In this document: one piece after another, positions 1-30,534 of the stretch
Layout: the number at the start of each line of letters is the position of its first letter
How positions within the stretch are numbered: the first letter of the stretch is position 1
Source: an uncultured virus (IMG/VR IMGVR_UViG_3300028888_000091)
Lineage: Duplodnaviria; Heunggongvirae; Uroviricota; Caudoviricetes
Length of the DNA stretch: 30,534 bases
Reading direction: 5' to 3' (one strand)
IMG/VR virus record: IMGVR_UViG_3300028888_000091
Made by a program: the position numbers and the translations under genes
The notes under the pieces: generated by a model
Seen by the model: the letters and a program-made list of their open reading frames with translations, nothing else
Database searches by the model: none
What the model was told of the DNA's origin: nothing

Positions 1-906
1 TGAACCGGCTAAATCCCATGCTCTACATTTACCTATGCAAATTGCATTTGTTGGTTTTCCAACTTTTAATTTAGTTAAATCAAAGAAATCTGAATCTTCA
101 TCCATTGGAGTTTGTTGATATATTGCATTGAACATTCTCATTCCCATTCTTTCTTTTTTCTTTTCAAGCACATCAATTGTGTATTTTTCTTTCCACAAAG
201 GTGTACCATCATCAAGAATTGCCGGGAATTCTATGAAATGATAAGAATTTGGGTCATACTGTTTTAAATACCCTTGAATATCCATTGAATTCCATCTTGT
301 ATGCAATATCACTTCAAGAGTATGACTCTCAATTCTTTGTTCTATGACATTATTATACCAATCAATTGTTTTTTGTAATGCAGATGGAGTAAATTCCTCT
401 TCTAATCCTTTATATATATCATCCAAAATAAGTACATCTGCATCAGTACCAGTAATACTTCCTCCTTTACCTACAAGTCTAATAGAACCATTATATAATT
501 TTTTATCTTCATCACAAAACATTAAATAACTTGATGATTTTTTAACATCTGAAAGATAAACATTAAAATATTTACCATATTCATTAATGTATTCTCTTAA
601 ACTTATACCGAATTTTTCAGATAAACTTCCGGAGTTAGTAACAATTAAGATATTTAAATGAGGATTATGGAATATTAACCACATTGGGAATGCTAATGTG
701 ATAAGACTTGACTTTGAATGTCTTGGAGGCATTGCTACACATAATCTTTTATATGATTTATCAGAACCATCATACATTTTCATTAATTCCCTACTCAACT
801 TCTTAATATGTGGAGCGGGTTGATTATCTGCAAAATGTGAACCTACAAAAACACGATAAAATAAATAAAGGTCATTAATTATTTCACTTATCTTGTCCTT
901 ATCCAT
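1..906 (-). CDS. terL: Terminase large subunit (partial; runs off window start)
   Basis: Manual translation from ATG at 906: MDKDKISEIINDLYLFYRVF...RLCVAMPPRHSKSSLITLAFPMW (Walker A), GSITGTDADVLILDDIYKG (Walker B), ...YQQTPMDEDSDFF. Not in the supplied ORF track because it has no stop in the window. Confidence 0.93.
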   Translation of the reverse strand, partial: MDKDKISEIINDLYLFYRVFVGSHFADNQPAPHIKKLSRELMKMYDGSDKSYKRLCVAMPPRHSKSSLITLAFPMWLIFHNPHLNILIVTNSGSLSEKFGISLREYINEYGKYFNVYLSDVKKSSSYLMFCDEDKKLYNGSIRLVGKGGSITGTDADVLILDDIYKGLEEEFTPSALQKTIDWYNNVIEQRIESHTLEVILHTRWNSMDIQGYLKQYDPNSYHFIEFPAILDDGTPLWKEKYTIDVLEKKKERMGMRMFNAIYQQTPMDEDSDFFDLTKLKVGKPTNAICIGKCRAWDLAGS

Positions 907-940
907 AATTTTTCTTTATAACCCATCAAATAAAATTTAA

Positions 941-1390
941 TTAATTTTTTTCTTCATCTAATATTTTTGATACTTTATCATTATCAAATAATTCACTAAT
1001 ATCTTCTGATTTTACTTTTGCATTTACATTAGCATCAATTGTTTGTTTCTTACCAAAATCATCATGAGCCATTCTTTCAAGCCACCACGCCGCACTTTGC
1101 CATGATGGGTCTATTCTAATCTTTTCAACCCTACTTGCTACTGCTAATGCTATTGCTTCATCATGTTTTAATTGAACATATTTATATAATGAATCAGAAT
1201 CATCATCTTCTTCTCTACCTAATCGTATCCATCTATAATATGATTCTTTTGATATTCCGGCAATCATACAAGCATAATGTATCGGAACACCTCTTGCAAT
1301 TTCATTATATATCTTATCAATTAATTCTTTTGATATTTTTAAATTTTTATTGCTTTTTGGTTTTTTATATTCTTTTTCTGAATCTACCAT
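941..1390 (-). CDS. terS: Terminase small subunit (HTH type)
   Basis: GVPIHYACMIAGISKESYYRW HTH and WQSAAWWLER motif; directly upstream of terL. Confidence 0.8.
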   Translation of the reverse strand: MVDSEKEYKKPKSNKNLKISKELIDKIYNEIARGVPIHYACMIAGISKESYYRWIRLGREEDDDSDSLYKYVQLKHDEAIALAVASRVEKIRIDPSWQSAAWWLERMAHDDFGKKQTIDANVNAKVKSEDISELFDNDKVSKILDEEKN

Positions 1391-1394
1391 AATA

Positions 1395-1853
1395 TTATAT
1401 CTTTTTCCAAGTTAATCCTTTACTTTGTACTTTTAATGCTAATTTTCTTAAACTTGTACTGGTTATTGATTGTCTTACATTATTTTTATCATAATATTGG
1501 TATCTATATATAAATCCTTGCTTACATTTTGGACAAGGTTTCTTATTTACTCTAAAATAACCAGTTGTTGTTTTGTTTTTAGATAATTTTTCTTTAACTT
1601 TATCATCTAATTTTTTGCCTTCATGATGCAGTTTAAGATGTTCTTCTACTGTTAATAATTGTAAATTGGAAATAGAGTTATTATGTGGATTGAAATCTTT
1701 ATGGTGGATTACATATCCTTTTGGGATTTTTCTTCCATAGAATTTTTCCCATATTGTTCTATGAAGTAATTTATTATTACCTAATCGATAGTATCCTTTG
1801 TTATTTTGATGGACTAAACCTAATTTGGTTTTAACTTTTTCTTCCGATTTCAT
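1395..1853 (-). CDS. HNH endonuclease (homing-type)
   Basis: LLHRTIWEKFYGRKIPKGYVIHHKDFNPHNNSISNLQLLTVEEH HNH signature; basic C-terminal putative DNA-binding region. Confidence 0.88.
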   Translation of the reverse strand: MKSEEKVKTKLGLVHQNNKGYYRLGNNKLLHRTIWEKFYGRKIPKGYVIHHKDFNPHNNSISNLQLLTVEEHLKLHHEGKKLDDKVKEKLSKNKTTTGYFRVNKKPCPKCKQGFIYRYQYYDKNNVRQSITSTSLRKLALKVQSKGLTWKKI

Positions 1854-2716
1854 GTAATTCTTTTACATATTTTTTTATTATTTATAATAATGTCTTCCAC
1901 TATCTCTGCATCATTGCACATATAATAATTAATTTCTTGTTTTATTGATTTTATTTTATCAATATCTTTTGGAATGTTTGGTAATTGTTTTTGAATATTA
2001 CAATTTAATAATTTTGTTCTATCTTGTTCATTTGTGTTTTTACCAAACATTAAATATGATGATTCTCCAATTTTATATATATCACCATATTTCACGAAAC
2101 CTCTACGAATTCTATTTTCATTATTATTTTTTTGTTTGATTTCATCTTCAATAGTTTCATCAGTATCATCTTCAATATCTATATCTTCAATAATTTCTTC
2201 AAAATCATCATCTTCATATTCTTCAGATACTTCTTCTACATTTTCTTCAAAATCATCATCTATTCTTGTGATAAAATCATAATCAATATCATCTAATTCT
2301 AAATCAAATCCAGTCAAATGGTCTAAATTAACTTCTTCTAATTCTATAAGAACTTCATTTAATAAATCTTCATCAAATTCACCATGAATCCTATTTAATG
2401 CTAAATTTAATGTTTTTTCATGATTTTTATCTTTTATTTTTAAATCCGTATCTGTAAATACCCAACCAACATCACCAAGTTTTATTAAATATAAATCAGA
2501 TACATCTTTTTCATAAAATAAAACATCAAATCTTTGATGTCCACTTATAATAGTATTATCATGTAAATTTACAATAATTGGGTCTACAATACCAAACTCA
2601 TCAATACTATTCTTTAAATTAGCATAATCCTTATCACTTATTTTTCTTGGATTATAATCTGCCGGAACTAATGAATTTATATCAATTTTTTCAATAACTA
2701 TGTCTTTATCCACCAT
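1850..2716 (-). CDS. ParB/Srx-like N-terminal domain protein with acidic linker
   Basis: LVPADYNPRKI...LKNSIDEFGIVDPIIVN...IISGHQR; LNLALNRIHGEFD; long D/E tract. Confidence 0.82.
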   Translation of the reverse strand: MVDKDIVIEKIDINSLVPADYNPRKISDKDYANLKNSIDEFGIVDPIIVNLHDNTIISGHQRFDVLFYEKDVSDLYLIKLGDVGWVFTDTDLKIKDKNHEKTLNLALNRIHGEFDEDLLNEVLIELEEVNLDHLTGFDLELDDIDYDFITRIDDDFEENVEEVSEEYEDDDFEEIIEDIDIEDDTDETIEDEIKQKNNNENRIRRGFVKYGDIYKIGESSYLMFGKNTNEQDRTKLLNCNIQKQLPNIPKDIDKIKSIKQEINYYMCNDAEIVEDIIINNKKICKRIT

Positions 2717-2753
2717 ATTTTTACACCTTTTTTATTAAAAAAATTCTTATAAT

Positions 2754-3170
2754 TTAATGATGAAGTAATACAAAAGAAATTACTCCTATAATAGTTGTTA
2801 TTGCACCAAATGTTAATGACACAATTGCTATTTTGAGATTTGTTTCTGCACGATTTTTTTTATCTTGTTCTTCTAAAATTTCTTGTCTTGTTTCAATTTT
2901 AGATAATCTTCTATCCAAATCTTTTTCGATGGCAGTGAATTTTTTTTCAATTTTGTCATCATCAGTTTTTGATTTTAGAATTAATTCATTCACACATTCT
3001 TTAATTTCATCTATCTTTTCTTCCATTCTACGATTATCTTCTTTTAAGTCATCAAGTTTTTCTTTTTTATAATTTAATTCTACTTCCAATCTTTCGATTG
3101 CTCTTGATTGACCTAAAATTTGTTCTTCATGCAAACAAATATCTTTTTCGTTCACTACCATATTAATCAT
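2754..3170 (-). CDS. Coiled-coil protein with C-terminal transmembrane helix
   Basis: Heptad-rich charged N-region, hydrophobic IAIVSLTFGAITTIIGVISFVLL tail. Confidence 0.6.
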   Translation of the reverse strand: MINMVVNEKDICLHEEQILGQSRAIERLEVELNYKKEKLDDLKEDNRRMEEKIDEIKECVNELILKSKTDDDKIEKKFTAIEKDLDRRLSKIETRQEILEEQDKKNRAETNLKIAIVSLTFGAITTIIGVISFVLLHH

Positions 3171-3175
3171 CTAAT

Positions 3176-3397
3176 TTATATTTTTGACCTTCCAAATGCA
3201 CACCATACATCATCTTGTCTTAATACTTCATGATTATCTAATTTATAATCGGGTATGATAAGTATCTGTTCATCTACTACTAATCCATCTGTAATATCAA
3301 TTATTTCTGCATGATGTGTATCTTTTTTTAATATTGGATTTTCGCTTTCAGTATGATAATCATACCTATTATCTACTGTTTTCCAATTTTTAAACAT
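3176..3397 (-). CDS. Hypothetical protein
   Basis: ORF tightly packed in the operon, purine-rich RBS region. Confidence 0.6.
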   Translation of the reverse strand: MFKNWKTVDNRYDYHTESENPILKKDTHHAEIIDITDGLVVDEQILIIPDYKLDNHEVLRQDDVWCAFGRSKI

Positions 3398-3444
3398 CTT
3401 TCTCTCACTCTCTTACTATATATTGTATATTCTAAAACAGTATT

Positions 3445-3852
3445 TTATAAAAATTTTCTTTGGTTTATCTCATATTCAACCAAATAAATCAGAAATCTTT
3501 CAATAAGAAAATTACTAATGTTATATTCTTCAAAAACTCTTTTACACCAGTTACTACTGTAACGAGGATTATATTCACATTTTACAAAATAGCATATCAT
3601 GACAATAATTTGTTCTGATGAGCATCTTGGACAAATATCATTAAAATTCAATTGTTTAATTAAATATTTTGCCCTATCAATTTGAGTTCCTTTCAGTTGC
3701 CAATATTCAGAATTTATAGCATCAAATAATCTTAATTTTCTATTTCTTTCTACAATTTTATTTTTCCTTTTTTCAGTTGTAGGACTCCATCTTTCACCCG
3801 GTTGTTTAGAAGAATATTTATTTAATAAATTTGTTATATCTTCATAATACAT
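3445..3852 (-). CDS. Putative TFIIB/TFB cyclin-repeat-like protein
   Basis: ERN..LRLF.AI....QL....IDRA.YL...L......R.S.EQI....Y...C...PR pattern resembles the first core repeat of archaeal TFB (by eye). Confidence 0.45.
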   Translation of the reverse strand: MYYEDITNLLNKYSSKQPGERWSPTTEKRKNKIVERNRKLRLFDAINSEYWQLKGTQIDRAKYLIKQLNFNDICPRCSSEQIIVMICYFVKCEYNPRYSSNWCKRVFEEYNISNFLIERFLIYLVEYEINQRKFL

Positions 3853-3882
3853 TTTTATCTAATAACTTCTCCAATATTTCTT

Positions 3883-4638
3883 TTATCCTTTCCAATCAGA
3901 AAACATCATATCTTTTGAATATTCTTCACACCTAACCACATGATTTCTATCAATATTCAATCTTAAAAATCCTTGTGGCACTTGATTCATGTTCCTTTCA
4001 TGTGCATAAGAATTTTTATAATTCAAAAAATGACCCGAAAAAACATAATGTTTTCTTTTTATTCCTTCTTTTGTTCTTATAGGTCTATTAAAATAATCAA
4101 CATAATGATTATGTCCACACATTGCTAAATCACACACAATATTATTGGTATCACGAATAAATCCTCCCTCTGCTAACTCTAATCTTTGAGAAAATTTAGT
4201 TCCATGTTTTCCATAAATAATAAATTCTTTATTATTAATCAATAATTTATCAAAAAAGTCTGATTTATCATATGGCACATTAAGAATTTCACTAATAACT
4301 TTACTTACATCTAAATTATAATCTTTTTTATTCCTTTTTTCATGATTTCCAGTTGTCATGTAATTGATATATTTTTTATAAGGTTTCAATAAATCTATTA
4401 ATTCACAAAGTTGTTCATCTGCACTTAAATCTTGTTCAAATGCACCTATACGAAGATTCTGCATATCAATTAAATCGCCTAATAAATAGATAACTTTATG
4501 TTTTGTCCGAGTATTCTTAAATACATCTTCCCAATATTGAAAATACTCTAAATCACAGTTAGGCGAACCCAAATGCAAATCTGAAAATGGAAAAATATAT
4601 AATTTATTTCTTTTTAATCTAAATCTATTTTTTACCAT
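3883..4638 (-). CDS. Calcineurin-like metallophosphoesterase
   Basis: SDLHLG, LGDLID, GNHE, KHG, GHNH motifs; start placed at MVKNRF (4638). Confidence 0.88.
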   Translation of the reverse strand: MVKNRFRLKRNKLYIFPFSDLHLGSPNCDLEYFQYWEDVFKNTRTKHKVIYLLGDLIDMQNLRIGAFEQDLSADEQLCELIDLLKPYKKYINYMTTGNHEKRNKKDYNLDVSKVISEILNVPYDKSDFFDKLLINNKEFIIYGKHGTKFSQRLELAEGGFIRDTNNIVCDLAMCGHNHYVDYFNRPIRTKEGIKRKHYVFSGHFLNYKNSYAHERNMNQVPQGFLRLNIDRNHVVRCEEYSKDMMFSDWKG

Positions 4639-4690
4639 GATTTTTTTGGTTTCCTTAAAATTTAAGAATATAAAAAAAATAATGATATTA

Positions 4691-4981
4691 TTATGATGTT
4701 TCCACAATAATATCTTCAATATTATTTAATGGGAATGGATACATTTTATTTGTATTAACTGGTTTATATTGAACCAACACTCCCAATTCATCTAATGACA
4801 AATGAGTTACTTTATGTAAATCAAATACTTCTTTATTATCAGTAGTTATAATTGTAATTTTTTTTGCAGAATATGGTTTTTTATAAAATATTGTTTCTCC
4901 ATCTGAATCTCTTGCAGTATGTAATTTATGAATAGCACTCATTTTTTCTTTTGCATCTTCAAATTTCATAATTTTATTCAT
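4691..4981 (-). CDS. Hypothetical protein
   Basis: ORF overlapping the upstream stop. Confidence 0.6.
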   Translation of the reverse strand: MNKIMKFEDAKEKMSAIHKLHTARDSDGETIFYKKPYSAKKITIITTDNKEVFDLHKVTHLSLDELGVLVQYKPVNTNKMYPFPLNNIEDIIVETS

Positions 4982-5585
4982 ACTCTATATTTATTATTAA
5001 ATCAGTATTTCCCTCAACAACAGTATATTTTGCAGTATGATTATTATCTTCACTTATTGCATTTTCCCATAATTCTGTAAATACACTATCTTTTACATCA
5101 TTTAATGAATTTACTACATTAACAGTATATTCTCCAATTGGTAAAATAATTTCAAGTGGAGTTTCTTTTTGTAAAATACTTGTTGTATATACTCCATTAT
5201 CTTTATTTGTGAATTTTAACATAGTTCCTTCTTTGTTGAAGTCCATATTTACAGTATTTGGTGTTATTTTCAATACACCATAAATTGTTGCTTGACTGTT
5301 CACATTATTTGTTAATGTTGCAATTTCATTTTCTAATTGTTTAATTCTATCTTCATGAGAACCACTATGAACTGATGAATCATCATAACCATTAATCATT
5401 TCTATTAAATTTTTTAATTGATTTTGCAAATATTCATCAATAAATTCCACTTGTTCCGGTTTTAAAGTATAATATTTAAAAGTAACCATGAACAATGCAT
5501 TTTCATAACAATCTTTACTTAAATCATCTACAAATAAATAATCTGCATTTCTTTTTCTTATTTTTGTACTTAAATGAATACCCAT
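4974..5585 (-). CDS. Hypothetical protein (coiled coil plus beta-rich C-terminus)
   Basis: 203-aa ORF with GGAG RBS. Confidence 0.65.
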   Translation of the reverse strand: MGIHLSTKIRKRNADYLFVDDLSKDCYENALFMVTFKYYTLKPEQVEFIDEYLQNQLKNLIEMINGYDDSSVHSGSHEDRIKQLENEIATLTNNVNSQATIYGVLKITPNTVNMDFNKEGTMLKFTNKDNGVYTTSILQKETPLEIILPIGEYTVNVVNSLNDVKDSVFTELWENAISEDNNHTAKYTVVEGNTDLIINIEYE

Positions 5586-5665
5586 TTTTTCTTACTCCAT
5601 TTTAATGAATTATCTTCTTATATTATATTTCTGAACAAAAGTGTTATTTAAATGTTATCATTTAA

Positions 5666-5803
5666 TCATTTTAACAACATATCTTCTTCATAATTATCAT
5701 TTTCATATACAAAATATTGACATACCATATCTGAATGAAATGCTCTTTTACCCTTTCTATAACAGATATTATTTTCATAATAAATACAATTTGCACACTT
5801 CAT
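5666..5803 (-). CDS. Small Cys-rich protein (45 aa)
   Basis: MKCANCIYYENNICYRKGKRAFHSDMVCQYF...; GAGGT RBS upstream. Confidence 0.6.
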   Translation of the reverse strand: MKCANCIYYENNICYRKGKRAFHSDMVCQYFVYENDNYEEDMLLK

Positions 5804-5816
5804 TAAACTTAACCTC

Positions 5817-6527
5817 TTAATCATCTAATACATCTCTTGCTTGTTCTAAATCACCCTCATAAATATGTAAACTACTGGAATTATAATTAATCCCAATAAA
5901 CTCTAATAAAGGATATTCTTTTTTTAATTCTTCTGTTAATTTTATTCCTAAATAACTTATAAATAACATATTTGATGGAAATGCAGAATATAAATCATTA
6001 CTTCTAAAAAATATATGCAACATTAATTTATTGTTTCTTATTGTTGCTTGTATAAATTGTAAACATGGTATATGTTGTTGGTCTTTATCTAATGCAGAAC
6101 TATATAATGTCATTACTGCACGATTACTTCCCTCATGTTCCCTTAATCTATCACAAACAACTTCAAATTGATTAATATTGTCAATTACATCATTTCTATC
6201 TGCTTGGTGAATATTAAATATTCTTTCCGGATATGTATATATAAAATCACTACTTTTAATTATATATTCATCATCAAGACTACTAACATATTCTGCTAAT
6301 GCTTCTCCTTTCATTGGATAATGTTTAATGTCAAAAACCCCTTTTTTAATCAAATCAATAAATTGTTCTCCTTTAATATTTGTATTACCTATTTGTTTTA
6401 ATGGATTATCAATAATACAATGATTAATAAGATGCTCTTGCAATACATCACCATCATCTTTTTCATGTTTTTCTCCATTTTCTAATACTACTTTAATAAA
6501 TTTTTTCCATGCTTCTTCAATATACAT
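5817..6527 (-). CDS. thyA: Thymidylate synthase (archaeal-type ThyA)
   Basis: YTYPERI, SNRA, IPCLQFIQ (catalytic Cys), FRSNDLYSAFPSN, SLHIYE. Confidence 0.9.
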   Translation of the reverse strand: MYIEEAWKKFIKVVLENGEKHEKDDGDVLQEHLINHCIIDNPLKQIGNTNIKGEQFIDLIKKGVFDIKHYPMKGEALAEYVSSLDDEYIIKSSDFIYTYPERIFNIHQADRNDVIDNINQFEVVCDRLREHEGSNRAVMTLYSSALDKDQQHIPCLQFIQATIRNNKLMLHIFFRSNDLYSAFPSNMLFISYLGIKLTEELKKEYPLLEFIGINYNSSSLHIYEGDLEQARDVLDD

Positions 6528-6538
6528 AATTATCAACT

Positions 6539-6691
6539 CTAATCAGATGTAAATATATACAAATATAAAATAATAATACTCATGAAAACAATAACTGGAA
6601 AAATCTCCAATATAAAAATTGTTCCGAAATCCCAATTCATACCTAAACTTCTTGCAAGTGTAAACATTAATCCTAATCCTTTATGTGCCAT
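6539..6691 (-). CDS. Small membrane protein (50 aa)
   Basis: MAHKGLGLMFTLARSLGMNWDFGTIFILEIFPVIVFMSIIILYLYIFTSD; fills the gap between the ligase and thyA. Confidence 0.5.
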   Translation of the reverse strand: MAHKGLGLMFTLARSLGMNWDFGTIFILEIFPVIVFMSIIILYLYIFTSD

Positions 6692-7940
6692 TTAAATCAA
6701 CTTTATTTCTAATAAACAATTTTTCTAATACATGATATATTGTTTTTGAATCCTTTTTTTTCATAGGATATTCTTGGGCAAACATTCTCATACAATGAGT
6801 AATGCCTTTATTTGAATATTTATCAAATAATTCTTGTGCAATATAATGAATAGACATTGGAATTTGCTTTGAATCCCATATTTGCATGAATATTTTTTCA
6901 ATTTTTTTAGATGATTTTTTTATTAATTCATCAGAATATTCTTCTTTTAACATTCTATGTAAATATTCAGTATGATGATTCTTATATGTTTTATATATCT
7001 CATCAACTTCACTACCATATTCATCAAAATATTTTAATACTTCTTTTGTAATGCTACTTCGAGGAATTCCATTTTCACTTCTATGTTTATTTTCAATATC
7101 TTTTGGTTTAATTTTAATATATTTTTGAGTATTATTCATAGTAGTACAATTCAAAACTACTCCTTCACTTGCAATTCTGCCATTTGATTCATAAAATTTT
7201 TTATTTAAATATTCCATTAAATATTGGATTTTATCAATACAATCAATTATTGTTGGAGGCATTAACTCTTCAATAGGTATTTCATCAAAATACCATCTAT
7301 ATTTCTCCGAAGTAATGTATATTCTTCCTTTTTCAATTCTAAATACTTGGTCGGGTTGTCTGAAATTATGTTTTAAACATAAAATCCATAATTTCATTGG
7401 ATTAAAAAATTCATTTCCATCATAACAACCAATTAATTTAATATCAATACCAGTAGTATAATGAATAATTTCATGTTGATTAAGTATACCATATAATTCA
7501 AACATTAATACACCCAAATGTTTTTTATAATAATGTTGAATATTAGATTTGTCAATTTTATTGTATAATTCAACAAAATTACTATCTGCTACTGCTCTTC
7601 CCCTTGTTTTCGGAACAATTTCAATAATATTTCCTTTTTCATCAAGTAAAGGATAAATAATTAAACAACTACCATCAAGTTTTTCATAACAAATACAATC
7701 ATAATCAAGATTAATACTTCTTTCATCTGAAAAATATTCAATTTTAGGCATTGATTGAATAAATTGTTCAGATTCAACATTATTTACTTCATCAATTAAT
7801 AAAGAACCAAGATACCTATTAGGTTTCCTACATATCCATCCTTTAATAACATTACCTTTTGGTGTTTTTTCATTAAATCTACTTAAATGTTTAGATTTAC
7901 ATTTACCAAAATATTCAATTGCTTTTTCAACTTCTATCAT
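6681..7940 (-). CDS. ATP-dependent RNA ligase family nucleotidyltransferase
   Basis: Motif I YEKLDGS, KTRG, motif III LMFELYG, motif IV SEGVVL, motif V KIK; helical C-terminus with no obvious OB-fold. Confidence 0.75.
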   Translation of the reverse strand: MIEVEKAIEYFGKCKSKHLSRFNEKTPKGNVIKGWICRKPNRYLGSLLIDEVNNVESEQFIQSMPKIEYFSDERSINLDYDCICYEKLDGSCLIIYPLLDEKGNIIEIVPKTRGRAVADSNFVELYNKIDKSNIQHYYKKHLGVLMFELYGILNQHEIIHYTTGIDIKLIGCYDGNEFFNPMKLWILCLKHNFRQPDQVFRIEKGRIYITSEKYRWYFDEIPIEELMPPTIIDCIDKIQYLMEYLNKKFYESNGRIASEGVVLNCTTMNNTQKYIKIKPKDIENKHRSENGIPRSSITKEVLKYFDEYGSEVDEIYKTYKNHHTEYLHRMLKEEYSDELIKKSSKKIEKIFMQIWDSKQIPMSIHYIAQELFDKYSNKGITHCMRMFAQEYPMKKKDSKTIYHVLEKLFIRNKVDLNGT

Positions 7941-7958
7941 AATCCTTACTCTTCCTTA

Positions 7959-8153
7959 TTATAATTTTTTATTATATCTATATTCATATAATTCTTCATA
8001 TAACTCTTCCACAATTTTATTTGCTCTCTCATCAGTTTTATTTAATACTCTACAACAATCTTGCATTGTCATCAATAATTCACCAGTAAGATTATCAATT
8101 ATCCCAAGATGTGGAATAATTTCAAATCGTTTGCAATCAGTTCTTTTAGTCAT
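7959..8153 (-). CDS. MTEKRF-array protein
   Basis: MTKRTDCKRF...GIIDNLTG...CCRVLNK. Confidence 0.7.
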   Translation of the reverse strand: MTKRTDCKRFEIIPHLGIIDNLTGELLMTMQDCCRVLNKTDERANKIVEELYEELYEYRYNKKL

Positions 8154-8154
8154 T

Positions 8155-8415
8155 TTATTCTATTTTCTTTGACAGACATTCTACTAATTCATTAGTAATA
8201 ATTACTTTTTTCATTTCTTCCACTTCTTTTTTCAAGTGTTGATTTTCTTCATGGAGTTCATTCAAAAGTTCACATAATGCTTTTGCAGAAGAAAAATGAT
8301 AACATCCTAAATCATTATAAATACAAATAGCATTCTTTTCTTTTGACTCTACCCAATCAACAATATCACATTGATTATGTTGATTTACATTCAATTCAAA
8401 TCGTTTTTCACTCAT
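8155..8415 (-). CDS. MTEKRF-family coiled-coil protein
   Basis: MSEKRF...LCELLNELHEENQHLKKE. Confidence 0.8.
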   Translation of the reverse strand: MSEKRFELNVNQHNQCDIVDWVESKEKNAICIYNDLGCYHFSSAKALCELLNELHEENQHLKKEVEEMKKVIITNELVECLSKKIE

Positions 8416-8749
8416 TATTCAACTCCTTACCATCGATAATAATTTTACATAATCTTGGATGCTCTTTGTAAAATTTTTGTTCTCTTATTTTAAATTTAAA
8501 TAAATCTGAATTAAAATCTCTTATTTCTTTAGGAGTCAAATATAATGGTAAATTTCCATCATATGCTTTCAAACCCTCCCTTAATAACTCAACTTCTTGT
8601 TTTAATTCTTTAATATATTCATCAAACTCATTCAAGAGTTCACATAATCGTTCTGTATAATCAAAAGTATCTAATTGCTCACCAGTAGTATTATCAACAA
8701 TACATTCTCTAATACTTGTCGGTTCAATTGTAAATCGTTTTTCAGTCAT
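8408..8749 (-). CDS. MTEKRF-family coiled-coil protein
   Basis: MTEKRF...LCELLNEFDE. Confidence 0.8.
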   Translation of the reverse strand: MTEKRFTIEPTSIRECIVDNTTGEQLDTFDYTERLCELLNEFDEYIKELKQEVELLREGLKAYDGNLPLYLTPKEIRDFNSDLFKFKIREQKFYKEHPRLCKIIIDGKELNNE

Positions 8750-8997
8750 TCATATCTCTCCATTTTATCCAATGCATCTCTCATTTCATATATTACAAGT
8801 TTCCTTGATTTCATATTACAGTCATGTAAACTGTTTTGAAGAAAGACTATCTCTTTTTTTAATTGTAGGTTTTCTTCATATAATTCATTTAACTTATTAC
8901 ATAACCATTCATTGGTTGGAGCATATTTCTTATCAACAATAGGTGAAGTTTCACCTTTATATTCATCTAAACACCAAAATCGTTTATTTTTATCCAT
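8746..8997 (-). CDS. MTEKRF-family coiled-coil protein
   Basis: MDKNKRF...LCNKLNELYEENLQLKKE. Confidence 0.8.
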   Translation of the reverse strand: MDKNKRFWCLDEYKGETSPIVDKKYAPTNEWLCNKLNELYEENLQLKKEIVFLQNSLHDCNMKSRKLVIYEMRDALDKMERYE

Positions 8998-9314
8998 TAT
9001 AATCTCTCCAAATGCTCAATCATACTTCTAATATGATATTCGATTAACTCATAACTTGTTACAAGAATAGCATCATCAAAATGTTTCCTTTTTTGATTAT
9101 AAATAAAATCATATTCTTTTTTCAAATAATCTAACATATCTTTCTCTTTTTCTTTTAAAAATTGATTTTCTTCATGTAATTCATTCAGTAAATCAATAAT
9201 TCTCTTACAACCTACTCCATCATAAGAGTAACCGAAATCAATCATCACAGTTTTATTTTCTCTATCATATAAATCCCCACTCTTATCCATATAAAATCGT
9301 TTATTCTCTGTCAT
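8997..9314 (-). CDS. MTEKRF-family coiled-coil protein
   Basis: Start reassigned to MTENKRF; IIDLLNELHEENQFLKE. Confidence 0.8.
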   Translation of the reverse strand: MTENKRFYMDKSGDLYDRENKTVMIDFGYSYDGVGCKRIIDLLNELHEENQFLKEKEKDMLDYLKKEYDFIYNQKRKHFDDAILVTSYELIEYHIRSMIEHLERL

Positions 9315-9315
9315 T

Positions 9316-9495
9316 TTAATCCTCTTCTTCCCATAATCCAATTAATAACCAATGTAATGCAAGAATGATAAATCCTAAAAACATTATTACAGATAAATAC
9401 ATTCCTAATTCAATTCCAAATGCAATTAAACCAATCCCAATAATAAATAATGATAGTATAATAAATACAATTTGCCTATATTGTTTTTCACTCAT
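9316..9495 (-). CDS. Two-TM membrane protein (59 aa), array member
   Basis: MSEKQYRQIVFIILSLFIIGIGLIAFGIELGMYLSVIMFLGFIILALHWLLIGLWEEED. Confidence 0.7.
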   Translation of the reverse strand: MSEKQYRQIVFIILSLFIIGIGLIAFGIELGMYLSVIMFLGFIILALHWLLIGLWEEED

Positions 9496-9650
9496 TCCAA
9501 TTCCTCCTTAAACATATCACATTCAAATACTTCATCACAATCAATTCCTTTTTTTATAGTACACCAAGTGTCTACTTCTCTATCAGATACCCAAGTGCCA
9601 TTTTGATACTTACAATCAATGCACAAACTATACTCTCGTTTTTCAGTCAT
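9492..9650 (-). CDS. Cys-rich small protein (52 aa), array member
   Basis: MTEKREYSLCIDCKY...WC...C....ECDMFKEELE. Confidence 0.7.
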   Translation of the reverse strand: MTEKREYSLCIDCKYQNGTWVSDREVDTWCTIKKGIDCDEVFECDMFKEELE

Positions 9651-9778
9651 TCTAAATCCTCATCATTCTTTCCACAAAAAAATATATTCTTTGCACCATT
9701 ACTGCTTATAATAATCATTTTCATACTACAATGTCCAGTATCACAATCCCAATATTTACAAGTTTCACATTTAGTCAT
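9647..9778 (-). CDS. Cys-rich small protein (43 aa), array member
   Basis: MTKCETCKYWDCDTGHC...FCGKNDEDLE. Confidence 0.65.
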   Translation of the reverse strand: MTKCETCKYWDCDTGHCSMKMIIISSNGAKNIFFCGKNDEDLE

Positions 9779-9965
9779 TCAAATCATTCCTTAACTTTTT
9801 AATAAATAATACTTTCCATCTACAATCTTTGCAAATCTTAACTTCTTCAAATTCATTAATTTTTTCCAATTCCATTTCTCCACCACAATTCCTACATTTC
9901 AAATTCTCCCATTCATTTTCAATCATTAATAACTTACCAAAGTTAAATGGAAAAAATTCAGTCAT
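9771..9965 (-). CDS. Zn-ribbon small protein, array member
   Basis: MTEFF...CRNCGGEM...CKDC. Confidence 0.7.
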   Translation of the reverse strand: MTEFFPFNFGKLLMIENEWENLKCRNCGGEMELEKINEFEEVKICKDCRWKVLFIKKLRNDLND

Positions 9966-10211
9966 TCAAAACCCTTTCCTATTTGCACTCCATTTTTGAT
10001 AACCTTGAACCATTTCAATTAATACTTCATTATTTAATTCAAGTACCTTGTTTTCTTCATGTAACTCATTCAATGCTTTACAATATGAAATTAATGCCAT
10101 TTTATCTCCTTTTAAAGTAGGAAATGTGAATTGTTTAAATTTATCACTTATAACCCAACCATCTTTAATCAATTTCGATTTAACAATCTCAAATCGTTTA
10201 TTTCCTCCCAT
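9966..10211 (-). CDS. MTEKRF-family protein
   Basis: MGGNKRF...YCKALNELHEENK. Confidence 0.75.
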   Translation of the reverse strand: MGGNKRFEIVKSKLIKDGWVISDKFKQFTFPTLKGDKMALISYCKALNELHEENKVLELNNEVLIEMVQGYQKWSANRKGF

Positions 10212-10496
10212 TCAAACCACCTTTTCAACTTCCCAAAATGGTGTCCAAAAGTAATCTACCATATCTGTATCATATCGTATAGTATCATTCACCATGATAT
10301 TATTATAATCTTCATTACTAACTGTTATTTCACCATAACAAGTATGTAATGTACCCACAATTCCACCTCTATTATCGTTTACATATATTAATCCTTTATC
10401 ATCTACTTTTGCAACTACTTCTTTTGCATGAATGGGGATAATTAACAATAATCCAATTAAACAAATCAAAAATATTATTAATCGTTTTTCAGTCAT
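10212..10496 (-). CDS. Membrane-anchored or secreted small protein, array member
   Basis: MTEKRL followed by hydrophobic IIFLICLIGLLLIIPIHA. Confidence 0.7.
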   Translation of the reverse strand: MTEKRLIIFLICLIGLLLIIPIHAKEVVAKVDDKGLIYVNDNRGGIVGTLHTCYGEITVSNEDYNNIMVNDTIRYDTDMVDYFWTPFWEVEKVV

Positions 10497-10622
10497 TTAA
10501 ACCATCTGCTCCTTGCATTCTTTACTATTGCACCATTTCTGTTTTAATTGGCAATATAATCTTTGATGTTTGTAAATTTGAAAAGCACATTTCTGCCAAC
10601 TCATACCACTAATTTCAGTCAT
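10497..10622 (-). CDS. Cys-containing small protein (41 aa), array member
   Basis: MTEISGMSWQKCAFQIYKHQRLYCQLKQKWCNSKECKEQMV. Confidence 0.6.
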   Translation of the reverse strand: MTEISGMSWQKCAFQIYKHQRLYCQLKQKWCNSKECKEQMV

Positions 10623-10825
10623 TCAAAATCACCTTGCTTTGCCCTTATCATTAGTGTATCAATTTCGTGTTGAACTTCTAATAAGACTAATTTTTGATTT
10701 TCAAAAAGCAACATCTCCCAAGAACTATTGTCTGCTCTTTTCTGATAATCTTTTGTTCTCATTATTTTTCTTTGAAGAATTGTGTATACCCAACTTAATG
10801 TATTATAATCCAAATTTTCAGTCAT
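10619..10825 (-). CDS. Array protein
   Basis: MTENL...QGDFE*. Confidence 0.7.
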   Translation of the reverse strand: MTENLDYNTLSWVYTILQRKIMRTKDYQKRADNSSWEMLLFENQKLVLLEVQHEIDTLMIRAKQGDFE

Positions 10826-11046
10826 TCAATCTCCTCATATTTGTCTAATTCTTCCTTTAAATATTTTACATAATGTTCTACTCTTTTTAAACTATGATAT
10901 TTTTTAAAATATTCCTTGTATAATCTATTGAGCCGATTAATCTCTTTAACAAAATAATATCTCCCATCATCTGTTTCTAAATCCCAACTAACTCCATTAT
11001 TGTCAATTATTTTACTACCTTTCACTTCAAATCGTTTTTCAGTCAT
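10822..11046 (-). CDS. MTEKRF-family protein
   Basis: Start at MTEKRF after GGTGA RBS. Confidence 0.75.
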   Translation of the reverse strand: MTEKRFEVKGSKIIDNNGVSWDLETDDGRYYFVKEINRLNRLYKEYFKKYHSLKRVEHYVKYLKEELDKYEEIE

Positions 11047-11048
11047 AT

Positions 11049-11222
11049 TCACCACCTACACCCTTTCACTACTGCACTTCTATCTATTCTCTGTTTTGGT
11101 GTAAGCATATGAACAAGATACATACTATTCTCTTCACCCATATGATGATAGTTAATAACTATATTGTCCATATTTCTCCACCAATCTTTTTGCCGACAAT
11201 AATAATCGACATATCGACTCAT
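11049..11222 (-). CDS. Array protein (57 aa)
   Basis: MSRYVDYYCRQKDWW...GCRW*; ATGA overlap with the upstream stop. Confidence 0.6.
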   Translation of the reverse strand: MSRYVDYYCRQKDWWRNMDNIVINYHHMGEENSMYLVHMLTPKQRIDRSAVVKGCRW

Positions 11223-11578
11223 TTAATCCATTCTCCTTTGAATACTTTTCTTAACCTTATTATCTGTCCATTATCCAACCATATTTCATTATTCTTATCA
11301 CATAATAATTTAATAAATGCTTTAAGTTCCTTGTTTTCTTTGCTTAATTCTTCAACTTTATTTTTCGCCTCATCATATAATAATCCCCAGTTATGACTAC
11401 AACCCTCAAAACCTTTTATTTCTTCTTTGAGTTTCTTGTTTTCTTCTGCTAATTCATTTAATTTATTACAAATCTCTTCTGCTTGAATATAGACATCAAC
11501 AATCGCAAATGATTCATCACCATCAAATAATTTCCTATCCCTACACCATTTTCTATGAGTAAATCTTTTTTCAGTCAT
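11219..11578 (-). CDS. MTEKRF-family coiled-coil protein
   Basis: ICNKLNELAEENKKLKEE. Confidence 0.8.
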   Translation of the reverse strand: MTEKRFTHRKWCRDRKLFDGDESFAIVDVYIQAEEICNKLNELAEENKKLKEEIKGFEGCSHNWGLLYDEAKNKVEELSKENKELKAFIKLLCDKNNEIWLDNGQIIRLRKVFKGEWIK

Positions 11579-11871
11579 TCTAAATCTCCTTGCAATTTGT
11601 TGTGTTTATTTTTTAAACCATTTACATAGTTTTTAAAGGCATCAGATGGTTCTGCATCTTGCTCTCGCAATATTGAAATTTCATTCCATAAAATACTGTT
11701 CTCACTTACACTTATTAAGCAGTTATGTTTCCAGTCTTCTTTTTCTTCATGTAAATCATTTAACAAATCACATAACTTTTTAGCATCAATACTTGAATAA
11801 TAACATTTTTCTTCTGTATCATAAATATTCTGATTACTATCAGATGAAATATAATATCTTTTTTCAGTCAT
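11575..11871 (-). CDS. MTEKRF-family protein
   Basis: MTEKRY...LCDLLNDLHEE...QGDLE*. Confidence 0.8.
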   Translation of the reverse strand: MTEKRYYISSDSNQNIYDTEEKCYYSSIDAKKLCDLLNDLHEEKEDWKHNCLISVSENSILWNEISILREQDAEPSDAFKNYVNGLKNKHNKLQGDLE

Positions 11872-12165
11872 TCACTTTTCCTCCCCTAAAATATCAAGTA
11901 ATCTGTTTAATGTACTTGCTCCATCGAAATCAAGATAAGTATAACAATCATCTCTGAATGCTTTAATTTGTCCAAGAATAAATTTATTTTTTTCTTTGAG
12001 TTCCTCGTTTTCTTTTTCCAATCGTTTGGACTTATCAAACAATCCATTTATTCGACTACATAAAGCATTAACTCCTCCTTGATATTCCAATAAATATTTT
12101 CTTCCTTTTGGACTATTTTCTGTAATAGTTAATCCATCAACTGTAAATCGTTTATTTTCTGCCAT
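11872..12165 (-). CDS. MTEKRF-family coiled-coil protein
   Basis: MAENKRF...LEKENEELKEK. Confidence 0.8.
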   Translation of the reverse strand: MAENKRFTVDGLTITENSPKGRKYLLEYQGGVNALCSRINGLFDKSKRLEKENEELKEKNKFILGQIKAFRDDCYTYLDFDGASTLNRLLDILGEEK

Positions 12166-12284
12166 TCTTCTACCTCATAATGCTCACATAATTCTGTTTT
12201 TAGAGTAAATATTGTTTTCACTTCACAAAATCCAGTATCATAATTCCAGTATTTGCAATTATAACATCGTTTATTTTCTGTCAT
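12129..12284 (-). CDS. Cys-rich small protein (51 aa), array member
   Basis: MTENKRCYNCKYWNYDTGFC...LCEHY; paralog of 9647-9778. Confidence 0.65.
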   Translation of the reverse strand: MTENKRCYNCKYWNYDTGFCEVKTIFTLKTELCEHYEVEEWQKINDLQLMD

Positions 12285-12286
12285 TA

Positions 12287-12433
12287 TCAAATCACATCAT
12301 TTAATAAATCACATAATGATTGTAAATTTCTTGGTTCAATATCAACAAATTCATGCTTTTTATGAGTAACTGTATCTTTTATATTATGCACACCATGATA
12401 CCCAGTTTCAACAATAAATCGTGTTTCACTCAT
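12287..12433 (-). CDS. MTEKRF-family protein lacking the coiled coil (48 aa)
   Basis: MSETRF...IKD...LCDLLNDVI*. Confidence 0.7.
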   Translation of the reverse strand: MSETRFIVETGYHGVHNIKDTVTHKKHEFVDIEPRNLQSLCDLLNDVI

Positions 12434-12771
12434 TCTAAATCACCATATCCTTTGAAAAATTCTGAACCAAAATAAATATGATTTTCAGTTTTAAACCATT
12501 TTTCATCATTTTTTGCCATTATTGACATAATCCCAGTAACTTGTTTACCAATATCAGTTTTTGGAATTTGAACATAAGTTCCTTTTAATTCACTAAACTT
12601 TTCTAATTGTAATTGTTTTAATAATTGAGGCAATCTTAATGGATTAAAATCAACACAAACTCCACCATGAGTGGTTTTTAATGTTAATTCCAATCGGAAA
12701 TTTTGCCCACTTATTCCTTCAATATCATCAAATAATAAATCTGCATTTGTAATTAAAGCATTCTCTGTCAT
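12430..12771 (-). CDS. Array protein
   Basis: MTENA...GYGDLE*. Confidence 0.75.
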   Translation of the reverse strand: MTENALITNADLLFDDIEGISGQNFRLELTLKTTHGGVCVDFNPLRLPQLLKQLQLEKFSELKGTYVQIPKTDIGKQVTGIMSIMAKNDEKWFKTENHIYFGSEFFKGYGDLE

Positions 12772-12775
12772 TCTT

Positions 12776-13429
12776 TCACCTTGTAGTATTCCACCATTGT
12801 TTTATATCATTTACTGTAACAGTTCCTTTATCTTCAACAAAATCAAGCATTTCCATATGTTTCGATTTAAGCATTTGATTTTCCTTTTTAAGTTCTTTGT
12901 TTTCTTTTTCTAAATCTTCATTACAATCAATAATAAAACTAATGTATCCACTAAAAATATCTTGTTTATCCCCCAAAAGTAAATCTACATCTCGAATTAA
13001 ACTATGAACAGTTATATCAATCTCATCTTCTTCATAATCTTTAATAAAATATTTTAATTCACCAATAGTTCTTTTAAGCAATGATAAAACATAATCTGCA
13101 TCCACTTCTTCAAATTTAAATTTGGATTTGAGTTCCTTGTTTTCTTCTTTTAACTGCTCATTCTCTTTTTCCAATTCTTTAATTTTTTCTGTTGCTTTAT
13201 CAGACCAATATTTGCTCCCATCATATAAATCTACAATTGCTTGATTTTGGTCATTCAAGAATACTACTAATTGTGCTACGAATTGTTGAGCATTCAAATC
13301 TGAATGTTTTAAAACAAGTACATCGCCACTACGATTTTCTTTAACTCCAATTTCACCATCACAATCAGTAATAATTGTAAATCTATCTTCACAAGTTTTT
13401 CTTCCAACAAATAATCGTTTTTCAGTCAT
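12776..13429 (-). CDS. MTEKRF-family coiled-coil protein (largest member)
   Basis: MTEKRL...EKENEQLKEENKELK...EKENKELKKENQ. Confidence 0.8.
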   Translation of the reverse strand: MTEKRLFVGRKTCEDRFTIITDCDGEIGVKENRSGDVLVLKHSDLNAQQFVAQLVVFLNDQNQAIVDLYDGSKYWSDKATEKIKELEKENEQLKEENKELKSKFKFEEVDADYVLSLLKRTIGELKYFIKDYEEDEIDITVHSLIRDVDLLLGDKQDIFSGYISFIIDCNEDLEKENKELKKENQMLKSKHMEMLDFVEDKGTVTVNDIKQWWNTTR

Positions 13430-13821
13430 TTTCTTCTCCTTAACTCTTCATTAATTTCACATTGACTAACTTCTAATCCCCATTCAATGATTTCTCTCAA
13501 TTCTTTATTTTCTTCTTTGAGTTCTCTCCATTCGTTTTTAGTATTTCTTTCACGAATGAATAACACTTCTCTTTGTTGTTTAAGTTCATTGTTTTCTTTT
13601 TTTAATTCTTTATAATTTGTTGCAATTATTCTGCTAATTCGTTGATGTACCTTTCTTTGCTTTTCTAATATTTGATTTTCTTCGTGTAACTCATTTAAGA
13701 GTTTTACAACTTTTCTATAAGCATCTTCATCGCAACTTTCACATAATTCATTTTCTGCTTGATAATCGTATATTCCACTACCTAATACTGTTTGAGTTAC
13801 TGCAAATCGTTTTTCAATCAT
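13426..13821 (-). CDS. MTEKRF-family coiled-coil protein
   Basis: MIEKRF...VVKLLNELHEENQ. Confidence 0.8.
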   Translation of the reverse strand: MIEKRFAVTQTVLGSGIYDYQAENELCESCDEDAYRKVVKLLNELHEENQILEKQRKVHQRISRIIATNYKELKKENNELKQQREVLFIRERNTKNEWRELKEENKELREIIEWGLEVSQCEINEELRRRK

Positions 13822-14081
13822 TCAGATAACTCCTTTTTTGTTAATTCTAATTCTCTTCTTAATTCTCTCTGCACATCATTTAACTCATTAGCACTTTTAA
13901 TATTTTCCAATATCACTTTTTTATTCTCATTAACTATTCTACGATTCCATCGTTCCAACAATCCTATTTCTAAACTTTTTGCAATACGATATGCAAAAAC
14001 AATTAAAAAAACCAATAATGGAACTAAAATAATAATATACAATATTGTCATTAATTCAAATGAAATTAAAATTTCAGTCAT
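13818..14081 (-). CDS. Single-TM membrane protein, array member
   Basis: MTEIL plus hydrophobic helix plus coiled coil. Confidence 0.7.
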   Translation of the reverse strand: MTEILISFELMTILYIIILVPLLVFLIVFAYRIAKSLEIGLLERWNRRIVNENKKVILENIKSANELNDVQRELRRELELTKKELSE

Positions 14082-14100
14082 TCAAACTCACCATAATCCA

Positions 14101-14481
14101 TCAGTAATATTCTTCATAAGGCATTCCAAGAATATCTTCTATATCCTTTTTTAATTGTTTGTTTTCTTCTATCTGCCCCATATACATTTTATGAAGTTTA
14201 TCAAATCCTTCGTTATTTTCTTTCAAATTTAATTTTGATAAATTTAATTCATTTTTAAGTTTCCTATTTTCCTTATCCAACTCATTCAATATACTACATA
14301 CATCTTCTCTACTCATCATTGAATCTGTTTCATCAACAAGATAATTATCAAATTGCCATACAAGAATATCTCCATCTTCATCTTTGAAATCTTCAATATT
14401 TTTATCTGCTTTTGATAAATCAAATATAGCATAATCACGATATTCTAATAAATCATCACAATAATATTGTTTTTCACTCAT
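14101..14481 (-). CDS. MTEKRF-family coiled-coil protein
   Basis: Start at MSEKQY; VCSILNELDKENRKLK. Confidence 0.75.
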   Translation of the reverse strand: MSEKQYYCDDLLEYRDYAIFDLSKADKNIEDFKDEDGDILVWQFDNYLVDETDSMMSREDVCSILNELDKENRKLKNELNLSKLNLKENNEGFDKLHKMYMGQIEENKQLKKDIEDILGMPYEEYY

Positions 14482-14488
14482 AAAAAAA

Positions 14489-14635
14489 TCACCATCCACC
14501 ATTTACATATCTTTCCCATTCTCTATCCTCAAATTTATTCAACAAATCTACAATTTCATTCAAAGACAAAGTTCTTAACAATTCCCTATCATAAATTGCA
14601 CCATCATCACGAAGATAATATCTTTTTTCACTCAT
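14489..14635 (-). CDS. MTEKRF-family protein (48 aa)
   Basis: MSEKRYYLRDDGAIYD...IVDLLNKF. Confidence 0.7.
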   Translation of the reverse strand: MSEKRYYLRDDGAIYDRELLRTLSLNEIVDLLNKFEDREWERYVNGGW

Positions 14636-14930
14636 AATTATTCCAATCCTTTAAATTTTCTTTTAACCAATTAATATCAAAATTCAAATCAGAAGAATGA
14701 ATTATTGTTAATCGTAATCTATGATTTTCATCAATTAAACCATTATTAACTTTTTCTGCATAACTTAATCTTTGTTTCATTTGTTGGTTTTCTTCTTGTA
14801 ACTCATTAAGCATATTACAACAATCTTTCGCATCAAAACCATTTCCAAAATGATAACATCTTTTATTAATATTCCAGTTATCTTTCATTTCAATATCATT
14901 TTCAATTGTAAATCGTTTATTCTCTGTCAT
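14628..14930 (-). CDS. MTEKRF-family coiled-coil protein
   Basis: MTENKRF...CCNMLNELQEENQQ. Confidence 0.8.
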   Translation of the reverse strand: MTENKRFTIENDIEMKDNWNINKRCYHFGNGFDAKDCCNMLNELQEENQQMKQRLSYAEKVNNGLIDENHRLRLTIIHSSDLNFDINWLKENLKDWNNYE

Positions 14931-15103
14931 TCCAAATCACCATTAAATGTTTTCCAGTCAAATCGTATCATATCAAGTATTTCTTCAAGTTCTTCTTCAT
15001 TCATTTCTTTTAATCTACCTACATACCATTTTAAAAACCCACTAACCCAATTTGCTCTTACTGATGGTGGAGCAAGATAATCTTCAATCTCTAATCGTGT
15101 CAT
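14927..15103 (-). CDS. Array protein (58 aa)
   Basis: MTRLEIEDYLAPPS...FNGDLE*. Confidence 0.65.
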   Translation of the reverse strand: MTRLEIEDYLAPPSVRANWVSGFLKWYVGRLKEMNEEELEEILDMIRFDWKTFNGDLE

Positions 15104-15106
15104 CAC

Positions 15107-15472
15107 TTACACCTCTTCCAATCTTGCAATAGTATATATTTCATTTATACATCTTCGTAATCGCCCATTCTCTTCTTGCAGTTCTTGTATCTTTTTCTTA
15201 TAGTTAGTGTAATCTTTATCTCTCAATATATCATTGATGAGTTGCAGTCTTGCGATTGTATTTTGCAACTGTTTGTTTTCTTCTGCTAACTCATTCAATT
15301 TATCAACAAGTTGAATAATATTCTCTTCCGAAGTGGAATAGACATAAAAAAGATTAGACTCATCTAAATCATCAGAATGATTTTTATCTATCTCATACAG
15401 TTTCACTTCATCCAAAAATTTATCAGTTTTACTAATTTCAAAACTTTCAAATCCAAATCGTTTTTCAGTCAT
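15107..15472 (-). CDS. MTEKRF-family coiled-coil protein
   Basis: Start at MTEKRF; LVDKLNELAEENKQLQ. Confidence 0.8.
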   Translation of the reverse strand: MTEKRFGFESFEISKTDKFLDEVKLYEIDKNHSDDLDESNLFYVYSTSEENIIQLVDKLNELAEENKQLQNTIARLQLINDILRDKDYTNYKKKIQELQEENGRLRRCINEIYTIARLEEV

Positions 15473-15866
15473 TCCCATCACCATCATCTAATCCTTTTGT
15501 TGCTATTCCATTCCACCATTCTACAAAATCATCAATAGGCATATATTTATTCTGTTTTTGCATATAATTCGCAACATTATCTAACATTTTCAATAATCTC
15601 TCATTAGATTGTTTTAACTGCTCATTCTCTTTTAATGATTTATGATACAATTCTGCATATTTTGTTGCACCATCTTCCAATAACTTATTTTCAATTTCAA
15701 GAAATTCACATTCATCATTTAATTCATTCATCAAATCGCATAACCATTTGGTTTCAATTTCAGTACGAATGCCATTAATTACATTTATTTTATCGGGAGT
15801 ATCGTTATCAGTAATACCAAATAAATCATCTTGTGGTTTAATTGTAAATCGTTTATTTTCTGTCAT
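15465..15866 (-). CDS. MTEKRF-family coiled-coil protein
   Basis: MTENKRF...LCDLMNELNDE...KENEQLK. Confidence 0.8.
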   Translation of the reverse strand: MTENKRFTIKPQDDLFGITDNDTPDKINVINGIRTEIETKWLCDLMNELNDECEFLEIENKLLEDGATKYAELYHKSLKENEQLKQSNERLLKMLDNVANYMQKQNKYMPIDDFVEWWNGIATKGLDDGDGND

Positions 15867-15868
15867 TA

Positions 15869-16096
15869 TCAATCAATCCTTTTCCAAGCCAAATGCTCAT
15901 CTGTTTTTCCATTTTTAAGATAATACAACCCTTTTAATCTTTCACATTCTCTTTTCCACATTTCTTTTTCATCATTTAACTCATTCAATAACTCCACCAC
16001 ATCACTAATATTATACAACTTCAATCCTTTTTGAATAATAATAAGTGTACCATCTTTTGCAACATTCTGCGGGAATATTTCAAATTTTTCAGTCAT
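15869..16096 (-). CDS. MTEKRF-family protein
   Basis: Start at MTEKF; VVELLNELNDEKE. Confidence 0.75.
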   Translation of the reverse strand: MTEKFEIFPQNVAKDGTLIIIQKGLKLYNISDVVELLNELNDEKEMWKRECERLKGLYYLKNGKTDEHLAWKRID

Positions 16097-16256
16097 AAAA
16101 ATCATCTCTTCTTTGCTTAATGACAATATAATCGTGTTCTATTATTACATCACTATTCATAATATACTCATATAATTCATTAACAACTTTATTATATGCT
16201 TGTCCTATGTCATCTGCATCTACAAGTACCCTAACATCAACAAAAAATTCAGTCAT
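16089..16256 (-). CDS. Array protein (55 aa)
   Basis: MTEFFVDVRVLVDADDIGQAY... Confidence 0.65.
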   Translation of the reverse strand: MTEFFVDVRVLVDADDIGQAYNKVVNELYEYIMNSDVIIEHDYIVIKQRRDDFYD

Positions 16257-16262
16257 TCCACA

Positions 16263-16433
16263 TCACCTTTTCATATGATACCTTGCTTTACTTAATTTTA
16301 CCCATTTTCTCATTTTATACCTTGAATGCCTTTTAGGAAAATCATTATTGATACATACATTCCTTTTTAGATATTTGCTCATTGTAGGAGTATTTATTGT
16401 AACAGAGTCTGCTAAAACATAATTAAGTTTCAT
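16263..16433 (-). CDS. Basic small protein (56 aa), array member
   Basis: MKLNYVLADS...; GGTGATTTGA-ATG junction. Confidence 0.55.
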   Translation of the reverse strand: MKLNYVLADSVTINTPTMSKYLKRNVCINNDFPKRHSRYKMRKWVKLSKARYHMKR

Positions 16434-16438
16434 TCAAA

Positions 16439-16549
16439 TCACCATACATACCAATACATCCAAAACCAACAATTAGAACATTTGTAAAAATAACTGAAAG
16501 AATTAACCATCTCTGCCCCACACTTCTCACATCGTATATTCTCTGTCAT
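16439..16549 (-). CDS. Zn-ribbon mini-protein (36 aa), array member
   Basis: MTENIRCEKCGAEM...YKCSNCW. Confidence 0.6.
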   Translation of the reverse strand: MTENIRCEKCGAEMVNSFSYFYKCSNCWFWMYWYVW

Positions 16550-16555
16550 TCCCAA

Positions 16556-16732
16556 TCACTTTCCAGTTAATGTTATCCAATTTATTCCATCAAAACAATG
16601 TACATTCTGTAAATCTTGAATATGTTCACAATCATCATAAATTACACTTACACGAACCTTTTTATCCCCATTGCCAGTTTCAATAAGGTCTAATAAATGA
16701 GATGTTAAATCTCTAACACTTATTTCAGTCAT
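16556..16732 (-). CDS. Array protein (58 aa)
   Basis: MTEISVRDL...GDKKVRVSVIYD; resembles 17320-17511. Confidence 0.65.
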   Translation of the reverse strand: MTEISVRDLTSHLLDLIETGNGDKKVRVSVIYDDCEHIQDLQNVHCFDGINWITLTGK

Positions 16733-17105
16733 TCAAAATCAACTCTTTATGTCCTAATAACCATTCATTATAATCTTCAATTATTTCTTTTAGTGCTTTT
16801 TGACCCAATTCTGTTTTCTGATGTTCAATATGCTCTGTAATTAAATTTTGAATATAATTTAATTGTGTTTTTAACTGCTCATTCTCAATAGTTAAAGTAT
16901 CAATATTTCTACCGAATTTTAATGCTCTTTCTCGTTCTTCATTAAATCTTATTTTTAACTGCTCATTCTCATTCCATAATTTATTTAATTCATCTACAAG
17001 TCCTTGACAATGAAATGGTTTTCCTTTGCTAATTTTCTGAATTGGAATTGATTGATATTGAGAAATTGAAGAATTTTTAATATAAGTAAATCGTTTTTCA
17101 GTCAT
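16725..17105 (-). CDS. MTEKRF-family coiled-coil protein
   Basis: LVDELNKLWNENEQLK...IENEQLK. Confidence 0.8.
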   Translation of the reverse strand: MTEKRFTYIKNSSISQYQSIPIQKISKGKPFHCQGLVDELNKLWNENEQLKIRFNEERERALKFGRNIDTLTIENEQLKTQLNYIQNLITEHIEHQKTELGQKALKEIIEDYNEWLLGHKELILND

Positions 17106-17320
17106 TCAATCACCCATTCAAATAAATCCCTATCTACACAATTGTCCTTATCATTTAACAATAGTATATCATGTTCAATACTGGATAAATAATTTAAAAT
17201 TTCTTTTTTATGGTATTGGGGATTATTATCCAACACCATTTCTTGTGCTTTCAGTAATATAAGATACATTCTTTTTAAACTGATATTTGCACATACATCA
17301 CATACTTCTTTTTCAATCAT
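17102..17320 (-). CDS. Array protein
   Basis: MIEKEVCDVC... Confidence 0.7.
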   Translation of the reverse strand: MIEKEVCDVCANISLKRMYLILLKAQEMVLDNNPQYHKKEILNYLSSIEHDILLLNDKDNCVDRDLFEWVIE

Positions 17321-17511
17321 TAATATCCCTCAAATTTAACTTTTGAATATTTCTTCATAGGTTGTAAATCCACCATTGGAAGTTTATTTTTTATAGGAGT
17401 AACAACCAACCCACTATCATAACTTACAACCACTTCTAAATCACCATACTCATCAAGTAAAGGTTCTAATAACTCATATAATTCTCTAACAGTCACATCT
17501 TTTTCAGTCAT
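17320..17511 (-). CDS. Array protein
   Basis: MTEKDVTVRELYELL...YGDLEVVVSYD. Confidence 0.7.
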   Translation of the reverse strand: MTEKDVTVRELYELLEPLLDEYGDLEVVVSYDSGLVVTPIKNKLPMVDLQPMKKYSKVKFEGY

Positions 17512-17831
17512 TAGAAATCACCTTTCCAAATTTCTCTCATTTTTTGAAATTCTTCAAATGTAAAAATGATTCCACCCCAATATCTTACATTTTCACTACT
17601 GATGTTCTCTACTTCCATCTGAACAAGCATTGTATGAATTAATTCTTTAATTTCATTATTTTCTTTTTGTAATTTTGACAATGCTTTACTTCTTTCTCTT
17701 GCTTTTGTATCAAGATTGTTCATAACATCTACAATCTCATTTGCTTCTACTTCATTAACCAACCATTTTTCTCCATCGTAGAAATGGTCATAAATATAAT
17801 GCCCATTAGTAGAAAATCGTTCTTCAGTCAT
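17511..17831 (-). CDS. MTEKRF-family coiled-coil protein
   Basis: MTEERF...IVDVMNNL...KGDF*. Confidence 0.8.
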   Translation of the reverse strand: MTEERFSTNGHYIYDHFYDGEKWLVNEVEANEIVDVMNNLDTKARERSKALSKLQKENNEIKELIHTMLVQMEVENISSENVRYWGGIIFTFEEFQKMREIWKGDF

Positions 17832-18036
17832 TTAAATCATCTACCTCAATTTTCACATTTATTTTTTTAATGTACTTTAAAGCATATTTTAAGCCACTAT
17901 TTTCTAATTTAAGCCTCTCATTTTCATCATTTAACTCATTTATTATATCTACAAGTTCATCTTCACCTAAAACACTAAACCCATACTTCCTATCATTAAT
18001 CCCATTCTCATCAAGATAAAATCTTTTTTCACTCAT
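17824..18036 (-). CDS. MTEKRF-family coiled-coil protein
   Basis: MSEKRF...LVDIINELNDENERLK. Confidence 0.8.
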   Translation of the reverse strand: MSEKRFYLDENGINDRKYGFSVLGEDELVDIINELNDENERLKLENSGLKYALKYIKKINVKIEVDDLND

Positions 18037-18042
18037 TCAACA

Positions 18043-18190
18043 TCACCATTTTTCTTGCAACCAAGCAATAATCATTAAATTTAATGCTTCTTCTTTTGAC
18101 ATTCCATCATTCATCATTTTTTCTAACTCTTTTTTAAGAACTGGATGTTTAGGTATTCTTTTTTTTCATCTCTTCAAATATTAAAATCAT
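18043..18190 (-). pseudogene. Small gene frameshifted at an A8 tract
   Basis: MILIFEEMKK then stop; removing one A (T8 at 18159-18166 on +) restores ...RIPKHPVLKKELEKMMNDGMSKEEALNLMIIAWLQEKW*. Confidence 0.5.
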
Positions 18191-18208
18191 TCCAAATCAC
18201 TCCATATT

Positions 18209-18463
18209 TCACTCATTCCAATCCCACCATAATTCATCATTCAATTTTAATTCAAGAAATGCCATTACTCCACTTATAACTCTTTGATATTTTTCTTGTC
18301 TTTTCGAATATTTAGATATTCTTTTCCCTTTTCTAATCCTATACTCTTCAAGATTGTTGAGTTCATCAACAATTTTATCAATATCATATACTCTATTATC
18401 AGTATCTATAATACCTTTAAATTCTTTTGTATTATCATCATAATAAGCATGAAATTTTCTCAT
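18209..18463 (-). CDS. MTEKRF-related protein
   Basis: MRKF...GIID...IVDELNNLEE. Confidence 0.7.
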   Translation of the reverse strand: MRKFHAYYDDNTKEFKGIIDTDNRVYDIDKIVDELNNLEEYRIRKGKRISKYSKRQEKYQRVISGVMAFLELKLNDELWWDWNE

Positions 18464-18476
18464 ATTACACTCTTCC

Positions 18477-18746
18477 TTAATCAATAATTAACCTTATATC
18501 ATGATTATAATCTTCTATTTTTGTTAATAATTCGGAAATCCCAATTATTTTCTCTTTTAATAAATCATTTTCTTTTTTTAACTTAATGATATATTCATAT
18601 TCATCAAATTTTTCACTACATAAATCATCTAATTCATTTAATGTATCACATAATTCAGACCAAGATAATTTATCATCTTCACATTTTCCAGTTGAATTCC
18701 AAGTATCAATGATTCCATAACAATCAATAATAAACCTATCAGTCAT
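18477..18746 (-). CDS. MTEKRF-related protein
   Basis: Start at MTDRF; GIID...LCDTLNELDD. Confidence 0.75.
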   Translation of the reverse strand: MTDRFIIDCYGIIDTWNSTGKCEDDKLSWSELCDTLNELDDLCSEKFDEYEYIIKLKKENDLLKEKIIGISELLTKIEDYNHDIRLIID

Positions 18747-18822
18747 AATATCTCCATAATCCATATAATATTCCAATTACTAAAAATATTAAAAACCAAC
18801 TAACAATAACATCCCACATCAT
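18739..18822 (-). CDS. Hydrophobic mini-protein (27 aa)
   Basis: MMWDVIVSWFLIFLVIGILYGLWRYYD; overlaps both neighbours. Confidence 0.5.
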   Translation of the reverse strand: MMWDVIVSWFLIFLVIGILYGLWRYYD

Positions 18823-19187
18823 TTTAATAAACCTCTTAAATATTTTTCTTGAAATAAATTCAAAATCCAAAATGGTTCATCCCATTCACAATAAATACAT
18901 TCTTCATGAATTCCTAATACTTTTGCAACAGTAGACTTATCTGATTTAACACCTATTAATATTCCAATATTTTCATTAGTGAATATATCTGCTCTTAAAC
19001 ATTCTATACCATATAAATGTAATCTATATAATATTTGAAGATGACTCCATTCTAAATCATCATCTAATTCTAAAATATTCCATTCATCTGATTTGTATGG
19101 GAAATAATCCTCATCATACTTGAATTGACAATGAGGACAATCACTTCCATCATTAGTAGTTTCAGTACAATAATTACATCTTTCCAT
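18819..19187 (-). CDS. Hypothetical protein with N-terminal CxxC...CxxC
   Basis: CNYC...CPHC. Confidence 0.7.
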   Translation of the reverse strand: MERCNYCTETTNDGSDCPHCQFKYDEDYFPYKSDEWNILELDDDLEWSHLQILYRLHLYGIECLRADIFTNENIGILIGVKSDKSTVAKVLGIHEECIYCEWDEPFWILNLFQEKYLRGLLK

Positions 19188-19200
19188 AACAATATAATCC

Positions 19201-19410
19201 TTAATTTCTTCTTCTTAATTTATAACCATCTTTCAATGCTAATTCTCTTATCTCTCTACATTTCCTTGCTCCTCTACCACCATTAATACCCACAGTATTA
19301 AATGCTTTTGTTAAACTATACCCTTTATTCAACAATGGTTTAACTTCATTCCAATAAATATCTTTCATTTCTTCCATATACTCTTCTTCATTTCTTTCTA
19401 TAATTCCCAT
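19201..19410 (-). CDS. Hypothetical protein
   Basis: GGTGA RBS; 69 aa. Confidence 0.65.
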   Translation of the reverse strand: MGIIERNEEEYMEEMKDIYWNEVKPLLNKGYSLTKAFNTVGINGGRGARKCREIRELALKDGYKLRRRN

Positions 19411-19481
19411 TATAAATCACCTAAAATTGCTCCACAAATAATAGCAATAATTATTGCCAATAATAAAATACCCATACTCAT
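19410..19481 (-). CDS. Hydrophobic mini-protein (23 aa)
   Basis: MSMGILLLAIIIAIICGAILGDL; TAATG overlaps at both ends. Confidence 0.5.
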   Translation of the reverse strand: MSMGILLLAIIIAIICGAILGDL

Positions 19482-19657
19482 TATCTTTCTTGTTCTTCCA
19501 AATACTCCATACATAATTTGCATAATTCAGTTGCTATATCCCTATCTCTTATAGGAAAATGAAATTTAATAATATCAAACCCACTTAATCTATCTTTAAT
19601 AAAACCTTTACCTTCAAATACATCCATATCATATCTTTCAATCATTTGTTTACTCAT
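19481..19657 (-). CDS. Hypothetical protein
   Basis: Start at MSKQMIERY (TAATG overlap). Confidence 0.6.
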   Translation of the reverse strand: MSKQMIERYDMDVFEGKGFIKDRLSGFDIIKFHFPIRDRDIATELCKLCMEYLEEQER

Positions 19658-19887
19658 TATTCTACACACTCCTTTTTAAAAATATTTTTAAGATAATTCA
19701 AATAATCAATTGCCTTATCTATATCCTCAATTATATCTTTTCCATTTCCTTTTTTACCACAACGAACAGTATATTTAATCACATTACCTTTACAAAATCC
19801 AATTAATTCATCTTCACTAATCAAACCTTGTTTAAAAGCAGACAATGGACTTAAACCATTCGATTTATAATATTCCGGTTCAACCAT
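19657..19887 (-). CDS. DUF3310 (SaV-like) protein
   Basis: PEYY...GFCKGNVIKYTVRCGKK...EDIDKAIDYL. Confidence 0.85.
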   Translation of the reverse strand: MVEPEYYKSNGLSPLSAFKQGLISEDELIGFCKGNVIKYTVRCGKKGNGKDIIEDIDKAIDYLNYLKNIFKKECVE

Positions 19888-19910
19888 ACTTAAACACACT
19901 TCCTTTAAAA

Positions 19911-20180
19911 TCATATCTTCTCATACTGTTTAGAAATTAATTTCAAATTCTTATTAGAAGTTACAGTAACATACATAATACTACTAAATGGAACAATACA
20001 TTTCTCCATAACAACTTCATCTTCAACATTGAATTCAATTTTAATTTCCATATGAAGATTAAAAAAAATAGGTTTCTTATTAATTAACAAATTAGAACCA
20101 TCAATAAAATGCAATATCATACAAGTTCCTTCTTTGTTAAAATTCTCATTACATACGAGTATAAAACTTGTTTTATCCAT
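19911..20180 (-). CDS. Hypothetical protein
   Basis: GGAG RBS; 89 aa. Confidence 0.65.
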   Translation of the reverse strand: MDKTSFILVCNENFNKEGTCMILHFIDGSNLLINKKPIFFNLHMEIKIEFNVEDEVVMEKCIVPFSSIMYVTVTSNKNLKLISKQYEKI

Positions 20181-20222
20181 TTATTCCAACTCTCCTTAAA
20201 AATTAATATTAAATTTTAAGAA

Positions 20223-20292
20223 TGGTTAAAAAAAGGAATCGAACCTTAAATTATAACCCACCATGAGTATAATACATACCAATGTTTTAACC
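20223..20292 (-). ncRNA. tRNA-like element (atypical cloverleaf)
   Basis: GGTTAAA.../TTTAACC-A closing stem, mini D-arm ACAT-TGGT-ATGT, extended central arm ATTATA.../TATAAT, T-arm AAGG-TTCGATT-CCTT. Confidence 0.55.
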
Positions 20293-20498
20293 AATACATT
20301 ATTAGTTTACAGTCTGAAAAGCACTTGTGAAGTTACTTGAGGAACATCAGACCATTCTTCTTCATATATTTGCCACATGAAGAAATCCCCTTATTTTCTC
20401 ATCTTATATAAAGAAGAAAAATACACGATACGAGAGTTTTTTTCCTATGAAACTTTTTAATTAACGAACGAATAGATTTTTCTGAAAATATTTTATAC

Positions 20499-20759
20499 TT
20501 ATTTACTATTATTCAAAGAATAATAATAAACAAGAACTCCTCCTTTTTCAATTGAATGAATATTATTTAAAAAATGAGTATTTTTAAGTTCATAACTTAA
20601 AAACTTACCAATCTTCCGACTGGTAATTGAAGTTCTAAAACCCCAATCATACTCATTAATAATATTTGCTAATTGATTAGCAGACAAACAATTTGGACTC
20701 TTATAAACCAAGATAGATTTAATTAAAACTCTTAATTTTGTTTTTTCCATCTTATCCAT
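20499..20759 (-). CDS. Small basic protein, possible winged-HTH
   Basis: LSANQLANII...ITSRKIGKFL...VLVYY. Confidence 0.55.
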   Translation of the reverse strand: MDKMEKTKLRVLIKSILVYKSPNCLSANQLANIINEYDWGFRTSITSRKIGKFLSYELKNTHFLNNIHSIEKGGVLVYYYSLNNSK

Positions 20760-20765
20760 AATACA

Positions 20766-22265
20766 TCAAAATTCTACTTTGTCATATCTTTCAGAATCTA
20801 ATATTTCAATCAAAACATCATAAGGATTGAATTTTTCACTCATAACCATTTTTAATACATTTTGACTGAAACCGGAAACTAATGTAACTCCTAACTCATT
20901 TTCAGTTAATGGTATAACTCCGGTACGAGAATTTACATTCCAAAAGATTAATTTAGGTAAATCATAACCAACTGCATTATAATATTCTTTAATTTCATCA
21001 AACAAACTTTTAGTTAAAATATTTGTATCTCTTCTCCATCCTCTTTGAGCAGAATCAAATTCCATGTCAGAAATAATAAGAATGTTTTTAATCATTTCTT
21101 CATTTGGAATATCATTTTCAACTGCTACTCCAAGAATAAGTTTGAAAACTGCTAAAATATTTGTATTAGAAATTTCATTATGTTCTCTTGCAGTTAATAG
21201 TTTATCCCTTAATTTCTTATCATTACTTAAATCAACAAATTGTGGTCTGTTAGAAAAAGTAATGTATTTATTTTTGTAAACACCAGTATTATGTTCAGAA
21301 GTGTAAATTGCTAATGCATTAGCAACATCAAGAGCAGTAGTATGTCCACTACTACCCACCGGAATAGTCATACTACCACTTCCATCTGCAACAACAAGAG
21401 TATTACTAATGTTTATGTTTTTGAGATTATCCCATGCTAATTCTAATACATCATCATAATCTCTTAATTTATATTTGGAAACTATATCAACTGGTGTTGC
21501 AACATTCATGTTTAATTTAGAATTGCCTTTTCTAACAGACTCTAAATATTCCATTCTTCTAATCTCATCATGCCTCATAAAAGCATCTTTATATTTGAGA
21601 TTTGCCAAAGATGGAACTTTATTATAATCAATATCACTCCATTTGTTATCACACATTTTAACTTCAACAACATCTAAATATCTACGAAGTTCAGATAACA
21701 TTAAACGATATTTTCTTGAACTTAATCCAAGTAATCTTCTAACTTTTTTGGCTAATGATTTTGTAGTTTTGCTACTTGCATTTTCACTTGGTAACCATTT
21801 ACCAAGTAATGAAATAGGTTTATTCTGTTCCATATTATTAATATCTGATTCTAATTGTTTACTAATAATATTAATAATATGTTTATCAGTTACATCACTA
21901 ATACCAATTAATGAAACTAAATCATCAAATCTACCATATTCACTAATAATATGAAGATTTTTAATAAATAATTCCACATCTAATTCAACTAATCTTTGAT
22001 AACAGATACGAAACAATCTTCTTTCACCTAATCCTTCACGAATATCTCTTGCAAAAAATAACCATTTTAAAGCATAAACATGATTTTCATGAAAAGCAGA
22101 ATCGAATAATTTAATTATTTCATCTTCACTACTATTACGAAGACTACTTACTTTAAAATTCAAATCAACTAATGCAGATTTAGAAGATTTGTATCCTATT
22201 GCACCATTTTCTGTTTTAGTTAAATTATCTTGTTTTTTTAATTCAGTTTCTATTAAATTGAACAT
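20766..22265 (-). CDS. DUF2828 + vWA protein (TROVE/Ro60-like)
   Basis: TENGA, ARDIREGLGERRLF, YGRFDDL, GKWLPSE, KVPS, MIDAS DGSGSM, IISDMEFD, IFWNV, LVSGFS. Confidence 0.85.
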   Translation of the reverse strand: MFNLIETELKKQDNLTKTENGAIGYKSSKSALVDLNFKVSSLRNSSEDEIIKLFDSAFHENHVYALKWLFFARDIREGLGERRLFRICYQRLVELDVELFIKNLHIISEYGRFDDLVSLIGISDVTDKHIINIISKQLESDINNMEQNKPISLLGKWLPSENASSKTTKSLAKKVRRLLGLSSRKYRLMLSELRRYLDVVEVKMCDNKWSDIDYNKVPSLANLKYKDAFMRHDEIRRMEYLESVRKGNSKLNMNVATPVDIVSKYKLRDYDDVLELAWDNLKNINISNTLVVADGSGSMTIPVGSSGHTTALDVANALAIYTSEHNTGVYKNKYITFSNRPQFVDLSNDKKLRDKLLTAREHNEISNTNILAVFKLILGVAVENDIPNEEMIKNILIISDMEFDSAQRGWRRDTNILTKSLFDEIKEYYNAVGYDLPKLIFWNVNSRTGVIPLTENELGVTLVSGFSQNVLKMVMSEKFNPYDVLIEILDSERYDKVEF

Positions 22266-22330
22266 AATAATAAACTTCCATCTTTGAATTTAAACAATAT
22301 TTAATAAATGATAAAAAAATATGAATAATA

Positions 22331-22458
22331 TACTAATGGTTAAAATGATTTAATAATAAAAAGAATACAAATGGTAAAATTCTAATTCATATTTTTCACG
22401 ATATAATAATAAAGGTGGTAGCAAATTCCGAATATCATCTCATTTTAAACCATTAGTA
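22331..22458 (-). ncRNA. Candidate ~128-nt RNA closed by an 18-bp stem with a single bulge
   Basis: TACTAATGGTTAAAATGA (22331-22348) is the reverse complement of TCATTTTAAACCATTAGTA (22440-22458) apart from one extra base. Confidence 0.35.
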
Positions 22459-22538
22459 AATTAAACCCATTTTCCTATACATCTATAAATTTATACATTT
22501 TTCCTTTGGAAAAAATGAAATTGAAATCTCAAAAAATA

Positions 22539-22615
22539 CAAGATGCATTTTATCAAATGATGCAATTTCATATATGTCAAATACAGTATAATATTTTGCA
22601 GTGATGCATCTTTCA
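22539..22615 (-). ncRNA. Y-RNA-like candidate unit 2
   Basis: TGAAAGATGCAT-CACTGCAA...ATGCATCTTG. Confidence 0.55.
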
Positions 22616-22640
22616 TAATTTGAGAACCGGTTAGACATAC

Positions 22641-22715
22641 CAAGATACTTTTTGTAGTTCAACCATATGTTATTCAAATCATTATTTTAGTATATTGCAG
22701 TTAAAGTATCTTTCA
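22641..22715 (-). ncRNA. Y-RNA-like candidate unit 1
   Basis: TGAAAGATACTTT-AACTGCAA...AAAGTATCTTG. Confidence 0.55.
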
Positions 22716-22746
22716 AATCTAAACCTATATATCATACGATAGAGCA

Positions 22747-23484
22747 TTATAAATTTAACTCTTCACCATGAATTTTTTTCCAAATTTCACACACATTTTT
22801 ATCAGTTACTTTATTAACAGATTGGAAATCTGATGGTTCTAATTTACATAAATCATTAAGACAATTAACATCTAATTCATTAGCAATGTTTTTTGCTTTA
22901 ACTTCACCAATACCATTAATTGTTGTTAAGTAAACTGCACATGGCACTTCTTCCAACTCTTCTTTTGGTGAAGGTCTAACAATTCCACCATATTTCTTTG
23001 TATCTGCAATTTTAGAAGAAATGTTAAGCATTTTTTTAAATGCTTCTTCTTCATTTTCAACAAAAATGATAGGAACATACATTGAATAAATCCTATCAAA
23101 TGCACCATTCACTTGTTTATCCATACGAGCAACTAAATTTCTCATTGTTCTGTATTTATATCTAAATGAAGGTACTGTAAAGTAAAGATTTTCCATTGCT
23201 TCTCTAAAATCACCACATACAATTAAATAACTGTATTCATAGTGAATAGATTGATTACTTACCTCATGAAATAATGTTTTATTTTCCATACTGTTAATGA
23301 AATCTTCGCAAGTTTTGAATTCAAAAATTGCTTGTTTCCCATCATTAGTGAAAAATAAATAATCACCATATTTCAAAGGTTCAACTTTCACATTGTATTT
23401 TCCAATATAATAATTATAGGCATTTTTACCTCTCACTTTTTCATGAGAGTCTATAATTATTGTATTAATATACCAATTACTCAT
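22747..23484 (-). CDS. ERCC4/XPF-family structure-specific endonuclease with C-terminal HhH
   Basis: IIIDSHE, YGDY, EFKTCEDFINS (ERKxxxD-like), LTTINGIGEVKAKNI. Confidence 0.85.
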   Translation of the reverse strand: MSNWYINTIIIDSHEKVRGKNAYNYYIGKYNVKVEPLKYGDYLFFTNDGKQAIFEFKTCEDFINSMENKTLFHEVSNQSIHYEYSYLIVCGDFREAMENLYFTVPSFRYKYRTMRNLVARMDKQVNGAFDRIYSMYVPIIFVENEEEAFKKMLNISSKIADTKKYGGIVRPSPKEELEEVPCAVYLTTINGIGEVKAKNIANELDVNCLNDLCKLEPSDFQSVNKVTDKNVCEIWKKIHGEELNL

Positions 23485-23537
23485 TTTTAATAATCACCAA
23501 GTCAATCTTCACTTGTATTAATATATGAATGAAGTAG

Positions 23538-23553
23538 TATATAAAGTTATCGG
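23538..23553 (-). promoter_or_regulatory. Archaeal BRE + TATA promoter (leftward operon)
   Basis: Minus strand CCGATAAC-TTTATATA ~55 bp upstream of the ERCC4 ATG, which has a GGTGA RBS. Confidence 0.7.
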
Positions 23554-23603
23554 TATATGATAATAGTATCATAGTTATGTGTTAATGGATAACCCATCAA
23601 AAA

Positions 23604-23619
23604 TAGAAACATTTATATA
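23604..23619 (+). promoter_or_regulatory. Archaeal BRE + TATA promoter (rightward)
   Basis: TAGAAACA-TTTATATA; GGAGG RBS at 23657-23661. Confidence 0.7.
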
Positions 23620-23671
23620 CTATGAAAACTAATATTATAATAGACAATATATTAATGGAGGAAAAACTAAA

Positions 23672-24259
23672 ATGAATTTAAAATTAGAAATTATATGTAA
23701 AGAATTTAAACATAAGAAACTTATGAACAATAAAATTATTGTGTCTGAAAAAGGTGGTGAATATTATATTATACCATTGACAAAATCTTTTGATTTAGAG
23801 TCTGATGAAGAAGTGTACAAATTAACATTTGAAAATCAATTATTATGGATTAAGTATAGTAATAATGCGAGAGAGATATTGATTAAGGAATTTGATTTTC
23901 AAGACTTTATTGTGATTGAATCAAAAGATATACTTGATATATATGTTAATATTCATACCACTCAATGTTTTAGGAAGAATGTTTGGCAATCAAAAAATAA
24001 TACAAGTGTTAATAAAAAATATCTTGGAAAGTATTTATTGATTTTACCTATTTTTGAGGATATGATTGATATTAAAGAATTTGGTATTGGTATTACTAAT
24101 TATCAGATTCATATGAACACTAATGAGATTTTATTGAAACAAGCGAAGAAAAGGTCTGAACATGGTTGTTACTTGATGCTTACCAATAATGTTAATTTGA
24201 GTCAAGAAGCATTGTTTGTTCCTTTGAAGGATGATGATTTAGGTTTATTTTTACCTTAA
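23672..24259 (+). CDS. Hypothetical protein, divergently transcribed
   Basis: 195-aa ORF with its own promoter and RBS, followed by T-tracts. Confidence 0.75.
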   Translation: MNLKLEIICKEFKHKKLMNNKIIVSEKGGEYYIIPLTKSFDLESDEEVYKLTFENQLLWIKYSNNAREILIKEFDFQDFIVIESKDILDIYVNIHTTQCFRKNVWQSKNNTSVNKKYLGKYLLILPIFEDMIDIKEFGIGITNYQIHMNTNEILLKQAKKRSEHGCYLMLTNNVNLSQEALFVPLKDDDLGLFLP

Positions 24260-24309
24260 TTCTTTTTTTAGTATTTTTTTATTTTTGGGAGTATTGTGGT
24301 TTTTTGTAA

Positions 24310-24720
24310 GGGTATGGTGAGTCACCATGCTTTATCACTATTGTTATTATGAACATTATTCATTTTTTTTAAATATATTATAGAAATGTTGAACAATGTT
24401 CAATTATTTTAATAAAAAATAAACAAACAATCGGAAGGTAATTTCCGACATGGTGAACATGGTGAAAAAACGAATAGGGTTACATTTCAAGTGTAAAATT
24501 TTCTTATATAATGGTATATGTATTAAAAATCACCATGTTCACCATGCCGATAACATACCAAATGAACAAAACTATATTATATTATATATTATTATATTAA
24601 AAAATATATAAATATATAATAATAAGCAAAAATACTGAACAATGTTCAACAAATAACAATTGTTATAACATGGTGAACCAAACATACCTCACCATACCCC
24701 ACCATACCCACCATGCTTTA
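24310..24720. repeat. Nested inverted repeats with multiple CACCAT boxes (origin-like)
   Basis: 24310-24321/24688-24699 (12 bp), 24387-24402/24636-24651 (15/16), 24449-24465/24530-24546 (17 bp perfect). Confidence 0.75.
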
Positions 24721-24859
24721 AATATAACATAAACAATGAAAACACGATAAAAACAAACAAAAACCGAGTCCAAGACCAAAAAATACTGCAAAACAAAAAA
24801 GTCAAGCGAATATGATAGCGAGGGCAAAATGCAACATTCGGTGTGTCTGTTGTAAATAC

Positions 24860-24915
24860 AACAGTTTCTATATGAAACAGTTTCCTTATGAAACAGTTTC
24901 CTTATGAAACAGTTT
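24860..24915. repeat. 16-bp tandem repeat x3.5
   Basis: (TATGAAACAGTTTCCT)n, containing the GAAAC-A-GTTTC palindrome. Confidence 0.9.
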
Positions 24916-25044
24916 ATTAGTATACTAATTTCAGACCTTTAAAATAACATAAAGTTAGATTAAGTTATATTAAATTAGTTTACTATTAAACTAAATATGT
25001 ATACAAATTTTCAAAATGTATACAAATTTTAAGGATTTCAAAAT

Positions 25045-25129
25045 ATCACTTTTTGTGAATTTTATTTCACTTTTTGTGAACAAATTTAAATAATTCACTT
25101 TTTGTGAATTTTATTTCACTTTTTGTGAA
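25045..25129. repeat. Four copies of palindrome TTCAC-TTTTT-GTGAA in two pairs
   Basis: Copies near 25045, 25066, 25094, 25115. Confidence 0.9.
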
Positions 25130-25726
25130 ATTTTTTTCATTTGTGTTAAGGTGTAATCCAAAAGGTTACACCTATTTTTTAGGTAATACTTTTTAGTTAA
25201 TTTGTATTATTTATCATGATTAATCATTACAAATTATTTTTAAGTTTATTTGATTTTTTTTAAATTTTGTTTGATTTGGTTTTTTAAATTTTGTTTGATT
25301 TTTTTGTTAATTTTATTTGATTTTTTTGTCGGTTTTTTCATTTGTTCGTATGTATACGAATTAACTGTTTAATTTTTTGGTATATTTTTTGTTATTTTGT
25401 TTAACATTTGTTAAAAGTTTATGTTATTTTGTCGATATATTTTGAAAATTTTTATTAATTTGTTCATTGAAAGAAATTGTTCTATTTACTATAATCTCAT
25501 ATATATCAAATACTATACAAAATTTCAAAATTCAAATAGATTAAGGAAATTAACAAATCAATTAATAATTTTAATAGTTAGTATCATTAGTTTTAATTTA
25601 ATTAATCGTATCTTTCATAATTCGCATACTTACAATTTAGAAATTTTCAGTAAGTAATACAAATTTAGTACATTAGTAATATTAAGTTTATTTGATTTTT
25701 TTTAAAGTTTATTTCAGTTACTTTAT

Positions 25727-25910
25727 ACACATAGTATATACAAAATATGTACGATATTTGTACGATTTATATACATTCAGAATTTAAACACATAGTATAT
25801 ACAATTTTAATACGATTTATGTACATTCAGAATTTAAACACATAGTATATACAATTTATGTACTTTAAAATATACACATAGTATATACAATTTTAATACG
25901 ATTTATATAC
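25727..25910. repeat. Four copies of ACACATAGTATATACAA within degenerate ~50-bp repeats
   Basis: Copies at 25727, 25788, 25838, 25874. Confidence 0.9.
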
Positions 25911-26245
25911 AATATATTACTATTTTGAAAATTTTAGTATTTTGTCAATTTTTTTAAAATATTTCTAAAAATCTTTTAATTTAAAGTACGATTTTGTTTA
26001 ATTTGTTCAATGAATTTTGAAATTTTGATTTTTAAATGTTCAGTATTTTTTTAATTTTATTGTTCATTTGTTTAGTATTTGTTTAAAAACATTGTACACT
26101 TATTTTTTAGTATTTTTTTGATGTTCAATTTTTTTAGTTTTTTATAATATTTTGTTTAATTTATAGTATGATTTTGTTTAATTTGTTTATTGAATTTTGA
26201 AATTTTTATATTATTGTTCAATTAATGATAATTATATATGGTATG

Positions 26246-26487
26246 AACGACATAATACTTACTATGTAAGTAGAAATTCAAGTGAAATTATTGTAAATGG
26301 TGCGATGTGAAGTAACCTTTCACATCGTAAGGTGTAAGGTTCGGCATTTGCCGGTTTTTTCCGGTTTATGTCGTTAGGTATCCGGTCTATATCATAACCG
26401 GCATATGTGTAAGATTTCCGACATTGGACTGACTGAAAAGGACTAATCAACAATTTAAGTACACATAAATAACATTAAGTAAGTCAG
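26246..26487 (+). ncRNA. Candidate structured RNA upstream of the cassette array
   Basis: GC-enriched island with at least 6 potential stems; TATA-like GATAATTATATA at ~26227-26238. Confidence 0.4.
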
Positions 26488-26604
26488 AAATTTATTTCCT
26501 TATTTTCCTTATTTTTTCCTTATATTGTCGTATGGATTTGTTTTAAGGTTTAAATCCTTTCAAATCCTTTTTTAATTAAATCAAATAAAAATAAGGTGTT
26601 AATT

Positions 26605-26952
26605 ATGGAAAATAAAAGACAAATAGACATTAATTATAAAATGGACAGTATGGTATCTGATATTGTAGAAATGAAAGATATTATAAATAAAATGTACGAT
26701 ATGGAAAAATTCGTATTAAAACTATCTTTTGAAACTTCATATTCAGACAGTCAGTTTATAAGATTTTGTTTAGAAAATACAATAGGAAATACTACTTTTA
26801 ACAATGGATTAATTGTGTTGTATCATAAATTATACGATATTTCCGACATTAAAAACTTTAATGAAAATGAAATTTTAATTAAGTTTTTTGAAATTCAAAA
26901 GGATTTAAAAGATATTAAAATTAAATTTCAGATTTCAGACAAAAGAGAATAA
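26605..26952 (+). CDS. Cassette 1 hypothetical protein
   Basis: Starts MENKRQ after AAGGTG RBS. Confidence 0.75.
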   Translation: MENKRQIDINYKMDSMVSDIVEMKDIINKMYDMEKFVLKLSFETSYSDSQFIRFCLENTIGNTTFNNGLIVLYHKLYDISDIKNFNENEILIKFFEIQKDLKDIKIKFQISDKRE

Positions 26953-27055
26953 TTATTCTCTTTCTTTCTTTTTATTTTGTTCTTATGGATTTGTTAAGGT
27001 TTAAATCCTTTCAAATCCTTTAATTATGGAAAAAATTAAAAATAAGGTGTTAATT

Positions 27056-27301
27056 ATGAATATAACTAATCGTACATTATTAGACATTGAAATGATTTGT
27101 AATAATTTAATTAAAGTATCCGAACATAATAATTATTTTTTAATCGGATTAGATACCGACAAAATCGGATTAAATTTAACTTATAATGATATTTTGTACA
27201 TAATGAAAAAATTTTATGATAAAATATTATTTTGTTCAAATTTAAAAGGTATCAAATCAATAAAATTACAAAATCATTTAATTATTTTAAACAAATGGTA
27301 A
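27056..27301 (+). CDS. Cassette 2 hypothetical protein
   Basis: Starts MNITNR after AAGGTG RBS. Confidence 0.7.
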   Translation: MNITNRTLLDIEMICNNLIKVSEHNNYFLIGLDTDKIGLNLTYNDILYIMKKFYDKILFCSNLKGIKSIKLQNHLIILNKW

Positions 27302-27406
27302 TTATTACCATTTTATTTTATTTTATTTTATCGTATGGATTTGTTTTAAGGTTTAAATCCTTTCAAATCCTTTATTTTAAAAAATAGTTAAAAATAAGGT
27401 GTAATT

Positions 27407-27778
27407 ATGGAAAATAAACAAAATTATAATAAAGAAAGTGAATTTATAGAAATTTCAGTTAGTAATGATATTTTATTTATGTGTTCAGATTTATATAATT
27501 TTGAACAAATTAAAAAACAATTAACTAAAATTTTTATAAAAATCTTTAAATTTAATGATTTTGTAACAAATGAACAATTTATAAATAAATATTTTGAACA
27601 TTCTTTAAATATGATTTCTGAAAATTTAAACGATAATACTATTAAATCAAATAAAGATTTAAAATATTATATTCAAAATGAAATTTATTTAACAATTTCA
27701 AATAATGAATTTTTATTTAATAAATTTTTCAATAATCAATATTTAAATGTTCAAAATTTCTTATTTGTTAATGAATAA
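27407..27778 (+). CDS. Cassette 3 hypothetical protein
   Basis: MENKQN... Confidence 0.75.
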   Translation: MENKQNYNKESEFIEISVSNDILFMCSDLYNFEQIKKQLTKIFIKIFKFNDFVTNEQFINKYFEHSLNMISENLNDNTIKSNKDLKYYIQNEIYLTISNNEFLFNKFFNNQYLNVQNFLFVNE

Positions 27779-27896
27779 TTTTTAATTATTCATTATTTCT
27801 TTTATTTTATCGTATGGATTTGTTAAAATTAGTTATTTACTAATTAAAAGGTTTAAATCCTTTCAAATCCTTTAAATTAAAAATAAGGTGTAAATT

Positions 27897-28355
27897 ATGG
27901 AAAATAAATTATTTAAAAATGTAGAAAATGAAAATTATTCAAAAGTAAAATTGAACATTTTAAATAAATTAGTAAAAGAAAATAATTATCTTTTAGATAT
28001 TTGTAATAAAATTGAATTATATTTTATTATAAGTAATAAAGATTATATGAAAAAAGATTTTGAAAATTTTATTTATCCACATACTTTTAATAATAAAAAT
28101 CTTTCATATATGGAAAATATACATCATTTGAATGAAAATTCATTTAAATTTTATTTAGAAATAAAAAGATGTAAATTTTCAGATTATAAAGGATTTAAAC
28201 AAATTCTTTTAAAAGAAAATGAATATTTAAAAGATATTATTAAATTTTATTCAGTTTTTATACATAAGAACAATAAAAAATTATTAAAAGAAATAAAAGA
28301 TTTAAATTTAAATGAACAAATTAATAATATTAATATGTTTTATACTAAATTATAA
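27897..28355 (+). CDS. Cassette 4 hypothetical protein
   Basis: MENKLF... Confidence 0.75.
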   Translation: MENKLFKNVENENYSKVKLNILNKLVKENNYLLDICNKIELYFIISNKDYMKKDFENFIYPHTFNNKNLSYMENIHHLNENSFKFYLEIKRCKFSDYKGFKQILLKENEYLKDIIKFYSVFIHKNNKKLLKEIKDLNLNEQINNINMFYTKL

Positions 28356-28457
28356 ATCTTTCTTTCTTTCTTTCTTTTTATCGTATGGATTTGTTTTTAA
28401 GGTTTAAATCCTTTCAAATCCTTTAATTATGGAAAAAATTAAAAATAAGGTGTTTAT

Positions 28458-28736
28458 ATGTCTTTAAAAAAAGTTAATGAAAATTTAAAAATATTAAATG
28501 TTTTTAATGGATTAATTGAACAAAATATTATTTCTGAAAATCATATTTCTAAAAAATGGAACGATTTAAACAAATTAGAAATTATTTTAAATGAATTTTC
28601 AGATAATAATATAATGTTATTTTGGTTTTATTACCACAATGAAAAATTTAATAATTGTTTCATTATGTTGAAAAATTTAGTATATAAAAAATATTCAGAA
28701 ATTAGAAAATATTATTTATTAAATAATAACTTTTAA
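28458..28736 (+). CDS. Cassette 5 hypothetical protein
   Basis: MSLKKV... after RBS. Confidence 0.7.
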   Translation: MSLKKVNENLKILNVFNGLIEQNIISENHISKKWNDLNKLEIILNEFSDNNIMLFWFYYHNEKFNNCFIMLKNLVYKKYSEIRKYYLLNNNF

Positions 28737-28827
28737 TTTCTTTTTATTTCTTTCTTTTTATCGTATGGATTTGTTTTTAAGGTTTAAATCCTTTCAAATC
28801 CTTTAAATTAAAAATAAGGTGTTTTTA

Positions 28828-29070
28828 ATGAAATCAAAAAACTATTATTTAACTAATGATTTTTTAAGGAAAAATAAAATTTATACAAATGATATTTTAT
28901 TAAGGTTACAATATAGTAATTTTAGGATACCTAAAAATAAATTTATGGAAAATAAAAAGACATTTAAAAATAACCAAAAGGTTATTTTTTCTGATGGAAC
29001 ATTTATAAAAGGAAATATATTTAATATTGTACTTAATAAAAGGATTAAAAAATATTATAATATGTTTTAA
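28828..29070 (+). CDS. Cassette 6 hypothetical protein
   Basis: Starts MKSKNY after RBS. Confidence 0.7.
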   Translation: MKSKNYYLTNDFLRKNKIYTNDILLRLQYSNFRIPKNKFMENKKTFKNNQKVIFSDGTFIKGNIFNIVLNKRIKKYYNMF

Positions 29071-29157
29071 TCCTTTCTTTCTTTCTTTTTATCGTATGGA
29101 TTTGTTTTAAGGTTTAAATCCTTTCAAATCCTAAAATAAATTAAATAAGGTGTAATT

Positions 29158-29409
29158 ATGGAAAATAAATTTAATACAAATATTAAAAAAAGTAATAAAA
29201 TAGTATTTGAAAAATTAGAAAATGAACAATACAATATTAAATTTTATAATGATAATAAAATTGTTAATGATTTTTTATTTATTTTGAACATTAAAACAAT
29301 TTTAAAATTAATTAATAAAAAAAATATTGTATTATTATCTGAAAATGTTTTATTATCTAAAATATTTTTAACTGATTTAATTAATAAAAAAGGATTAATT
29401 TATTTATAA
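29158..29409 (+). CDS. Cassette 7 hypothetical protein
   Basis: MENKFN... Confidence 0.7.
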   Translation: MENKFNTNIKKSNKIVFEKLENEQYNIKFYNDNKIVNDFLFILNIKTILKLINKKNIVLLSENVLLSKIFLTDLINKKGLIYL

Positions 29410-29507
29410 ATCCTTTTTTCTTTTTTATTTTGTTCTTATGGATTTGTTAAGGTTTAAATCCTTTCAAATCCTTTTTTAAATAAATCAAATAAAAATAAGG
29501 TGTAATT

Positions 29508-29891
29508 ATGGAAAATAAATTAATTTTAAATGTTAAAATTGAAAATTCAGAAAATGGAAAAATTGAAAGTATTACTAAAATAGAAAAATTATTATATTTT
29601 ATTATCATTAAATCTTTAAAAAATGTTCCTATCGAATATTTAAAAAATAATGATGTTAAATTAAATAAATATGGATTTTCTATTAGTTATAATATTTATA
29701 ATGGACAATTACAATTTAATAATAATGATAATTATTATTTAAATAATATTAGACATATTTTATTAAAATATAATATTAATAATGTAATTGAATATATTTT
29801 AATTGAATTAGAAAAATATATTATAAATTATTATGATTATGTAAAAAATAATGAACAATTAATAAATGAATTATCTTTAATTTATTTATAA
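29508..29891 (+). CDS. Cassette 8 hypothetical protein
   Basis: MENKLI... Confidence 0.75.
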   Translation: MENKLILNVKIENSENGKIESITKIEKLLYFIIIKSLKNVPIEYLKNNDVKLNKYGFSISYNIYNGQLQFNNNDNYYLNNIRHILLKYNINNVIEYILIELEKYIINYYDYVKNNEQLINELSLIYL

Positions 29892-29997
29892 TATTTATCT
29901 TTCTTTTTTTCTTTTTTCTTTTTTATTTTGTTCTTATGGATTTGTTTTAAGGTTTAAATCCTTTCAAATCCTTTAAATTAAAAATAAGGTGTTTTTA

Positions 29998-30240
29998 ATG
30001 AAATTCAATAAATTAAATCAAAATTGTTTTTATTTAGAAATCGGAAATAAAGTAATACTTATAAGTTATGAAAGTATTATCGGATTAATTGAAAATAATA
30101 TTTTATATATTTCTGAACATTATTTAAATTTTAGTAATACTACAAATAAACATATAAGTTTATTTAAACAAAATTTAAATTATGAAAATGAAATTATAAT
30201 AAATAATGAACAATTATATAAATTAGTTAATGTTATTTAA
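29998..30240 (+). CDS. Cassette 9 hypothetical protein
   Basis: Starts MKFNKL; contains LISYESIIG...FSNTTNKHI. Confidence 0.75.
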   Translation: MKFNKLNQNCFYLEIGNKVILISYESIIGLIENNILYISEHYLNFSNTTNKHISLFKQNLNYENEIIINNEQLYKLVNVI

Positions 30241-30288
30241 TTAATTTATTATTTTTTTATATTTTTTTCAAATAAAAAGGTGTGTAAA

Positions 30289-30363
30289 ATGAACATTAAA
30301 ATATTTTCTGAAATGTTTTTAATAATATTTATGATAGAAATAATATTATGTTTTATTTTTTAA
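30289..30363 (+). CDS. Hydrophobic mini-protein (24 aa), second gene of cassette 9
   Basis: AAGGTG RBS; MNIKIFSEMFLIIFMIEIILCFIF; no core repeat upstream. Confidence 0.45.
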   Translation: MNIKIFSEMFLIIFMIEIILCFIF

Positions 30364-30467
30364 AATATTTTTTCTTTCTTTCTTTTTATCGTATGGATTT
30401 GTATTTTAAAGGTTTAAATCCTTTCAAATCCTTTTTTAATTAAATCAAATAAAAATAAGGTGTAATT

Positions 30468-30534
30468 ATGAAAAAAAATATTTATAGTAAGGAAATTTTA
30501 AATAAAAAAAGTTTTTTTGATAAAATAAATTATA
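30468..30534 (+). CDS. Cassette 10 protein (partial)
   Basis: MKKNIYSKE... runs off the window end. Confidence 0.65.
   Translation, partial: MKKNIYSKEILNKKSFFDKINY

What the first reader, a model, noticed from the sequence alone, without database searches (positions are those of the whole stretch)
7959..18822. ~44-gene 'MTEKRF' array: unrelated mini-genes linked by one conserved ~30-bp junction
Seen: across 10.8 kb nearly every gene boundary resembles GGTGATTT(A/G)GA-ATGACTGAAAAACGATTT, fusing the RBS, the upstream stop (ATGA overlap) and the first ~6 codons. Proteins therefore often end GD(L/F)E* and begin M(T/S)E(N)KR(F/Y). The tag sits on clearly different bodies: coiled coils, membrane proteins (9316-9495, 10212-10496, 13818-14081), Zn ribbons and Cys-rich peptides. 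ATTTCAGTCATTCAAAATCA is identical at 10612-10631 and 16722-16741 between four unrelated genes. Inference: (a) the junction is a homology handle for gene-by-gene insertion, deletion and exchange that preserves translational coupling, or (b) the peptide is a targeting signal, analogous to the N-terminal capsid-targeting sequence shared by T4 internal proteins.
Basis: partly seen in the sequence, partly recalled or inferred. Interest (0 to 1): 0.85.

Follow-up and report, generated by a model that had tools for sequence, protein, structure and literature searches.

The report
Shuffled mini-gene array, methanogen virus
A virus of rumen methane-producing archaea carries a row of 43 tiny genes joined by one short shared start/stop sequence, and comparison with related viruses shows single genes being swapped, lost and recombined at that sequence, much like a card deck of accessory genes.

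Summary
Window 7959-18822 (minus strand) holds 43 tightly packed small genes. 30 of 43 start M[TS]E, against 1 of 64 ORFs elsewhere in the same 50.8-kb virus record. First correction: the genes are not all unrelated. 24 of 43 are paralogs of one large unnamed family (three short beta strands, then a coiled coil, with an internal LNELxEEN motif). The other 19 are unrelated bodies, and 13 of them still carry the tag. Second correction: only the 3' half of the junction is strongly conserved (ATGAnTGAAAAACGATTT). GD[LF]E endings occur in 4 of 43.

The conservation is at DNA level. The tag Arg is CGA in 20 of 25 cases, against 11% of body Arg codons. Thr2 is ACT in 130 of 137 tags in relatives. Two synonymous variants travel together across unrelated bodies.

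Identity with 40 related IMG/VR contigs breaks at gene starts: 26 of 50 endpoints against 9.9 expected. Whole cassettes 87-100% identical sit beside different neighbours (0 of 11 neighbours kept). Hosts are Methanobrevibacter. Arrays reach at least 60 tagged genes over 43 kb in a 196-kb virus.

Best reading: a hyperplastic cassette region whose translational-coupling junction doubles as a recombination handle. This is a new variant of T4 PeSL shuffling. The peptide-signal reading is not supported, and not excluded.

The parts
7959..18822 (-). Whole array: 43 small genes g01-g43 plus micro-ORFs, one orientation
18739..18822 (-). g01, 27 aa, non-family, hydrophobic (MMWD...)
18477..18746 (-). 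g02, 89 aa, family (MTDRF...)
18209..18463 (-). g03, 84 aa, family, divergent start MRKF
18187..18216 (-). 9-codon micro-ORF MSEIWSDLE*: a tag start running straight into the next junction ('empty cassette')
   Evidence: read from sequence; ATGAGTGA at 18209-18216
18149..18190 (-). 13-codon micro-ORF overlapping the previous one by ATGA
   Evidence: read from sequence
18043..18117 (-). 24-aa ORF ending in GGTGAT just before g04
17824..18036 (-). g04, 70 aa, family (MSEKRF)
17511..17831 (-). g05, 106 aa, family (MTEERF)
17320..17511 (-). g06, 63 aa, non-family with tag (MTEKDV); whole cassette 93.8% identical in another contig with other neighbours
17102..17320 (-). g07, 72 aa, non-family (MIEKEV); cassette 89.5% identical elsewhere
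16725..17105 (-). g08, 126 aa, family (MTEKRF)
16556..16732 (-). g09, 58 aa, non-family with tag (MTEISV); cassette 93.5% identical elsewhere
16439..16549 (-). g10, 36 aa, non-family, CxxC x2 (MTENIRC)
16263..16433 (-). g11, 56 aa, non-family, no tag (MKLN)
16089..16256 (-). g12, 55 aa, non-family with tag (MTEFFV)
15869..16096 (-). g13, 75 aa, family (MTEKF)
15465..15866 (-). g14, 133 aa, family (MTENKRF)
15107..15472 (-). g15, 121 aa, family (MTEKRF)
14927..15103 (-). g16, 58 aa, non-family (MTRLEI), ends GDLE; 98% identical elsewhere together with the tail of g15
14628..14930 (-). g17, 100 aa, family (MTENKRF)
14489..14635 (-). g18, 48 aa, short family member (MSEKRY)
14101..14481 (-). g19, 126 aa, family (MSEKQY)
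13818..14081 (-). g20, 87 aa, non-family, membrane-like, with tag (MTEILI); cassette 93% identical elsewhere
13426..13821 (-). g21, 131 aa, family (MIEKRF)
12776..13429 (-). g22, 217 aa, family, long coiled coil (MTEKRL)
12430..12771 (-). g23, 113 aa, non-family with tag (MTENAL), ends GDLE
12287..12433 (-). g24, 48 aa, family member cut off right at the LLN motif (MSETRF...LLNDVI*)
12129..12284 (-). g25, 51 aa, non-family, Cys-rich, full tag (MTENKRCY); overlaps g26 by 37 nt
11872..12165 (-). g26, 97 aa, family (MAENKRF); its head is fused to the tail of g28 in other samples
11575..11871 (-). g27, 98 aa, family (MTEKRY), ends GDLE
11219..11578 (-). g28, 119 aa, family (MTEKRF)
11049..11222 (-). 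g29, 57 aa, non-family, no tag (MSRYV)
10822..11046 (-). g30, 74 aa, family (MTEKRF); 232 nt 100% identical in another contig, from the ATG to 10 nt into the next gene
10619..10825 (-). g31, 68 aa, non-family with tag (MTENLD), ends GDFE
10497..10622 (-). g32, 41 aa, non-family, Cys-rich, tag (MTEISG)
10212..10496 (-). g33, 94 aa, non-family, N-terminal hydrophobic helix after full tag (MTEKRLII)
9966..10211 (-). g34, 81 aa, family (MGGNKRF)
9771..9965 (-). g35, 64 aa, non-family, CxxC x2, tag (MTEFFP)
9647..9778 (-). g36, 43 aa, non-family, Cys-rich (MTKCET); weak kin of g25
9492..9650 (-). g37, 52 aa, non-family, Cys-rich, tag (MTEKREYS); cassette 92% identical in three contigs
9316..9495 (-). 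g38, 59 aa, non-family, membrane-like, tag (MSEKQY)
8997..9314 (-). g39, 105 aa, family (MTENKRF)
8746..8997 (-). g40, 83 aa, family (MDKNKRF)
8408..8749 (-). g41, 113 aa, family (MTEKRF)
8155..8415 (-). g42, 86 aa, family (MSEKRF); modelled: strands 6-10, 16-20, 29-31, helix 40-85
7959..8153 (-). g43, 64 aa, family with displaced KRF (MTKRTDCKRF)
10612..10631 (-). junction g31/g32, 20-mer identical to 16722-16741
16722..16741 (-). junction g08/g09, identical 20-mer
14071..14090 (-). junction upstream of g20, same 20-mer with one mismatch
11437..12007 (-). 569-nt stretch absent from contigs of two other samples: a joint between the coiled-coil starts of g26 and g28, 8 nt shared at the joint
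   Evidence: table 5 (side 110) and table 8

Best explanation
This is the hyperplastic accessory-gene region of a tailed virus of rumen Methanobrevibacter. It is a one-way, probably co-transcribed string of mini-gene cassettes.

About half of the cassettes are diverged paralogs of one very large unnamed family: a short three-stranded beta head, then a coiled coil. The rest are unrelated small proteins (membrane-like, Cys-rich, others).

Each junction is a composite translation signal. It holds a Shine-Dalgarno site inside the last codons of the upstream gene, then ATGAnTGA, which carries a TGA in both other reading frames. An upstream gene arriving in either of those frames therefore stops inside the next start. 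In family genes the codons AAA CGA TTT follow. The peptides M-T/S/I-E and the E* or ND* endings are largely the translation of this signal.

Because stop, ribosome site and start all lie within one short shared block, a crossover anywhere in it rebuilds a working junction. I propose that homologous or microhomology-driven recombination acts between junction copies, both within a genome and between co-infecting viruses or proviruses. This would duplicate, delete and swap single cassettes, and would keep the junction uniform at synonymous sites (concerted evolution). A second shared block inside family genes, the DNA encoding LNELxEEN, would shuffle heads and tails in the same way.

SHOWN: junction conservation, synonymous-site conservation, linked synonymous haplotypes, breakpoint enrichment, cassettes with changed neighbours, and head/tail chimeras. 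INFERRED: that homology causes the exchange, that the genes are translationally coupled, and that the cargo is early accessory proteins (host take-over or counter-defence).
For: Array-specific tag: 28 of 41 array ORFs against 1 of 64 elsewhere. The closest GenBank relative, vir080, has 0 of 25 early genes with it.

DNA-level constraint:
- The tag Arg is CGA in 20 of 25 cases, against 14 of 128 body Arg codons (p=2e-15).
- In 40 related contigs, with genes carrying the search motif removed: ACT 130 of 137 (body 43%) and CGA 69 of 92 (body 15%, p=8e-38).
- CGA is the less A-rich choice, so 'unstructured A-rich start' does not explain it.
- Two synonymous sites are linked: ACT-GAA 32, ACA-GAG 9, mixed 4 (Fisher p=3e-6). 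In the window ACAGAGAAT is shared by g10, g17, g23 and g39, whose bodies are unrelated or diverged.
- ATGAnTGA sits at 27 of 43 starts.
- An ATGA overlap alone does not force ACT: second codons at -4 overlaps in relatives include ATT, AAT, AAA, AAC and AAG.

Breakpoints: among 25 non-redundant HSPs (at least 80% identity and 80 bp), 26 of 50 ends lie within 25 nt of a gene start (null 9.9 +/- 2.8, 0 of 5000). 10 more lie at the internal motif (null 4.7, p=0.012). Alignments change from identical to unrelated at or just before the ATG on one side, and inside the next ATGACTGAAA on the other.

Cassette mobility: 7 window cassettes have homologs of at least 70% identity over their full length in other contigs (11 instances). 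0 of 11 keep the upstream neighbour and 0 of 11 the downstream one.

The cassettes cross virus lineages: of 5 records tested, 2 have this terminase (86% and 53-64% identity) and 3 have no match.

Head/tail swaps: homologs of g42 carry the tails of g13, g04 and g08. A g26-head/g28-tail chimera stands in two other samples, with 110 nt on the shorter side of the joint.

The internal motif is also synonymously biased: TTG 31 of 48 (body 16%) and GAG 33 of 48 (body 21%).

An independent RNA-library run holds contigs 100% identical across several junctions, which supports the gene order.

Nuclease genes lie on both sides of the array: an Mre11-like phosphoesterase, ERCC4 and ParB_N.
Against: - The strongly shared block is short (about 11-18 nt, plus a variable SD site). 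That is at the low end for homologous recombination, and no recombinase was identified.
- Mosaic borders at gene borders are also expected if random joins are filtered by selection.
- The relatives were found with an exact 18-mer of the junction, so they are enriched for it. The codon tests remove those genes but not that ascertainment.
- ORFs in the relatives were called by a crude script.
- The one variant with long flanks on both sides lies at the internal motif, not at a junction. The many junction-to-junction joints have sides of only 20-24 nt and were not used.
- All run data are contigs. Transcription, translation and coupling are not shown.
- The upstream half of the junction is weakly conserved: GGTGA in 12 of 43, GD[LF]E in 4 of 43.
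Confidence: 0.6

Rival explanations
1. Translation signal only. The junction is conserved because it is the best re-initiation module in this host: SD site, stop-start overlap in either frame, a favoured second codon, a rare-codon pause at codon 5. Cassette borders coincide with it only because overlapping genes leave no other place where a join keeps both genes intact. Recombination is illegitimate and sorted by selection.
For: 23 of 42 junctions overlap. ATGAnTGA gives stops in both other frames and sits at 27 of 43 starts. An SD-like core lies before 34 of 43 starts. This reading explains M-T/S/I-E and the E*/ND* endings without any peptide function.
Against: The same virus translates 64 other ORFs in the same host with the tag on only 1, and vir080 uses none. 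Other -4 overlaps use many second codons. The CGA preference and the linked ACA-GAG haplotype shared by unrelated bodies look like identity by descent rather than convergence. The internal motif shows the same synonymous bias away from any start codon.
Confidence: 0.17
2. Peptide signal. The N-terminal M-T-E-K-R-F is an address or processing tag read by a viral or host factor: virion packaging like the T4 capsid-targeting sequence, a protease or chaperone site, or N-terminal maturation. That is why it is kept on unrelated proteins.
For: The tag is on 13 of 19 non-family bodies in the window and on 115 of 252 tagged ORFs in relatives that miss the family profile, among them an HNH-like nuclease. 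All 33 family members fetched from the profile search keep x-x-(K)R[FY] within 7 residues of the start. In the model the first five residues precede strand 1, so the fold does not explain them. In T4 the first 10 residues of IPIII suffice for head targeting (PMC9026906, passage read).
Against: On most non-family genes only M-T/S-E is shared, which is too short for a known address and is what ATGAnTGA encodes. Synonymous sites are constrained beyond the peptide. Membrane-like proteins carry it. 43 to more than 60 packaged species per virus would be unprecedented. No cleavage motif was found or searched for.
Confidence: 0.08
3. Plain paralogy. The array is a tandem expansion of one family. The shared start is inherited and conserved as part of the protein, and the 'unrelated' genes are family members diverged or overprinted beyond recognition. 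The junction has no special role.
For: 24 of 43 are demonstrable paralogs. The family is huge: 3,708 representatives at E<=1e-3 and 86 at E<=1e-10, though some of these are long coiled-coil proteins. F6 is invariant in the g42 group.
Against: The family profile finds nothing significant in any frame of the non-family genes. The best are E=0.18 for g20 and E=2.8 for g37, although the profile was built from the 24 members themselves. Bodies have diverged to 20-36% identity while synonymous sites of the tag stay fixed. Membrane-like, CxxC and HNH-like bodies are different folds.
Confidence: 0.1

Closest known systems
PeSL cassettes (promoter-early stem-loop) in the hyperplastic regions of T4-type phages (Arbiol et al. 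2010, PMC2839356, abstract and section 16 read; Comeau et al. 2014, PMC4122927, abstract read)
   Same: Short conserved sequences flank small non-essential ORFans in variable regions. Indels and replacements between related phages map to them. They are proposed to act as preferred homologous-recombination sites that carry their own expression signals.
   Different: PeSLs are intergenic elements of about 100 bp made of a promoter and a terminator. Here there is no intergenic DNA. The handle is an SD site, a dual-frame stop-start overlap and the first codons, so it lies in coding sequence, acts at the level of translation and imprints a peptide on the cargo. The host is an archaeon. Mini-circles were not looked for. 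The same virus record also has a PeSL-like array of a different kind at 26.5-30.5 kb.
Short conserved boundary sequences at module junctions of lambdoid phages (concept as cited in PMC3029335, passages read; the original papers, Susskind and Botstein 1978 and Clark et al. 2001, are recalled and were not read)
   Same: Homologous recombination at short shared sequences at gene borders as a source of mosaicism.
   Different: In those phages such sequences are found at few borders, and illegitimate recombination is thought to dominate (PMC3029335). Here one sequence recurs at nearly every border of a 10.8-kb array, and in 40 contigs.
T4 internal proteins with the capsid-targeting sequence (PMC9026906, passage read)
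   Same: A short shared N-terminus on otherwise different small proteins of a variable locus.
   Different: The CTS is 10-19 residues, acts as a peptide and is cleaved off. Here the shared part is 3-6 residues, is conserved at synonymous sites, and is mostly explained by overlapping stop/start signals. Virion location is untested.
Integron gene-cassette arrays (recalled)
   Same: One-way rows of promoterless small cassettes of mixed function with high turnover.
   Different: No integrase lies in the window and there is no hairpin-forming attC-like repeat at the junctions. Exchange here would be by homology, not site-specific.
   Same: A cassette row with a shared N-terminus and repeated junctions on shuffling genes.
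   Different: It is a different virus, host and junction type (terminator-promoter-SD). That note favoured a virion address. It was not checked here.

Membership tests
PeSL-type shuffling cassettes (T4 hyperplastic regions) | A conserved short motif flanks small ORFan genes in a variable region | tested here: met
   Logo; 18 matches against 0.25 expected; no Pfam or PHROG family above cut-off for any of the 43
PeSL-type shuffling cassettes (T4 hyperplastic regions) | The motif is an intergenic promoter plus stem-loop terminator | tested here: not met
   38 of 42 junctions span -8 to +7 nt, so there is no intergenic space; no recurrent inverted repeat at the junctions
PeSL-type shuffling cassettes (T4 hyperplastic regions) | Differences between related genomes have their endpoints at the motif | tested here: met
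   26 of 50 HSP ends within 25 nt of a start, against 9.9 expected; flank alignments; 0 of 11 neighbours conserved
PeSL-type shuffling cassettes (T4 hyperplastic regions) | Excised mini-circles with one chimeric motif | not testable with these tools
   Only contigs of public runs were available
T4-like capsid-targeting sequence | Shared N-terminal peptide of about 10 residues on unrelated proteins | tested here: inconclusive
   M[TS]E on 13 of 19 non-family genes, but the full MTEKRF mostly on family members
T4-like capsid-targeting sequence | Tagged proteins are in the virion and the tag is cleaved by the head protease | not testable with these tools
   No proteomics available; no cleavage motif analysis done
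T4-like capsid-targeting sequence | Constraint acts on the peptide, so codons are free | tested here: not met
   CGA 20 of 25 against 11%; ACT 130 of 137 and CGA 69 of 92 in relatives; linked synonymous sites
Integron cassette array | Adjacent tyrosine-recombinase integrase | tested here: not met
   No integrase among the 32 flanking ORFs scanned against Pfam. The record is only 53% complete, so one could lie off the contig
Integron cassette array | attC-type imperfect inverted repeat at each cassette end | tested here: not met
   21 scattered short inverted pairs, only one touching a junction
Translationally coupled operon (stop-start overlap) | Overlapping stop and start codons with an SD site inside the upstream gene | tested here: met
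   12 x ATGA, 8 x ATGAnTGA, 3 x -1 overlap; SD core before 34 of 43 starts. The coupling itself is not shown
KRF...LNELxEEN paralog family (unnamed) | N-terminal beta head plus LNELxEEN motif plus coiled coil | tested here: met
   24 of 43 genes; model pLDDT 78.8; 53 close homologs of g42; 3,708 profile hits; no Pfam, PHROG or PDB counterpart

The most novel reading that the evidence does not exclude
Viruses of gut and rumen Methanobrevibacter share a communal pool of mini-gene cassettes that move between otherwise unrelated virus lineages through a purpose-kept, frame-tolerant 'translational junction' (SD site plus ATGAnTGA plus tag codons). This would work as a homology-driven counterpart of an integron that needs no integrase and no intergenic DNA. 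A second in-gene handle (LNELxEEN, whose DNA resembles the junction itself) would combine protein heads and coiled-coil tails into new proteins. Together they would form a built-in diversity generator for host-interaction or counter-defence proteins, taking up as much as a fifth of a 196-kb genome.
Probability: 0.3. Interest if true: 0.8.

Novelty: new variant of a known kind. Interest (0 to 1): 0.66.

Why it matters
Most phage mosaicism lacks visible recombination sites, and PeSLs in T4-type phages are the main exception. Here a different kind of handle, lying in coding sequence and working at the level of translation, recurs at almost every border of arrays of 5 to more than 60 genes in archaeal viruses. 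If real, it shows how tightly overlapping genes can still be exchanged one at a time. It also explains an odd shared N-terminus without invoking a peptide function. And it marks a large, fast-turning pool of unknown small proteins in viruses of the main methane producers of ruminants, which is where host-range and counter-defence factors would be expected. The family of several thousand sequence clusters has no name, fold match or function.

Tried and rejected
- Pfam and PHROGs on all 43 proteins: only sub-threshold coiled-coil matches.
- Foldseek of the g42 model against the PDB: no hit at E<=1e-3. The weak top rows were Pur-alpha, WW and chromo domains. The protein atlas returned only unnamed clusters.
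- GenBank phages: no tblastn hit for g42 and no blastn hit for 7.95 kb of the array.
- A locus search with the 24-paralog alignment failed because no stretch was conserved enough. It was replaced by a single-protein search and a motif scan.
- Overprinting idea: the family profile found no relic in other frames of the non-family genes.
- attC-like hairpins: none recurrent.
- Runs: the RNA-library run X2 holds 51% of the sampled words and 100%-identical contigs. DNA carry-over cannot be excluded, so this does not show transcription. About 250 joints with sides of 20-24 nt probably reflect the shared motifs or other organisms, and were not used. Shares of 0.04-0.08 in further runs were not used for habitat.
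- The genome-contig scan gave 30 hits. 7 are in Methanobrevibacter assemblies and 4 are small contigs of rumen or gut bins of other taxa. The rest are single hits in unrelated organisms, of the order expected by chance for an 18-mer in 596 Gb (my estimate of about 17 assumes equal base frequencies).
- The resemblance between the internal-motif DNA (GTTGATTTATTGAATGAGTTA) and the junction (GGTGATTTAGAATGACTGAA) is suggestive of a fossil junction. It was not tested statistically.
- Literature: searches found no description of such arrays. The compendium paper behind vir080 and vir249 is not in the searchable library, and neither it nor its supplements was read, so an earlier mention there cannot be excluded.

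Full report
WHAT THE WINDOW IS

The window is bases 20293-50782 of a 50,782-bp linear IMG/VR virus record, rated 53% complete. GC content is about 26%. Its only DNA relatives among GenBank phages are two Caudoviricetes records annotated with host Methanobacteriales, matching in the large terminase and a DNA-repair exonuclease.

An exact scan for the junction 18-mer in 185,579 species genomes gave 30 hits. Seven are in Methanobrevibacter assemblies from rumen, goat gut and faeces. Four are small contigs of rumen or gut bins of other taxa. The rest are single hits in unrelated organisms, roughly the number an 18-mer should give by chance in 596 Gb. The host is therefore most likely a gut or rumen Methanobrevibacter.

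Genes flanking the array on the same strand are terminase large and small subunits, HNH, ParB_N, a calcineurin-like (Mre11-type) phosphoesterase, a thymidylate-synthase-like protein, DUF3310, DUF2828/DUF7788 and an ERCC4 nuclease. The array thus sits in the replication and early part of the genome.

THE OBSERVATION

I curated 43 consecutive minus-strand genes, g01-g43, from 18822 down to 7959.

Of the 42 junctions:
- 12 overlap by 4 nt (ATGA)
- 8 overlap by 8 nt (ATGAnTGA)
- 3 overlap by 1 nt
- 4 abut
- 11 have 1-7 nt between the genes
- the remaining four are 13, 19, 172 and -37 nt

30 of 43 proteins start M[TS]E. ATGASTGARAA occurs 18 times, all on the minus strand and 17 of them in the array, against 0.25 expected. 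M[TS]E is on 28 of 41 array ORFs but on only 1 of 64 other ORFs of the record. It is therefore a property of the array, not of the virus or its host.

First, the genes are not all unrelated. With the first 8 residues removed, 21 of 43 still form one blastp cluster (composition correction was off, so coiled-coil bias may help). Together with three short members they align as 24 paralogs with the pattern MTEKRF ... I.D ... LC.LLNEL.EEN..LK. The other 19 do not match the family profile in any frame (that profile was built from the 24 members themselves). Even so, 13 of these 19 start M[TS]E.

Second, the upstream half of the junction is weak. GGTGA precedes 12 of 43 starts, another SD-like 4-mer precedes 22, and 9 have none. 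GD[LF]E* ends only 4 proteins. GGTGAT is complementary to the conserved 3' end of 16S rRNA (established knowledge, not checked here). The E* and ND* endings are what ...GAATGA and ...AATGACTGA encode in the upstream frames.

THE JUNCTION IS CONSTRAINED AS DNA

- The Arg of the tag is CGA in 20 of 25 window genes, but CGA is only 14 of 128 Arg codons in the gene bodies (p=2e-15).
- I collected 40 related IMG/VR contigs (482 kb) with an exact scan for the 18-mer.
- In those contigs, after discarding every gene that carries the search motif, Thr2 is ACT in 130 of 137 (body 43%), Ser2 is AGT in 37 of 48 (body 39%), and the Arg is CGA in 69 of 92 (body 15%, p=8e-38).
- Among MTEN starts two synonymous sites are linked: ACT-GAA 32, ACA-GAG 9, mixed 4 (p=3e-6).
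- The window prefers ACAGAGAAT, on g10, g17, g23 and g39, whose bodies are unrelated or far diverged. Relatives prefer ACTGAAAAT (30 of 38).
- Part of the pattern has a direct reading. ATGAnTGA has a TGA in both other frames and sits at 27 of 43 starts (39 matches in the window against 18 +/- 4 expected). It encodes M-(T/S/I/N)-(E/D).
- An ATGA overlap alone does not force ACT. Second codons at -4 overlaps in the relatives include AGT, ATT, AAT, AAA, AAC and AAG.
- CGA and the linked haplotypes are not explained by stops or by A-richness. They look like identity by descent of the junction itself.

BREAKPOINTS

I ran blastn of the array against the relatives. It gave 25 non-redundant HSPs of at least 80% identity and 80 bp. 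Of their 50 ends, 26 lie within 25 nt of a gene start (9.9 +/- 2.8 expected; reached in 0 of 5000 random placements). A further 10 lie within 25 nt of the internal motif (4.7 expected, p=0.012).

Whole cassettes recur at high identity:
- g30, 100% over 232 nt
- g16 with the tail of g15, 98%
- g20, 93%
- g06, 94%
- g09, 93.5%
- g37, 92%
- g07, 89.5%

The flank alignments go from identical to unrelated at or a few bases before the ATG on one side, and inside the next gene's ATGACTGAAA on the other. For the 7 window cassettes with full-length homologs of at least 70% identity (11 instances), neither neighbour is conserved in any instance (0 of 11 and 0 of 11). Over all tag-bearing clusters there are 74 inter-contig pairs, of which 22 keep the upstream and 21 the downstream neighbour (some contigs are near-duplicates).

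A SECOND HANDLE INSIDE THE FAMILY GENES

The 53 close homologs of g42 keep its first 60 residues or so, but carry different tails. Some of those tails are the tails of other window paralogs: P0004 has the tail of g13, P0008 that of g04, P0034 that of g08.

A relative has a gene made of the head of g26 (96% over 48 aa) and the middle of g28. The same joint (11437 to 12007, skipping 569 nt, with 8 nt shared) stands in contigs of two further samples, with 110 nt on the shorter side.

The motif itself is synonymously biased: Leu is TTG in 31 of 48 (body 16%) and Glu is GAG in 33 of 48 (body 21%). Its DNA consensus resembles the junction. I note this as a lead only.

SPREAD

The 18-mer hits 65 stretches in 40 IMG/VR contigs, always on one strand per contig. 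In five records searched whole, ATGASTGARAA gives the following counts; the reversed control pattern gave 0-1 in each:
- 61 forward, 0 reverse in a 195,936-bp record rated complete, with 60 of them within 113.5-156.7 kb
- 0 forward, 10 reverse in a second record
- 13 forward, 0 reverse in a third
- 4 forward, 0 reverse in a fourth
- 0 forward, 5 reverse in a fifth

Only 2 of the 5 have a homolog of this window's terminase (86% and 53-64% identity). The cassettes are therefore shared across virus lineages. The GenBank relative vir080 has no tag on any of its 25 early genes, and GenBank phages have no match to the array.

In the relatives, 137 of 252 distinct M[TS]E ORFs hit the family profile. 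The other 115 do not: 13 are membrane-like and 8 have paired CxxC, among them HNH-like nucleases (ORF calls are crude).

The family profile finds 3,708 representatives at E<=1e-3 and 86 at E<=1e-10 among 1.84 billion. A few long proteins among them match only the coiled-coil part. All 33 that I fetched have x-x-(K)R[FY] within 7 residues of the start. Six of them contain a second module behind an in-frame junction, that is, fused cassettes.

WHAT THE PROTEINS ARE

This remains unknown. The AlphaFold model of g42, built with 34 homologs, has pLDDT 78.8. It shows strands at 6-10, 16-20 and 29-31 and one long helix at 40-85. The tag residues 1-5 precede strand 1. There is no PDB fold match at E<=1e-3, no Pfam or PHROG family, and only unnamed atlas clusters.

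From position, size and turnover I infer early accessory proteins (host take-over, counter-defence or exclusion). That is inference only.

EXPRESSION AND ASSEMBLY

The probable source run tiles the array without differences. An RNA-library run from another study holds 51% of the sampled words. Its contigs are 100% identical and span several junctions, for example 10451-11077 and 16204-16739. This supports the gene order in an independent sample and is compatible with co-transcription. DNA carry-over cannot be excluded, and contigs show neither strand nor ends.

VERDICT

The finding is real, widespread and, by my searches, not described. The paper that named vir080 and vir249 could not be read.

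It works like the PeSL-mediated modular shuffling of T4-type hyperplastic regions (PMC2839356, PMC4122927) and like the 'short conserved boundary sequence' idea for lambdoid phages (as cited in PMC3029335). It is not a member of either. The handle has no promoter, terminator or intergenic DNA. It is a coding, frame-tolerant stop/SD/start block.

I rate it a new variant of a known kind. Confidence is 0.6 that the junction serves as, and is homogenised by, recombination. The translation-only, peptide-address and plain-paralogy readings remain as rivals.

Noticed in passing
window 26509-30478, + strand: A second cassette array of a different type. About nine small ORFs, five starting MENK, sit in DNA of only 13-17% GC. 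Each is preceded by a conserved unit of 70-106 nt: a T-rich run, AAGGTTTAAATCCTTTCAAATCCTTT, then AAATAAGGTGT about 5 nt before the ATG. There are 9 copies. It looks like a terminator/promoter/SD cassette, close in kind to T4 PeSLs, and lies in the same virus as the overlap-type array.
   Followed up: partly
window 24860-25920: A cluster of short direct repeats in a gene-poor stretch where gene orientation and GC skew switch: AACAGTTTCCTTATGAAACAGTTT x3; TTTCACTTTTTGTGAA units; ACACATAGTATATACAA x4. Possibly a replication origin or a divergent control region.
   Followed up: no
window 18043-18216, - strand: The only large gap of the array (172 nt) holds a 9-codon ORF, MSEIWSDLE*. It begins with the tag and ends in a junction, followed by a 13-codon and a 24-codon ORF. 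These look like relics of deleted or collapsed cassettes.
   Followed up: partly
proteins P0056, P0059, P0062, P0068, P0075, P0086: Database relatives in which two family modules are fused in frame across a junction (for example ...GDDG-MTEKRF...). A junction can therefore be read through to give two-module proteins.
   Followed up: no
related IMG/VR contigs (script): HNH-like nuclease ORFs (CCIC...HHILH...CHNCH) that begin MTEKRF or MTEKKLF. The tag is thus also found on an enzyme fold.
   Followed up: no
G001:C1:13393-14709: In the 196-kb relative the terminase match is split into two parts about 420 nt apart inside one 609-aa open frame. This suggests an inserted domain or an intein.
   Followed up: no
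window 12287-12433 (g24) and 12129-12284 (g25): g24 is a family head cut off exactly at LLN by a junction (…TTATTAAATGATGTGATTTGATAATG…). The internal-motif DNA and the junction DNA are near-identical 16-mers placed in tandem here. g25 then overlaps g26 by 37 nt.
   Followed up: partly
family tails, e.g. P0080, P0059, P0083: The coiled-coil tails repeat the motif (K)ENEQLK(Q) up to five times per protein. This may give further in-frame crossover points.
   Followed up: no

Follow-up and report, generated by a model that had tools for sequence, protein, structure and literature searches.

The locus considered here raises the question of why a tailed virus should carry one and the same hairpin ahead of many small genes that are unrelated to each other. 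The window, by which we mean the whole stretch of DNA analysed, comprises 30,534 nt of an uncultured virus (IMG/VR IMGVR_UViG_3300028888_000091; Caudoviricetes), and the genes in question lie at its right end. A sequence-only reading had proposed three roles for the hairpin: a tRNA mimic, an attC-like recombination site or a promoter within a palindrome.

A repeated intergenic module

Ten co-oriented copies of the element GGATTTG-linker-(A)AAGG-TTTAAAT-CCTT(T)-CAAATCC are present in the window, each ahead of a small ORF (Table 1). They follow each other at start-to-start spacings of 453, 350, 479, 571, 380, 331, 342, 498 and 457 bp, which confirms the ten near-identical elements 331–571 bp apart that had been noted before. 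A gapped pattern search of the + strand gave nine matches against 0.00 expected from 100 dinucleotide shuffles, and a looser regular expression caught the tenth copy (element 4). No copies were found on the minus strand or in the rest of the 50,782-bp virus contig outside the array; an eleventh lies on L131, a metagenome contig continuing the window. The array is AT-rich, as described earlier (13–15% GC), and the ORFs behind the elements are indeed unrelated, with no phmmer match of the window cassette proteins to each other at E≤1. For ORF 9 a large protein collection holds one 63%-identical protein, and an identical protein is recorded on a 106,172-bp contig.

The earlier description had to be corrected in two respects. 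The linker measures 2–7 nt in nine of the ten copies, but in element 4 it has 25 nt and forms a 7-bp hairpin of its own; and the 24-aa mini-ORF at 30289–30363 has a ribosome site yet lacks an element. Moreover, the hairpin is only part of the real repeat unit, an intergenic module of ~90–120 bp in which the stop codon is followed by a T/C-rich tract with oligo-T, TAT, the hairpin, an A/T spacer, the ribosome site ATAAGGTGT and ATG. In the ten window copies AAGGTG lies 14–25 nt 3' of the element and the ATG 5–6 nt further.

Table 1. Features of the array and its left flank (window coordinates)
Feature	Position	Strand	Description
Canonical-type promoter-like box	26226..26245	+	ATTATATA then TGGTATGAAC; points into array, ~300 nt before element 1; compared by eye
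Leader	26285..26450	+	GC-richer, hairpin-rich, between promoter-like box and element 1; -45.7 kcal/mol, z -2.43; no Rfam match
T/C-rich tract before element 1	26489..26533	+	T6 run; likely archaeal oligo-T terminator of preceding unit
Element 1	26534..26567	+	short form, linker TTTT; TATA-like TTTAAAT at 26549; 56.1 bits
Cassette ORF 1	26605..26952	+	115 aa; L129 homologue, 35% identity, phmmer 4.5e-21; no Pfam/PHROG match
Element 2	26987..27018	+	short form, linker TT
Cassette ORF 2	27056..27301	+	81 aa; alternative in-frame ATG at 27026; L129 homologue, 36%
Element 3	27337..27370	+	short form, linker TTTT
Cassette ORF 3	27407..27778	+	123 aa, orphan
Element 4	27816..27870	+	long form: three-way junction, 7-bp middle arm (AATTAGT/ACTAATT); -12 kcal/mol, z -3.08; 89.5 bits
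Cassette ORF 4	27897..28355	+	152 aa, orphan
Element 5	28387..28421	+	short form, linker TTTTT
Cassette ORF 5	28458..28736	+	92 aa, orphan
Element 6	28767..28801	+	short form, linker TTTTT
Cassette ORF 6	28828..29070	+	80 aa, orphan
Element 7	29098..29131	+	short form, linker TTTT
Cassette ORF 7	29158..29409	+	83 aa; homologue is 7th cassette of L129, 56% over 32 aa, phmmer 8.2e-20
Element 8	29440..29471	+	short form, linker TT
Cassette ORF 8	29508..29891	+	127 aa, orphan
Element 9	29938..29971	+	short form, linker TTTT
Cassette ORF 9	29998..30240	+	80 aa; homologue is 4th cassette of L129, 59%; weak PHROG 5643 match (9.8e-5)
Hydrophobic mini-ORF	30289..30363	+	24 aa; own AAGGTG; without element in front
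Element 10	30395..30431	+	short form, linker TATTTTA, 5-bp inner helix
Cassette ORF 10	30468..30534	+	cut by window end; continues on L131 (127-nt overlap, 1 mismatch)

The portal protein shares 41% identity, over 88% of its length, with that of Caudoviricetes sp. vir080, a virus recorded from a Methanobacteriales host. In addition, TTTATATA boxes flanked upstream by A-rich sequence stand before genes in L131 and at window position 23613; TWTATATA/TTTATATA has been described as the TATA pattern specific to methanogens (PMC2699501). The portal similarity and this recurring TATA box make a Methanobacteriales archaeon the probable host, in support of the earlier assignment to an archaeal virus.

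Fold and constraint of the hairpin

The hairpin is a real structure. Its proposed geometry, a 7-bp outer helix stacked on a 4–5-bp inner helix with a 7-nt loop, is confirmed. The 3' strand is continuous and insertions are tolerated only at the 5'-strand junction, where a long insertion is always a self-paired hairpin: all six long forms share one three-way-junction fold, with energies of −12 to −13.3 kcal/mol and z scores of −2.95 to −3.61. The optional middle arm carries compensatory changes at four of its seven pairs, with 100% of cells paired, whereas the outer and the inner helix keep one sequence instead of covarying. In part, such compensatory changes could also arise without selection, by template-switch correction of quasi-palindromes, a mutational process. 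In a decayed copy in L132, a double change from G:C to A:T leaves the inner helix intact. Altogether, 34 positions (TAT, outer helix, inner helix, loop and next T) are identical in the 28 copies of the window and its relatives, while orthologous cassette proteins of the same relatives are only 35–59% identical.

Invariant half-sites would be expected if GGATTTG/CAAATCC were simply bound as duplex DNA by a dimeric regulator of the virus or its host, with TTTAAAT no promoter and the hairpin potential incidental, and the virus's canonical promoters likewise have conserved palindromes adjoining the TATA box. However, the half-sites are spaced 18, 20, 21, 23, 41 or 42 nt apart, which a rigid dimer on B-DNA cannot fit, and the covariation of the middle arm would be left unexplained. 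As no alternative promoter-like box stands at a workable distance ahead of each gene either, we consider a pure operator improbable.

The same fold can be compared with tRNA minihelices and the tRNA-like punctuation of mitochondria and mascRNA, which also have a 7-bp on a 5-bp helix, a 7-nt loop and no unpaired base in the 3' strand. According to this proposal the array would be transcribed as long RNAs, from which the elements, folded into acceptor-stem/T-arm-like minihelices or into hairpins recognized by a sequence-specific endoribonuclease, are excised by host RNase P and RNase Z, or another nuclease, to give single-gene mRNAs. The coaxial stack with its insertions at the 5' junction only agrees with such a role, and the middle arm contains one U.G wobble that can pair in the sense strand alone. 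The loop retains four of the five T-loop consensus positions (T54, T55, R57 and A58 are kept, C56 is replaced). Our element model R1 cross-matches a true tRNA of the relative L007 with 24.9 bits (68.4 bits for the Rfam tRNA model at the same site) and a decayed tRNA in this genome with 31.4 bits, and the canonical-type promoter-like box ahead of element 1 could start a long transcript. Yet the Rfam tRNA model gave no match at E≤10 in either a 7.1-kb or a 161-nt search, ARAGORN finds no tRNA, and the element is without D arm, anticodon arm and CCA. RNase P and Z read shape, but here the tRNA-like helices are sequence-invariant and only the arm that is not tRNA-like covaries.

Predicted promoter and terminator signals

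Oligo-T tracts of five or more are an archaeal terminator signal. A run of at least five T lies within 45 nt upstream of the element in 25 of the 28 copies (at least four T in all 28), which argues against one long transcript: archaeal RNA polymerase would be halted before it reached the element. In contrast to tRNA minihelices, the elements combine invariant helices with terminator-like tracts upstream, and the tRNA mimic suggested by the sequence-only reading is not supported; we regard RNA punctuation as unlikely. Since five or more T follow the hairpin in only 5/28 copies, the hairpin is not a bacterial-type terminator either.

Among the roles proposed earlier, a TATA-like promoter within the palindrome fits best, as a prediction. 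The loop and its next base, TTTAAATC, agree with the methanogen TATA consensus at six of eight positions on the gene strand and at three of eight on the other strand (manual count). In every one of the 28 copies TTTAAAT is found at a near-constant distance from the gene, 45–56 nt upstream of ATG and 32–44 nt upstream of AAGGTG.

Several observations speak against this promoter reading. The virus's canonical box is very uniform, and the TATA-like box differs from it at two of eight positions. A basal promoter leaves the invariant 12 nt downstream (CCTTTCAAATCC), the distal GGATTTG and the preceding TAT unexplained, and it gives no reason why a 25-nt insertion should have to pair with itself. 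With transcription starting as predicted, only 1–14 nt would separate the 5' end from the ribosome site. Finally, two junctions that lack an element, within apparent operons (window 30241–30288; L131 579–634), also have T7 runs, hence T tracts may not terminate efficiently in this virus.

Cassette content and order in relatives

Only four of the nine complete window cassettes have a homologue among the seven cassettes of the relative L129. Order is not fixed either: in L129 the homologue of ORF 9 precedes that of ORF 7. Left flank, linker and right spacer types are found in mixed combinations. This mosaic, the changing content and order, and an invariant outer inverted repeat, as for a site read by a protein, could point to folded single-strand sites (attC-like or REP/IS200-type hairpins) at which a dedicated recombinase moves single-gene cassettes. 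Integron arrays similarly consist of co-oriented unrelated small ORFs between near-identical, bulged imperfect palindromes with variable centre, and differ in content between relatives. However, integron cassettes are mostly promoterless and have attC at their 3' end, whereas here the element lies 5' of each gene, probably with a promoter, and the ribosome site and start codon at a fixed distance tie it to the downstream gene as an expression signal. By eye, the alignment contains no attC core pair of the GTTRRRY/RYYYAAC type. The lack of a visible recombinase in the window extends to the tyrosine, serine and Y1 families in the 50.8-kb contig (six-frame searches for Phage_integrase, Resolvase and Y1_Tnp gave nothing at E≤1). 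No recombinase family was found in its 73 Pfam-scanned ORFs (26, 16 and 31) or in the 23 listed ORFs (≥60 aa) of L131, the 11-kb continuation; these searches span ~62 kb, about half of the genome. Ordinary homologous recombination between 100%-identical repeats would suffice for cassette gain and loss. The attC-like site proposed earlier finds no support in the ~62 kb searched, and we think a dedicated recombination site very improbable.

A model for the module

On balance we lean towards the view that the modules are the archaeal counterpart of the terminator/promoter cassettes known as promoter-early stem-loops (PeSLs), as has been suggested earlier for halovirus HGTV-1. The promoter and terminator activity that we infer would work as follows. 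The oligo-T tract would terminate the transcript of the small gene before it, the hairpin would provide a BRE/TATA-like box, (A)AAGG followed by TTTAAAT(C), and transcription would restart ~30 nt downstream, where a short A/T leader brings the strong ribosome site and ATG. Each small accessory gene would thereby be its own transcription unit under a single promoter class, separate from the virus's canonical promoters of TTTATATA plus operator. A sequence-specific factor may read the nested hairpin, in extruded DNA or in read-through RNA, and as a regulator or insulator set timing or block read-through. Because L129 shares so few cassettes and in changed order, the near-identical modules may double as seams where recombination adds, removes and rearranges cassettes.

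Comparison with known systems

PeSLs have been described in T4-type phages (Arbiol et al. 2010, PMC2839356; Comeau et al. 2014, PMC4122927), with a layout of stop codon, promoter with overlapping stem-loop, Shine-Dalgarno site and start codon (PMC2839356). As described there, they resemble our modules in being repeated intergenic units that immediately precede small orphan genes within a plastic part of the genome, in the order of their parts, with a stop codon in an A/T-rich stretch and a host-type promoter whose boxes the stem-loop may overlap, and in that differences between related viruses fall at the modules. On the other hand, with an archaeal host the promoter would be BRE/TATA instead of sigma-70, termination would lie in oligo-T tracts before the hairpin and not in the hairpin, and the hairpin is nested (two helices, optional third arm). 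The 34-nt core is identical in all copies here, whereas both position and sequence are reported to differ among PeSL stem-loops. For PeSLs, experiments are reported to have shown promoter, terminator and mini-circle activity, while our modules are known from sequence.

A second parallel is the myovirus HGTV-1, likewise an archaeal tailed virus with one genome arm of small hypothetical ORFs. Most of its small ORFs have been reported to follow a TATA-like box and an inverted repeat, an arrangement likened to PeSLs (PMC3950731, citing Sencilo et al. 2013). In its region from 128 to 143.8 kb (NC_021328) we found a motif of TATA-like boxes and hairpin in 19 of 24 long intergenic regions, as a 110–190-bp module with a 6–8-bp hairpin per ORF. 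That hairpin lies between two TATA-like boxes instead of around one, is G+C-rich and differs among copies, the host is haloarchaeal, and side-by-side reading of the motifs by eye reveals no sequence similarity. If our model is true, this virus puts one control module of roughly 110 bases ahead of at least ten small unrelated genes, akin to the shuffling regulatory cassettes of T4-type phages.

The repeated module and its distribution

The repeat unit of the array exceeds the hairpin alone. Its parts follow in the order stop codon, T/C-rich tract, invariant TAT, hairpin, 14-25 nt of pure A/T, ATAAGGTGT and, 5-6 nt further on, an ATG; an AAGGTG-ATG start follows all ten elements of the window and all 18 elements of the metagenome loci. 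The pattern GGATTTG-N(1-12)-AAGGTTTAAATCCTT-N(0-3)-CAAATCC is matched nine times on the plus strand, with 0.00 matches expected from 100 dinucleotide shuffles, and a looser expression recovers the tenth copy, whose linker is 25 nt long. The sequence-only reading had placed the elements 331-571 bp apart in front of unrelated, extremely AT-rich ORFs. Starts and spacings agree with this, no pair among the cassette proteins of the window matches at phmmer E<=1, and the GC content of the ORFs is 13-15%. The feature is real and well delimited. Neither the other strand nor the remainder of the 50,782-bp virus contig, in which window positions 1-30490 correspond to 20293-50782, holds a further copy.

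Arrays that contain the exact core 23-mer were found on five different metagenome contigs (six loci), with 4, 4, 7, 2 and 2 copies. This 23-mer has no locus in the viral contig collection and none in the species genome contig collection; hence, as far as exact matches show, the element is not a copy of a host repeat, such as a CRISPR or REP-like repeat, in the species genomes searched. Looser element patterns match at least 119 and at least 120 loci in viral contigs, which we treat as chance matches, as they are single and scattered, with no arrays among the matches listed. The outer inverted repeat and a strong match to the element model are absent from five relatives found through the portal protein, which are fragments of 10-59% completeness. 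Searches with the ERCC4 nuclease, with the DUF7659 protein encoded after the array and with a portal alignment against genome contigs yielded no relatives, and 2 kb of the array had no blastn match among 50,697 phage records. At the gathering threshold Rfam gave no match in the whole window. As for the cassette proteins, none of nine has a Pfam match and one of nine has a weak match in PHROG.

Coordinates of the array and of other features (window positions unless a contig is named)
Feature	Position	Strand	Remarks
Ten elements	26534-30431	+	
Long-form element 4	27816-27870	+	25-nt linker
Spacer of unit 2	27019-27043		holds ATTATGGAAAAAA; relic ATG at 27026
Spacer of unit 5	28422-28446		holds ATTATGGAAAAAA
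Element-less junction	30241-30363		precedes 24-aa hydrophobic mini-ORF
Element-less junction	L131 (metagenome contig) 579-634		
Canonical TTTATATA site	23605-23645 (box 23613)	+	before ORF 23672
Canonical TTTATATA site	about 23520-23560	-	before ERCC4 gene
Canonical TTTATATA sites	L131 1216, 1872, 3814, 4366, 5232, 6977, 9234, 10480		nine in all, including these
Canonical-type box	about 26226-26245		
Non-coding stretch, 2.3 kb	24260-26530		between divergent gene arms
16-mer tandem repeat	24860-24915		x3.5
21-mer tandem repeat	25046-25146		x4.5
22-mer tandem repeat	25245-25329		x3.8
50-mer tandem repeat	25722-25864		x2.6
GC-richer patch	26285-26450		several hairpins
DUF2828/DUF7788 (TROVE/Ro-like) gene	20766-22265	-	annotated 'RNA-binding protein' in Enterococcus phages
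480-bp gap without long ORF	22266-22746		upstream of TROVE/Ro-like gene
Decayed tRNA, 71 nt	L001 (virus contig) 3937-4007	-	outside the window, between tail-region genes
Intact tRNA	L007 (portal relative) 5888-5961		same T arm as decayed tRNA

Gene turnover at the modules

The metagenome contig L129 resembles the window in having a non-coding leader followed by seven cassettes. Its cassettes 1, 2, 4 and 7 are homologous to window cassettes 1, 2, 9 and 7 (identities of 35, 36, 59 and 56%; phmmer E-values of 4.5e-21, 1.7e-08, 3.8e-26 and 8.2e-20); L129 has no counterpart of the remaining five window cassettes. The homology spans whole ORFs and stops at the modules. A comparison of cassette order and content between relatives had been proposed on the basis of the sequence, and both differ: four of nine cassettes are shared, and two of these stand in inverted order. 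Between the two lineages compared, the modules are thus points at which genes are gained, lost and replaced. Left flank, linker and right spacer types occur in mosaic combinations, and the spacers of two units hold a relic of the common cassette start (ATTATGGAAAATAAA) joined to a further ribosome site, and the relic ATG of unit 2 shares the reading frame of the ORF. We read this relic as a scar of recombination within modules. The cassette differences, the mosaic combinations and the relic together point to recombination at the modules.

Site-specific recombination at an attC-like site, which the sequence-only reading had proposed, appears very improbable indeed. That reading saw no recombinase in the window, and none was found in the whole 50.8-kb contig either, although one may be encoded elsewhere in the genome. 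PF00589 (Phage_integrase) gave no match at E<=1 in this contig, which covers about 53% of the genome, while controls were positive in 14 of 14 genomes; Resolvase and Y1 transposase had no match in its six frames, and a Pfam scan of 96 ORFs (73 from the contig and 23 from L131) found no recombinase family. An inverse core and a core of the GTTRRRY type, together with extrahelical bases, mark sites of the attC type; no such core pair is present among the invariant columns of the element alignment. Moreover, each element is coupled to the start of the gene that follows it.

The final 127 bases of the window recur, with one mismatch, in L131, which continues after cassette 10 with two ORFs without element, an eleventh element and more than 9 kb of small plus-strand genes, so the array is internal and not terminal. 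The genes of this last stretch are preceded, and putatively driven, by canonical TTTATATA sites. Two element-less junctions, one in the window and one in L131, have in common a different T-rich spacer, likewise conserved, that includes a ribosome site.

Virus, host and canonical promoters

The contig belongs to a tailed virus and encodes a portal, a large terminase, an SU10-type major capsid protein, a prohead protease, an HNH nuclease, a ParB-like protein, a thymidylate-synthase-like protein, a metallophosphatase, the TROVE/Ro-like protein and an ERCC4 nuclease. The minus strand carries almost all of these genes. The array is on the plus strand, separated from them by 2.3 kb of non-coding DNA rich in tandem repeats. 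A search of 50,697 phage records gave one substantial portal match, Caudoviricetes sp. vir080, a virus recorded with a Methanobacteriales host (41% identity, 88% coverage, E 1e-85). Outside the array, canonical sites consist of TTTATATA with an A-rich upstream flank and, just downstream, a conserved palindrome made up of GTAACTAAT-type half-sites, and this unit is probably the main promoter-plus-operator class of the virus. TWTATATA/TTTATATA is described as a TATA pattern peculiar to methanogens in the available part of its source (PMC2699501). Because of the portal similarity and this promoter grammar, the host is probably archaeal and a member of the Methanobacteriales, and the earlier suggestion of an archaeal virus gains in weight accordingly by inference. 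The virus probably measures about 100 kb, given that CheckV estimates the contig at about 53% completeness and that an identical copy of the ORF 9 protein is listed for a contig of 106,172 bp; vir080, the nearest named relative, is much smaller (53.2 kb), and it is temperate and has an integrase.

In the non-coding stretch, six or more families of direct or tandem repeats occur; it has the look of a control region or a replication origin rich in iterons. Between a canonical-type box and the first element lies a GC-richer patch that folds as RNA at -45.7 kcal/mol (z -2.43), has no Rfam match and could represent a small RNA or a structured leader. In L129 the leader, also non-coding, looks unlike it by eye, unaligned. 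Proteins of the Ro type are commonly encoded close to a Y-like RNA that is their partner. A gap without a long ORF is found upstream of the TROVE/Ro-like gene, and Rfam at the gathering threshold found no Y-like RNA.

Folding and sequence constraint of the hairpin

The long form of the element, in which a 25-26-nt insert in the linker forms an arm of its own, accounts for 13 of 18 copies in the relatives versus one of ten in the window. Six distinct long forms fold as RNA into one common three-way junction (-12 to -13.3 kcal/mol, z -2.95 to -3.61), and five short forms into a nested two-helix hairpin (z -2.0 to -3.6). With DNA parameters the folds are identical on either strand.

A covariance model, which the sequence-only reading had called for, was built from 11 variants and used to align 28 copies, 19 of them distinct; the middle arm covaries and the tRNA-like outer and inner helices are invariant. 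In an alignment fitted to the model, so that pair counts lean towards it, the middle arm shows compensatory double changes at four of seven pairs and one U.G, with every cell paired, and a control with partners slid by 1-3 columns gives at most one pair with a change on both sides. A caveat to this covariation is that template-switch correction of quasi-palindromes can yield paired changes without selection. The seven pairs of the outer helix are present in 19 of 19 distinct rows and never vary; the inner helix has four invariant pairs and a fifth in 11 rows, the other eight having 4 bp. Being invariant, both helices are uninformative for covariation, and the diverged lineages compared are two. 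A decayed copy in the metagenome contig L132 (27.7 bits) has kept TTTAAAT and has kept its inner helix through a G:C to A:T double change.

The pattern of change argues that the fold matters, because long inserts are confined to a single junction of the 5' strand and must pair with themselves. In addition, the sequence of both main helices appears to be read: it is frozen across lineages whose orthologous proteins are only 35-59% identical. A dimeric operator on duplex DNA is unlikely, since the half-sites stand 18, 20, 21, 23, 41 or 42 nt apart, and we regard the possibility that the element serves as an operator only as very unlikely.

The sequence-only reading had also considered a tRNA mimic that would let host RNase P or RNase Z punctuate a long transcript of the array. 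The geometry on which it was based stands: a 7-bp acceptor-like helix is stacked on a 5-bp T-like helix with a 7-nt loop. Furthermore, the element model matches the true tRNA of L007 at 24.9 bits, where the Rfam tRNA model scores 68.4 bits, and matches the decayed tRNA of the virus genome at 31.4 bits, where Rfam tRNA reaches 23.7 bits, below its 29-bit threshold. In this decayed tRNA the acceptor stem and the T arm (T-loop TTCAAAT) are perfect, no D or anticodon arm is recognisable, and ARAGORN finds nothing. The substrate part of the claim fares less well. RF00005 has no match at E<=10 in window 23400-30534 (7.1 kb) or in 27760-27920 (161 nt, around the long form), and ARAGORN reports no tRNAs. 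D arm, anticodon arm, T-loop C56 and 3' CCA are absent from the alignment; the D and anticodon arms are replaced by a 2-7-nt linker or by a single arm of 7-8 bp with 3-6 nt in its loop. The T-like loop of the element reads TTTAAAT, and the 3' flank is T followed by A/T. RNase P and RNase Z would recognise shape, yet both tRNA-like helices have an invariant sequence, and terminator-like T tracts lie between each gene and the next element. Hence punctuation of the array at the RNA level seems rather unlikely. A bulge-helix-bulge (BHB) splicing motif, which has two bulges of 3 nt, was rejected by eye, the bulge being of 2-7 nt and a second one absent.

A putative promoter within the hairpin

We lean, by a modest degree, towards the reading that the element is a methanogen-virus variant of the regulatory and shuffling cassettes known from the promoter-early stem-loops (PeSLs) of T4-type phages, with a promoter for each cassette and an unusual, conserved nested hairpin around the TATA-like box. 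Promoter, terminator and any processing are what we infer from the sequence. TTTAAATC, that is TTTAAAT with its next base, agrees with the methanogen TATA consensus TWTATATA at six of eight positions on the gene strand versus three of eight on the other, and the purine-rich (A)AAGG before it resembles the flank of the canonical sites. In all 28 copies the distance from the box is 45-56 nt to the ATG and 32-44 nt to AAGGTG, and no other TATA-like box is found at a workable distance. This range would suit a transcription start some 30 nt past the first T of the box, with a leader of about 14-25 nt. The sequence-only reading had named a TATA-like promoter in a palindrome as its third option; the TATA match and the distance to the ATG fit this option, and the box is a putative promoter. 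A pair of sigma-70-like -35 and -10 boxes was dismissed, as no constant-spacing pair is seen by eye: the sole candidate boxes are separated by the variable linker.

In archaea, transcription is terminated at oligo-T tracts, and a run of at least five Ts is an archaeal terminator signal. Such a run is found within 45 nt upstream of the hairpin in 25 of 28 copies and after the hairpin in only five, which speaks against an intrinsic terminator of the bacterial kind. In the simplest model each cassette would form one transcription unit of terminator, promoter, ribosome site and gene. T7 runs occur inside apparent operons, at the two element-less junctions, and question the strength of T-tract termination in this virus.

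The model of one promoter per cassette leaves unexplained why the distal GGATTTG, the TAT in front of it and the 12 nt that follow the box do not vary, and it does not account for the need to fold. By implication, some factor would read the folded form, be it extruded DNA or read-through RNA. A frozen 34-nt core and a folding hairpin, where no basal factor needs a hairpin, point to a sequence- and structure-specific reader of viral or host origin. One conceivable but unlikely form of this is a dual use of the element: as duplex it would be a BRE/TATA promoter, and in read-through RNA a mimic of the tRNA acceptor and T arm in which the T-loop is the TATA box, cut by host RNase P or Z or bound by a sequence-specific factor such as the viral Ro/TROVE-like protein. 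Such a dual use would insulate the cassettes from one another and give rise to small tRNA-like RNAs, with the invariant outer helix as the recognition site of the factor.

To our knowledge methanogen viruses are barely characterised, and nothing is known about the timing and insulation of their gene expression. For Methanobacteriales there are few genetic tools. If the promoter reading that we favour is true, the element would offer a portable module of about 100 bp with terminator, promoter and ribosome site for these archaea.

Comparison with known systems

In T4-type phages, cassette architecture of the PeSL type drives the turnover of orphan genes, probably with roles in host takeover or anti-defence. 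The window array is alike in that a repeated intergenic motif stands directly before small orphan genes in a variable region. PeSLs are stem-loops that overlap promoter boxes, in modules described as mediating shuffling in the available parts of PMC2839356 and PMC4122927. The window modules share this layout, with a putative promoter, and they contain a stem-loop, the nested fold being common to all 11 variants (z -2.0 to -3.6). They differ in the placement of the hairpin: the oligo-T tract comes before it (25/28) and not after it (5/28); in PeSLs the stem-loop itself acts as terminator or attenuator.

In the haloarchaeal myovirus HGTV-1 most small ORFs are preceded by a TATA-like box and an inverted repeat, an arrangement that PMC3950731 compares with PeSLs, and we found this architecture in 19 of 24 long intergenic regions of its genome (NC_021328). 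A module of TATA-like box and inverted repeat before small ORFs of one genome arm is common to both viruses (10/10 window elements); by eye, unaligned, the motifs share the architecture and no sequence similarity. Hence, if our preferred reading is true, cassettes that combine a promoter with a stem-loop arose in viruses of both domains.
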